Assembly: GCA_037134215.1 (NCBI GenBank)
Contig: JBAXMQ010000009.1
Span: 19,197 to 51,196, forward strand
Length of the DNA stretch: 32,000 bases
DNA from: Betaproteobacteria bacterium
GTDB lineage: Bacteria > Pseudomonadota > Gammaproteobacteria > Burkholderiales > Burkholderiaceae_C
Direction of reading: 5' to 3'
Positions 1-32,000 of the stretch are shown piece after piece. The position numbers and the translations under genes are program-made. Under the pieces are notes generated by a model, which searched no databases, was not told the origin of the DNA, and was given only the letters and a program-made list of their open reading frames with translations. Numbering within the stretch: position 1 is the first letter of the stretch; the number at the start of each line of letters is the position of its first letter.

Positions 1-1083
1 GTGCAAGAGGCGGTCGAGGCCGCACAGAAACTCGGCGGTCCGGTCTGGGTGGTCAAGGCCCAAATCCATGCGGGTGGCCGTGGCAAGGGTGGTGGCGTCA
101 AGCTCGCGCGCTCGGTCGAAGAGGTCCGTCAACTCGCCAGCGAGATCCTGGGCATGCAACTGGTGACGCACCAGACCGGCCCACTGGGCCAGAAGGTGAG
201 ACGCCTGCTGATTGAAGACGGCGCCGACATCAAGAAAGAGTACTACGTGTCGGCCGTCACTGACCGCGCTACCCAGCGCGTGGCGTTCATGGCCTCCTCC
301 GAGGGTGGTATGGACATCGAAGAGGTGGCCCATGCCACGCCCGAGAAAATCATCAAGGCCATTGTGGACCCGGCCACCGGTCTGACCGATGCGCAGGCCA
401 AGACCCTGGCCGACGGCATGGGTGTGCCGGCAGCGTCAACCGCGCAGGCGGTCGATGTGCTGCAAAAGCTCTACAAGGTGTACATGGACACCGACGCCTC
501 TCTCGTGGAAATCAACCCGCTGATCCTCGAGGGCAATGGCAACATCAAGGCCTTGGACGCCAAGTTCAACTTTGACGCCAACGCGCTGTTCCGGCACCCG
601 GAGATCGTGGCCTACCGCGACCTGGATGAAGAAGACCCGGCCGAGGTCGAGGCGAGCAAGTTTGACCTGGCCTACATCAGCCTGGACGGCAACATCGGCT
701 GCCTGGTCAACGGCGCCGGCCTGGCCATGTCCACCATGGACACCATCAAGCTGTTCGGTGCGGAACCCGCCAACTTTCTCGACGTCGGTGGCGGTGCCAC
801 GCCAGAAAAAGTCACCGAAGCGTTCAAGATCATGTTGCGCAACGACAAAGTCAAGGCGATTCTGGTCAATATCTTCGGCGGCATCATGAAATGTGACACC
901 ATCGCCACCGGCGTAATCACCGCTTGCAAGGCCACCAATCTGAGCGTGCCCTTGGTCGTTCGCATGAAGGGCACCAACGAAGAGCTGGGCAAAAAAATGC
1001 TGGCCGAAAGCGGTCTGCCCATCATCAGCGCCGACACCATGGCCGACGCGGCCCAAAAAGTGGTCGCCGCCCTGAAATCCTGA
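1..1083 (+). CDS. sucC: Succinyl-CoA synthetase beta subunit (ADP-forming), 5'-truncated by the window edge
   Basis: The translation has the SucC ATP-grasp and CoA-ligase patterns ([50 protein letters not shown]). Alignment by eye to E. coli SucC places window position 1 near residue 29. The gtg at 1-3 is therefore coincidental and not the true start. Stop codon at 1081-1083. Confidence 0.95.
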
Positions 1084-1106
1084 AGTTTGATCATCCGGAG
1101 ACAACC

Positions 1107-2000
1107 ATGTCCATCCTCATCAACAAAGACACCCGCGTCATCACCCAGGGCATCACGGGAAAGACCGGCCAGTTCCACACCGAAAAGTGCCAGGAGTACG
1201 CCAACGGGAAGGCCTGCTTCGTGGCGGGCGTGAACCCGAAAAAAGCCGGCGAAAAGATTTTTGATATCCCGATTTACGCCTCGGTCAAGGAAGCGGCTTC
1301 GCAGACTGGCGCCACGGTGTCGGTGATCTATGTCCCGCCGGCTGGCGCTGCTGCCGCGATCTGGGAGGCGGTCGAGGCTGATCTGGACCTGGCGATCTGC
1401 ATCACCGAGGGCATTCCGGTGCGCGACATGCTGGAGGTCCGCAACCGCATGAAGGCCAAGGTGGCAGCCGGCGGCAAGGAAACCCTGTTGCTGGGGCCCA
1501 ACTGCCCGGGGCTGATCACGCCGGACGAAATCAAGATTGGCATCATGCCAGGCCACATCCACCGCAAAGGCCGCATTGGCGTGGTCAGCCGCTCCGGCAC
1601 GTTGACCTACGAAGCGGTGGCGCAGCTGACCGAAATCGGCCTGGGCCAGTCGAGCGCGGTCGGCATTGGCGGCGACCCCATCAACGGCCTCAAGCACATC
1701 GACATCATGCGCATGTTCAACGACGACCCCGAGACCGACGCAGTCATCATGATCGGCGAAATCGGTGGGCCCGATGAGGCCGAGGCCGCTCGCTGGTGCA
1801 AGGCCAACATGAAAAAGCCCATCGTGGGTTTTATCGCCGGCGTGACGGCACCGGCGGGCAAACGCATGGGCCATGCCGGCGCCCTGATCTCAGGCGGCGC
1901 CGACACGGCGGATGCCAAGTTGGCAATCATGGAGGAGTGCGGCTTCACGATCACGCGAAACCCCTCTGAAATGGCCAAACTGCTCAAGGGCCTGCTCTAA
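1107..2000 (+). CDS. sucD: Succinyl-CoA synthetase alpha subunit
   Basis: ATG at 1107 lies 23 nt after the sucC stop, with GGAG at 1097-1100. The product is 297 aa and carries ITQGITGKTGQFH, SRSGTLTYE and the phosphohistidine loop MGHAGALI. Confidence 0.95.
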   Translation: MSILINKDTRVITQGITGKTGQFHTEKCQEYANGKACFVAGVNPKKAGEKIFDIPIYASVKEAASQTGATVSVIYVPPAGAAAAIWEAVEADLDLAICITEGIPVRDMLEVRNRMKAKVAAGGKETLLLGPNCPGLITPDEIKIGIMPGHIHRKGRIGVVSRSGTLTYEAVAQLTEIGLGQSSAVGIGGDPINGLKHIDIMRMFNDDPETDAVIMIGEIGGPDEAEAARWCKANMKKPIVGFIAGVTAPAGKRMGHAGALISGGADTADAKLAIMEECGFTITRNPSEMAKLLKGLL

Positions 2001-2057
2001 GCCAAAGCGCCGGGGGTGGGCCGGCGGGCCGCTACACTTCGGCACCCGTCGGCACGT

Positions 2058-2090
2058 GGCGCTCCAGGCACGGTGTCCAGAGCGCCTTTT
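2058..2090 (+). terminator. Weak intrinsic-terminator-like hairpin after sucD
   Basis: GGCGCTC (2058-2064) pairs with GAGCGCC (2080-2086) and is followed by TTTT (2087-2090). The stem is only 7 bp and the loop is 15 nt, so the call is weak. Confidence 0.3.
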
Positions 2091-2114
2091 GCATGGCCCC
2101 TATGGAGAATCAGC

Positions 2115-2807
2115 ATGGAAATGCTTCACAGTGTCGATTTCTGGATCGGCCTGCTCAAAATTGTCTGGATCAACATCATTCTCTCGGGTGATAACGCGGT
2201 GGTGATCGCACTTGCCGCTCGATCGCTCCCCGCCGAACAGCAGAAAAAGGCGGTGTTCTGGGGTTCCGGCGCCGCTGTGGCGCTGCGCATCGCCCTCACC
2301 GTGGTCGCGGCGCAACTGCTGTCGCTGTCCTTTCTGCAGATCGTGGGAGGCGCCTTGTTGCTCTGGATCGGTGTGCAGTTGCTGAGTGACGACGCAGCAG
2401 AAGACGGTGAGGCCAAGGCGCACGGCAGTTTGATGGCAGCGGTGCGCACCATCCTGATCGCCGATCTGGTGATGAGCCTGGACAACGTCATTGCCGTGGC
2501 GGCTGCGGCCAAGGGCAACATGACATTGCTGATTTTGGGTTTGGCCATCAGCATCCCGCTGGTGATTTTTGGCAGCACCTTGATGATCCGCCTGATGGAG
2601 CGCTTTCCCGTCATCGTGCTGTTGGGTGCCGGCCTGATCGGTTGGGTGGGCGGAGAAACCATCGCCAGCGATGTGGCGCTCAAGGGCGTGATGGCCGGCC
2701 ATGCCTGGCTGCATTACGCTGCGGCTGCGGCCGGCGCTGCGCTGGTCGTCGGGCTGGGGCGCTGGCTGAAACAGCGACAGGGACAGTCTGCCATTGCGGG
2801 TCACTGA
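2115..2807 (+). CDS. TerC/YjbE-family integral membrane protein
   Basis: ATG at 2115 is preceded by GGAGA (2104-2108). The 230-aa hydrophobic product carries the duplicated TerC signature (LSGDNAVVIALAA and MSLDNVIAVAAAA). Confidence 0.85.
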   Translation: MEMLHSVDFWIGLLKIVWINIILSGDNAVVIALAARSLPAEQQKKAVFWGSGAAVALRIALTVVAAQLLSLSFLQIVGGALLLWIGVQLLSDDAAEDGEAKAHGSLMAAVRTILIADLVMSLDNVIAVAAAAKGNMTLLILGLAISIPLVIFGSTLMIRLMERFPVIVLLGAGLIGWVGGETIASDVALKGVMAGHAWLHYAAAAAGAALVVGLGRWLKQRQGQSAIAGH

Positions 2808-2827
2808 AGCGCTCATCGCTGTCCGGC

Positions 2828-3613
2828 GTGGAGTACACCTTTTGTGCTGACACCGACCTTGGTCGGGTGCGGGACAACAATGAAGATGCTGTCGCGGTGG
2901 ACCCTTCAGCCGGCCTGGCGCTGTTGGCGGATGGCATGGGGGGCTACAAGGCGGGGGAGGTCGCCAGTGGCTTGGCGATCAGCGTTATCCAACCCGAGTT
3001 GGCGCAGTGGCTGACAGAAGCCGGCAAATCGGCCAGCATTGCGCGGCTCCGTCAGGCCATCTTCGACTGCGTGGTGCGCGCCAACGGCCTGATCCTGAAG
3101 TCATCCCTCACCCATGCGGCCCATGCCGGCATGGGCACGACCTTGGTCGTCGGTGTGTTTCATGGTGAACACCTGGTGCTCGGCCATCTGGGGGATTCCC
3201 GCTGTTACCGGCTGCGCGGCGGGCATCTCGACCTGATCACGCGGGACCACTCGGTGCTGCAGGAGCGCATTGACGCTGGTTTGATCACGCCAGCGCAGGC
3301 GTTTGGCTCTGCCGACAGGCATCTGGTCACCCGGGCTTTGGGTGTCGCGCCGGAGGCCAAGCTGGAACTGCATGATTTTCCGGTCGAGCCCGGGGACCTT
3401 TACCTGATGTGCTCCGATGGTTTGTCCGACATGGTGCGGGACGACATGATCCAGAAGGTGCTGTGCCAGTCCCTGCCGCTGGAGCAAACAGCCCGGGCGC
3501 TGATTGCCCTGGCCAACGAGCAGGGAGGTCGGGACAACATCGCGGTGGTGCTGGTCCAGGCTTCCGATCGGGGCGCACGGCGCAATTTTCTGTCCAGATT
3601 GCTTGGAAGATAG
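2828..3613 (+). CDS. PP2C-family Ser/Thr protein phosphatase
   Basis: PP2C motifs are present: DLGRVRDNNED, LLADGMGG, GMGTT, GDSR and CSDGL...GGRDNI. The start is placed at in-frame GTG 2828, 9 codons before the D-x-G-x-x-R-x-x-NED motif and 20 nt after the TerC stop. The longer ORF from 2642 would overlap terC. The start is uncertain. Confidence 0.85.
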   Translation: MEYTFCADTDLGRVRDNNEDAVAVDPSAGLALLADGMGGYKAGEVASGLAISVIQPELAQWLTEAGKSASIARLRQAIFDCVVRANGLILKSSLTHAAHAGMGTTLVVGVFHGEHLVLGHLGDSRCYRLRGGHLDLITRDHSVLQERIDAGLITPAQAFGSADRHLVTRALGVAPEAKLELHDFPVEPGDLYLMCSDGLSDMVRDDMIQKVLCQSLPLEQTARALIALANEQGGRDNIAVVLVQASDRGARRNFLSRLLGR

Positions 3614-3645
3614 TAAGCTGTGCTTATGTTTAAACAGGGTGGAAG

Positions 3646-4263
3646 ATGGGGATGCCTCGGCTGATCGTGTCGATTGACGGCGACGTTGTCAAAGAGATCG
3701 TCCTGTCCAAGGCGCGCACCACCGTGGGCCGCAGACCTTATAACGACATCGTGCTCGACAACCTGGCGATCAGTGGCGAGCACGCCGTGCTGGTTATGGA
3801 CGAGCAGGCGCTGCGCATTGAGGACCTGGGCAGCACCAATGGCACGCGCGTCAATGGCGAGACTGTGCGCAACCATGTATTGCGGGATGGCGACGTCATC
3901 GCCATTGGCAAATACAGCCTGGCCCTCGCTCACCCGTTGCTGCCTGCTGCGGCCGTTTTGGCCGATGAGGCCGATGAAACCGACAGCGCGCAGCAGACAC
4001 CAAGGCCAGCGTCCATCAAGGTCATTTCAGGTCGGTCGACTGGCCGTGAACTGGCCCTGACCAAGGCCGTGACAACCCTGGGCAAGCCCAGCGTCGCGGT
4101 CGCGGCCATCACGCGCCGTCCCAACGGCTTTGTGCTGCACCACATGGAGGGCAGCGACCGGGCTGTCGTCAACGGTGTGCCGGTCGGGCCGGACGCCGTG
4201 CCCCTGGAACACGGCGACAGCATCCTGCTGGCGGGTACCACCATGCAGTTTTTGCAGCCATGA
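3646..4263 (+). CDS. FHA-domain protein with a canonical N-terminal FHA and a degenerate C-terminal FHA-like domain
   Basis: FHA1 has TTVGRRPYNDIVLDNLAISGEHAVL...GSTNGTRVNG, with the Gly-Arg, Ser-x-x-His and Asn signature residues. The second half (TTLGKPSVAVAAI...GSDRAVVNG) has the FHA fold pattern but lacks the Arg and Ser/His pThr-contact residues. The alternative start ATG 3652 has better spacing to GGGTGGA (3637-3643). Confidence 0.85.
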   Translation: MGMPRLIVSIDGDVVKEIVLSKARTTVGRRPYNDIVLDNLAISGEHAVLVMDEQALRIEDLGSTNGTRVNGETVRNHVLRDGDVIAIGKYSLALAHPLLPAAAVLADEADETDSAQQTPRPASIKVISGRSTGRELALTKAVTTLGKPSVAVAAITRRPNGFVLHHMEGSDRAVVNGVPVGPDAVPLEHGDSILLAGTTMQFLQP

Positions 4264-4330
4264 GCGGTCCTGCCTGCCAGCTTGTGCCACTGCTGGCGCG
4301 CCATCAATCCGCATCCTGAGCCATAGCCCC

Positions 4331-6580
4331 ATGCAATACCTCAAAAATCACCGCCTGCGGATCGCCGTCACCCTGATTCCCTTGGTGTTGGCCTTGATGC
4401 ACGCAGGGGGTCTGTTCAAGCTGGACCTGATCGCGCGCCTCGAAGCCATTGCCTACGATGCGCGCTTGGTCGCCACCATGCCTAAGACGCTCGATGACCG
4501 GATTGTGATCGTTGACCTCGATGAGAAAAGCCTGGCCGAGGTCGGGCGCTGGCCCTGGAGCCGCAACCGCCTGGCGGACTTGATGGACGAGCTGTTCGAC
4601 CGGCAAAAAATTGCTGTTGCCGGCTTCGACGTGGTGTTTTCCGAGCCCGATGACAGCTCCGGCCTGAGCCGCCTGAAGTCGCTGGCGCAAAACGAACTGC
4701 GCGGACAGGCGGGCTATGTCGACCGGTTGGCCCAGTTACAAGAGTCTTTGGATTACGACGGCCTGTTTGCCCGTGCCATTGCAAATCGAAAGGTGGCCCT
4801 CGCGTATTACCTGTCGAGTGACCAGAGGGGACGAACCTCGGGGACGCTACCGTCGCCCGTATTCGACGAACAGGCGCTACAGGGGCGTCAGACCCCAAAG
4901 GCCGCTTGGGACGGCTATGGATCCAACATCGATCGGTTGGCGAAGGCGGCGCCGATGGCAGGCTTCTTCAACACGCTGGAGGAGGCCGATGGCGTGGTGC
5001 GCTTTGTGCCCCTGGTGGCTGAATTTAAGGGTGGCTATTACGAATCACTGTCTTTGGTGATTTTTCGCCTGTTTGTCGGGCTGCCAGTGGTTACACCGGG
5101 TTTCCCCTCAGGCTCCCGGGCTGATGACGTCTACCAGGGGCTGGAGAGCATTCAGTTACGTCAAGGCAAACAAACCATGCGTATCCCGGTGGATGACCGC
5201 TTGGCCATGCTCGTGCCCTACCGGGGCAAGGGCGGGCCAGACGGCGGCTCGTTCCGCTATGTCTCGGCGGTTGACTTGCTGGCGAAGCGATTGCCGGAAG
5301 GCAGCCTGGCCGGCAAGATTGTGCTGGTCGGCACGACGGCCCCTGGCTTGCTGGACCTGCGCTCCGCGCCGGTGGGCAACTCTTACCCCGGCGTTGAGGC
5401 ACACGCCAACCTTATCAGCAGCCTCCTGGACGGTAAAACCCTGGTCCGGCCGGACTATGCGGTCGGTTTCGAGGTGATGCTGCTGCTGCTGGTGGGCATT
5501 CTGCTGGCTTTGGCGCTACCGGCACTCTCGGCGCTGATGGCCGTGTTGTTGAGCGGCGCCACGGTTGCCTTGATGGTCGGCCTGAACCTCTGGCTGTTCG
5601 CGTCCGCCGGCTTGGTCTTGCCTTTGGCGCTGATGGTCATCATGACCGTGATTGCTTTTGTGTTGAACATGAGCTACGGCTATCTGGTGGAAAGCCGGTC
5701 CAAGCGGGACTTGGCCCAGTTGTTTGGCAGCTATGTTCCGCCCGAGTTGGTCAAGGAAATGGTCAAAGACCCCGAAAGCTACAGCATGAAAGCCAGCAGC
5801 CGGGAGCTGACGGTGATGTTTTGCGACATGCGCGGCTTCACCAGCCTGTCGGAGACCCTGGAGCCGCTGGCGTTGCAGGCCATGCTCAATGGCGTGTTCA
5901 GCCAACTCACCAGTGTGATCCGGCGCAACATGGGCACGATCGACAAGTACATGGGTGACTGCGTGATGGCCTTCTGGGGCGCCCCGGTAGAAACCGCGCA
6001 ACACGCGCAGCTGGCGGTCAAGACCGCGCTGGAAATGACGGTGGCACTGCGCCGTATCAACGCGAACCACCGGGCCAAGGGCATCGCGGAGATCAGTCTG
6101 GGCGTGGGCCTCAATACAGGCAGCATGTGCGTGGGCGACATGGGCTCGGACATCCGGCGCAGCTACACCGTGATCGGCGACGCGGTCAACCTGGGCTCTC
6201 GCCTGGAGGGCCTGTCCAAAGTCTATGGCGTGGACACCGTGGTGAGCGAGTCCACCCGGGCACTTGCGCCGGATTTTGTCTGGCAGGAGCTCGACCGCGT
6301 GCGAGTCAAGGGCAAGGCGCAAGCTGTTGCCATCTTCTGGCCAGCAGCCGTTTTGGCAGACAACACGCCGGCCCTGAGCCGCGAGATGGCCCTATGGGCT
6401 GACTTCCTGCAAGCCTATCGGCGTCAGTGCTGGAACGACTGCGACCCGATGCTGGCAGAATTGCAACTTATCCAGCCGACCAAGGGCCTTTACAAGCTTT
6501 ACGAAGGACGCTTGGCCGCGCGTCGGGCCTTGCCCCAAGACCCGGACTGGGACGGTGCCACCAATTTCGAAACCAAATGA
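4331..6580 (+). CDS. CHASE2 sensor-domain membrane protein fused to a class III adenylate cyclase catalytic domain
   Basis: ATG 4331 is the first Met after the FHA gene stop. An N-terminal TM helix is followed by a roughly 330-aa extracytoplasmic region (CHASE2-like: VIVDLDEKSL..GRWPWSR, VGFDVVFSEPD). Three TM helices span about nt 5460-5680. The cyclase domain has VMFCDMRGFT, DKYMGDCVMAFWGAP and YTVIGDAVNLGSRLE. Confidence 0.9.
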   Translation: MQYLKNHRLRIAVTLIPLVLALMHAGGLFKLDLIARLEAIAYDARLVATMPKTLDDRIVIVDLDEKSLAEVGRWPWSRNRLADLMDELFDRQKIAVAGFDVVFSEPDDSSGLSRLKSLAQNELRGQAGYVDRLAQLQESLDYDGLFARAIANRKVALAYYLSSDQRGRTSGTLPSPVFDEQALQGRQTPKAAWDGYGSNIDRLAKAAPMAGFFNTLEEADGVVRFVPLVAEFKGGYYESLSLVIFRLFVGLPVVTPGFPSGSRADDVYQGLESIQLRQGKQTMRIPVDDRLAMLVPYRGKGGPDGGSFRYVSAVDLLAKRLPEGSLAGKIVLVGTTAPGLLDLRSAPVGNSYPGVEAHANLISSLLDGKTLVRPDYAVGFEVMLLLLVGILLALALPALSALMAVLLSGATVALMVGLNLWLFASAGLVLPLALMVIMTVIAFVLNMSYGYLVESRSKRDLAQLFGSYVPPELVKEMVKDPESYSMKASSRELTVMFCDMRGFTSLSETLEPLALQAMLNGVFSQLTSVIRRNMGTIDKYMGDCVMAFWGAPVETAQHAQLAVKTALEMTVALRRINANHRAKGIAEISLGVGLNTGSMCVGDMGSDIRRSYTVIGDAVNLGSRLEGLSKVYGVDTVVSESTRALAPDFVWQELDRVRVKGKAQAVAIFWPAAVLADNTPALSREMALWADFLQAYRRQCWNDCDPMLAELQLIQPTKGLYKLYEGRLAARRALPQDPDWDGATNFETK

Positions 6581-6593
6581 GGAGTAAGCACCC

Positions 6594-7385
6594 ATGAAAG
6601 TCCGCGTTCTTGGCTGCTCGGGAGCGATTGCGAAGAACTGTCGAACCACGTCATTCTTGTTGGATCGCGATGTCCTGATTGACGCGGGCACCGGCGTCGG
6701 CGATCTGACCCTGGAGGAAATGAGGGACATTGACCACGTCGTGTTGACCCACTCTCACCTTGACCATGTGGCGGCCTTGCCACTGATGGTCGATTCTGTG
6801 GGAGCCTTACGGACGCGACCCTTGCAGGTGCATGGGTTGCCGGAGACGGTCGATGCGCTCAAAGCCCATATTTTCAACGACGTGATCTGGCCCGACTTCA
6901 GCCGCATCCCCACGCCGGATCAACCCTTTATCCAGTTCAGCGTGATGGCCGTGGGTGACGTGCTGCAGTTCGGCGACAAAGCGGTGGAGGTGTTGCCGGC
7001 GGTCCACTCTGTGCCTGCGGTAGGCATTGCCGCCACTGGCGGCAATGGCTATTGGGTGTTCAGCGGTGACACCGGACCCAACCCTGCTTTCTGGGCCAGA
7101 GTCAACCAGCTGCCAGTGAGTGCGCTGGTGATCGAAACCGCCTTTAGCAACCGCGAGCACAGGCTGGCCCAGCTCAGCTTGCATCTTTCGCCAGCCATGC
7201 TGGCGGAAGAAATTGCCAACATCGCTGGCGACCGCCGCTTTCCGATCTACATCACCCACACCAAGCCAGCCGCGACCGAACTGATCATGCAAGAAATCGA
7301 AGTCTTCAATCAGCAAGACGGTGGCGATCAGGCGGGCTTGTACGACATTCGCTGGCTGCGGGCGGGGAAGGAGTTCAATTTGTGA
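6594..7385 (+). CDS. Class II 3',5'-cyclic-nucleotide phosphodiesterase (metallo-beta-lactamase fold)
   Basis: GAGGAG at 6579-6584 lies 9 nt before ATG 6594. The N-terminus VRVLGCSG..., FLLD..VLIDAGTG and the class II PDE signature HSHLDHV (6750-6770) are present. The start is 13 nt after the cyclase stop. Confidence 0.8.
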   Translation: MKVRVLGCSGAIAKNCRTTSFLLDRDVLIDAGTGVGDLTLEEMRDIDHVVLTHSHLDHVAALPLMVDSVGALRTRPLQVHGLPETVDALKAHIFNDVIWPDFSRIPTPDQPFIQFSVMAVGDVLQFGDKAVEVLPAVHSVPAVGIAATGGNGYWVFSGDTGPNPAFWARVNQLPVSALVIETAFSNREHRLAQLSLHLSPAMLAEEIANIAGDRRFPIYITHTKPAATELIMQEIEVFNQQDGGDQAGLYDIRWLRAGKEFNL

Positions 7386-9790
7386 ACGAGCAGCCCAAGG
7401 CGGGCGCCATGACGCCCGCCTTAGCCGAAGTTCAGGCATCGCCGATGCCGCCACCTGGCCACGCCACTGAGGCCGAGTTTTACAAAAGGCTGCAAGCCGT
7501 CACGGCGCGGATCCATGACACCGACAACCTCGACCAACTGATGCTGGACGTCAGTGAGGACATCTGCCAACTCTTCAATGCCGAGCGCCTCACGCTGTAC
7601 GCGGTCAGCCGTGATCAGACGTCCATCGTCTCCAAAATCAAGACCGGCTTGACCAGCAGCCAGGATTTGAGGTTGCCCATATCGCCACAAAGCATCGCAG
7701 GCTATGTGGCGCTGAGCAAGCAACTGCTGAATTTGCGCGATGTGTATGACGAGCAGGCCCTGCGCCGCATCCACCCGGACTTGACCTTCCTCAAAGCCGT
7801 CGACAAGGGGTCGGGCTTTCTGACACGCCAGTTGCTGGTCGCCCCGATCACCGACGGCAATAGCTTGCTGGGTGTGCTACAGATCATCAACAACCGGGAC
7901 AACCAAGTCTTCGGTGATCTGGAGGTGGACGGTGCCACCCAGCTGTGCCGGACCCTGGCCACTGCCATCCGCCAGCGTGTCGAAAGGAGCACACTGGGGC
8001 TGCGCCGCGGTACCACCAAATATGACGGTCTGGTGCAACAGGGCGTTCTGACGGCTGATGCGTTGGAACAGTGCTGGCGGCAGTCCCGTAGCGAGGGGCA
8101 AGCGGTGGAGCAGGTGATCATGTCCCGTCACAAGGTTCTACCGGCCCAGATCGGGCGCTCTCTGGCCTGGTATTTCGATGTGGCCTATGAACCGTTCAAG
8201 GCAAGCCGTTCGCGGATCGACCAGCTGCACGGCATGCTCAAGCTGGACTTCGTTGACAAGCAGGGCTGGATTCCTCTGGAAGACTCGGCTGAGGGCTTGG
8301 TCGTCATGTGTATTGATCCAGAGACGGTGCGAAGCTCGCGCATCTTGGCCCAGGTTTTTCCGCGGATCAGCCGTTTTGTGTACCGGGTGACGACCCAGGC
8401 TGAATTCCAGGCCACGCTGGCCCAAATCTTCGGCGCCGTGACAGGCGGCCTGTCGATTGATGAGATGCTGGCCGACATGGATGGCGCACTGATCGATGAC
8501 GCCGGCCTTGACGATGCCTTGGCCTCCGCTGCCGCCGACAACGAACTCGTGAAGTTTGTCAACAAGGTCATCATCGACGCTTACCAGCAAAAGGCCTCGG
8601 ATATCCATATCGAGCCCATGCCAGGCAAGCTCAAGACCGGCATTCGTTTTCGCATTGACGGCATCCTGACGCACTACATTGAGGTGCCAGCCCATTACTG
8701 GCAGGCCATGGTCACGCGCTTGAAAATCATGTGCGACCTGGACATTTCCGAGCGCCGACGGCCCCAGGACGGAAAAATCAAATTCAAAAAGTATGGCCCG
8801 CTCGACATTGAGTTACGGGTTGCCACCATTCCCTCGGCCGGCGGCTTGGAAGACGTGGTGATGCGTATCCTGCCAGCAGGCGCGCCCATACCCATCGACC
8901 AGTTGGGCCTGACAGCCCACAATTTAGAGCGCGTTCTCAGGACGATCGCCAAACCTTACGGCCTGTTCTATGTCTGCGGACCAACCGGCTCGGGCAAGAC
9001 GACCACCCTGCATTCCATACTGAGCCACTTGAACCGCCCAGACACCAAGATCTGGACCGTGGAGGACCCGGTCGAAATCACGCAAAAGGGCTTGCGTCAG
9101 GTTCAGATCAACAAAAAGGCCGGGATCGACTTTGCCATGGTGATGCGTGCCTTTTTGCGCGCTGACCCGGACATCATCATGGTGGGCGAGTCGCGTGACA
9201 AGGAAACCGTGACCATGGGCGTTGAGGCCTCGCTGACCGGTCATCTGGTGTTTTCCACCTTGCACACCAACTCGGCGCCGGAGTCGGTCACCCGTCTGCT
9301 CGAAATGGGGATGGACCCCTTTAATTTTGCCGATGCCCTGCTCGGTATTCTGGCGCAGCGACTGGCGCGCAGGCTGTGCAGTTGCAAATCGTCCTACGTT
9401 CCGGATGACGGCGAGCTGCGCTTGTTTGCCCTTGAATATGCGGAGGAACTCAGCCACTCGGCGGACTGGCTGGCCGACCCTGAAAAAGAAGTCGCCCGGC
9501 TGATTGAAGGCTGGCGGACAAGCCATGGCGAGCAGGGGCAAATCCGCCTGTACCGAGCAGTCGGCTGCGACAAATGTGCCCAGACCGGCTACAAAGGGCG
9601 GGTCGGACTGCATGAGCTCTTGATTGCAGACGCGGAGATCAAGAAGCTGATCCAGCTGCGCGCCCGGGTCGCAGACCTGTTTGCTGCCGCCGTACAGTCG
9701 GGCATGCGCACACTGAAAATGGATGGCATGGAAAAAATCATGATGGGATTGACCGACCTCAAGATGGTCAGAGCGGTGTGCATCCGTTGA
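7382..9790 (+). CDS. PilB/GspE-family secretion ATPase with an N-terminal GAF domain (GAF - T2SSE_N - ATPase core)
   Basis: GTG 7382 has AAGGAG (7369-7374) 7 nt upstream and overlaps the PDE stop (GTGA). A GAF-like region spans about nt 7480-7980. The ATPase core has Walker A GPTGSGKTTT, Walker B DPDIIMVGESRD, His box TGHLVFSTLHTN and a CSC...CDKC cysteine cluster. Confidence 0.9.
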   Translation: MNEQPKAGAMTPALAEVQASPMPPPGHATEAEFYKRLQAVTARIHDTDNLDQLMLDVSEDICQLFNAERLTLYAVSRDQTSIVSKIKTGLTSSQDLRLPISPQSIAGYVALSKQLLNLRDVYDEQALRRIHPDLTFLKAVDKGSGFLTRQLLVAPITDGNSLLGVLQIINNRDNQVFGDLEVDGATQLCRTLATAIRQRVERSTLGLRRGTTKYDGLVQQGVLTADALEQCWRQSRSEGQAVEQVIMSRHKVLPAQIGRSLAWYFDVAYEPFKASRSRIDQLHGMLKLDFVDKQGWIPLEDSAEGLVVMCIDPETVRSSRILAQVFPRISRFVYRVTTQAEFQATLAQIFGAVTGGLSIDEMLADMDGALIDDAGLDDALASAAADNELVKFVNKVIIDAYQQKASDIHIEPMPGKLKTGIRFRIDGILTHYIEVPAHYWQAMVTRLKIMCDLDISERRRPQDGKIKFKKYGPLDIELRVATIPSAGGLEDVVMRILPAGAPIPIDQLGLTAHNLERVLRTIAKPYGLFYVCGPTGSGKTTTLHSILSHLNRPDTKIWTVEDPVEITQKGLRQVQINKKAGIDFAMVMRAFLRADPDIIMVGESRDKETVTMGVEASLTGHLVFSTLHTNSAPESVTRLLEMGMDPFNFADALLGILAQRLARRLCSCKSSYVPDDGELRLFALEYAEELSHSADWLADPEKEVARLIEGWRTSHGEQGQIRLYRAVGCDKCAQTGYKGRVGLHELLIADAEIKKLIQLRARVADLFAAAVQSGMRTLKMDGMEKIMMGLTDLKMVRAVCIR

Positions 9791-9876
9791 TTGATAAATA
9801 TGGTCCGACAAGAATGTCAATTGCGCAAGAATGGGCTTGCATCGGATGTCAGAGGTGATGAATATGGCGTTTTCGG

Positions 9877-9892
9877 GCTGGCATGAATGCTG
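9877..9892 (+). promoter_or_regulatory. Sigma-54 (RpoN) -24/-12 type promoter upstream of the pilin gene
   Basis: CTGGCATGAATGCTGC matches TGGCAC-N5-TTGC at the invariant GG (9879-9880) and GC (9891-9892) with the correct spacing. It lies about 53 nt upstream of the pilin ATG. ATGTCA repeats at 9814-9819 and 9846-9851 could be enhancer-binding-protein sites. Confidence 0.5.
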
Positions 9893-9944
9893 CCAACACG
9901 ACTGCCCCAAGTCTGGTTTTGTCTCATTTACCAAGGAGTGTTTT

Positions 9945-10358
9945 ATGGAACGCAAATCACAACAGGGTTTCACCCTGATCGAGTTGATGATCGTGGTGGC
10001 CATCGTCGGCATTCTTGCGGCCGTGGCGCTGCCGGCCTATCAGGACTACACCAAGAGAGCCAAATTCACCGAGGTGGTGTCAGTCGGTACCAGCTACCAG
10101 ACCGCGGTGTCTGCCTGCGTCCAGGATCTGGGTACGCTGACCGGTTGTTCGTTGGGCACCAATGGCATTCCCGCCTCGCAGGCCACCGTGCACGTGACCT
10201 CGGTCGGTGTCACTGACGGGGTGATCACGGTCACGCCCACTGCCACCACCGATGCCGCCGCCACCCTGGTGCTGACACCAACCCTCGGTGTGGGCGCTTT
10301 AACCTGGGCCAAAACCGGCAGCGGCTGCCTGACCTCCAACCCGGTGCTCTGCCGCTAA
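9945..10358 (+). CDS. pilA: Type IVa major pilin (prepilin with an 8-residue leader)
   Basis: AAGGAG lies upstream of ATG 9945. The sequence MERKSQQG|[27 protein letters not shown] has the class III signal peptide, with Gly-1, Phe+1 and Glu+5. Two Cys pairs are present (C..C in [13 protein letters not shown] and the C-terminal [10 protein letters not shown]). Confidence 0.92.
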
Positions 10359-10376
10359 GCCAGGTCTTCCAGCGGG

Positions 10377-11960
10377 ATGCGAGCTCCGGCCACCCCTGCG
10401 TTGGGCGACTTGGCACCAACCCGGTGGCCGCTTGCCTGGGGCCAGTCGGTCGTGATGCTGGCTTTGCTGTTGCCCTGGGTCAATCCTTTTGCACCTTTCC
10501 CGTCGTCGGCGGTGGTGCAGAGCCTGCTCAGTGTTGCGGGTCTGGCCCTGTTGCTTTTGCTGCCACTGAAGCGTGACGGGGTCGCAGTTTTGGCGCAAAC
10601 CAACGCGTCAGTCTGGTTGTGCGCGGCGCTGCTGAGTTGCGTGTTGGCGCCGATCCAGTATTTCGGCGCTTCAGCCGCCTGGTTTCCCTGGGTCAACGGC
10701 ACGGCGGCGGGGGAGGCGTTTGCCAATCTGCGCCAGCGCAACCAATTTGCCACGCTCACCAGCATCGGCTTGCTCGCGCTGATCTGGGTGCAGGCCTGCG
10801 GTCAACCCCAAGCGCGCTTTCAGACGCAAGGCCGGTTGCCAGCGCTGGCTGTCTCGCCCGCGCCGGCCTGGGCTGCCGCCGCGCTGCTGGCGGTCGGCAA
10901 TGCGCTGTCATCCTCCCGCACCGGCTTGTTGCAGCTTTTGATGATGTCGGCGCTGCTGCTGGGCTGCCGCTCGTGGCGCAACGCTCAGGCGCTCCGGCTG
11001 CTGCTGGTCGCCGTCATGGCCTATCTGGCCGCACTGCTGGTGATGCCCTGGCTGGCTGGCTTCGCCTTCGCTGAATCTGGCATGCTGTCCAGACTGCGAG
11101 AGATCGAAAGCTCGTGCCAGGCCCGTTCCCAGCTGTGGCGTAATGTGATTTACCTGATTGCCCAGCGACCCTGGGCGGGTTGGGGTTGGGGCGAGCTCGA
11201 CTACGCGCACTTCATCACGCTCTACCCCGGGCCGCGCTTCTGCGACATTCTGGACAACGCCCACAACCTGCCCTTGCATCTGGCGGTGGAATTGGGTTTA
11301 CCGGCTGCCCTGGGTATTTGTGGGCTGGCCCTGTACCTGATGGTGCGCGCCCAACCCTGGCGCGAAGCCGATCCCACCCGGCAACTGGCCTGGGGCGTGC
11401 TGGCCATCATTGGCGTACACAGCCTCCTGGAGTACCCACTCTGGTACGGACCCTTCCAGCTTGCTTTTGGGGTGTCTTTGACCTTGTTGTGGCTGACGGG
11501 CTCACGCTTCCCGGCCCCGCCCGCCGATGTCCTGGCCACGGTCTACAGCGGGGCCCGTGGCTGGCTGGCACGTGCCATGGTTGCCATTGGCCTGGTGCTG
11601 GCCACCGCCGATGTCGCTCTGGACTATGTTCGGGTTCACCAGTTTTACCTGCCGCTGGCAGATCGCGCCAGCCTGTACCGCAATGACACCTTGGCAACCA
11701 CCTCCCGCTCGGGCTGGTTCGCCCACTGGGTGGACTTTGCCGAGCTGACCACCACGGTGCCCGATGCGTACAACGCCGCGCGCCTGCAAGCCATGGCCGA
11801 GCGACTGTTGCATGTGTCGCCTGAGCCGCGCGTGATTGAAAAGCTCATTGACACCGCCCTCCTGCAGCAGCAGGCAGAGCGCGCACAGTTTTACCTGGTG
11901 CGCTACCAAGCGGCGTTCCCGAGGGAGCATGCGGACTGGCTCAGGCGCCATCCGGGGTAA
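10377..11960 (+). CDS. PglL/O-antigen-ligase (Wzy_C) family polytopic membrane protein; likely pilin/protein O-oligosaccharyltransferase
   Basis: The gene starts 18 nt downstream of the pilin stop. It encodes a multi-TM protein with a Wzy_C-type loop (SSSRTGLLQL, WAGWGWGE, DNAHNLPLHLAVELG) and a soluble C-terminal tail like that of PglL-type enzymes. The start is uncertain; ATG 10377 is taken. Confidence 0.75.
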   Translation: MRAPATPALGDLAPTRWPLAWGQSVVMLALLLPWVNPFAPFPSSAVVQSLLSVAGLALLLLLPLKRDGVAVLAQTNASVWLCAALLSCVLAPIQYFGASAAWFPWVNGTAAGEAFANLRQRNQFATLTSIGLLALIWVQACGQPQARFQTQGRLPALAVSPAPAWAAAALLAVGNALSSSRTGLLQLLMMSALLLGCRSWRNAQALRLLLVAVMAYLAALLVMPWLAGFAFAESGMLSRLREIESSCQARSQLWRNVIYLIAQRPWAGWGWGELDYAHFITLYPGPRFCDILDNAHNLPLHLAVELGLPAALGICGLALYLMVRAQPWREADPTRQLAWGVLAIIGVHSLLEYPLWYGPFQLAFGVSLTLLWLTGSRFPAPPADVLATVYSGARGWLARAMVAIGLVLATADVALDYVRVHQFYLPLADRASLYRNDTLATTSRSGWFAHWVDFAELTTTVPDAYNAARLQAMAERLLHVSPEPRVIEKLIDTALLQQQAERAQFYLVRYQAAFPREHADWLRRHPG

Positions 11961-12052
11961 CTGGCTGGCGCCCCGCTGGCGCAAGTGCGCCAGAACGTAG
12001 AATCTGGCCCAAGTTTCGGCACCCCGAAATCCATCAACCTGGACTACCTGAC

Positions 12053-14398
12053 ATGGATAACAAACACGTGCGGTTTGGCAGCGGACAGGCTGTGCTCCGT
12101 ATCGAAGACGACAAGCTGCTCACAGGTCAGGGGCGATTTACGGACGACCTCAGCGATGACCAGGGCTACTCCGATCATCTTCGCCTGTGTTTTGTCCGCT
12201 CACCCTACCCGCATGCCCGTGTTCTTGGCGTCGACAAACAAGCGGCTCTGGCCATGCCGGGCGTGGTCGCTGTGTTTGACGGTGCGGACCTGGTCGCTGC
12301 TGGCGTCAAACCGATTCCCGGCCCGGCCGCGTTCAAACGCGCTGGTGGTGCGCCCAGCGTCACCCCCCTGCGCCGGCCTTTGGCTTTTGAGCGGGTGCGC
12401 TATGGGGGTGAGGCGGTGGCGGTGGTACTCGCCAACACGCTGGAGCAGGCGCGCGACGCGGCAGAAGCGGTGGTGATCGACTACGAGGAACTGCCGATGG
12501 TGGTGGACCTGCAACAGGCGGTGGCTGCCGGCGCGCCGCTGGTGTGTGATGAGGCGCCCGACAACATTGCAGCAGAGATGCGCCACGGCGACGCCGGGGC
12601 CACGGCGCAGGCCTTCGCCTCTGCAACGCATGTGGTGGCTCTGGACCTCAGCAACCAACGGCTGGCGGCGCTGACGCTGGAGCCGCGCTCCGTGCTGGCG
12701 CTGGTTGACCCGAGTGATGGCCGTCTGGTGGTGCGCATGAGCACCCAGATGCCCTCGGGCATCAAGACCTCGCTGTGCAAAGACATTCTCGGCCTGTCGC
12801 GCGACCAGGTGCGGGTGACGGTGGGCGACGTGGGAGGCGGCTTTGGCATGAAAGGCGGCATCCACCCCGAAGATGCGGTGACGGCCTGGTGTGCCTGGAC
12901 ACTCAAGCGGCCAGTCAAATGGATTGCCGAACGCAGCGAAGAGTTTCTCAGTGGTGCCGCCGGTCGTGACATCGAGAGCAGGGCCGAGTTGGCCCTGGCG
13001 GCGGATGGCCGGATTTTGGCCCTGCGCGTGCATACCCTGGCCAATGTCGGTGCCTATGCCTCCGGCACCGGTGTTGCCATTCAGTTGCTGATCGGCCCCT
13101 GGGTACAGACCAGCGTCTATGACATCCAGACCATCGACTTTCACTTCAAAGCGGTGCTCACCAACACCGCCACGGTCGGCGCCTACCGTGGCGCTGGTCG
13201 TCCGGAGGCCATCTACATCATGGAGCGCTTGATGGACGAGGCCGCACGCCAGACCGGCATCGACCGGGTCGCACTGCGACGGCTCAATCTGATCCGACCC
13301 GAGCAGATGCCCTACAAGAATCCAATGGCGCAGGTGTACGACAGCGGCCGCTTTGAGCATGTGATGGACCAAGGCCTGGCCTTGGCCGACTGGGGCGGGT
13401 TTGCCGGGCGTGAGGCCGAGTCAGCGCGGCACGGCAGGTGGCGCGGCCTGGGCATCGCCACGTTTCTCGAGTGGACTGGCGGCAATGTTTTTGAGGAGCG
13501 CATGACGGTCACGGTGTTGGCCGAGGGCGTGATTGAGGTTTTTTCTGCGGTGAACGGCATGGGGCAAGGCATTGCCACCTCGCTGGCTCAGTTGGTGGTG
13601 GATGTGTTTGACGTGCCGCTTGAGCAAGTGCGTGTGGTGTTGGGCGACACTGACCGTGGCGAGGGCTTTGGCAGCGCCGGCTCGCGCTCGATCTTTGTGG
13701 GTGGCTCGGCGGTCAAAGTGGGCGCCCAGCGCACGGTGGACCATGTGCGCAACATGGCTTCCAGCGCGCTGGAGGCCTCGGTACAAGACATCGACTACCG
13801 GGCCGGGCGCTTCCAGGTCAAGGGCACCGACCTGGGCATTGGGCTGTTCGAGTTGGCGTCTCGCCAGCCGGATGGGCAAATTTTCTTCGAGTCCACCAGT
13901 GCGGTCAGCGGTCCATCATGGCCCAATGGTTGCCATGTGTGCGAAATTGAGCTCACGCCCGAAACCGGAGAGGTGGCGGTGGTGGCCTACGCGTCGGTGA
14001 ATGATGTGGGCAAGGTGGTTAACCCGCCCATTGTGATCGGTCAGCTCGACGGTGGGGCCATGCAAGGTATCGGGCAGGCGCTGATCGAGCAGGTGGTGTA
14101 TGACGCGCAAAGCGGCCAGCTACTGACCGGCAGCCTGATGGACTATGCCGCGCCGCGTGCCGACATGACGCCACCCTTCCTCACCACGATGGACCAGTCC
14201 ACGCCTTGCCTGAACAACCCGTTGGGTGTCAAAGGCGTAGGCGAGCTAGGCACCATCGGCGCGACACCCTGTGTGGTCAACGCTGTGGCAGATGCCCTGG
14301 CCCGCCATGGCCATGGCCACAGAACGGCGCAATTGCAGATGCCTCTCACACCTGCGCGCCTGTGGGCCTTGCTGCAAACCCATGGCCCCGGGCTGTAA
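12053..14398 (+). CDS. Xanthine dehydrogenase/aldehyde oxidase/CoxL-family molybdopterin-binding large subunit
   Basis: The 781-aa product has an N-terminal RIEDDKLLTGQGRFTDD (a/b hammerhead), the AYRGAGR motif at 13181-13201 and a C-terminal GVKGVGELG. Confidence 0.9.
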   Translation: MDNKHVRFGSGQAVLRIEDDKLLTGQGRFTDDLSDDQGYSDHLRLCFVRSPYPHARVLGVDKQAALAMPGVVAVFDGADLVAAGVKPIPGPAAFKRAGGAPSVTPLRRPLAFERVRYGGEAVAVVLANTLEQARDAAEAVVIDYEELPMVVDLQQAVAAGAPLVCDEAPDNIAAEMRHGDAGATAQAFASATHVVALDLSNQRLAALTLEPRSVLALVDPSDGRLVVRMSTQMPSGIKTSLCKDILGLSRDQVRVTVGDVGGGFGMKGGIHPEDAVTAWCAWTLKRPVKWIAERSEEFLSGAAGRDIESRAELALAADGRILALRVHTLANVGAYASGTGVAIQLLIGPWVQTSVYDIQTIDFHFKAVLTNTATVGAYRGAGRPEAIYIMERLMDEAARQTGIDRVALRRLNLIRPEQMPYKNPMAQVYDSGRFEHVMDQGLALADWGGFAGREAESARHGRWRGLGIATFLEWTGGNVFEERMTVTVLAEGVIEVFSAVNGMGQGIATSLAQLVVDVFDVPLEQVRVVLGDTDRGEGFGSAGSRSIFVGGSAVKVGAQRTVDHVRNMASSALEASVQDIDYRAGRFQVKGTDLGIGLFELASRQPDGQIFFESTSAVSGPSWPNGCHVCEIELTPETGEVAVVAYASVNDVGKVVNPPIVIGQLDGGAMQGIGQALIEQVVYDAQSGQLLTGSLMDYAAPRADMTPPFLTTMDQSTPCLNNPLGVKGVGELGTIGATPCVVNAVADALARHGHGHRTAQLQMPLTPARLWALLQTHGPGL

Positions 14399-14434
14399 CG
14401 CCCGATCAAATCCAGACTCAACTCTAGAAAGCAA

Positions 14435-14815
14435 ATGATGGCGCTCAGCAAAAAAGGTGTTATTTTCTTTTTGGCAAAGTTTGCCGTGGTGCTTGCGCTG
14501 TTGTTTGCTGCTTATGTGGCCATCGCCCTGAACTGGAGCTATTCCACCGGCGAGCGCGCAGGCTACCTGCAAAAGCTGTCGTCCAAGGGCTGGGTCTGCA
14601 AAACCTGGGAGGGCGAGCAATCCATGGTGCCACTGCCCGGCGCCACGCCCGAGAAATTCCTCTTTACCGTCAGAAACCCGGAGGTGGTCGCGCAGCTGAA
14701 TGCGGTCATGGGCAAGCGCGTTACCCTCAATTACGAGCAGCACAAGGGCCTACCCGGCAGCTGCTTTGGCGAAACCGAGTACTTTGTGACCGGTGTGAAG
14801 GAAGTGACCCCTTGA
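14435..14815 (+). CDS. Hypothetical small membrane-anchored protein
   Basis: The 126-aa ORF has one N-terminal TM helix (VIFFLAKFAVVLALLFAAYVAIAL) followed by a soluble domain with two Cys. Codon usage outside the first ~20 codons is GC3-rich like its neighbours. I do not recognise the family. Confidence 0.6.
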   Translation: MMALSKKGVIFFLAKFAVVLALLFAAYVAIALNWSYSTGERAGYLQKLSSKGWVCKTWEGEQSMVPLPGATPEKFLFTVRNPEVVAQLNAVMGKRVTLNYEQHKGLPGSCFGETEYFVTGVKEVTP

Positions 14816-15798
14816 ACCGCTTCTGTCGAAAAAACACCCCAGCTTGACAACGACCTGCGCCCTGTTTGTGGATTACACGCCATCGGGCGCGCTCTTTCTC
14901 AGGTTTAACGCGGCTTCGTACAAACCATTGCGTGGTGAACCGGTGATCTCGGCGGCCAGCCGGACCGCTGACTTCAGGGGCAACTCTGCCAGCAGCAACT
15001 GCAGCACCCGCGTGTCCGGGCCGGATTCTGCCGGTATCGCGGCTGGGTGCAACACCAAGACGAATTCACCGCGGCGTCGGTGGGGGGCAGCCGCCAGCCA
15101 GGACGCAAAACCTGCCGCCTGAACGTGGGCGAGCTCCTCAAACTGCTTGGTCAGCTCACGCCCCACGGTGAGACTGCGCTCGCCCAGCAGCGCCAGCGCA
15201 TCGGCCAGGGCCTCGATGCGGTGTGGCGCCTCCAGCAACACCACCGCGCGCGACTGCAGCGCCAGCGCCGCCACGGCTGCGGCCCGCTCACCGGCCTTGC
15301 TTGGCAAAAACCCGGCAAAAACGAACTCGCCAGCGGCGGGCGCATCGGCAGCGATGCCCGCCACGCTCAGTGCGGCCGTGACACTGCTGGCGCCTGGCAA
15401 GGGCAGCACGCGCATGGCCGCCGCCCGGGCGGCGGCCACCAGGCGCGCGCCGGGGTCGCTGATCGCAGGCGTACCGGCATCGCTGACGTAGGCCACCCGT
15501 TGGCCCTGGCCCATGCGTCGCACCAACTCCGCCGCCGCTTGCGCTTCATTGTGCTCATGCAGCGCCAGCAGCTGGGCCGCCGGTTTGTCAATGCCATAGG
15601 CTCGCAGCAGGGCCTGGGTGTGGCGCGTGTCCTCGCAGGCCACGGTGTCGGCCAGGGCCAGCACATGCAGGGCGCGCAGGGTGATATCGGCCAGGTTGCC
15701 AATCGGGGTGGCGACCACATACAGTGCGCCAAGCGGATAATCCTGGCCAGCGGCGGCGTCAGCAGCAGCGCCCAAGGCACGGGCATAGGTGGAGCTCA

Positions 15799-17449
<1,651 letters not shown>

Positions 17450-17462
17450 CCGGGTTCAGGCG

Positions 17463-17490
17463 GTTTATTTCAGGCAGTTTATTTCAGCCG
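17463..17490. repeat. Short tandem direct repeat (2 x about 14 nt, GTTTATTTCAG core)
   Basis: GTTTATTTCAG occurs at 17463-17473 and again at 17477-17487. The second copy contains the stop codon and the last codons of the oxidoreductase gene on the minus strand. Confidence 0.6.
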
Positions 17491-18393
17491 CTTGATGAGG
17501 CTGGACGTGTCCCAGCGCCGCCCGCCCATTTGCTGCACGTCGGCGTAGAACTGGTCCACCAAGGCCGTGACCGGCAAGCGTGCGCCGTTGCGCTTGGCCT
17601 CATCAAGGACCAAACCGAGATCCTTGCGCATCCAATCCACGGCAAAGCCGAACTCGAACTTGCCCGCCACCATGGTTTTGCCACGGTTGTCCATCTGCCA
17701 GCTCTGAGCCGCACCCTTGCCGATGACCTCCAACACCTGAACCATGTCCAGCCCCGCCTGTTCACCAAAAGCGATGGCTTCGCTCAAACCCTGTACCAGC
17801 CCAGCGATGCAGATCTGGTTGACCATCTTGGCCAGCTGGCCGGCGCCACTGGCGCCCAGCAGCGTGAACGCGCGTGAAAAAGCCATGGCCACGGGCTGGG
17901 CTGCATCAAAGGCCGCCTGATCGCCACCGCACATCACGGTCAGCAGCCCATTTTGGGCGCCCCCCTGGCCACCCGAGACCGGGGCATCGACAAAGTGCAG
18001 CCCCAGCGCTGTCGCCGCCGCAGACAGCTCGCGCGCCACGGTGGCCGAGGCTGTGGTGTGGTCTACGAAGACCGTCCCGCCGGCCATGCCAGCAAAGGCG
18101 CCATCCGCGCCCAGTGTCACACCGCGCAGGTCATCGTCGTTGCCGACACAGCAAAACACCAGGTCGGCGCCGCTGGCGGCCTCACGGGGTGTGGCAGCGT
18201 GTTTCAGGGTGCCAGGCCCCGTGAACTCTTGACACCATGCTACTGATTTAGAAGCAGTCCGGTTATAGACCGTGACATGATGCCCGGCCAGGGCGAGGTG
18301 CCCGGCCATGGGGTAGCCCATCACGCCCAGGCCAAGAAAGGCGACTTTGCGCGGCGCAGTAGCGTCATAGTTTTTGGGGTTCAGGCTGCTCAT
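17479..18393 (-). CDS. NAD(P)-dependent oxidoreductase, 3-hydroxyisobutyrate/6-phosphogluconate dehydrogenase-like family
   Basis: The start is placed at ATG 18393 (MSSLNPK...), 7 nt after the pilU stop, with AGGAA upstream. The Rossmann motif VAFLGLGVMGYPMAGHL is present, and the C-terminal domain is typical of the HIBADH family. Confidence 0.85.
   Translation of the reverse strand: MSSLNPKNYDATAPRKVAFLGLGVMGYPMAGHLALAGHHVTVYNRTASKSVAWCQEFTGPGTLKHAATPREAASGADLVFCCVGNDDDLRGVTLGADGAFAGMAGGTVFVDHTTASATVARELSAAATALGLHFVDAPVSGGQGGAQNGLLTVMCGGDQAAFDAAQPVAMAFSRAFTLLGASGAGQLAKMVNQICIAGLVQGLSEAIAFGEQAGLDMVQVLEVIGKGAAQSWQMDNRGKTMVAGKFEFGFAVDWMRKDLGLVLDEAKRNGARLPVTALVDQFYADVQQMGGRRWDTSSLIKRLK
18239..18256. 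repeat. Copy of the AT-rich motif GCT..T.AATCAGTAGCA (minus-strand sense), inside the oxidoreductase CDS
   Basis: The minus-strand reading GCTTCTAAATCAGTAGCA matches the putA copy at 31729-31746 at 15 of 18 positions by hand alignment, including the 11-nt exact run AATCAGTAGCA. Confidence 0.5.
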
Positions 18394-18400
18394 GGGTTCC

Positions 18401-19537
18401 TTAGACAATGGCAAAATTTTCGGTGCCGGCACCCAAATTCTGGGATCTGGCGCGCTGGCTGTTGAGTTTGATTTGCAGACGCAGGTCGTTCACCGAGTCG
18501 GCATTGCGTAGCGCATCTTCGTAGGTGATGGATTCGGCTTCAAAGGCATCGAACAAGGCCTGGTCAAAGGTCTGCATGCCCATGTTGCGGCTCTTCTTCA
18601 TGACCTCCTTGATTTCTGCCACTTCGCCCTTGAACACCAGATCGGAAATCAGGGGTGAGTTCAGCAAAACCTCGACGATGGCCGCGCGACCCTTGCCGCT
18701 TTGTTTGGGGACCAGCCGTTGCGAGATGATGGCCTTGAGGTTCAAAGACAAATCCATCAGCAACTGGGCCCGTCGCTCCTCAGGGAAAAAATTGATGATG
18801 CGGTCCAGCGCCTGGTTGGCACTGTTGGCGTGCAGGGTGGCCAGGCACATGTGGCCGGTTTCGGCGAAAGCCACCGCATGTTCCATGGTTTCGCGGTCGC
18901 GGATCTCGCCCATCAGGATCACATCGGGCGCCTGACGCAGCGTGTTCTTCAGCGCGGCATCCCAGTTGTCAGTGTCGAGGCCGACCTCGCGCTGAGTCAC
19001 CATGCAGTTTTTGTGCGGGTGCACGAACTCGATCGGGTCCTCGATCGTGATGATGTGGCCGTAGGACTGCTCATTGCGCCAGTCCACCATGGCCGCGAGC
19101 GTGGTGGATTTGCCAGAGCCGGTGGCGCCGACCAGGATGCAAAGACCGCGCTTGGCAATCACCACGTCCTTGAGCACCTGGGGCACACCCAAGCCATCGA
19201 TGGTGGGCACCGTGGTGGGAATGGCTCGCAGGACCATCCCCGCCTGGTTCTGTTGGACAAAGGCATTGACCCGAAAGCGACCGATGCCCACCGGAGAAAT
19301 CGCGAAATTGCACTCCTTGGTGGTCTCGAATTCGGCCGCCTGCCGGTCGCTCATGACCGCGCGCACCAGAGCGCCGGTCTGGGTGCCGTTGAGCCCGTCG
19401 GCCGAGAGCTTGGTCATTTTCCCGTCCACCTTGATGGCGGGCGGAAAGCCGGCCGTGATGAACATGTCACTGCTCTTGCGGCTGAGCATCAACTCCAGCA
19501 ATTGCCGGACGAAGTCGTAGGCCTGTGTCGTTTCCAT
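18401..19537 (-). CDS. pilU: PilU-type twitching-motility ATPase (PilT paralogue)
   Basis: AAGGAG lies 5 nt upstream of the ATG. The 378-aa product has Walker A GATGSGKSTTLA, DVILMGEIRD and TGHMCLATLHAN. It lacks the PilT AIRNLIRE motif. Confidence 0.9.
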   Translation of the reverse strand: METTQAYDFVRQLLELMLSRKSSDMFITAGFPPAIKVDGKMTKLSADGLNGTQTGALVRAVMSDRQAAEFETTKECNFAISPVGIGRFRVNAFVQQNQAGMVLRAIPTTVPTIDGLGVPQVLKDVVIAKRGLCILVGATGSGKSTTLAAMVDWRNEQSYGHIITIEDPIEFVHPHKNCMVTQREVGLDTDNWDAALKNTLRQAPDVILMGEIRDRETMEHAVAFAETGHMCLATLHANSANQALDRIINFFPEERRAQLLMDLSLNLKAIISQRLVPKQSGKGRAAIVEVLLNSPLISDLVFKGEVAEIKEVMKKSRNMGMQTFDQALFDAFEAESITYEDALRNADSVNDLRLQIKLNSQRARSQNLGAGTENFAIV

Positions 19538-19558
19538 AGCATCTCCTTCGGGTTGCGT

Positions 19559-20188
19559 TCAGACTCGGTCACTGAGGCGGGCGCCCACCACCCGCAGGCG
19601 CAGAGACATCTTGCGCGCCAGCAGTGACATGAGTCCGGCAACCAGTTCGGAATCATTCGCCAGCATGCGATTCATGGCGTCGGCTGTCAGCACCGCCAGT
19701 TCGCACCGGCTGCGCGTGACACAGCTGGAGAACCGCACACCGCTGTCGAGCAGCGACATTTCACCCAGCATCTCGCCGGGCACCACCTCGGCCAGGCGCA
19801 GGCGTTCGCCCCACGATTGCGTGCGCTCCACGGCGACCCGGCCCGTCAACAACACCACCATGTAGTCGCCATGCTCATCCTGGCGGATGATTTCCTGATC
19901 GGGCGGTACAAGGGAAAAATTCAGGAAATCCTTCATGCGCCCGATGGTCCGCTGGTTGAGCTGACCCATGTGTTTGTCCATGCCCCACAAGGCCTGCAAC
20001 TGACCCATGCCCACGCCCGCATTCATCGGCTCAGCGCCGATGTCGATGGCCCGGGCTTCCCAGGGGACCGCACGCCGGTTATCGGCCGCGAGTGGGTCCA
20101 GCGCGGTGCCGAACAGCCGCTGAACCACGGGCTCTTCCTTGGCCTGAAGTCCGAGTTTTTCGCCGATCTGACGGAGGATCTCTTTCAT
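19559..20188 (-). CDS. Cyclic nucleotide-binding (CAP_ED) domain protein with an unassigned roughly 85-aa N-terminal region
   Basis: The 209-aa product shows the beta-roll pattern IIRQDEHGDYMVVLLTGRVAV...VPGEMLGEMSLLDSGVRFSSCV. The gene lies 25 nt after the pilT stop and 21 nt before the pilU start, with GGAG upstream of its ATG. Confidence 0.8.
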   Translation of the reverse strand: MKEILRQIGEKLGLQAKEEPVVQRLFGTALDPLAADNRRAVPWEARAIDIGAEPMNAGVGMGQLQALWGMDKHMGQLNQRTIGRMKDFLNFSLVPPDQEIIRQDEHGDYMVVLLTGRVAVERTQSWGERLRLAEVVPGEMLGEMSLLDSGVRFSSCVTRSRCELAVLTADAMNRMLANDSELVAGLMSLLARKMSLRLRVVGARLSDRV

Positions 20189-20213
20189 GTCGCGCTCCAG
20201 TGCAGTCGGGGCT

Positions 20214-21257
20214 TCAGCCCGGGAAATTCTCGGGAATCTTGGCCTTGGTTCGGGCTTCGGCCGGGCTGATCACATTGCGTTTGACCAAATCGGTCAGGTT
20301 TTGGTCCAGCGTCTGCATGCCCACGCTGTTGCCGGTCTGGATGCTGGAGTACATCTGCGCCACCTTGGCCTCCCGGATCAGGTTGCGGATGGCGTTGGTG
20401 CCCAACATGATCTCGTGCGCCGCCACCCGGCCCTGACCGTCCTTGGTCTTGCACAGCGTCTGCGAGATCACCGCCTGCAGTGACTCGGACAGCATGGCAC
20501 GCACCATTTCCTTCTCTTCGGCAGGAAAGACGTCAATGATCCGGTCGATGGTCTTGGCGGCGCTCGAGGTGTGCAGTGTGCCAAACACCAGGTGGCCGGT
20601 TTCTGCGGCCGTCATGGCCAGCCGGATGGTCTCGAGGTCGCGCATCTCGCCCACCAGGATCGCGTCCGGGTCTTCGCGCAGCGCTGAGCGCAGGGCCGAG
20701 GCAAAGCTCAGGGTGTGCGGGCCGACCTCGCGCTGGTTGATCAGGCACTTTTTCGATTCGTGCACGAACTCGATCGGGTCTTCCACCGTCAGGATGTGGC
20801 CGTATTCGTTTTCGTTGAGGTAGTTCACCATGGCCGCCAGGGTGGTCGATTTGCCCGAGCCGGTCGGGCCGGTGACCAGCACCATGCCACGCGGCTTGAG
20901 CGCGAGTTCGGCAAAGATCTTGGGGGCGTTGAGCTGTTCCAGCGACAAGATCTTGCTCGGGATGGTGCGCAGCACCGCGCCGGCACCGCGTTGGTGGTTG
21001 AACGCATTGACCCGGAACCGGGCCAGCCCCGGAATCTCGAAGGAAAAGTCAATTTCCAGAAATTCCTCGTAGTGCTTGCGTTGCGAATCGTTCATGATGT
21101 CGTACACCATGGCGTGGACCTGCTTGTGGTCCAGCGCCTCGACATTGAGTCGGCGCACGTCGCCATGGACCCGGATCATGGGCGGCAGCCCGGACGACAG
21201 GTGCAGGTCGGAGGCCTTGTTCTTGACGCTGAAGTCCAGCAGCTGGGTGATGTCCAC
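20214..21257 (-). CDS. pilT: PilT twitching-motility retraction ATPase
   Basis: The 347-aa product has MDITQLL...ASDLHLSSG, Walker A GPTGSGKSTTLA, DAILVGEMRD, TGHLVFGTLHT and the PilT-specific AIRNLIRE motif. Confidence 0.95.
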   Translation of the reverse strand: MDITQLLDFSVKNKASDLHLSSGLPPMIRVHGDVRRLNVEALDHKQVHAMVYDIMNDSQRKHYEEFLEIDFSFEIPGLARFRVNAFNHQRGAGAVLRTIPSKILSLEQLNAPKIFAELALKPRGMVLVTGPTGSGKSTTLAAMVNYLNENEYGHILTVEDPIEFVHESKKCLINQREVGPHTLSFASALRSALREDPDAILVGEMRDLETIRLAMTAAETGHLVFGTLHTSSAAKTIDRIIDVFPAEEKEMVRAMLSESLQAVISQTLCKTKDGQGRVAAHEIMLGTNAIRNLIREAKVAQMYSSIQTGNSVGMQTLDQNLTDLVKRNVISPAEARTKAKIPENFPG

Positions 21258-21293
21258 GGTGGTCCCTGTCCTTTGTTACGCTTGAGCTCAATT

Positions 21294-21992
21294 ATGACGA
21301 TGATTCAGACCCAACTCCAACGCGTTCATGGCCGTATCGTGGCGGCTTGCCAGGCCGCCGGCCGGGACCCGGCCGCCGTCAGCCTGCTGGCTGTGTCCAA
21401 GACCTTTGGCCCCGAGGCGGTGCAAGCGGCCTGGGCGGTTGGCCAGACCGCGTTTGGTGAGAACTACATCCAGGAAGCGGTGCAGAAAATCACCACGCTG
21501 CGCCAGCACCCGCTGTCCGACCAGCCGCCGCTGCAATGGCACTGCATCGGCCCGATCCAGAGTAACAAGACCCGGCTGGTGGCCGAGCATTTTGATTGGG
21601 TGCACACGGTGGACCGGCTCAAGATCGCCGAGCGGCTGAGCGAGCAGCGGCCCGCCGATCTGGCGCCGCTGCAGGTCTGTATCCAGGTCAATGTGGATGG
21701 CGGTGAGACCAAGTCGGGCGTGTTGCCGCAGGACGCGCTGGCGCTGGCGCAGCAGGTGGCAGCGCTGCCTGGCCTGCGTCTGCGCGGGCTCATGAGCATT
21801 CCTGAGCCCGCTCCTGATTTCGTAGCTGCTGTCCAAGTATTCACAAGGGTTAGCACGGTTTTCGATGCCCTGAACGCAGAGGGTTTGGCGCTGGACACGC
21901 TGTCGATGGGCATGAGCGCCGACCTGGAAGCGGCCATTCATGCCGGCAGCACCCTGGTGCGGGTGGGCAGTGCCATTTTTGGTGCGCGCTGA
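21294..21992 (+). CDS. yggS: YggS-family pyridoxal-phosphate homeostasis protein
   Basis: The start is placed at ATG 21294. The part of the ORF upstream of this is antisense to pilT. LLAVSKT (PLP lysine), FGENYIQE, WHCIGPIQSNK and LSMGMS..DLEAAI...VRVGSAIFG are present. The gene is divergent from pilT, as in P. aeruginosa. Confidence 0.9.
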   Translation: MTMIQTQLQRVHGRIVAACQAAGRDPAAVSLLAVSKTFGPEAVQAAWAVGQTAFGENYIQEAVQKITTLRQHPLSDQPPLQWHCIGPIQSNKTRLVAEHFDWVHTVDRLKIAERLSEQRPADLAPLQVCIQVNVDGGETKSGVLPQDALALAQQVAALPGLRLRGLMSIPEPAPDFVAAVQVFTRVSTVFDALNAEGLALDTLSMGMSADLEAAIHAGSTLVRVGSAIFGAR

Positions 21993-21999
21993 GCAAGAC

Positions 22000-22881
22000 A
22001 TGACACCCAAAGACATCGTGCGCGCGGCCCTGGTGCCTGTTTGCTGGGGCTTCGGCTACACCATGGCCAAGCCGGCGATTGATCACTTTCCGCCCTTGTT
22101 CATGGTCGGCATCACCTACCTGGCCAATTTTTTGGTGATCAATGCCCTGTGGCCGTCCCGGCCATCGACGCCGCACTGGCACGTGATGCTGATCACCAGC
22201 TGCGTGGTCACCATCCAGGCGGCGCTGGGCTTTTACGGTTACCGGCATGTGTCCGCCAGCCTGGCGATCTTGGTGGTGCAGGTCCAGGTGCCGATTGCCG
22301 TGCTGTTTGGCTGGTGGCTCTTGAAGGAGGACCTCAGCCCGGCGCGCGCTGTCGGCATTGCAGTCGCCTTTGCCGGCGTGGCGCTGGTGGTCGGCCTACC
22401 GACCCAATCGCCGCCCTGGCTGCCCGTGGCCATGCTGCTCACCGGTGCGGGCGTCTGGGGGTTCGGCCAGGTGCTGGTGAAAAAGCTCAGCCGCGATACC
22501 GGGCTGCCGCTGCTGCGCGCCATCTCGCTGCATGCGGTGCCCCAGTGCCTGCTGGCCAGTCTGCTGCTGGAGGGTGGCCAATGGGAGGCGGTCCGTACCG
22601 CCAACGGCCTGCAGTGGACCGGCTTTCTGGTATTCAGCACGGTGGGCTTTTTTTGCGGCTATGTGCTGTGGTACTCGGTGCTGTCGCGCAACCGCATTGA
22701 CGAGGTCACGCCCTATGTTTTGCTGATGCCGGTGGTCGGCGTGTTTGCCGCCGTGCTGGTCTTGGGCGAGGCGCTGACCGCCCCTAACCTGATCGGCGGT
22801 GCCATTGTGATTCTGGGCGTGGCCATTGTCTCGGGCCTGCGGCTACCGCGCATGTTGGCGGCCAAGCCGCCGTCGGGCTGA
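22000..22881 (+). CDS. EamA/DMT-superfamily transporter
   Basis: The 293-aa product is predicted to have about 10 TM helices, with two EamA-like halves. Confidence 0.85.
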   Translation: MTPKDIVRAALVPVCWGFGYTMAKPAIDHFPPLFMVGITYLANFLVINALWPSRPSTPHWHVMLITSCVVTIQAALGFYGYRHVSASLAILVVQVQVPIAVLFGWWLLKEDLSPARAVGIAVAFAGVALVVGLPTQSPPWLPVAMLLTGAGVWGFGQVLVKKLSRDTGLPLLRAISLHAVPQCLLASLLLEGGQWEAVRTANGLQWTGFLVFSTVGFFCGYVLWYSVLSRNRIDEVTPYVLLMPVVGVFAAVLVLGEALTAPNLIGGAIVILGVAIVSGLRLPRMLAAKPPSG

Positions 22882-22945
22882 CGGGCTGTGATGGCGCGCC
22901 CGGCAGTCCGATCGGCTATGCTCATCGGCGCCGTCCCTCAAGTCC

Positions 22946-24007
22946 TTGCCTGTGAGTTCGCCCGATTCCCAACCCGCCACCGATCCCGCCCAACTGCTGG
23001 CGCTGCTGCGCACGCAGGGACTGCCGCAGGCCCGTGCGGTGCAGCACCTCAGCGGTGAGCGCGACCTGAACTTTCTGGTGACACTGGACGGCTCGCCCGA
23101 CCGTTTTGTCCTCAAGCTCAGTGACACGCTGGAGAACCCCTTGGCACTGGCTTTGCAGAATGCGACCCTCCACCATTTGGCGCTGAAGGCGCCGCAGCTG
23201 CCGGTGCAGCGCCTGCAGCGCTGGCGCGACGGGGCCGACATGCTGGCCCTGCCGGGTCCGCGGGGCCAGCGCTTTGCCCGGCTGCTGACCTACCTGCCCG
23301 GTCTGCCGCTGCATGAGGCACCCTCCAGCGCCGCACAGCGCGGTGCCATCGGTGCCGCCTTGGCAAGCCTGGACCGGGCCTTGCAGGATTTTCAGCACCC
23401 AATCGTCAGCAATGAAGCCCTGATGTGGGACCTGCAGCGCACGGCCGAATTGCGGGCCTGGTTGCCGGCGATCCAGGATGCCACCTCGCGCAGCTGGGCC
23501 GACACCGTCTTCGGCCTTTACCTGCAACAGGTGCAGCCGGTACTGGCCACGCTGCCGCAGCAGTTTCTGCACAACGATTTCAACCCCTACAACCTGCTGG
23601 TGAACCCGACGCAGCCCGACCAGGTGTGCGGCGTGCTGGACTTTGGCGACATGCTGCATGGCCCACGCGTGTTCGATGTGGCGGTGGCCGCCTCCTACCA
23701 GTGCCATGCGATGGGTCAGCCGCGCATCGAGGGCCTGTTCGAGTTCATGCAGGGCTACCAGCCGGCCAATACGCTCTCCCTGCCAGAGTTGCGCTGGCTC
23801 CCGCTGCTGGCTGCCGTGCGCTGCGCCATCACCCTGTGCATCACCGAACGGCGTGCCCAGACCTTTCCTGAGAATCGCGCCTACATCCTGCGCAACCACA
23901 CCGTGGCCAGTGCCGGCTTGCGCGCCCTGATGGCCTTTGGCCTGCCCGCTGCGGCCGAGCGGCTGCTCAACTTATGGCCGCCGCAGGCCGGCCACCCAAC
24001 CCCATGA
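22946..24007 (+). CDS. APH-family phosphotransferase (homoserine kinase type II / hydroxylysine-kinase-like)
   Basis: ERDLNFLV, the catalytic loop HNDFNPYNLLV and the metal-binding VLDFGD are present. The first codon is TTG at 22946, so the start is uncertain. Confidence 0.8.
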   Translation: MPVSSPDSQPATDPAQLLALLRTQGLPQARAVQHLSGERDLNFLVTLDGSPDRFVLKLSDTLENPLALALQNATLHHLALKAPQLPVQRLQRWRDGADMLALPGPRGQRFARLLTYLPGLPLHEAPSSAAQRGAIGAALASLDRALQDFQHPIVSNEALMWDLQRTAELRAWLPAIQDATSRSWADTVFGLYLQQVQPVLATLPQQFLHNDFNPYNLLVNPTQPDQVCGVLDFGDMLHGPRVFDVAVAASYQCHAMGQPRIEGLFEFMQGYQPANTLSLPELRWLPLLAAVRCAITLCITERRAQTFPENRAYILRNHTVASAGLRALMAFGLPAAAERLLNLWPPQAGHPTP

Positions 24008-25317
24008 AAACCATCAACGCCTTTGACCCGGCCACGCTGAACGCGCTTCCCGAGCGGCGGCAGGCCCTGATCCGCCGGCGCGAGGCGCTGCTTGGGCCGG
24101 CCTACCGCCTGTTCTACCAGGACCCGGTGGAGTTGGTGCGCGGCCAGGGCGTATGGGTGTGGGACGCCGAGGGCAAACGTTACCTGGACGCCTACAACAA
24201 CGTGGTGTCCCTGGGGCACTGCCACCCGCACGTGGTGCGGGCCCTGCAAGAGCAGGCCGCCACGCTCAACACGCACACTCGTTACCTCAACGAGGCGCTG
24301 CTGGACTATGCCGAGCGCCTGCTGGCCACGCACCACCCCAGCCTGGACCGTCTCATGTTCACCTGCACCGGCAGCGAGGCCAATGACCTGGCGCTGCGGC
24401 TGGCGCAGTTCCACACCGGTGGCAGCGGTGTCATCGTGACGGATTGGGCTTACCACGGTGTCACGCAGAGCACGGCCGCCTGCTCGCCCTCCCTGGGGGC
24501 ATCTGACGCCGGTCCACTGAGGGTGTACACCGTGCCGGCCCCCAGCGGTGATGGCGACGGTGTGGGCGTGGCCTTTGCCGCTGGCATTGAGCAGGCCATC
24601 CTGCGGATGCAGGCCGACGGCGTGCGCCCGGCCGCGTTGCTGGTCGATACCCTGTTCACCAGCGACGGCGTGTACGGTGCGCCAGCGGGTTTTCTGCAAG
24701 CGGCGGTGGCCTGTGCCCGCGCCGCTGGCCTGCTGGTGATTGCCGACGAGGTGCAACCCGGCTTCGGCCGCACCGGCAGCCACATGTGGGGCTACCAGCG
24801 CCATGGCCTTGCGCCCGATCTGGTCACCATGGGCAAACCCATGGGCAACGGTCACCCCCTGGCCGGCCTGTGTGCCCGGCAGGACCTGCTGGACGCGTTT
24901 GGTCGCGAGACGCGCTACTTCAACACCTTTGGCGGCAACACGGTGAGTGCGGCGGTGGGCATGGCGGTGCTGGACGTGCTCGAAGGCGAGCTGTTGCTGG
25001 AGAACGCCCAGACCCAGGGCGCTTACTTCAAGCAGAGCCTGCAGGCGCTGGCCCGGCGCCACGCCTGGATGGGTGAGGTGCGCCAGTTCGGGCTGTTCCT
25101 GGGTGTGGCGCTGGTGCACGACGGCGACCCGGCCCGTCCGGCGGCTGAGGCCACCACCCGGGTGGTGAACGGCATGAAAGCCCGTGGCGTGCTCATCAGC
25201 GCCTGCAGCCGAACCGCCAATGTGCTCAAAATCCGTCCGCCGCTGGTGCTGGAGCGCGGCCATGTGGACATGTTTATGGAGGCTCTGGAGGACTGTCTGG
25301 GGGGCTTGACACGCTGA
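24004..25317 (+). CDS. Class III PLP-dependent aminotransferase-fold enzyme (possible phospho-lyase partner of the upstream kinase)
   Basis: The start overlaps the kinase stop (ATGA). GVWVWDAEGKRYLD, TGSEANDLALR, IADEVQPGFGRTG and the PLP-lysine context VTMGKPMGNGHP are present. Confidence 0.9.
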   Translation: MKTINAFDPATLNALPERRQALIRRREALLGPAYRLFYQDPVELVRGQGVWVWDAEGKRYLDAYNNVVSLGHCHPHVVRALQEQAATLNTHTRYLNEALLDYAERLLATHHPSLDRLMFTCTGSEANDLALRLAQFHTGGSGVIVTDWAYHGVTQSTAACSPSLGASDAGPLRVYTVPAPSGDGDGVGVAFAAGIEQAILRMQADGVRPAALLVDTLFTSDGVYGAPAGFLQAAVACARAAGLLVIADEVQPGFGRTGSHMWGYQRHGLAPDLVTMGKPMGNGHPLAGLCARQDLLDAFGRETRYFNTFGGNTVSAAVGMAVLDVLEGELLLENAQTQGAYFKQSLQALARRHAWMGEVRQFGLFLGVALVHDGDPARPAAEATTRVVNGMKARGVLISACSRTANVLKIRPPLVLERGHVDMFMEALEDCLGGLTR

Positions 25318-27562
25318 GCCTCGCCAGCAGCGCCTGGAAGTCTTTGCGTTTGATGGGTTTGATCAGGTAATCGGTCATGCCTGAATCGATGGCGTTCTGG
25401 CGGTCCAGCTCGGACGCAAAGGCGCTGCACCCGACGATCGGCAGCGCGCCCCAGGGCTGTCCGGGCTCGCGGATGGTCTGGGTGGCCGCCAGCCCGTCTA
25501 GCACCGGCATCTGGATGTCCATCAAGACCAGGTCGAACGCCTCTTCCCGCAGCGCTTGCACCGCCTGCTGGCCGTCTTCCACCACGCGGACCGTGTGGCC
25601 CAGGTCTGCCAGCATCAAGCGCACCACCAGGGCGCTGGTCGGGGTGTCTTCGGCCACCAATACCCGCAAGGCCGACCTGGATCGGTTTTGCAGCAGCCGG
25701 CTGGCGTGCTGGGCCAAGGCCTCCAGCGCGCTCAGCTGCTGCGGACTGAGTTCGCGCGGTTGGGTGTCGATCACACACAGCGTGCCCAGCGCCTGACCCG
25801 TGGCATCGGTCAGGGGCACGCCGGCATAAAAACGGAAGTTGGACTCACCAGTCACCAGCGGGTTGGACGCGAAGCGCGGGTCGGTGGTGGCATCGGGCAC
25901 CACCATGGTGTGCGTCGGCGTCTGTATGGCGTGGGCACAAAAGGCCTGTTCCCGCGGCGTCTCGCCGGCAGCCAGACCAACCCTGGCCTTGAACCACTGT
26001 CGCTTGTCGTCCACCAGAGAAATCAGCGCGATCGGCGTGCCGCAGACGCGCGCGGCGCCGGCCACCAGCTCATCGTAGGCCGCCTCCGGGTCAGTATCCA
26101 TGATGGTCAGGTTGGCCAGCGCCTGCAGCCGGACCTGCTCCTGAGCCGGGTGCCATTGCACGGTCTGCAGCGGCACGCAAAAGGTGAAGGTGGCGCCCTC
26201 ACCTTCTGTGCTGTGCATGGTGAGCGTGCCACCCATCAGCAGGGCGTAGCGCTGGCAGATGGACAGCCCGAGGCCGGTTCCGCCGGAAAAACCCGACAAC
26301 TTGACGAAAGGCTCAAAAATCCGCTGCTGCATCGCTGCCGAGATGCCAGGGCCGGTGTCTGTGACGGCCAGGCACAGGCGTACCTGGTCTGGCCCCTCAA
26401 CCGAGGCGCTGACGTCCAGCGTCACGCTGCCGCTTGGGGTGAATTTGACCGCATTGCCCAGCAGGTTGAGCAATACCTGCTTGATCCGGCGCGCGTCGCC
26501 CCGCAGCCTGCGGGGCACATCTTCGGCCATGCGGTACGCCACTGTGAGCAGACGCGCCGCCGGTACGGACTCGATGATGCGGAACGCGGCGGCCACCAGC
26601 TCATACAGGTCAAACGCTTCTTCTTCGAGTCGCTCCTTGCCCGATTCGGCGCTGCTGAAGTCCAGGATCTGGTTAATGATGGCCAGCAGGTGCTCGGATG
26701 ATTCCTCGATGGTCCGGATTTTCTGGCGCAGCGCCTCGTCCAGCGGGCCGTTGGCAATCACGCTGGCCATGCCCATGATGCCGTTCATCGGCGTGCGCAA
26801 TTCATGACTCACCATCGAGATGAAGTTGCTTTTCGCCTTGTTGGCCTCTTCCGCCGCCATCCGCAGCGAGACGTTGGTGCGCGAGTCCTCCTCGGCCAGT
26901 TGGCGTGCGGCCGTCAGCGCCTGCTCGCGACGGACCAGTTCCTGCCGGAATTTTTCGAAGGACCGAGACAGTTCACCGATTTCGTCGTTGGTGAACGTGG
27001 TTTGCGGCGGGATGTTTGCGGGCGCATCGACATGGGTGAGATTTTTCCGCAGCGCCCGGATGGGCCGCGTGACGTACAGCCAGTGCAGCAGCAGGCTGAG
27101 TGCGACCATACCCACCCCGATGATCAGCACCGCAGCCTCAAAGTCGCGCGTGGCTTGGCGCACCGCGCCCGAACGCAAGCTGCCGTCAAAGTAAATCACC
27201 AAGGCGCCCAGGCGCTCCTTGGCGCCAGTGATGCGGACCGAGACCTTTTGCAGGCCATTCGGCGCCGATATGGCGTTGGTCGGGTAAATGCGCTGGCCCT
27301 GCGCGTCGTAGGCTTCAACCAATGCCCAGTCCGGCCGGTTGGCCCAGACCCGGCTGAGTGTGGCGGCCACCTCGGCATGTTGGCCGGTTTTCATGTCATT
27401 GCTCAGTGCCTCTGCCAGCACCGTGGCGCTGTTGCGCTCGGCATCGTCATCCCAATGCGACAACTCCTGGCTCAGGTGAGGGACCAGCCAGAAGGCGAAG
27501 CCCAGCGAAACCGCCAGGAAAAAAATCAATACCGGTCCGCTGGTCTTGAGAAAGATCTTCAT
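25274..27562 (-). CDS. Hybrid sensor histidine kinase: TM - periplasmic domain - TM - HAMP - HisKA - HATPase_c - GAF - REC
   Basis: The H-box SHELRTPMNGI, the N/G boxes (LLGNAVKFT, DTGPGI, GTGLGLSI), a GAF-like segment (ALISLVDDKRQWFKA...FYAGVPL...GTLCVID) and a receiver (LVAEDT...DLVLMDIQMP...KP) are all present. Confidence 0.9.
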   Translation of the reverse strand: MKIFLKTSGPVLIFFLAVSLGFAFWLVPHLSQELSHWDDDAERNSATVLAEALSNDMKTGQHAEVAATLSRVWANRPDWALVEAYDAQGQRIYPTNAISAPNGLQKVSVRITGAKERLGALVIYFDGSLRSGAVRQATRDFEAAVLIIGVGMVALSLLLHWLYVTRPIRALRKNLTHVDAPANIPPQTTFTNDEIGELSRSFEKFRQELVRREQALTAARQLAEEDSRTNVSLRMAAEEANKAKSNFISMVSHELRTPMNGIMGMASVIANGPLDEALRQKIRTIEESSEHLLAIINQILDFSSAESGKERLEEEAFDLYELVAAAFRIIESVPAARLLTVAYRMAEDVPRRLRGDARRIKQVLLNLLGNAVKFTPSGSVTLDVSASVEGPDQVRLCLAVTDTGPGISAAMQQRIFEPFVKLSGFSGGTGLGLSICQRYALLMGGTLTMHSTEGEGATFTFCVPLQTVQWHPAQEQVRLQALANLTIMDTDPEAAYDELVAGAARVCGTPIALISLVDDKRQWFKARVGLAAGETPREQAFCAHAIQTPTHTMVVPDATTDPRFASNPLVTGESNFRFYAGVPLTDATGQALGTLCVIDTQPRELSPQQLSALEALAQHASRLLQNRSRSALRVLVAEDTPTSALVVRLMLADLGHTVRVVEDGQQAVQALREEAFDLVLMDIQMPVLDGLAATQTIREPGQPWGALPIVGCSAFASELDRQNAIDSGMTDYLIKPIKRKDFQALLARLSVSSPPDSPPEPP

Positions 27563-27595
27563 GGGTCCAGCGCTGGCCAGGGATTCGTCGCCGCG

Positions 27596-28519
27596 CTAGT
27601 TGGCCGGGCCGATGCCGCTCTTGTACATCGCCCGGTTGCGCGCCAGGTAGTTGGCGTAGTCGGCAGCCGGCATGAACACGCTGCGCGCGCCGAGTTTGGC
27701 CAACTGCTGGTCGAGTTCCGGATCGGCCGCAGCGGCCTGACAGGCCTTTTCCAGCCGGGTCATCATGACGGCAGGCGTGCCCTCCGGGGCCGCCAGGCCA
27801 CGGTGGACGCTGTAATCCACCGGGATCCCCTGTTCCTTGAAGGTGGGAATGGTGGGCAGGCGCGGGTCGCGCGCCGGCGACGAAATCGCCACCGGCACAA
27901 TGCCCTTGTTGGCCGGGTCCAGCAGAACTTCCGGGTTGATTTCGGCCACATCCACCTCACCGTCCACCAAGGCGCTCACCGCGGCCGACTTGCTGCTGAA
28001 CTGTTTGAAGCTGAGGCTGAGCCCGGTCGCTTTTTCCAGTTGCGCCAGCATCATGAAGTTGGTTGAGGTGGGGCCCAATGTCCAGCTCGCCGTCAACTTC
28101 TTAGACTTGTCCAGCCAGGCTTTGGGATCTTTGCTGCCGAGCGCGGCCCGGCTCATGCCCAGAATCGACGGCACGTAGACGATGCCGCAGACCGGTTTGA
28201 GCCCAGCCAGCGGATCGGAAGCCAATTTGCCGCTGCGCATGACCGAGAACAGGTATTCATGGACAGTGACCACGGCGCTGCCATCGGCCGGGCGTTTGGC
28301 CGCTTCGAGCACACCTGTGGCGCCGAAATTGCCGGGCAGGTTGGTGGGCGTCACCTTTTCGGCGAGGTGCTTGGCCAGAAAGGGCGCGATCGGGCGCATC
28401 AGGGCGTCGGTTTCACCGCCTTCCGGCCAGGGGATGATCAGCTCCAAGGCCGAAGCACGGGCCATCACCAAAAGGCAAGCCACCAGCGCCAAGGGCTTTC
28501 CGATTCTTCTCATTGCCAA
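27596..28519 (-). CDS. Bug/TctC-family periplasmic solute-binding protein
   Basis: A signal peptide is followed by LELIIPWPEGGETD...NLPGNFGATG, typical of tripartite tricarboxylate transporter receptors. The gene ends 33 nt before the kinase start. The alternative start is ATG 28513. Confidence 0.85.
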   Translation of the reverse strand: MAMRRIGKPLALVACLLVMARASALELIIPWPEGGETDALMRPIAPFLAKHLAEKVTPTNLPGNFGATGVLEAAKRPADGSAVVTVHEYLFSVMRSGKLASDPLAGLKPVCGIVYVPSILGMSRAALGSKDPKAWLDKSKKLTASWTLGPTSTNFMMLAQLEKATGLSLSFKQFSSKSAAVSALVDGEVDVAEINPEVLLDPANKGIVPVAISSPARDPRLPTIPTFKEQGIPVDYSVHRGLAAPEGTPAVMMTRLEKACQAAAADPELDQQLAKLGARSVFMPAADYANYLARNRAMYKSGIGPAN

Positions 28520-28565
28520 TTATCCATTCCAACCACTGCGATTGCCATCATAGTTGGGGAGTGTG

Positions 28566-29042
28566 TCACAAAACCAGTGCCAGCCGAGTCGAGTTTTTCA
28601 CCTCCTCCATCACCGCGTAGGTGCGGGTCTCGCGCACGCCGGGCAGCTGCCACAGCACGGTGCCGGCAAAGTCGCGGTAGGCGCTCATGTCGGCCATGCG
28701 GGTTTTGAGCAGGTAGTCAAAGCCGCCCGCCACCATGTGGCACTCCATGATTTCCGGGCGCACCTGCACCGCGGCCTTGAAAGCCTCGAACACATTGGGC
28801 GTGGTGCGGTCCAGCAGCACCTCGACAAACACCAAAAGGCCAGCGCCGAGCTTGAGCGGGTTCAGCCGGGCCTCATAGCCCAGGATGAAACCCTCCCGCG
28901 TCAGGCGTTGCACCCGCGCCAGCACGGCGGTGGGCGACAGGGTCACGGCCTCGGCCAATTTCAGGTTGCTGATGCGGCCGTCCTCCTGCAGGCAGGCCAG
29001 GATTTTCAGGTCGACGCGGTCCAGGTCGGGCGGTGTGATCAT
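28566..29042 (-). CDS. Lrp/AsnC-family transcriptional regulator (PutR-like by position)
   Basis: The HTH LDRVDLKILACLQEDGRISNLKLAEAVTLSPTAVLARVQRL is followed by an AsnC-type ligand-binding domain. The gene is divergent from putA. Confidence 0.9.
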   Translation of the reverse strand: MITPPDLDRVDLKILACLQEDGRISNLKLAEAVTLSPTAVLARVQRLTREGFILGYEARLNPLKLGAGLLVFVEVLLDRTTPNVFEAFKAAVQVRPEIMECHMVAGGFDYLLKTRMADMSAYRDFAGTVLWQLPGVRETRTYAVMEEVKNSTRLALVL

Positions 29043-29145
29043 GGCTGGAGTGATAAATATTCAACTATTTAATTGATAAATTTTAGTGAATAGTTTGTCC
29101 TTAAAACCTGGAACATAGCGTCATCAATTCATTTTGGAGCGCGCC
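29043..29145. promoter_or_regulatory. AT-rich divergent control region between the Lrp/AsnC regulator and putA
   Basis: This 103-nt, strongly AT-rich segment sits in a GC-rich genome. The direct repeat TGATAAAT occurs at 29051-29058 and 29074-29081. GGAG at 29136-29139 lies 6 nt before the putA ATG. Confidence 0.5.
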
Positions 29146-32000
29146 ATGCTGACCCAGCAACACCTGCCCGACCCCTACCTGCCCGAAGCGCCCCAGGTGG
29201 CGCACTGCCTGGCCGCGCTCGACCAGGCGTTGGACTGGGCGGCGGCGGCCCAGGTGGCCAGCCCCTGGGTGCAGGCGGTGCGGCAGAACCCGCCGCCATT
29301 TTGGGCTATGGAGAGCCTGCTCAAGGAGTACCCGATTGCCAGCAGCGAAGGCCTGGCCCTGATGCGCCTGGCCGAGGCGCTGCTGCGCGTGCCCGACGCC
29401 GAAACCGCCATCGCGCTCACTGCCGACCAGCTCGGCCGGGCCGACTTCAGCCAGGCCGGCGACACCACCCTGGCGCGCCTGTCCGGCAGCGCCATCGCCC
29501 TGAGCAAACGCTTTTTGCCGGAGGGTGAAGCCCCGGCCGGCCTGCTGGCGCGCCTGGGCGCTCGCACCGTGGTGGCCGCCACCCTGCGCGCGGTGCAGCT
29601 GCTGGGGCGCCAGTTTGTGCTGGGCCAGACCATGGCCGATGCGTTGCAGGTGGCTGGCGCCGCGCGCCGCCAGAGCGCCGGCCTGCGCTACAGCTTTGAC
29701 ATGCTGGGCGAGGGTGCGCGCACTGCGGCAGACGCCACAAAATATTTGGCCAGTTACCGTCATGCTATTGAATCAATAGCTATAAACTCAGACAGGACGG
29801 GGCCTTGCGAGCGAAATCACGGTATTTCCATCAAACTCAGCGCACTGCACCCGCGCTATGAAGAGGCCCAGTCGGACCGGGTGATGGCCGAGCTGGTGCC
29901 CACGCTGTTGGGTCTGTGCGAGCTGGCGGCCCAGGCCAACATCAACCTGACGATTGACGCCGAAGAGGTGGACCGGCTGGAGTTGTCGCTGGCAGTGCTG
30001 GCGCCGCTGGTGTCCCGGGTGGCGCAGCAGCAGCCGCAGTGGCGTGGCCTGGGGCTGGCGCTGCAGGCCTACCAGACCCGCTCGCTGGCATTGATCGAGC
30101 ACGTGATCGCGCTGGCGCGTCAGCACCGGGTGCGGCTGATGTGCCGGCTGGTCAAGGGCGCCTACTGGGACGCCGAGATCAAACGCGCGCAGGAGCTGGG
30201 GCTGGCCAGCTACCCGGTGTTCACCCACAAGCACCACACCGACATCGCCTACCTGGCCTGCGCGCGCGCCCTGCTGGCCGCGCCCGACGCCATCTACCCG
30301 CAGTTCGCCACCCACAACGCCGGCACCATTGCCGCCATCCTGCAAATGAGCGCCAAAACCGGGGCGCCCTTCGAGCTTCAGCGCCTGCATGGCATGGGCG
30401 AGGGCGTTTATCGCGAGGTGCTGAAAAACCCGCTGCTGGCCTGCCGCGTTTACGCCCCGGTGGGCGCCCACAAGGACCTGCTGGCCTACCTGGTGCGCCG
30501 GCTGCTGGAGAACGGGGCCAACTCGTCCTTTGTGCACCAGCTGGCGGATGACTCCCTGGGGCTGGACGCGCTGCTGATGTCGCCGCTGCGCCTCACGCCC
30601 GAGCCCTCCCTGCCGCTGCCGGCCGACATTTTTGGACCCGGCCGGCGCAACAGCGCCGGGCTGGACCTGACGGTGCCCAGCCACCGCGCCCCGCTGCTGG
30701 CCACCCTGCAAACCGCGCAGCTGCCCCAGGTGCCGGAGTTTGATGCCAAATTAGTCTCTGAGCCTTTGGCCATCAGCCTCTCTAGCTATCAAACTTGGAG
30801 CAAAACTGACGTTGAAACCCGCGCTGCGAAGCTGCGCCGTGCCGCCGACGCACTGCAGGCCGAGCTGCCGCGCTTTTGTGCTCTGCTGGTCAAGGAAGCC
30901 TTCAAGACCTGGGGCGACGCGGTGAGCGAGGTGCGCGAGGCGATTGATTTTCTGCGCTACTACGCCGTTGAGGCCGAGCGCATCATGGCGCCTACGCCCA
31001 TGCCAGCCCAGGCCGATGGCCGTGTGTTGGGAATCACCGGCGAGACCAACACCCTGCGCCTGACCGGGCGCGGCCCCTGGGTCTGCATCAGCCCCTGGAA
31101 CTTTCCGCTGGCCATTTTTGTCGGCCAGGTGGCGGCGGCGCTGGTCACCGGCAACACGGTGCTGGCCAAGCCGGCCGAGCAGACGCCGGGGGTGGCGCTG
31201 GCGGCGGTGCAGCTGCTGCATGCCGCCGGCGTGCCAGCGGGCGCGCTGCAGCTGCTGCACGGCCCGGGCGAAACGGTGGGGGCCGCGCTGGTGGCCGCAC
31301 CCGGGGTGGCCGGCGTGGTGTTCACCGGCTCCACCGAGGTGGCCCGCCTGATCAACCGGGCGCTGGCGGCCAAGGATGGCCCCATCGTGCCGCTGATTGC
31401 CGAGACCGGCGGCATCAACGCCATGCTGGTCGACAGCAGCGCCCTGCCCGAGCAGGTGACCGACGCGGTGATGCAAAGCGCTTTTCGCAGCGCCGGCCAG
31501 CGCTGCTCGGCGCTGCGCCTCCTGTGCGTGCATGCGGATATCGCCGATACCGTGATTGAGATGATTACTGGCGCCGCGCGCGCGCTGGTGGCCGGTCACC
31601 CGGCAGAACTGGCCACCGACCTTGGCCCGGTGATCGACGCTGAGGCGTTTGCCGGCATCGGGCGCCATCTGCAGCGCCTCCATCAAGAGCAGAAACCAGT
31701 TCTAGGCCACGTCATTACAAGCGATGTAGCTATTGAATCAGTAGCAAACCTGGTGTCACCGCAGATTGTCGAGATCGCTTCCATCGCCGACCTTCGTCAG
31801 GAAATCTTCGGCCCGGTGCTGCACATCGTGCGCTGGCAGGGTGACCCGCAGGCGGTGCTGGCCCAGATCAACGCGCTGGGCTACGGCCTGACGCTGGGCA
31901 TCCAGAGCCGCATTGACTCTCGCGCCCTGGCGCTGGCGCATGCGGCGCACATCGGCAACGTCTACATCAACCGCAACCAGATCGGCGCCGTGGTGGGCGT
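29146..32000 (+). CDS. putA: Bifunctional proline dehydrogenase / L-glutamate-gamma-semialdehyde (P5C) dehydrogenase, 3'-truncated by the window edge
   Basis: I translated this frame by hand from ATG 29146 to 32000 and found no stop. PRODH motifs present: YSFDMLGEG, GISIKLSALHPRY, NLTIDAEE, VKGAYWD and RRLLENGANSSF. ALDH motifs present: SPWNFPLAI, AETGGINA and the catalytic Cys in GQRCSALR. There is no N-terminal ribbon-helix-helix domain. The ORF track omits it because it has no stop in the window. Confidence 0.92.
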   Translation, partial: MLTQQHLPDPYLPEAPQVAHCLAALDQALDWAAAAQVASPWVQAVRQNPPPFWAMESLLKEYPIASSEGLALMRLAEALLRVPDAETAIALTADQLGRADFSQAGDTTLARLSGSAIALSKRFLPEGEAPAGLLARLGARTVVAATLRAVQLLGRQFVLGQTMADALQVAGAARRQSAGLRYSFDMLGEGARTAADATKYLASYRHAIESIAINSDRTGPCERNHGISIKLSALHPRYEEAQSDRVMAELVPTLLGLCELAAQANINLTIDAEEVDRLELSLAVLAPLVSRVAQQQPQWRGLGLALQAYQTRSLALIEHVIALARQHRVRLMCRLVKGAYWDAEIKRAQELGLASYPVFTHKHHTDIAYLACARALLAAPDAIYPQFATHNAGTIAAILQMSAKTGAPFELQRLHGMGEGVYREVLKNPLLACRVYAPVGAHKDLLAYLVRRLLENGANSSFVHQLADDSLGLDALLMSPLRLTPEPSLPLPADIFGPGRRNSAGLDLTVPSHRAPLLATLQTAQLPQVPEFDAKLVSEPLAISLSSYQTWSKTDVETRAAKLRRAADALQAELPRFCALLVKEAFKTWGDAVSEVREAIDFLRYYAVEAERIMAPTPMPAQADGRVLGITGETNTLRLTGRGPWVCISPWNFPLAIFVGQVAAALVTGNTVLAKPAEQTPGVALAAVQLLHAAGVPAGALQLLHGPGETVGAALVAAPGVAGVVFTGSTEVARLINRALAAKDGPIVPLIAETGGINAMLVDSSALPEQVTDAVMQSAFRSAGQRCSALRLLCVHADIADTVIEMITGAARALVAGHPAELATDLGPVIDAEAFAGIGRHLQRLHQEQKPVLGHVITSDVAIESVANLVSPQIVEIASIADLRQEIFGPVLHIVRWQGDPQAVLAQINALGYGLTLGIQSRIDSRALALAHAAHIGNVYINRNQIGAVVG
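29764..29780. repeat. 17-nt AT-rich perfect 8-1-8 palindrome GCTATTGA-A-TCAATAGC inside the putA CDS
   Basis: Read directly from the sequence. The arms GCTATTGA and TCAATAGC are exact reverse complements. It is in frame, encoding AIESIA. Confidence 0.7.
31729..31745. repeat. Second putA copy of the motif (GCTATTGAATCAGTAGC)
   Basis: It matches 29764-29780 at 16 of 17 positions. It is in the same frame and orientation, 1965 nt downstream, and encodes AIESVA. Confidence 0.7.

Follow-up and report, generated by a model that had tools for sequence, protein, structure and literature searches.

Gene content of the locus

The window analyzed here is a 32-kb stretch of DNA, whose source organism is a freshwater betaproteobacterium. 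Seven genes follow one another on its + strand, encoding (i) an Stp1-like PP2C-type Ser/Thr phosphatase (2828..3613; Pfam PP2C_2, 5e-14), (ii) an FHA-domain protein (3646..4263; FHA, 3e-25), (iii) a membrane class III adenylate cyclase with a CHASE2 sensor (4331..6580; CHASE2, 1e-51; Guanylate_cyc, 2e-24), (iv) a compact MBL-fold protein predicted to be a class-II-like cNMP phosphodiesterase (PDE) (6594..7385; PDEase_II, 9e-14; Lactamase_B_2, 5e-13), (v) a GAF-MshEN-T2SSE ATPase, referred to here as GAF-PilB (7382..9790; T2SSE, 4e-113; GAF, 2e-10; MshEN, 5e-6), (vi) a type IVa major-pilin-like prepilin (9945..10358; N_methyl, 5e-11; Pilin, 1e-7), and (vii) a PglL/TfpO-like O-oligosaccharyltransferase (10377..11960; Wzy_C_2, 8e-39; Wzy_C, 3e-17; PglL_A, 4e-9). 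The gene of a TerC-family membrane protein (2115..2807, + strand; TerC, 3e-48) is their upstream neighbor, and the junctions from TerC through the PglL-like gene measure 20, 32, 67, 13, -4 (GTGA), 154, and 18 nt. Pfam searches and junction measurement thus bore out the coordinates, gaps, and domains given for the seven co-directional genes in the original prediction.

The prepilin carries an 8-residue leader (MERKSQQG, followed by FTLIE; G-1, F+1, and E+5) and two Cys pairs (Cys58/68 and Cys128/136), and the PglL-like protein, whose gene starts 18 nt 3′ of the pilin gene, is a candidate pilin glycosylase. The 154-nt gap 5′ of the pilin gene holds the sigma-54-like promoter that had been proposed for it, a -24/-12 element at 9877..9893 on the + strand (CTGGCATGAATGCTGCC); among 27 related loci, 15 have such an element 53-103 nt 5′ of the pilin, where the background expectation is 0.012 per 310 nt. 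The further proposal of a single transcription unit that includes the pilin holds only in part: no intrinsic terminator was detected between the array genes on the + strand, but the pilin has its own conserved promoter and was detected downstream of GAF-PilB in just 25 of 53 loci.

Conservation of the module in betaproteobacteria

Synteny was counted in 63 betaproteobacterial species-level loci, each with at least 7 kb of upstream DNA. The MBL/PDE gene adjoins GAF-PilB in 61 of the 63 loci and the CHASE2 cyclase is present in 54, so that the grouping of cyclase, PDE, and GAF-ATPase emerged from the neighborhood search as a conserved functional neighborhood, and the recurrence of cNMP enzymes with the GAF-ATPase far exceeds chance. 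The PP2C+FHA pair occurs in 44/63 loci, in 35 of the 63 along with a CHASE2 Ser/Thr kinase. Besides this kinase, the fuller versions of the module add a cNMP-binding (+rhodanese) protein gene placed between PDE and GAF-PilB (31/63) and a GAF-HD-GYP enzyme gene (47/63), which is not in the window; the GAF of this co-located enzyme is of the same cNMP type as that of GAF-PilB. The most invariant part is the PDE and GAF-PilB pair, which persists without the CAP-type gene, for example in the window. The cyclase is missing with the PDE kept in 9/63 loci and also in Rhodoferax ferrireducens T118, where neither pilin nor cyclase adjoins GAF-PilB.

The neighborhood recurs in Comamonadaceae, Rhodocyclaceae, and, rearranged, in Oxalobacteraceae, where the cyclase and GAF-HD-GYP genes lie on the opposite strand and the MBL and GAF-PilB genes share one strand. 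The Oxalobacteraceae MBL protein belongs to a different MBL subfamily (20-22% identity, HSHWDH, without a PDEase_II match). In five loci outside Betaproteobacteria, neither cyclase nor PDE was found near GAF-PilB, which is an orphan gene there; the Nitrospinota copy adjoins gyrase, topA, and dprA. The module is preceded by sucCD-TerC in Comamonadaceae-type loci, and TerC is part of this ancestral context rather than of the signaling module. A literature search for this gene arrangement found no description of it.

The putative cAMP-producing and cAMP-degrading enzymes

The closest PDB match of the cyclase is P. aeruginosa CyaB (3r5g, 1.6e-32). The enzyme retains Asp499/Asp543 for metal, Lys539/Asp603 for ATP specificity, and Asn620/Arg624, and in the cyclase orthologues the Lys of the ATP-specifying pair is kept in 61/64 and the Asp in 58/64. 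This adenylate-cyclase specificity pair supports, by prediction, the role of cAMP writer assigned earlier to the class III cyclase. A Pycsar-like anti-phage system, composed of the cyclase and cNMP-binding proteins and lying near pilus genes by happenstance, would account for the matches of the cyclase domain to PADLOC PycC models (best 7e-28) and for the weak matches of the cNMP-binding proteins to the corresponding cNMP-binding regions in models of Pycsar effectors. These PADLOC matches are, however, generic and domain-level; further, a TIR or transmembrane effector is lacking, the cyclase combines a CHASE2 sensor with the Lys/Asp pair for purine (ATP), the site after sucCD is a stable core-chromosome position in many genera rather than a variable island, and no plasmid match was found. 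We regard such a system as extremely improbable.

The stop codon of the PDE gene overlaps the ATPase start (GTGA), and this overlap, together with the good ribosome-binding site found there, is predicted to couple the PDE to the ATPase. Class II PDE1 is the top PDB match both for the single PDE sequence and for the family profile, the latter aligning with yeast PDE1 (4ojv, 4.4e-14) at positions 45-236 of 255, which is most of the protein. The window PDE contains HSHLDH (class II signature HxHLDH) and a PDE1-like FNDVIWPD block (FNDxIWPD), PDEase_II was matched by 13/13 orthologues tested, and there is a weak relationship to Apyc1, a cNMP-degrading MBL. These features argue against the protein being a different hydrolase of the MBL fold (RNase Z-like or similar) with a secondary cyclase association. 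That assignment, which we consider very unlikely, would draw on (i) the NCBIfam results, where RNase Z is best, far below its cut-off, and the cyclic-nucleotide PDE model gives 36.6 versus 400; (ii) the PDEase_II match of the window protein, which is above the Pfam cut-off and spans residues 45-106 only; (iii) the Oxalobacteraceae counterpart without a PDEase_II signal; and (iv) the retention of the PDE in cyclase-less loci.

The GAF domain and other candidate cyclic-nucleotide readers

GAF-PilB consists of a GAF domain (residues ~48-197), a degenerate MshEN/T2SSE_N-like region (~210-352), and a T2SSE ATPase (385-796). In the PDB, the top matches of the GAF family profile are cNMP-binding GAFs only (CyaB2, 5e-39; PDE5, 9e-27; PDE10A, 2e-24; PDE2A, 7e-23; also PDE6), and the profile sets these apart: cNMP-binding GAFs have E-values of 1e-39 to 1e-17, and no other GAF does better than 1e-12. 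The window GAF alone matches CyaB2 GAF-B (6e-21) and PDE2A GAF-B (2.5e-12), scoring 43 bits against the ligand-binding GAF-B of PDE2A, whereas the non-binding GAF-A yields 5 bits. Judged by these nearest relatives, the domain is probably of the cNMP-binding type, as had been anticipated. Binding of cNMPs has been reported to need an NKFDE motif (PMC6151459, PMC4937426). Across 156 family members, N170, K/R172, and F177 of this motif, as well as D141 and T148, vary little or not at all, and the final acidic residue (Glu) is replaced by Val in the Rhodoferax clade, to which the window belongs. The AF2 model of GAF-PilB is confident (pLDDT 82), and the top Foldseek matches of its GAF include CyaB2, PDE10A, PDE2A, PDE6, and the cAMP-bound Lcd1 GAF; the Foldseek matches also take in GAFs outside the cNMP type, for example PtsP and bilin-binding GAFs.

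A further cNMP-binding gene lies elsewhere in the window, on the - strand, where pilT (20214-21257), a CAP-type cNMP-binding (CNB) protein gene (19559-20188; cNMP_binding, 1.5e-18), and pilU (18401-19537; T2SSE) form a pilT-CNB-pilU order that is kept in 17/17 orthologous metagenome loci; this gene may be a second route by which cyclic nucleotides act on the same pilus system. It could also be taken, with the gene found between PDE and GAF-PilB in 31/63 loci, to mean that cAMP is read by CAP-type proteins or by a CRP-like regulator, the GAF binding something else or only dimerizing, and the genes being co-regulated without direct gating of the motor. The incomplete NKFDE motif of the window's clade and the non-cNMP GAFs returned by the structural search alone would fit this account. 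Set against it are the profile split between cNMP-binding and other GAFs, the match to the binding GAF-B rather than GAF-A of PDE2A, the same GAF type in the neighboring HD-GYP enzyme, and the persistence of the PDE and GAF-PilB pair where the CAP-type gene is absent, and we judge it rather unlikely. Since many relatives carry this separate CAP-type protein, the GAF need not be the sole reader; the proposed grouping of writer, eraser, and reader is therefore sound for the conserved cyclase, PDE, and GAF-ATPase, but not for the GAF as the only reader.

The putative motor and its candidate filament

The ATPase motifs of GAF-PilB are intact, namely Walker A (GPTGSGKT), the Asp box, Walker B (DPDIIMVGESRD), the His box, and four Cys. 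Its designation as a PilB-type motor could not be established: GAF-PilB lies below the NCBIfam equivalog cut-offs for both PilB (460 vs 675) and GspE (438 vs 630) and is equally similar to the PDB structures of PilF, PilB, and GspE, and sequence alone cannot assign it to pilus extension. The GAF-PilB profile also matches the N-domains of PilF/MshE. The usual MshEN-type c-di-GMP input appears to be missing, the 24-residue motif being absent, even in relaxed form, from the window protein and 240 relatives.

These scores leave room for a cNMP-gated ATPase that works for some other type IV filament (type II secretion, a competence pseudopilus, or an MSHA-like pilus) or that is a regulatory paralogue, its adjacency to the pilin having arisen by chance through insertion at a site flanked by sucCD-TerC and pilA. 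No pilin adjoins GAF-PilB in R. ferrireducens T118 or Oxalobacteraceae, the Nitrospinota gene keeps company with gyrase, topA, and dprA, and GAF-less paralogues stand in tandem in Massilia. In addition, three PilB paralogues have been reported for one pilus machine in Ramlibacter (PMC3164672). The position of the module between sucCD-TerC and the pilin means that the adjacency may partly reflect the insertion site. Against this explanation, the pilin recurs as a same-strand gene ~0.2-5 kb downstream in Comamonadaceae- and Rhodocyclaceae-type loci; no secretin, GspF, or pseudopilin gene was seen among the annotated neighbors of GAF-PilB; and the cNMP-binding gene borne by pilT-pilU ties cNMP to the same pilus. 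We find it unlikely, and retain type IVa pilus extension as the preferred function.

The proposed phosphothreonine layer

The PP2C scores 223.6 bits against NCBIfam Stp1_PP2C (cut-off, 230), with its motifs RDNNED, DGMGG, GTT, GDSR, CSDGL, and GRDNIA intact. The FHA protein combines an N-terminal FHA domain, in which the phosphothreonine (pThr)-binding residues GR(28), SGEH(43), and STNGT(63) are present, with an uncharacterized C-terminal half. The two proteins would constitute the phosphatase and the reader of a pThr layer, whose kinase is probably the CHASE2 Ser/Thr kinase encoded upstream of PP2C-FHA in most relatives and lost from the window's locus. The pThr checkpoint of the original prediction is thus real in relatives that have this kinase, but incomplete in the window, because no Ser/Thr kinase gene lies anywhere within its 32 kb.

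Comparison with known systems and proposed role

In Pseudomonas, the cAMP circuit works through the transcription factor Vfr, CpdA is a class III PDE, and the cyclase sensor is MASE2. The locus resembles the P. aeruginosa CyaB/CpdA/Vfr circuit in linking cAMP to type IV pili, CyaB being the best solved relative of its cyclase, but the window cyclase has a CHASE2 sensor, the PDE is class-II-like, and the candidate cAMP receptor is built into the ATPase, implying that control is post-translational. With cyanobacterial CyaB1/CyaB2 and mammalian PDE2/5/6/10/11, GAF-PilB shares the GAF subtype, a largely present NKFDE-type motif, and the logic of a catalytic C-terminus controlled by cNMP binding to a GAF at the N-terminus. 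It differs from them in its output, which is not a cyclase or PDE but an AAA+ hexamer of the PilB/GspE family; in the single GAF of the betaproteobacterial proteins (tandem in Nitrospinota, as in CyaB1/CyaB2 and the PDEs); and in the Val that replaces the final NKFDE Glu in the window's clade. The GAF of PmGH, a GAF-HD-GYP c-di-GMP phosphodiesterase (PDB 4mcw), is the top Foldseek match of the window GAF, and a GAF-HD-GYP gene is what most relatives have in the module and the window lacks. The pThr genes recall PpkA/PppA/Fha1 of the P. aeruginosa H1-T6SS, where a membrane Ser/Thr kinase whose sensor is extracytoplasmic, a PP2C, and an FHA protein are encoded beside an envelope-spanning machine; this triad is complete in relatives, with a CHASE2 kinase sensor, and lacks its kinase in the window, and the putative target machine is a PilB-family ATPase, not a T6SS.

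MshE/PilB-type ATPases are gated by c-di-GMP via an N-terminal MshEN domain (V. cholerae MshE, P. aeruginosa PA14_29490; Wang et al. 2016, PMC5013675). GAF-PilB belongs to the same family, carries its second-messenger sensor at the N-terminus of the motor, and retains the MshEN/T2SSE_N fold; unlike MshE, it lacks the c-di-GMP motif, also in the relaxed form of that study, has an extra cNMP-type GAF ahead of the MshEN-like domain, and has as neighbors not GGDEF/EAL proteins but adenylate cyclase and cNMP PDE. Xanthomonas FimX-PilZ-PilB provides a post-translational nucleotide-messenger input to a pilus extension ATPase (PMC10333796), as we propose here, but it uses separate adaptors and c-di-GMP, whereas GAF-PilB has a cNMP-type sensor in one polypeptide with the ATPase.

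We interpret the window array as a reduced version of a signaling module that is conserved in betaproteobacteria and built around a GAF-bearing PilB/GspE-family ATPase, for which we propose, with slightly better than even confidence, the role of an accessory cAMP-gated pilus motor. In this model, the membrane cyclase with its extracytoplasmic CHASE2 sensor would produce cAMP, the small, translationally coupled PDE would remove it, and cAMP bound by the GAF would act as an allosteric switch of the hexameric ATPase, as cAMP/cGMP act on CyaB2 and PDE2/5. GAF-PilB would then most likely serve as an accessory, signal-gated extension motor of the type IVa pilus built from the pilin encoded immediately 3′ of it; this pilin gene and the PglL-like glycosylase gene have a sigma-54 promoter of their own. 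We infer the direction of this regulation and the pilus as its output, as well as what the pThr layer acts on. GAF-HD-GYP, where the fuller modules have it, points to cAMP/c-di-GMP cross-talk in those modules only. Direct cAMP gating of the GAF-PilB motor is plausible but unproven, and is suggested by the conservation, in dozens of species, of a cNMP-sensor-fused ATPase beside a pilin and flanked by a maker and a destroyer of cAMP. The locus represents a real, conserved, and apparently uncharacterized variant of second-messenger-gated pilus ATPases.

Organization of the gene array

The original prediction of seven co-directional genes was borne out by ORF listing and Pfam annotation, with the same coordinates and all on the + strand: a PP2C phosphatase gene (2828-3613), an FHA protein gene (3646-4263), a CHASE2 + class III cyclase gene (4331-6580), a gene for an MBL-fold protein that passes the Pfam class II PDE model (6594-7385), the gene for a GAF + MshEN/T2SSE_N + T2SSE ATPase, here called GAF-PilB (7382-9790), a predicted type IVa prepilin gene (9945-10358), and a gene for a PglL_A/Wzy_C/Wzy_C_2 protein (10377-11960). 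The intervening gaps of 32, 67, 13, -4 (GTGA), 154, and 18 nt match exactly, and the TerC gene ends 20 nt before the PP2C gene. The FHA, PDE, ATPase, and pilin genes have good ribosome-binding sites, and no + strand terminator-like hairpin was found within any intergenic gap of the array. The window belongs to the core chromosome of a Rhodoferax-like bacterium in the Comamonadaceae, in a region that extends from sucCD to the yggS-side pilT/pilU genes, and the closest named relatives of its ATPase are Rhodoferax proteins. Neither Rfam families nor tRNAs were found in the window. An origin from a mobile element or plasmid was rejected, since there is no plasmid match and the position after sucCD is a fixed core one.

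The GAF domain of GAF-PilB

A phmmer search with the N-terminal 385 residues of GAF-PilB against 1.84 billion representatives returned 175 clusters (50% identity) at E<1e-30 and 828 at E<1e-10, with matches that include full-length proteins of 746-808 aa and double-GAF forms of about 950-1100 aa. When a profile of 18 diverse family N-termini was compared with PDB sequences, CyaB2 (1ykd) ranked at the top (5e-39); PDE5, PDE10A GAF-B, PDE2A, PDE6, and the cAMP-binding Lcd1 GAF came next (1e-26 to 5e-19; the PDE5/10/2/6 matches extend to 1e-17). PmGH, an HD-GYP enzyme, matched through its GAF at 2e-23, and no bilin-binding, histidine-kinase, or PtsP GAF did better than 7e-12. On its own, the window GAF matches CyaB2 GAF-B (6e-21). 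Of the two GAF domains in PDE2A, GAF-B binds ligand, whereas GAF-A does not; the window GAF scores 43 bits against the former and 5 bits against the latter. By these sequence comparisons, its nearest subtype is that of the ligand-binding cNMP GAFs. An AlphaFold2 model of the domain (pLDDT 82.4, core >90, pTM 0.77) has the GAF fold, with a Foldseek probability of 1.00 to many GAF structures at TM-scores of 0.6-0.7. The top structural matches include PmGH, CyaB2, PDE10A, PDE2A, PDE6, and cAMP-bound Lcd1, and a search by structure alone also retrieves other GAF types.

Among 156 single-GAF family members, Tyr73, Ser104, Phe136, Asp141, Thr148, Gly164, Asn170, and Phe177 are invariant or nearly so. 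In the alignment, Asp141 and Thr148 map onto the VDDSTGFRT segment of PDE2A, which we take to contribute cGMP contacts. The NKFDE motif, reportedly required for cNMP binding (PMC6151459, PMC4937426), falls at Asn170, Arg172, Phe177, Glu181, and Val182 of the window GAF. Its form in the Rhodoferax clade is N-(N)K/R-F-E-V, in which N/K/F/E are retained and a valine replaces the last glutamate, and it is complete in deltaproteobacterial members, as N-(R)K-F-D-E.

The ATPase also carries a degenerate MshEN region, for which c-di-GMP gating would require two copies of the 24-residue motif RLGxx(L/V/I)(L/V/I)xxG(L/V/I)(L/V/I)xxxxLxxxLxxQ, or the relaxed form of Wang et al. Regular expressions, run without a positive control, matched neither the strict nor the relaxed motif in the window protein, and the relaxed motif was likewise absent from 120 close and 120 distant relatives; gating by c-di-GMP through the MshEN domain was rejected because both published motifs are absent from the window protein. 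The similarity of the GAF to cNMP-type domains, together with the absence of the MshEN motif, favors the view that a putative cNMP-type sensor has replaced c-di-GMP sensing in GAF-PilB. No case is made here for a conserved phospho-acceptor threonine in the disordered tail at the ATPase N terminus; Thr29, just ahead of the first helix, is frequent yet not decisive.

Identity of the ATPase

The T2SSE core of GAF-PilB is recognized by Pfam at 4e-113, and its motifs are intact, namely Walker A GPTGSGKT(533), the Asp box EDPVE(561), Walker B DPDIIMVGESRD(595), and the His box TGHLVFSTLH(619), together with a cysteine cluster (Cys666, Cys668, Cys729, and Cys732). The usual cluster is CxxC...CxxC; in the window protein, the first pair is C-S-C (9377-9385, residues 666-668), where the family alignment has CxxC, and the second pair lies at 9566-9577 (residues 729-732). 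The description of the protein as a PilB-type motor is not established in that specific form, since similarity does not assign it to PilB over GspE: it scores 460.4 bits with the PilB equivalog TIGR02538 (cut-off 675.65) and 437.8 bits with the GspE equivalog TIGR02533 (cut-off 630.25), and its PDB matches are PilF (346 bits), Myxococcus xanthus PilB (328 bits), Geobacter PilB (317 bits), and EpsE (316 bits). Database labels name it only as a "GspE/PulE family protein" or a "putative GAF sensor protein."

Comamonadaceae can have several PilB paralogs, as in a Ramlibacter with three (PMC3164672). Since PilB and GspE are indistinct here and several PilB paralogs are possible in this family, GAF-PilB is probably an accessory, signal-gated paralog. 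A rival reading gives the ATPase a role outside pilus assembly. No PilC, PilM, or PilD gene was identified among the annotated window ORFs or the annotated neighbors of related loci. In some Oxalobacteraceae-type loci (L027, L069, and L071) and in one Nitrospinota genome, a second PilB-family ATPase follows GAF-PilB in tandem (L071, 10981-12765; L027, 8288-10072; L124, 10888-13182). In Massilia, this tandem ATPase is a GAF-less paralog with 58% identity to the C-terminal 590 residues of the window protein.

Cyclase, phosphodiesterase, and phosphothreonine components

The closest solved relative of the cyclase catalytic domain is Pseudomonas aeruginosa CyaB (3r5g; 1.6e-32), and alignment with it places all of the metal-binding aspartates (Asp499 and Asp543), the ATP-specifying Lys539 and Asp603, and the transition-state Asn620 and Arg624 in the window protein. 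The ATP-specifying lysine is retained in 61 of 64 orthologous cyclases, and the aspartate in 58. Because of these residues and the kinship with CyaB, we predict that the protein acts as an adenylate cyclase and senses through an extracytoplasmic CHASE2 domain. A cyclase beside cNMP-domain proteins might also belong to Pycsar-like anti-phage defense, which we regard as essentially excluded: the matches to such systems are only generic cyclase and cNMP-domain ones, no TIR or transmembrane effector domain was found, and the cyclase has the purine-type Lys/Asp pair.

The MBL-fold protein contains HSHLDH at residue 53, as well as FNDVIWPD, and scores 51.8 bits with Pfam PDEase_II against a gathering cut-off of 23.7, a model passed by 13 of 13 orthologs. 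At 263 aa, it is shorter than the characterized class II members (about 340-370 aa), and no NCBIfam model scored above threshold. As a single sequence, its best PDB match is the class II enzyme yeast PDE1 (3.8e-10), over residues 39-103 only, whereas a 13-sequence profile matches the same structure at 4.4e-14 over positions 45-236 of 255. We therefore assign it, with moderate confidence, as a putative compact class-II-like cyclic-nucleotide PDE, the rival being that the MBL protein serves a role other than that of a PDE. A different MBL subfamily, bearing HSHWDH, lies directly upstream of GAF-PilB in three related loci (L075, 9042-9935; L071, 7140-8030; L027, 4389-5336); its members have ∼21% identity to the class-II-like PDE that other lineages carry and no PDEase_II match. 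At these loci the MBL position is conserved, and the enzyme is replaced.

The phosphothreonine checkpoint proposed for this array finds support in the intact PP2C motifs (RDNNED, DGMGG, GDSR, CSDGL, and GRDNIA) and the intact pThr-binding signatures of the FHA protein (GR, SGEH, and STNGT), but the cognate Hanks-type kinase is missing from the window, where tblastn with the kinase of L025 (Candidatus Desulfobacillus denitrificans, AP021857) found no kinase domain in the 32 kb. That kinase is present at the locus in 35 of the 63 relatives listed and in Rhodoferax ferrireducens T118 (L084, CP000267). In most relatives, a CHASE2 + Hanks-type Ser/Thr kinase gene lies directly upstream of the PP2C-FHA pair (L025, 1445-4108; L084, 4872-7595); it has been cleanly lost from the window, where PP2C follows TerC after 20 nt. 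Both the kinase and the cyclase carry CHASE2 (∼26% identity) and so share one type of extracytoplasmic sensor.

The pilin end and the pilT-pilU region

The downstream pilin has a short MERKSQQG|FTLIE leader (G-1, F+1, and E+5), a hydrophobic N-terminal helix, two cysteine pairs including Cys128/Cys136 for the predicted C-terminal disulfide, and N_methyl and Pilin Pfam domains, features by which it is predicted to be a type IVa major pilin. The PglL-like protein, encoded 18 nt past the pilin gene, matches PglL_A, Wzy_C, and Wzy_C_2, all above Pfam cut-offs, and from these domains and its adjacency to the pilin is a putative PglL/TfpO O-oligosaccharyltransferase.

The sigma-54-like element predicted in the ATPase-pilin gap is present (CTGGCATGAATGCTGCC at 9877-9893). 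Of 27 related loci, 15 have an element of the form [CT]TGGCA[CT]-N5-[CT]TGC[ATC] 53-103 nt upstream of the pilin gene; the expected frequency is 0.012 per 310 nt. The view that the array is a single transcription unit extending through the pilin gene is thus not upheld, because the pilin has its own conserved sigma-54-type promoter element, and the pilin and PglL-like genes appear to form an at least partly separate sigma-54 unit. The sucCD-(TerC)-pilA-pglL arrangement presumably also occurs in Ralstonia; if so, the signaling genes and GAF-PilB would have come in ahead of a pilin locus that was already in place.

Elsewhere in the window, pilT and pilU flank a gene for a CAP-type cNMP-binding protein of 209 aa (19559-20188, - strand, within region 18401-21257). 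This gene order is retained in 17 of 17 metagenome orthologs (48-100% identity), and the protein diverges far faster than its neighbors (pilT, 89-99%; pilU, 73-99%). Its phosphate-binding cassette is GEMSLLDSGVRFSS, in which the arginine is retained and a phenylalanine replaces the usual Ser/Thr after it. The position of this protein is an independent link, in this lineage, between cyclic nucleotides and the same pilus system. According to a further rival reading, it is the CAP-type proteins, rather than the GAF domain, that are the true cAMP readers; a second protein of this kind, with cNMP_binding and rhodanese domains, is encoded between the PDE and GAF-PilB in fuller modules (L025, 8849-9916). 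The window also encodes a hybrid histidine kinase (25274-27562, - strand) with the unusual order HisKA-HATPase_c-GAF-REC, in which the GAF separates the kinase core from the receiver.

Conservation of the neighborhood

With each GTDB species represented by one genome, a scan yielded at least 80 loci (43-82% identity in the N-terminal region), all in Betaproteobacteria, the only group reached by the patterns of the query, a 3-sequence N-terminal alignment. Neighbors were called with the window proteins and the proteins of three reference loci, using tblastn anchoring and Pfam. Among the 63 listed loci with at least 7 kb upstream, an MBL/PDE gene adjoins GAF-PilB in 61, a CHASE2 cyclase is found in 54, GAF-HD-GYP in 47, PP2C with FHA in 44, the CHASE2 Ser/Thr kinase as well in 35, and a cNMP_binding protein between the PDE and the ATPase in 31; a pilin lies downstream in 25 of the 53 listed loci with at least 5 kb on that side. 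Three architectures were delineated with Pfam: (A) sucCD-TerC-[kinase]-PP2C-FHA-cyclase-PDE-GAFPilB-pilin-PglL in Comamonadaceae; (B) sucCD-kinase-PP2C-FHA-cyclase-PDE-cNMP_binding/rhodanese-GAFPilB-GAF-HD-GYP-pilin in Rhodocyclaceae, for example AP021857; and (C) cyclase(-), GAF-HD-GYP(-), MBL(+), and GAFPilB(+), sometimes then a GAF-less paralog, in Oxalobacteraceae. The window module is a reduced type A, and both the GAF-HD-GYP gene and the module's cNMP_binding/rhodanese gene are absent across its 32 kb. The R. ferrireducens T118 locus reads kinase-PP2C-FHA-PDE-GAFPilB, with no cyclase or pilin at the locus.

In fuller modules, a GAF + HD-GYP protein of the c-di-GMP phosphodiesterase type follows GAF-PilB (L025, 12334-13998). 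Its GAF is also of the cNMP type (PDE5, 7e-21; hhalign, 99.1% to the profile of 18 N-termini), suggesting that several outputs of the fuller module share one kind of sensor and hinting at cross-talk from cAMP to c-di-GMP.

Beyond Betaproteobacteria, five loci were sampled, and no cyclase, PDE, or pilin gene was found near GAF-PilB at the two Nitrospinota and three deltaproteobacterial loci. GAF-PilB is an orphan gene at these five loci. Because of this, the GAF-ATPase fusion is old and widespread, and the dedicated cAMP/pThr neighborhood is a betaproteobacterial elaboration. In the two Nitrospinota loci (L081 and L124), the gene for a double-GAF ATPase shares a conserved context with adjacent gyrase/topoisomerase IV-type subunit genes and, downstream, topA and dprA, and neither pilus genes nor cyclic-nucleotide genes occur close by; its association with dprA (DNA uptake) could be coincidental.

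Proposed mechanism and significance

Taken as a whole, the original reading of the array as a cyclic-nucleotide-gated pilus module with a pThr checkpoint is partly supported. In our model, (i) the CHASE2 cyclase and the PDE would set cAMP levels, (ii) cAMP binding to the GAF would allosterically control the hexameric ATPase and, through it, assembly of the neighboring pilin, and (iii) the kinase/PP2C/FHA layer would modulate some further component; in fuller modules, cAMP would also reach the GAF-HD-GYP c-di-GMP phosphodiesterase and the CAP-type/rhodanese protein. We lean slightly toward direct gating of the ATPase by cAMP through the GAF. More tentatively, and at somewhat less than an even chance in our estimation, cAMP or cGMP on the GAF might switch a dedicated PilB-family motor, and hence pilus extension, on or off within seconds, as a self-contained path from CHASE2 signal to mechanical output that would integrate CHASE2-kinase/PP2C/FHA input, couple c-di-GMP hydrolysis in fuller modules (GAF-HD-GYP), and be mirrored here on the retraction side by the CAP-type protein of pilT-pilU.

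To our knowledge, and according to our literature search, the known routes of nucleotide control over type IV pilus motors are c-di-GMP (MshEN and FimX-PilZ) and transcriptional cAMP-Vfr. The full-text search, with most subscription journals outside it, turned up no paper on either a GAF-fused PilB/GspE ATPase or such a module, whose novelty is provisional. Among the closest known systems are MshEN c-di-GMP gating (PMC5013675), FimX-PilZ-PilB, the transcriptional cAMP-Vfr circuit, GAF allostery in CyaB2 and PDEs, and the PpkA/PppA/Fha1 checkpoint. We classify the module among the second-messenger-gated type IV filament ATPases.

If true, this would be the first mononucleotide second messenger to act allosterically on a type IV filament ATPase, and a motor with its own cAMP/cGMP-type sensor would introduce a fast control mode of a new kind, its writer and eraser being encoded alongside in over 50 species. 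The system would be directly testable, with a 180-residue GAF domain usable for binding assays, culturable hosts (R. ferrireducens T118 and Massilia and Duganella isolates), and natural variants without a cyclase, kinase, or CAP-type protein. It suggests cross-talk of cAMP, c-di-GMP, and Ser/Thr phosphorylation at one machine, as well as a likely function for a large unannotated family of 175 clusters (50% identity, E<1e-30) that includes Nitrospinota and Deltaproteobacteria.

Follow-up and report, generated by a model that had tools for sequence, protein, structure and literature searches.

The window analysed here, a stretch of 32,000 nucleotides (nt), carries a plus-strand gene for a secretion-type ATPase of the PilB/GspE type in which a GAF domain precedes the MshEN domain and the ATPase core. 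Genes for phospho-signalling and cyclic-nucleotide turnover lie upstream of it, genes for a pilin and an O-oligosaccharyltransferase follow downstream, and a pilT/pilU cluster lies on the opposite strand. The features are as follows.

2825-3613, plus strand: PP2C-type Ser/Thr phosphatase (Pfam PP2C_2; likely start at about 2825, inferred from the relative locus L007)
3646-4263, plus strand: FHA-domain protein, a phospho-threonine reader (Pfam FHA, E=3e-25)
4331-6580, plus strand: membrane-bound CHASE2 class III adenylyl cyclase, predicted (Pfam CHASE2 and Guanylate_cyc)
6594-7385, plus strand: predicted class-II cyclic-nucleotide phosphodiesterase with a metallo-beta-lactamase fold (Pfam PDEase_II)
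7382-9790, plus strand: GAF-MshEN-T2SSE ATPase, a PilB/GspE-type hexameric motor of 802 aa (ORF and Pfam)
7454-8002, plus strand: GAF domain of the ATPase, residues 25-207, with an N-terminal helix, an alpha/beta core and a long C-terminal helix
8015-8173, plus strand: MshEN N-subdomain, residues 212-264, a four-helix bundle with two degenerate 24-residue half-motifs and the 5-residue spacer RSEGQ
8195-8437, plus strand: MshEN C-subdomain, residues 272-352 (Pfam PF05157, profile positions 11-86 of 90)
8534-9769, plus strand: ATPase core, residues 385-796; its motifs are Walker A (nt 8978-9001), Walker B, an Asp box, a His box and a Zn-type cysteine cluster
9945-10358, plus strand: type IVa prepilin (MERKSQQG/FTLIELM...; Pfam N_methyl and Pilin)
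10377-11960, plus strand: PglL/Wzy_C-type O-oligosaccharyltransferase (Pfam PglL_A, Wzy_C and Wzy_C_2)
18401-21257, minus strand: pilU (18401-19537), a gene with a cNMP-binding domain (19559-20188) and pilT (20214-21257)

The ATPase reading frame is intact, as the initial annotation had stated, and the strings from which that annotation recognized a GAF domain were all found (ERLTLYAV at residues 68-75, IAGYVA at 105-110, QLLVAPI at 150-156 and LLGVLQIIN at 162-170). Its layout of a GAF domain, a T2SSE_N-like domain and a full ATPase core matches both Pfam and the AlphaFold2 model, and the HMM searches that it had proposed gave profiles that were all above cut-off or strong: GAF (PF01590) at residues 50-196 with E=1.9e-10 and 41.8 bits against a cut-off of 22.4, MshEN (PF05157) at 272-352 with E=4.5e-6 and 27.0 bits against 23.1, and T2SSE (PF00437) at 385-796 with E=4e-113. 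The observation as a whole was confirmed. We place the GAF domain at residues ~25-207, MshEN/T2SSE_N at 212-352 and the PilB/GspE ATPase core at 385-802. The hinge between GAF and MshEN is of low model confidence in AlphaFold2 and of variable length in the family alignment, and neither the model nor the alignment revealed an obvious rigid signalling helix between the two domains.

The core retains Walker A GPTGSGKT (533), the Asp box VEDPVE (560), Walker B DPDIIMVGESRD (595), the His box TGHLVFSTLHT (619) and a cysteine cluster, C666-x-C668 ... C729-x-x-C732, whose first pair is a CxC variant. Foldseek alignments place it at 40-43% identity to Thermus PilF, Geobacter PilB and Vibrio EpsE. The top NCBIfam model was PilB (TIGR02538), at 460 bits against an equivalog cut-off of 675.65, and GspE (TIGR02533) scored 438 bits against 630.25; by these scores the ATPase is a subfamily distinct from the PilB equivalog. 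Because both scores are below their cut-offs, the assignment of the ATPase to a particular secretion machine is a prediction. The near equality of the scores, the absence of pilC, pilD and pilM next to the ATPase gene, and the occurrence of distant family members as orphan genes with neither cyclic-nucleotide nor pilus neighbours would all suit a type II secretion motor, a motor for another pilus-like fibre, or a signalling ATPase that is no motor at all. We nevertheless consider a function outside pilus extension very unlikely. Here and in many relatives, the ATPase gene is followed by a type IVa prepilin gene and a pilin-type O-oligosaccharyltransferase gene, pilT and pilU are nearby, and the Ramlibacter annotators labelled the orthologue a PilB paralogue. 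No gsp genes were found in the window. We infer a pilus output because of the prepilin and PglL-type neighbours, the top score of the PilB model and the presence of pilT and pilU in the window, and an accessory status because three PilB paralogues alongside a single pilus machinery were reported for Ramlibacter, which has the same fusion (Rta_37350).

The PglL/Wzy_C-type enzyme is likely a pilin glycosylase. The order of the pilin and PglL genes recurs in the relative loci L004, L006 and L007, and a pilin gene lies at most 7 kb downstream of the ATPase gene in 26 of 44 evaluable loci. Separately, the gene inserted between pilT and pilU appears to encode a second cyclic-nucleotide receptor, here predicted to sit at the retraction ATPases. 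The order of these three genes is kept in all 18 metagenome loci with both flanks, and no broken order was found among loci having flanking DNA.

The MshEN domain retains its fold, with a predicted four-helix bundle at residues 215-265 and an alpha/beta C-subdomain at 280-354 in the AlphaFold2 model. Canonical c-di-GMP binding uses two copies of the motif RLGxx(L/V/I)(L/V/I)xxG(L/V/I)(L/V/I)xxxxLxxxLxxQ, for which Wang et al. (2016) gave the relaxed form [RKPN]hGxxhhxx[GAS]hhxxxxhxxxhxx[QNKRYWST]. The first half-motif, the helix TKYDGLVQQGVLTADALEQCWRQS, spans residues 212-235 at nt 8015-8086, close to the approximate 8011-8085 given earlier though not with the same borders. Scored position by position, it fails at all three RLG positions while keeping the hydrophobic skeleton and Gly10. 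The earlier reading of RLG loss on a preserved hydrophobic spacing was therefore correct, whereas the two further deviations that it listed, W232 and S235, fail only the strict motif and pass the relaxed one. The second half-motif, AVEQVIMSRHKVLPAQIGRSLAWY (241-264), which the earlier reading did not reach, fails at positions 1, 3, 10 and 11 even in the relaxed form. The canonical c-di-GMP motif, judged from the sequence, is thus absent from this domain, and none of 270 family proteins, with identity down to 26%, matched a regular expression that did detect the motif in Thermus PilF. The proposal that c-di-GMP binding had probably been lost holds as to the absence of the motif; "lost" overstates it, since none of these relatives carries the motif. 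As degenerate MshEN domains are already known from XpsE, Xanthomonas PilB and P. aeruginosa PilB and the motif is missing throughout the family, its absence here is unremarkable.

It might be argued that c-di-GMP can still bind to this domain by a non-canonical mode, given that the domain retains its four-helix bundle, the 5-residue spacer and most of the hydrophobic positions and that the replacement for RLG, x-K-[YF]-D, is itself conserved in the family. We find this scarcely credible, as both halves carry other residues in place of Arg1, Leu2 and Gly3, and the second half also in place of Gly10. Substitutions of G11 and L10 in MshE impaired MshE-dependent function in vivo and comparable substitutions in XpsE reportedly abolished c-di-GMP binding (PMC5013675).

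The GAF domain belongs by sequence and predicted fold to the cyclic-mononucleotide-binding class, although cNMP binding itself is a prediction. The only PDB sequence matches better than E=1e-4 were GAF domains of the cNMP-regulated enzymes CyaB2 (GAF-B, 1e-19), PDE2A (GAF-B, 4e-11) and PDE10A (2e-5) and the GAF domain of PmGH, an HD-GYP protein. An AlphaFold2 model of the GAF domain only (pLDDT 88.7, pTM 0.85) matches solved GAF domains with TM-scores of 0.6-0.78. In Foldseek its top matches were PmGH, PDE10A (cAMP), PDE2A (cGMP) and CyaB2 (cAMP), with PDE5/6 and cAMP-bound Lcd1 further down; the top 13 are mostly cNMP-bound or cNMP-regulated GAF domains, the exceptions being PmGH (ranks 1 and 3) and the PtsP GAF domain (rank 7).

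A candidate ligand pocket is formed by T71, I86, S104-G107, D141, S144, T148 and Q167. D141, S144 and T148 align with PDE2A D485, T488 and T492, which we take to be ligand-contact residues, and T71 and I86 align in sequence with T293 and I308 of CyaB2. Both of the latter are ligand-contact residues (PMC4411481). The pocket positions are the family's most conserved columns: among relatives 26-64% identical to the window protein, S104, D141 and T148 never vary and R69, T71 and Y73 hardly do, and the candidate set is unchanged in 68 Comamonadaceae loci. The NKFDE motif is partial here (N171, R172, F177 and E181; NNRDNQVFGDLEV), and some relatives have a full N-K...F-x3-D-E, such as P0219 with NKKSGARFTRKDE.

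The gene context adds a plausible source of ligand. The likely start of the cyclase, Met68 of the mechanical ORF 4130-6580, was inferred from a 749-aa orthologue in L007. The closest solved domains of the cyclase include P. aeruginosa CyaB (3R5G, E=2e-32). Its motifs FCDMRGFT, KYMGD, SYTVIGD and VNLGSRLE were aligned to 3R5G and to Spirulina CyaC (1WC0), and the two metal-binding Asp residues and the transition-state Asn and Arg are all present. The substrate-specifying residues are a Lys within GTIDKYMGD and a Thr within SYTVIGD, a pair that P. aeruginosa CyaB also has, whereas guanylyl cyclases such as Cya2 have Glu/Gly or Glu/Cys; the enzyme is accordingly predicted to make cAMP. The neighbouring hydrolase is assigned to the class-II phosphodiesterases by its PDEase_II profile (E=9e-14, 51.8 bits against a cut-off of 23.7) and its signature THSHLDHV, and its top PDB match is yeast PDE1 (4OJV), with which it shares HxHLDH and GLPxTxDxLxxHxFNDxIWPD. 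Its stop codon overlaps the start of the ATPase gene, a GTG, by 4 nt (GTGA), and the overlap is kept in Rhodoferax.

That the GAF ligand is cGMP or another nucleotide instead of cAMP seems improbable to us. Class-II phosphodiesterases such as yeast PDE1 can hydrolyse both cAMP and cGMP, and the cGMP binders PDE2A, PDE5 and PDE6 are structurally as close to the GAF model as the cAMP binders are. The operon cyclase, however, has the adenylyl Lys/Thr pair, and the top sequence match is the cAMP-binding CyaB2 GAF-B. In addition, in the alignment with PDE2A, Thr88 stands at the place of the guanine-reading Asp439, and Gln167 agrees with the Gln of CyaB2, not with PDE2A Glu512. In favour of the broader specificity, CyaB2 GAF-B when isolated binds both nucleotides (PMC4411481).

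We surveyed the surroundings of the ATPase gene in 61 bounded species-level loci from Comamonadaceae. An FHA gene lies upstream in 61 of 61, PP2C is present in 60 and a CHASE2 Ser/Thr kinase in 38, whereas a cyclase, a phosphodiesterase or both lie directly upstream of the ATPase gene in 30. The initial annotation had taken a cyclase-plus-phosphodiesterase context as pointing to cAMP; both genes are indeed present in the window, but the context is not constant. Because the remaining 31 loci have neither gene and yet the same GAF residues, the operon cyclase is not required for the input that the GAF domain senses. The constancy of FHA and PP2C had been missed earlier, and phospho-signalling is at least as likely as cAMP to be a regulatory input of the ATPase.

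A possible though doubtful alternative goes further and makes Ser/Thr phosphorylation the main input, in the manner of PpkA/PppA/Fha1 control of type VI secretion. On this view the GAF domain would serve for dimerisation or as a scaffold, or would bind another metabolite, and signals from the cyclase and phosphodiesterase would reach other receptors, for instance the cNMP-binding protein at pilT/pilU. The census agrees with it, as does the conservation of that separate receptor, and a conserved [TS]-[KR]-[YF]-[DE] at residues 212-215 resembles, on our own reading, the pTxxD FHA-binding motif. Against it, sequence and fold both assign the GAF domain specifically to the cNMP class, its pocket positions are the most conserved columns in the family, the phosphodiesterase is translationally coupled to the ATPase, and the operon of this window contains no Ser/Thr kinase gene. 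The two inputs can, moreover, coexist. The known ligands of GAF domains are of many kinds, which also favours the alternative (PMC4411481).

Together, these observations lead us to propose, with about even confidence, that the protein is a PilB paralogue serving as an accessory extension ATPase of type IV pili, made cAMP-responsive by a cNMP-type GAF head followed by an MshEN domain without a c-di-GMP site; cAMP may thus switch a pilus motor directly. Points that count against a cAMP-responsive motor are the 31 loci without cyclase or phosphodiesterase, the orphan genes of distant relatives, the partial NKFDE motif, the flexible hinge and the low PilB and GspE scores. The interpretation originally attached to this gene is therefore partly supported: the architecture, the missing motif, the GAF class and the predicted activities of the neighbouring cyclase and phosphodiesterase stand, "lost" is too strong for the motif, and the cyclase/phosphodiesterase context varies among relatives.

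In the scheme that follows, four elements are inferred: which ligand binds, in which direction it regulates the motor, how binding is coupled to the motor, and that pili are the output. An extracytoplasmic cue would activate the membrane CHASE2 cyclase to produce cAMP, which the translationally coupled phosphodiesterase would remove. Binding of cAMP in the GAF pocket could alter the seating or dimerisation of the tethered GAF-MshEN head on or above the hexameric motor, and this might affect how the motor assembles, hydrolyses ATP or docks to the pilus platform, and thereby the polymerisation of the adjacent, putatively glycosylated pilin. FHA and PP2C, joined in many relatives by the CHASE2 Ser/Thr kinase, may provide a second input to the same motor.

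The GAF-MshEN-T2SSE fusion occurs in at least 592 species genomes, a spread that had gone unnoticed in the initial annotation. It was already present in the 2011 Ramlibacter genome annotation, and the searchable literature yielded no functional work on it, only database and genome-paper annotations. Rta_37350 of Ramlibacter tataouinensis and a "putative GAF sensor protein" of Rhodoferax ferrireducens T118 are orthologues of identical architecture.

Several known systems share parts of this arrangement. The PpkA/PppA/Fha1 system of type VI secretion combines a membrane Ser/Thr kinase that has an extracytoplasmic sensor with PP2C and FHA proteins beside a secretion ATPase, as in relatives of the present locus; here, however, the machine would be a pilus, the window is without a kinase gene and the phosphorylation target is hypothetical. 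The nearest GAF relatives, in Anabaena CyaB1/CyaB2, PDE2A/PDE10A/PDE5/PDE6 and Leptospira Lcd1, likewise are N-terminal domains that control a C-terminal catalytic domain. The output in those proteins is a cyclase, phosphodiesterase or diguanylate cyclase, whereas here it is a secretion-type hexameric ATPase, and the GAF domain is single instead of tandem, with a flexible hinge and a partial NKFDE motif.

P. aeruginosa CyaB, likewise a membrane-bound adenylyl cyclase of class IIIb, shares the Lys/Thr pair and, through the cAMP/Vfr/Chp system, is tied to type IV pili. In Pseudomonas, cAMP acts via the transcription factor Vfr and the sensor of CyaB is MASE2, whereas the receptor predicted here forms part of the motor protein and the cyclase has a CHASE2 sensor. 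In Xanthomonas XpsE (GspE) and in the PilB proteins of Xanthomonas and P. aeruginosa, the MshEN fold is retained and the c-di-GMP motif is gone, as here, but c-di-GMP input to them is indirect, via FimX and PilZ, or there is none, whereas the present protein has a sensor domain of its own. Finally, the c-di-GMP-gated ATPases V. cholerae MshE, P. aeruginosa PA14_29490, Thermus PilF and Myxococcus PilB have the same MshEN-T2SSE backbone, with an N-terminal sensor head on a hexameric motor. The four-helix bundle, the two 24-residue repeats and the 5-residue spacer of the MshE/PilF type are also kept here, whereas the RLG, Gly and Gln contacts are gone in both repeats, an extra GAF domain precedes MshEN, and we predict a cyclic mononucleotide as the messenger. 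If this is true, a cAMP-gated PilB would be a novel form among second-messenger-gated PilB ATPases.

The open reading frame at 7382-9790 (+ strand) is intact and encodes an 802-residue PilB/GspE-type ATPase. The initial annotation had read the product as a GAF domain, a T2SSE_N-like domain and an ATPase core, and an HMM check bears out this layout, with Pfam matches that set the domain borders listed below. The structural elements come from an AlphaFold2 model of the full protein (22-sequence input; mean pLDDT 79.6).

Domains and modelled elements of the ATPase, by residue
1-25: disordered N-terminus (AlphaFold2 model)
25-46 and 179-207: long N-terminal and long C-terminal helices of the GAF fold (AlphaFold2 model)
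50-196: GAF domain (Pfam, E=1.9e-10, exceeding the curated cut-off)
201-209: hinge between GAF and MshEN, of low confidence (AlphaFold2 model)
215-265: four-helix bundle (AlphaFold2 model)
272-352: MshEN domain (Pfam, E=4.5e-6, exceeding the cut-off)
280-354: MshEN C-subdomain (AlphaFold2 model)
352-384: flexible acidic linker, followed by the ATPase core (AlphaFold2 model)
385-796: T2SSE domain (Pfam, E=4e-113)

By Foldseek, the ATPase core is closest to Thermus PilF (43% identity, TM 0.84), Geobacter PilB and Vibrio EpsE. Motif scoring recovered the Walker A/B motifs, His box and Cys cluster that had been noted from the sequence, and an Asp box as well. The Zn-type Cys cluster (residues 666-732, window 9377-9577) departs from the usual CxxC ... 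CxxC form, whose pairs lie about 30 residues apart: it reads C-x-C ... C-x-x-C, and its pairs are separated by about 60 residues. All four Cys are invariant across the family. NCBIfam scores the protein highest with PilB (460 bits), then with GspE (438 bits), and because both scores lie far below the equivalog cut-offs, the protein belongs to a separate subfamily of PilB/GspE-type ATPases.

When the N-terminal 393 residues were searched against the PDB, the matches with good E values were exclusively cNMP-related GAF domains: Anabaena CyaB2 (cAMP; 1.3e-19), PDE2A GAF-B (cGMP; 4e-11), the GAF domain of the HD-GYP protein PmGH (5.5e-7) and PDE10A GAF-B (cAMP; 2e-5), followed by those of PDE5 and PDE6. 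The fold list for a GAF-only model (pLDDT 88.7, pTM 0.85) was similar, with PmGH, PDE10A, PDE2A and CyaB2 at its head, PDE6, PDE5 and Leptospira Lcd1 with bound cAMP lower down, and the PtsP GAF ranked seventh. The segment VDKGSGFLTRQLL of the ATPase GAF aligns with IDQQNGYRTCSLL of CyaB2 and VDDSTGFRTRNIL of PDE2A, the last of which carries D485, T488 and T492. T71 and I86 align with T293 and I308 of CyaB2 GAF-B, which contact cAMP or cGMP according to mutagenesis (PMC4411481). When relatives sharing 26-64% identity are aligned, S104, D141 and T148 are among the invariant GAF columns and R69, T71 and Y73 vary very little, so the domain is under selection at the ligand positions of cNMP-binding GAF domains. 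Of the NKFDE motif, only part is kept. The hinge that joins this domain to MshEN, modelled with low confidence, also varies in length, to the extent of a Pro-rich insert of about 23 residues in one homologue (P0128), and both features favour a regulatory head on a tether over a rigid signalling helix.

The c-di-GMP motif consists of two 24-residue motifs with a 5-residue spacer, for which a relaxed search form has also been given (Wang et al., PMC5013675). The ATPase has exactly the published arrangement, with residues 212-235 (TKYDGLVQQGVLTADALEQCWRQS), the spacer RSEGQ and residues 241-264 (AVEQVIMSRHKVLPAQIGRSLAWY). A PDB sequence search with residues 201-406 returned no MshEN structure, its sole match being Thermus PilF at E=1.6; since this allowed no direct alignment to VcMshE, the published motif was scored by regular expression. 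All three RLG positions fail in the first half, and positions 1, 3, 10 and 11 of the second fail even with the relaxed form. The relaxed motif matched none of the 270 collected family proteins, although the same expression recovers it in Thermus PilF. Relatives sharing as little as 26% identity have x-[KR]-[YFW]-[DE] at the RLG site of the first half and x-[VLI]-E at that of the second. The absence of RLG from this helix, originally noted for the single protein, is therefore correct and holds family-wide. Such absence is not unusual, because degenerate, non-binding MshEN proteins are already documented in XpsE and in the PilB of Xanthomonas and of P. aeruginosa. The site that stands in place of RLG, TKYD (residues 212-215, window 8015-8026), is kept as [TS]-[KR]-[YF]-[DE] in all Comamonadaceae orthologues. 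We speculate that it resembles the pTxxD motif bound by FHA domains.

Four same-strand genes are listed upstream of the ATPase, and pilin-related genes follow it downstream.

Genes surrounding the ATPase in the window
2825-3613, + strand: PP2C (likely true start at about 2825)
3646-4263, + strand: FHA protein
4331-6580, + strand: membrane CHASE2-class III cyclase (likely true start 4331, Met68)
6594-7385, + strand: class-II PDE with a metallo-beta-lactamase fold, its stop codon overlapping the ATPase start
7382-9790, + strand: GAF-MshEN-T2SSE ATPase
9945-11960, + strand: type IVa prepilin (likely true start 9945, MERKSQQG/FTLIE), then a PglL/Wzy_C-type O-oligosaccharyltransferase

The mechanical longest-ORF starts for the PP2C, cyclase and prepilin genes (2642, 4130 and 9831) lie too far upstream; the window has a GC content of 63.5% and many long spurious open reading frames on the opposite strand. 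The cyclase domain counts P. aeruginosa CyaB among its nearest solved relatives and has all of the metal-binding Asp residues, the Asn and the Arg. The Lys in GTIDKYMGD and the Thr in SYTVIGD form the adenylyl-cyclase pair, whereas Glu and Gly occupy these positions in the guanylyl cyclase Cya2. The PDE has HxHLDH and a second long motif in common with yeast PDE1. Adjacency of the prepilin and O-oligosaccharyltransferase genes suggests a glycosylated pilin, and several relatives (loci L004 and L006) carry a tandem pair of PglL/Wzy_C-type genes. Elsewhere in the window (25274-27562, - strand), a hybrid histidine kinase has a GAF domain between its HATPase and receiver domains (HisKA-HATPase-GAF-REC).

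An exhaustive search with residues 1-384 yielded 175 clusters (50% identity) at E<1e-30, and in some of these the GAF domain is present two or three times. A one-genome-per-species scan with a 5-sequence alignment (A2; the 16-sequence alignment A1 was too divergent) found at least 592 carriers, of which the best 80 were all Comamonadaceae (Rhodoferax, Polaromonas, Caenimonas, Curvibacter and Acidovorax); the family is common in freshwater and soil members of this group. A profile search extended the list to Ramlibacter, Rubrivivax, Hylemonella, Rhodocyclaceae and Candidatus Dadabacteria. Every close homologue (72-89% identity) matches GAF and T2SSE, and nearly all match MshEN; their names are generic only ('GspE/PulE family protein' and 'putative GAF sensor protein', for example).

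The operon census was made by tblastn on 61 species-level loci bounded by sucD or terC, drawn from the best 80 loci, all Comamonadaceae. Upstream of the ATPase, FHA was present in all 61 loci and PP2C in 60, a CHASE2 Ser/Thr kinase in 38, the cyclase in 28 and the PDE in 26; both cyclase and PDE were present in 24 and neither in 31. The fullest order (kinase, PP2C, FHA, cyclase, PDE, then ATPase) occurs in 23 species, and the operon in the window is the version without the kinase. The cyclase and PDE genes come and go independently: Rhodoferax ferrireducens T118 (L001/L002, 9213-12421) lacks the operon cyclase and keeps the PDE, still overlapping the ATPase start, and four species-level loci (L025, L027, L043 and L058) have the cyclase without the PDE. 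Changes in the GAF pocket did not track cyclase or PDE presence, the pocket residues being identical in loci with and without these genes. Two distant family members are orphan genes.

Two further relatives differ in output. P0184 (1106 residues) has, in this order, HEAT repeats, the whole GAF-MshEN cassette at residues 464-823 and a terminal TIR domain that replaces the ATPase; the cassette is 34% identical to the ATPase head over 368 residues, with pocket residues kept. P0125 is a relative of another type, in which an Mrr-type nuclease domain precedes four GAF repeats and MshEN gives no match. Because the cassette occurs with a TIR output in P0184, and with P0125 also in mind, the GAF-MshEN sensor head looks portable.

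On the opposite strand (18401-21257, - strand), pilT and pilU flank a gene (19559-20188) for a 209-residue protein whose cNMP-binding domain is C-terminal. This gene order was found in all 18 metagenome loci holding both flanks, with homologues 43-100% identical, and no broken order was found among loci with flanking DNA. PilT is 87-100% identical across these loci, and the cNMP-binding protein just 43-58%, two window-identical contigs aside. This protein is a predicted second cyclic-nucleotide receptor tied to the pilus motors.

The best-supported reading is that the ATPase is a predicted cNMP-responsive, most likely cAMP-responsive, accessory pilus extension ATPase. Its GAF domain would read cAMP made and degraded by the operon-encoded enzymes, and the tethered GAF-MshEN head, on flexible linkers, may tune the assembly, activity or docking of the motor. 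Ramlibacter, reported to have three PilB paralogues and one pilus machinery, suggests accessory status. Because the FHA/PP2C partnership is near-universal, phospho-threonine signalling is proposed as a second input, and it is possibly the primary one; the constancy of the partnership suggests phospho-threonine control of a pilus motor. The FHA/PP2C/Ser-Thr-kinase module would act on this extension motor too, possibly by way of the conserved TKYD site, which would make the head a portable cassette with two sensor inputs, also seen fused to TIR. At the retraction ATPases, the dedicated protein encoded between pilT and pilU may read the same messenger. Taken jointly, these elements would place cAMP control of type IV pili in these betaproteobacteria post-translationally, at the motors, and not only through CRP/Vfr-type regulation; we regard this combined proposal as rather unlikely.

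Second-messenger-gated PilB/GspE ATPases, cNMP-binding GAF domains and degenerate MshEN domains are already known. The second-messenger control described for pilus and secretion ATPases is by c-di-GMP, acting on MshEN or via FimX and PilZ, and cAMP is known to control pili through transcription factors. The claim that would matter is direct action of cAMP on a pilus motor. If the GAF domain of the motor binds cAMP, direct action of a cyclic mononucleotide on a pilus extension ATPase would be seen for the first time, in a compact system with cyclase, PDE, receptor-motor and pilin in one operon. Since the family is large and generically annotated, one biochemical result would re-annotate many genes. 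Databases already show the GAF-PilB fusion itself, and a 2011 genome paper lists it; our literature searches for a functional study of GAF-PilB or GAF-GspE found only this Ramlibacter annotation table. Phospho-threonine control of pilus motors is likewise little explored, and the presence of FHA and PP2C beside the ATPase, with the kinase in 38 of the 61 loci, resembles the PpkA/PppA/Fha1 control of type VI secretion.

Follow-up and report, generated by a model that had tools for sequence, protein, structure and literature searches.

To our knowledge, a post-translational role for a second messenger at the motors of type IV pili is so far known only for c-di-GMP at the extension ATPase PilB, with cAMP acting only through transcription (Vfr, SyCRP1), and few direct regulators have been described for the retraction ATPases PilT and PilU, in contrast to PilB, for which there are several second-messenger receptors. 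In P. aeruginosa, as far as we know, pilT and pilU are adjacent, and cbpA, the gene of a cAMP-binding protein, does not lie between them. Two articles describe c-di-GMP receptors at pilus motors, namely the FimX-PilZ-PilB system of Xanthomonas and Pseudomonas and the MshEN domain of MshE and PilB (PMC5595344, PMC8389850); according to two others, CbpA of Pseudomonas aeruginosa (PA4704; Endoh and Engel 2009) is reported at the cell poles, the site of the pilus machinery and of CyaB (PMC3019171, PMC11139211). In the 32,000-nucleotide stretch of betaproteobacterial DNA analysed here (the window), a gene for a protein with a cyclic-nucleotide-binding (CNB) domain lies between pilT and pilU, a position for which we found no paper describing a CNB gene.

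Conserved gene order at pilT and pilU

The minus strand of the window carries, in order, pilT (20214-21257; 347 aa, GTG start), which is the first gene of the unit, the CNB gene (19559-20188; 209 aa, ATG start), pilU (18401-19537; 378 aa, ATG start) and, as the last co-oriented gene, one for an NAD(P) oxidoreductase resembling HIBADH and 2-hydroxy-3-oxopropionate reductase (17479-18393, counted from its ATG; PF03446 and PF14833). The gaps in the open reading frame table are 25, 21 and 7 nt. Each gene is preceded by its own Shine-Dalgarno-like motif: AGGGA 5 nt before the GTG of pilT, GGAG 6 nt before the ATG of the CNB gene, AAGGAG 5 nt before that of pilU and AAGGA 4 nt before that of the oxidoreductase gene. 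This is the layout given by the first-pass annotation, including the 7 nt between the pilU stop and the oxidoreductase. We found no terminator-like site on the minus strand in 17300-21500. Co-transcription of the CNB gene with pilT and pilU is very probable, as the tight spacing and shared strand indicate and as had been proposed, and a single mRNA would then encode its product together with PilT and PilU.

Both flanking ATPases exceed the cut-off of 319 bits for the PilT/PilU family TIGR01420, with 507 bits for the pilT product and 450 bits for that of pilU, and solved structures tell the two apart. The best solved relative of the first is P. aeruginosa PilT (3jvu, 565 bits; only 270 bits to a PilU protein), and its translation contains the motif AIRNLIRE; the second is closest to the 'PilU protein' 9n32 (486 bits; PilT 3jvu reaches 286 bits), which makes it the PilT-dependent accessory retraction ATPase. 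The oxidoreductase scores below every NCBIfam equivalog cut-off; its gene comes next after pilU wherever a locus extends far enough.

Scanning one genome per species, we found relatives of the CNB protein in 485 species-level genomes. The order pilT-CNB-pilU was observed in all 80 of the loci retrieved from among these, and five distant members with 29-40% identity (P0381, P0367 from Corticibacter populi, P0403, P0415 and P0529 from Ideonella) likewise have PilT and PilU as neighbours. The synteny survey proposed in the first-pass annotation thus places the CNB gene between pilT and pilU in 85/85 loci, from genera of the Comamonadaceae to Ideonella, and the possibility that the insertion is confined to one strain fails across these genera. 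The carriers are freshwater and soil Betaproteobacteria, comprising Comamonadaceae and Sphaerotilaceae-type species and including Acidovorax plant pathogens and, as environmental genera, Rhodoferax, Variovorax and Ideonella. The family is sharply delimited (57 clusters at 50% identity, E<=1e-30). It evolves much faster than PilT and PilU, with 49-56% identity where PilT retains 88-97%, and its dN/dS of 0.12-0.32 indicates purifying selection. What look like PilT-CNB and CNB-PilU fusions in metagenomes are artefacts of frameshifts and give no Rosetta-stone support.

We considered whether this position reflects no more than a frozen chromosomal block, the CNB protein being a cyclic nucleotide (cNMP) receptor unrelated to pili, for instance one that buffers cAMP or regulates the oxidoreductase or another target. 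The order yggS, pilT-CNB-pilU-oxidoreductase, BON-SIS-UPF0102 and rsmI is syntenic over taxa ranging from Rhodoferax and Alicycliphilus to Ideonella, genes without known pilus role included, and the oxidoreductase has no obvious pilus link yet is as syntenic as the pil genes. Since the whole block is equally syntenic, the conserved order by itself is weaker evidence of a functional link than it may seem; adjacency of yggS and pilT is reportedly also conserved in several phytopathogenic bacteria (PMC8787154). What speaks against a purely positional explanation is that the CNB family occurs only between pilT and pilU in all 85 loci, that the gaps leave no room for independent promoters or terminators, and that the stand-alone CNB proteins next in similarity are found in other, unrelated gene neighbourhoods (one generic example, P0444, with a profile E of about 1e-19, has no pil genes beside it), so that the family diverged together with its position. 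On this evidence we regard a receptor unrelated to pili as unlikely.

Domain architecture and ligand pocket of the CNB protein

Residues 94-179 (19652-19909, minus strand) match the Pfam family cNMP_binding (PF00027) with 67.0 bits, well above the cut-off of 27.5, and the match covers positions 4-89 of the 89-position profile. The AF2 model (mean pLDDT 74) has the eight-stranded CNB fold, with helices at residues 57-87, a beta-barrel at 89-168 and helices at 169-208, the C-helix taking up 180-208. With this model as query, Foldseek placed at the top 3gyd (TM-score 0.76 normalised to target, E 4e-11), M. tuberculosis CRP and C. glutamicum GlxR with cAMP; among 609 PDB matches at E<=0.001, the best 50 are all CNB-domain or CRP-family proteins, and the CNB domains of PKA and PKG are also among the fold matches. 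Profile comparison with the PDB gave GlxR, M. tuberculosis CRP and the stand-alone CNB protein 3gyd at E about 1e-13, and the matches to CRP-family sensors span profile E of about 1e-13 to 1e-10 with a Foldseek probability of 1.0.

The Pfam search found no HTH family in the protein at E<=0.1, all NCBIfam CRP/FNR equivalogs score far under their cut-offs (PRK11753, 33 against 266 bits, over profile positions 27-132 alone), and the chain stops at residue 209, the end of the C-helix. Domain search and model therefore agree with the earlier description of a stand-alone CNB protein lacking a DNA-binding HTH, in which a sensor domain of the CRP type is followed by a long C-helix alone. We reject an identity as a CRP/FNR transcription factor, there being no C-terminal winged-helix/HTH after the C-helix, and the label 'CRP/FNR family transcriptional regulator', carried by many family members despite their having no DNA-binding domain, should be corrected. 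A protein of this kind could still serve as an HTH-less co-regulator of transcription, using its C-helix to pair with a full-length CRP/FNR protein or contacting RNA polymerase, and so render pil expression cAMP-responsive; its C-helix sequence LARKMSLRLR does align with MARRLQVTS of the CRP dimerisation helix, and several databases use the regulator name for members. Those names, however, are automatic transfers from the CNB domain, the protein, in which no HTH was detected, stops at the end of the C-helix, and the conserved block contains no CRP/FNR partner gene. We consider a co-regulator very improbable.

An N-terminal part without known family had been noted as about 85 residues long. Such a part is present, but it measures about 55 residues, since the alignments with GlxR and 3gyd, by sequence and by fold, begin as early as residues 61-69, and in the model the helices that normally open a CNB domain lie at 57-87. 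This family-specific extension (residues 1-56; 20021-20188, minus strand) was delimited from the AF2 model and two alignments, A1 with 29 family members and A2 with distant members added. It consists of a short helix, a linker at residues 12-37 predicted to be disordered (pLDDT <50) and a conserved VPWEARA motif (residues 41-47; 20048-20068, minus strand), of which W43 and R46 are invariant in A1; over residues 41-60 the model averages a pLDDT of about 93. We also observed two further invariant segments, one in the beta4-beta5 hairpin (R122, Q124, W126-G127-E128, R131, L132, E134) and one at the end of the C-helix (R192, K193, S195, R197-L198-R199, V201, A203-R204-L205).

CNB domains use a Gly-Glu pair for the ribose 2'-OH and an Arg for the phosphate. 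In the phosphate-binding cassette (PBC) of the CNB protein, LGEMSLLDSGVRFSS (19724-19768, minus strand), these are kept as G142, E143 and R152, followed by F153 and S154; the first-pass annotation had the right site, with an end at 19765 that falls 3 nt short. None of the three varies in A1, and in A2 each is conserved to at least 90%, in line with its statement that the Glu and Arg are kept. F153 is likewise invariant in A1, and the wider family has R-[FWYL]-[SAC] after the PBC Arg, so that the family departs from the usual [STA] directly after this residue. The five closest solved CNB domains with a PBC alignment read R-A-A, R-T-A, R-S-A or R-T-S, and none has Phe after the Arg. Of the Phe-Ser pair that had been singled out as unusual, the Phe is indeed so, whereas the Ser is ordinary and occurs also in cAMP-binding GlxR (R-T-S), whose GELSIFDPGPRTSS aligns with the cassette. 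Among generic CNB representatives, the R-F-[AS] variant is found in 23 of about 115 motifs, in other uncharacterised bacterial CNB proteins. The Phe may alter or occupy the pocket; AF2 confidence for PBC residues 145-151 is <50.

Such a pocket would suit a pilus-motor accessory that uses the CNB fold as a scaffold, or one that senses a molecule other than cAMP or cGMP, the Phe filling or reshaping the site and the protein acting constitutively or with another small molecule as ligand, as is common among sensor domains of the CRP/FNR type. Consistent with this are the invariance of R-F-S in A1, the absence of Phe from the five solved relatives, the low model confidence of the cassette and the recurrence of R-F-[AS] in other bacterial CNB proteins; cNMP binding is known to be absent from CNB-fold sensors such as CooA, NtcA, CprK and the domains of KCNH channels. 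CNB folds that do not bind cNMP usually lose the Glu and Arg contacts, however, which in this family are invariant or nearly so even at 29% identity, and a cAMP cyclase, a phosphodiesterase (PDE) and a GAF module at the partner motor are encoded in the same window. A scaffold or a sensor of some other molecule is in our view rather unlikely, and we prefer a protein that most likely binds a 3',5'-cyclic nucleotide, cAMP being the best guess.

Cyclic-nucleotide genes at the pilB locus

On the plus strand of the window, a gene for a CHASE2/class III nucleotide cyclase (4130-6580, with a probable start at ATG 4328; identified by Pfam) and one for a class-II cAMP-phosphodiesterase-like enzyme of metallo-beta-lactamase fold (6594-7385; PF02112 PDEase_II, 52 bits) lie directly upstream of the gene for a GAF-MshEN-PilB extension ATPase (7382-9790; 802 aa, domains from Pfam), whose start the PDE-like gene overlaps by 4 nt. 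A type IV major pilin gene follows (9831-10358; Pfam N_methyl and Pilin), its true start probably near 9945; the orthologue in locus L083 was called as 137 aa. The alignment of the cyclase motifs TIDKYMGD and SYTVIGD with TIDKFVGD and DYTIIG of P. aeruginosa CyaB (3r5g), and with TIDEFMGD and KYGVVG of 2w01, which we take to be the Synechocystis guanylate cyclase Cya2, shows Lys and Thr at the two substrate-specifying positions, as in the adenylate cyclase CyaB. The best solved relative of the PDE-like enzyme is 3',5'-cyclic-nucleotide phosphodiesterase 1 (4ojv), and its gene stands directly upstream of GAF-PilB in Rhodoferax too. By sequence similarity, the PilB GAF domain is closest to cNMP-binding GAFs: its best solved relatives are the cAMP-binding GAF of CyaB2 (1ykd, E 6.8e-21) and the cGMP-binding GAF-B of PDE2A (1mc0/3ibj, E about 1e-12), and most of the remaining matches are GAFs of cyclic-nucleotide phosphodiesterases.

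The idea that both motors read the same messenger gains context from the cyclase, the PDE-like gene and the cNMP-type GAF of PilB. The 9-kb closeness of the CNB gene to GAF-PilB is itself lineage-specific. Judging from equal lengths in bp, the two genes appear on one contig in two further genomes (P0146/L051, 809,893 bp; P0155/L030, 1,510,014 bp); Alicycliphilus has the CNB gene and no GAF-PilB within 10 kb of it.

The pairing of a cyclase with a CNB-domain protein also recalls Pycsar-like anti-phage systems, in which the CNB protein would be the effector. PADLOC gave two weak matches, one between the CNB part and PycTIR-type effectors (22 bits, E 1e-5) and one between the cyclase and PycC (96 bits), and PycTIR 8jsk is among the PDB matches (E 5e-6). 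Only the CNB part matches, however, and there is no TIR or transmembrane effector domain, so that the domain architecture effectively refutes an effector identity. Moreover, the cyclase, which is the nearest one, lies 13 kb from the CNB gene and combines the adenylate-type Lys/Thr pair with a CHASE2 sensor, and the CNB gene belongs to the core genome, fixed in its place between pilT and pilU, and not to a mobile island. We give a Pycsar-like system almost no credence.

Proposed role and comparison with known receptors

From these observations, we tentatively hypothesize that the CNB protein acts on the retraction motors as an accessory regulator responsive to cAMP, a plausible reading that we stop short of calling probable. 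The protein would probably dimerise through its C-helix, like CRP, and bind in a ligand-dependent manner to the PilT and/or PilU hexamer, or to the PilT-PilU pair, thereby tuning retraction; candidate contact surfaces are the beta4-beta5 hairpin, the end of the C-helix and the VPWEARA motif. With a cyclase, a PDE and a cNMP-type GAF at the extension motor, cAMP could set the balance of extension and retraction post-translationally at both motors. A bolder version, which we think unlikely as it stands, makes the protein a cAMP-gated dimeric 'regulatory subunit' that couples or uncouples the PilT-dependent PilU as the cAMP level changes and that, with the adenylate cyclase, PDE and GAF-PilB, forms a fully post-translational cAMP circuit. 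Taken together, the locus suggests that cAMP may act directly on pilus retraction. A family fixed between pilT and pilU in hundreds of species is a concrete and cheap candidate for a regulator of the retraction ATPases. Should the protein bind both cAMP and a retraction motor, pili would be under post-translational cAMP control beyond transcription of the CRP/Vfr type, and the cyclase-PDE-GAF-PilB module would make this bacterial group a natural model for a messenger-controlled balance of extension and retraction.

Among proteins of known structure, the best structural match and a top sequence match is Mfla_1926 of Methylobacillus flagellatus (3gyd, from structural genomics), likewise a small, single-domain, betaproteobacterial CNB protein with a GEMS..D...R..SC cassette; unlike the CNB protein, it has R-S-A in the PBC and no VPWEARA extension. 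The sensor domains of the CRP family (E. coli CRP, C. glutamicum GlxR 3r6s/4cyd, M. tuberculosis CRP 3i54) share with the CNB protein, in identical order, the N-terminal helices, the beta-barrel, the Gly-Glu...Arg cassette and the long C-helix. It differs from these receptors in the missing C-terminal HTH, so that it is not a classical transcription factor, in the additional 55-residue N-terminus and in R-F-S where they have R-[ST]-[AS]; its invariant R197/L198 occupy the alignment positions of T127/S128, which in CRP contact the base. Another candidate for comparison is CbpA, the cAMP-binding protein reported at the cell poles of P. aeruginosa. By analogy, the regulatory subunit of cAMP-dependent protein kinase may be instructive, in that it combines CNB with an N-terminal linear docking segment and changes its binding to the enzyme when cAMP fills the PBC, although the CNB protein lacks both a second CNB domain and a kinase as partner. 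The c-di-GMP receptors at pilus motors follow the logic of the proposed role, a small receptor or domain in each case reading a nucleotide messenger and contacting a pilus ATPase; they differ in recognising a cyclic dinucleotide rather than a mononucleotide, in using a PilZ, EAL or MshEN fold rather than CNB, and in acting on the extension ATPase, whereas the presumed targets of the CNB protein are the retraction ATPases.

Gene order at the pilT-pilU locus and its conservation

Four co-oriented genes lie on the minus strand of the window: pilT (20214-21257, 347 aa, with a GTG start), a gene for a 209-aa protein with a cyclic-nucleotide-binding (CNB) domain (19559-20188), pilU (18401-19537, 378 aa) and a HIBADH/tartronate-semialdehyde-reductase-like oxidoreductase gene (17479-18393). 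The ATG of the oxidoreductase, at 18393, lies 7 nt past the pilU stop, and an alternative, longer ORF from a GTG would overlap pilU. The genes are spaced by 25, 21 and 7 nt, and a Shine-Dalgarno-like purine-rich motif is present 4-6 nt 5' of every start codon (AGGGA, GGAG, AAGGAG and AAGGA, in gene order from pilT to the oxidoreductase). The six-frame ORF list and the minus-strand sequence confirm the arrangement described in the first-pass annotation. Between 17300 and 21500 we found no sigma-70 consensus promoter and, on the minus strand, no terminator-like hairpin; each of the four terminator-like matches in this interval lies on the plus strand, at chance level. A search of the window for Rfam families and tRNA found none. 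Given the short gaps, the individual Shine-Dalgarno motifs and the lack of a minus-strand terminator-like hairpin between the genes, the simplest reading is that all four would be carried on one transcript.

Both flanking ATPases exceed the TIGR01420 PilT/PilU cut-off of 319 (507 bits for pilT, 450 bits for pilU), and it is the comparison with solved structures that tells them apart: the product of the first gene scores 565 bits against P. aeruginosa PilT (3jvu) and 270 bits against a PilU protein, while that of the third scores 486 bits against a 'PilU protein' (9n32) and 286 bits against PilT. We therefore identify the first as PilT and the third as PilU. The oxidoreductase, which follows pilU in every homologous locus that is long enough, scores below every NCBIfam equivalog cut-off. 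Upstream, the divergent starts of pilT (GTG, 21257) and yggS (ATG, 21294) are separated by only 36 nt (21258-21293), and both promoters must therefore overlap adjacent coding regions. The adjacency of yggS and pilT is reported to be conserved in several phytopathogenic bacteria (PMC8787154).

The CNB family is large yet has sharp limits: 1,442 proteins (90% clusters) match at E<=0.001 and 57 clusters (50% identity) at E<=1e-30, and below about 100 bits the matches turn into generic CNB domains. Relatives were found in 485 genomes, one per GTDB species, the best 80 of which come from Rhodoferax, Acidovorax, Alicycliphilus, Xylophilus, Variovorax, Ramlibacter, Simplicispira and Comamonas, as well as unnamed Comamonadaceae or Burkholderiales. 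In all of these 80 loci tblastn places PilT directly upstream of the CNB gene, and a same-strand PilU, then the oxidoreductase, directly downstream in every locus whose contig is long enough. The arrangement extends to five distant members of 29-40% identity (P0381, P0367 from Corticibacter populi, P0403, P0415 and P0529 from Ideonella sp.), which are flanked by PilT and PilU, the neighbouring PilT being 79-87% identical. P0444, a stand-alone CNB protein of the generic kind that falls narrowly outside the family, has unrelated genes as neighbours. The dN/dS ratio is 0.12-0.32 for the CNB gene, 0.02-0.04 for pilT and 0.02-0.14 for pilU; the CNB gene is thus under purifying selection, with weaker constraint than either motor gene.

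We stress that the block conserved from the window to Alicycliphilus and Ideonella is longer, comprising yggS (called as an Ala_racemase_N gene in relatives' loci), pilT-CNB-pilU-oxidoreductase, BON-SIS-UPF0102 and rsmI. Gene order is stable throughout it, and therefore order alone cannot prove a functional link. A cyclic-nucleotide receptor that has no role in the pilus and is merely frozen within this syntenic block would show the same order; we consider this explanation rather unlikely.

Apparent PilT-CNB and CNB-PilU fusions in metagenome clusters were rejected as artefacts, being frameshifted read-throughs with out-of-frame tails. We read four such longer matches, of which P0370 and P0405 also carry a PilT-type ATPase domain and P0388 and P0411 run into the PilU N-terminus; they are liable to pass as Rosetta-stone evidence.

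A CRP-type sensor domain without a helix-turn-helix

The CNB protein matches PF00027 with 67 bits (cut-off 27.5) over residues 94-179. A profile built from 29 members of the family finds, among solved structures, GlxR, M. tuberculosis CRP and 3gyd (the stand-alone CNB protein Mfla_1926 of Methylobacillus flagellatus) at E ~1e-13 and E. coli CRP at ~1e-10. In the AlphaFold2 model (mean pLDDT 74, pTM 0.69), the N-terminal part consists of a short helix, a low-confidence stretch (12-37) and a confidently placed one (41-60), and is followed by helices 57-69 and 79-87, a beta-barrel (89-168) and helices 169-178 and 180-208. In the Foldseek ranking the top match is 3gyd (TM-score 0.76, target-normalised); next come cAMP-bound M. 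tuberculosis CRP and GlxR, and then CNB domains of PKA and PKG. From the profile matches, the modelled elements and this ranking, we conclude that the protein is a CRP-type sensor domain that ends where the C-helix ends, its LARKMSLRLR aligning to MARRLQVTS of the CRP dimerisation helix. The N-terminal part without a counterpart is only about 55 residues, and not the 85 or so for which no family had been recognized at first.

The domain search matched no helix-turn-helix (HTH) family, as had been claimed from the sequence, and a CRP/FNR transcription factor is thereby ruled out. A transcriptional co-regulator that operates without an HTH would fit the likeness to CRP, but we regard it as improbable. 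For a Pycsar-like defence component the domain architecture speaks against the idea, and we give it almost no credence. We also observed that IMG names P0008, P0046, P0095, P0510-P0513 and other family members 'CRP/FNR family cyclic AMP-dependent transcriptional regulator'; these are proteins of about 209-230 aa with no HTH domain recorded, and the naming is a systematic over-annotation whose source is the CNB domain.

Residues invariant in the family fall in four regions: W43 and R46 in a VPWEARA motif; R122, Q124, W126, G127, E128, R131, L132 and E134 in the beta4-beta5 hairpin; G142, E143, M144, S145, L147, D148, G150, R152, F153, S154 and C156 in the phosphate-binding cassette (PBC; peptide LGEMSLLDSGVRFSS encoded at 19724-19768); and R192, K193, S195, R197, L198, R199, V201, A203, R204 and L205 at the end of the C-helix. 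The PBC Glu and Arg, which hold the ribose-phosphate in known cyclic-nucleotide complexes, are present, as the first-pass annotation stated, and are retained down to members of 29% identity. That annotation had also called the Phe-Ser after the Arg unusual. This stands for the Phe, since the position is taken by Ser, Thr or Ala in classical receptors, but not for the Ser, which is shared by GlxR (R-T-S). In distant members W, Y or L may take the place of the Phe. Of the solved CNB domains, the five whose PBC alignments were compared all lack an aromatic residue there; among uncharacterised CNB proteins of bacteria, a minority do carry R-F-[AS].

The protein belongs to the CNB superfamily, since it exceeds the threshold, has the fold and keeps the Gly-Glu and Arg; the [STA] expected after the PBC Arg is absent. 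Cyclic-nucleotide binding is plausible, although unproven, because the Glu and Arg are kept; the sequence does not reveal the specificity. The atypical Phe would suit a pilus accessory factor with a pocket that does not serve cAMP or cGMP, an alternative that the retained Glu and Arg do not favour and to which we assign a minor share of our confidence.

Second-messenger genes elsewhere in the window

Nine to fifteen kb from pilT-CNB-pilU, Pfam domains delineate a plus-strand cluster (2642-11960) encoding a PP2C phosphatase, an FHA protein, a CHASE2-class III cyclase, a class-II cAMP-PDE-like enzyme of metallo-beta-lactamase fold whose gene overlaps the next by 4 nt, an 802-aa GAF-MshEN-PilB extension ATPase (GAF-PilB), a pilin and a PglL-type pilin O-glycosyltransferase (O-oligosaccharyltransferase). 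No pilC or pilD is adjacent to it. The natural enzyme to which the cyclase aligns best is P. aeruginosa CyaB, and its substrate-specifying positions are Lys and Thr (TIDKYMGD, SYTVIGD), as in CyaB, versus Glu and Gly in the guanylate cyclase Cya2 (2w01); the enzyme is thus predicted to make cAMP. The PDE-like protein resembles yeast PDE1 near the HxHLDH motif. The GAF domain of PilB most resembles two GAF domains that bind cyclic nucleotides, that of Anabaena CyaB2 (cAMP; E 7e-21) and GAF-B of PDE2A (cGMP), its other PDB matches being mostly GAF domains of cyclic-nucleotide phosphodiesterases.

The PP2C-FHA-PDE-GAF-PilB core is kept in Rhodoferax ferrireducens T118 (locus L085, 4872-12421) and in another genome (locus L086, 4879-12421). 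Ahead of it, Rhodoferax has CHASE2 fused to a Ser/Thr kinase and no cyclase; in the lineage of the window (2642-9790) a CHASE2-cyclase lies between FHA and PDE. At one and the same pilus locus, the CHASE2 sensor appears to have exchanged a kinase output for a cyclase. In Alicycliphilus there is no GAF-PilB within 10 kb of pilT-CNB-pilU. The nearness of the two loci, put at 9 kb in the first-pass annotation and real in the window, is therefore lineage-specific. When the GAF region alone was searched, most matches were incomplete proteins from metagenomes, the names among them being Rhodoferax, Ramlibacter, Curvibacter, Brachymonas, Polaromonas and Rhodocyclaceae.

Elsewhere, a hybrid histidine kinase (25274-27562, minus strand) has the unusual domain order HisKA, HATPase_c, GAF, receiver, with the GAF between the catalytic and receiver domains. 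Four long ORFs (26804-28066 and 28554-29072, plus strand; 29101-31686 and 672-1874, minus strand) match no Pfam family at the thresholds applied; with the G+C content here at about 64%, some of them are probably spurious, being out of frame or on the opposite strand.

A possible role in retraction, compared with known systems

Our evidence consists of anatomy, fold, conservation and context, and it is from these that we infer ligand, oligomeric state and partner. The reading that we favour, tentatively, is that the CNB protein is an accessory of the retraction motors that does not bind DNA and responds to a cyclic nucleotide, probably cAMP; its link to retraction rests on gene context. Candidate contact surfaces are the invariant hairpin, the C-helix end and the N-terminal motif. 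Our full-text literature search found no account of a CNB protein encoded between pilT and pilU, nor of a GAF-bearing PilB, and the papers on yggS of Verminephrobacter and A. citrulli leave the CNB gene unmentioned. The gene is widespread, has no functional annotation and is easy to test.

The closest structural relative, 3gyd, is itself uncharacterised, and the mechanism may be pictured by analogy with better-known proteins. As in CRP, the CNB protein would dimerise through its C-helix; as in PKA regulatory subunits, ligand binding would alter its contact with PilT and/or PilU, for which FimX/PilZ acting on PilB offers a second analogue. Control of the pilus motor PilB by c-di-GMP is established, and so is control of pili by cAMP, at the transcriptional level.
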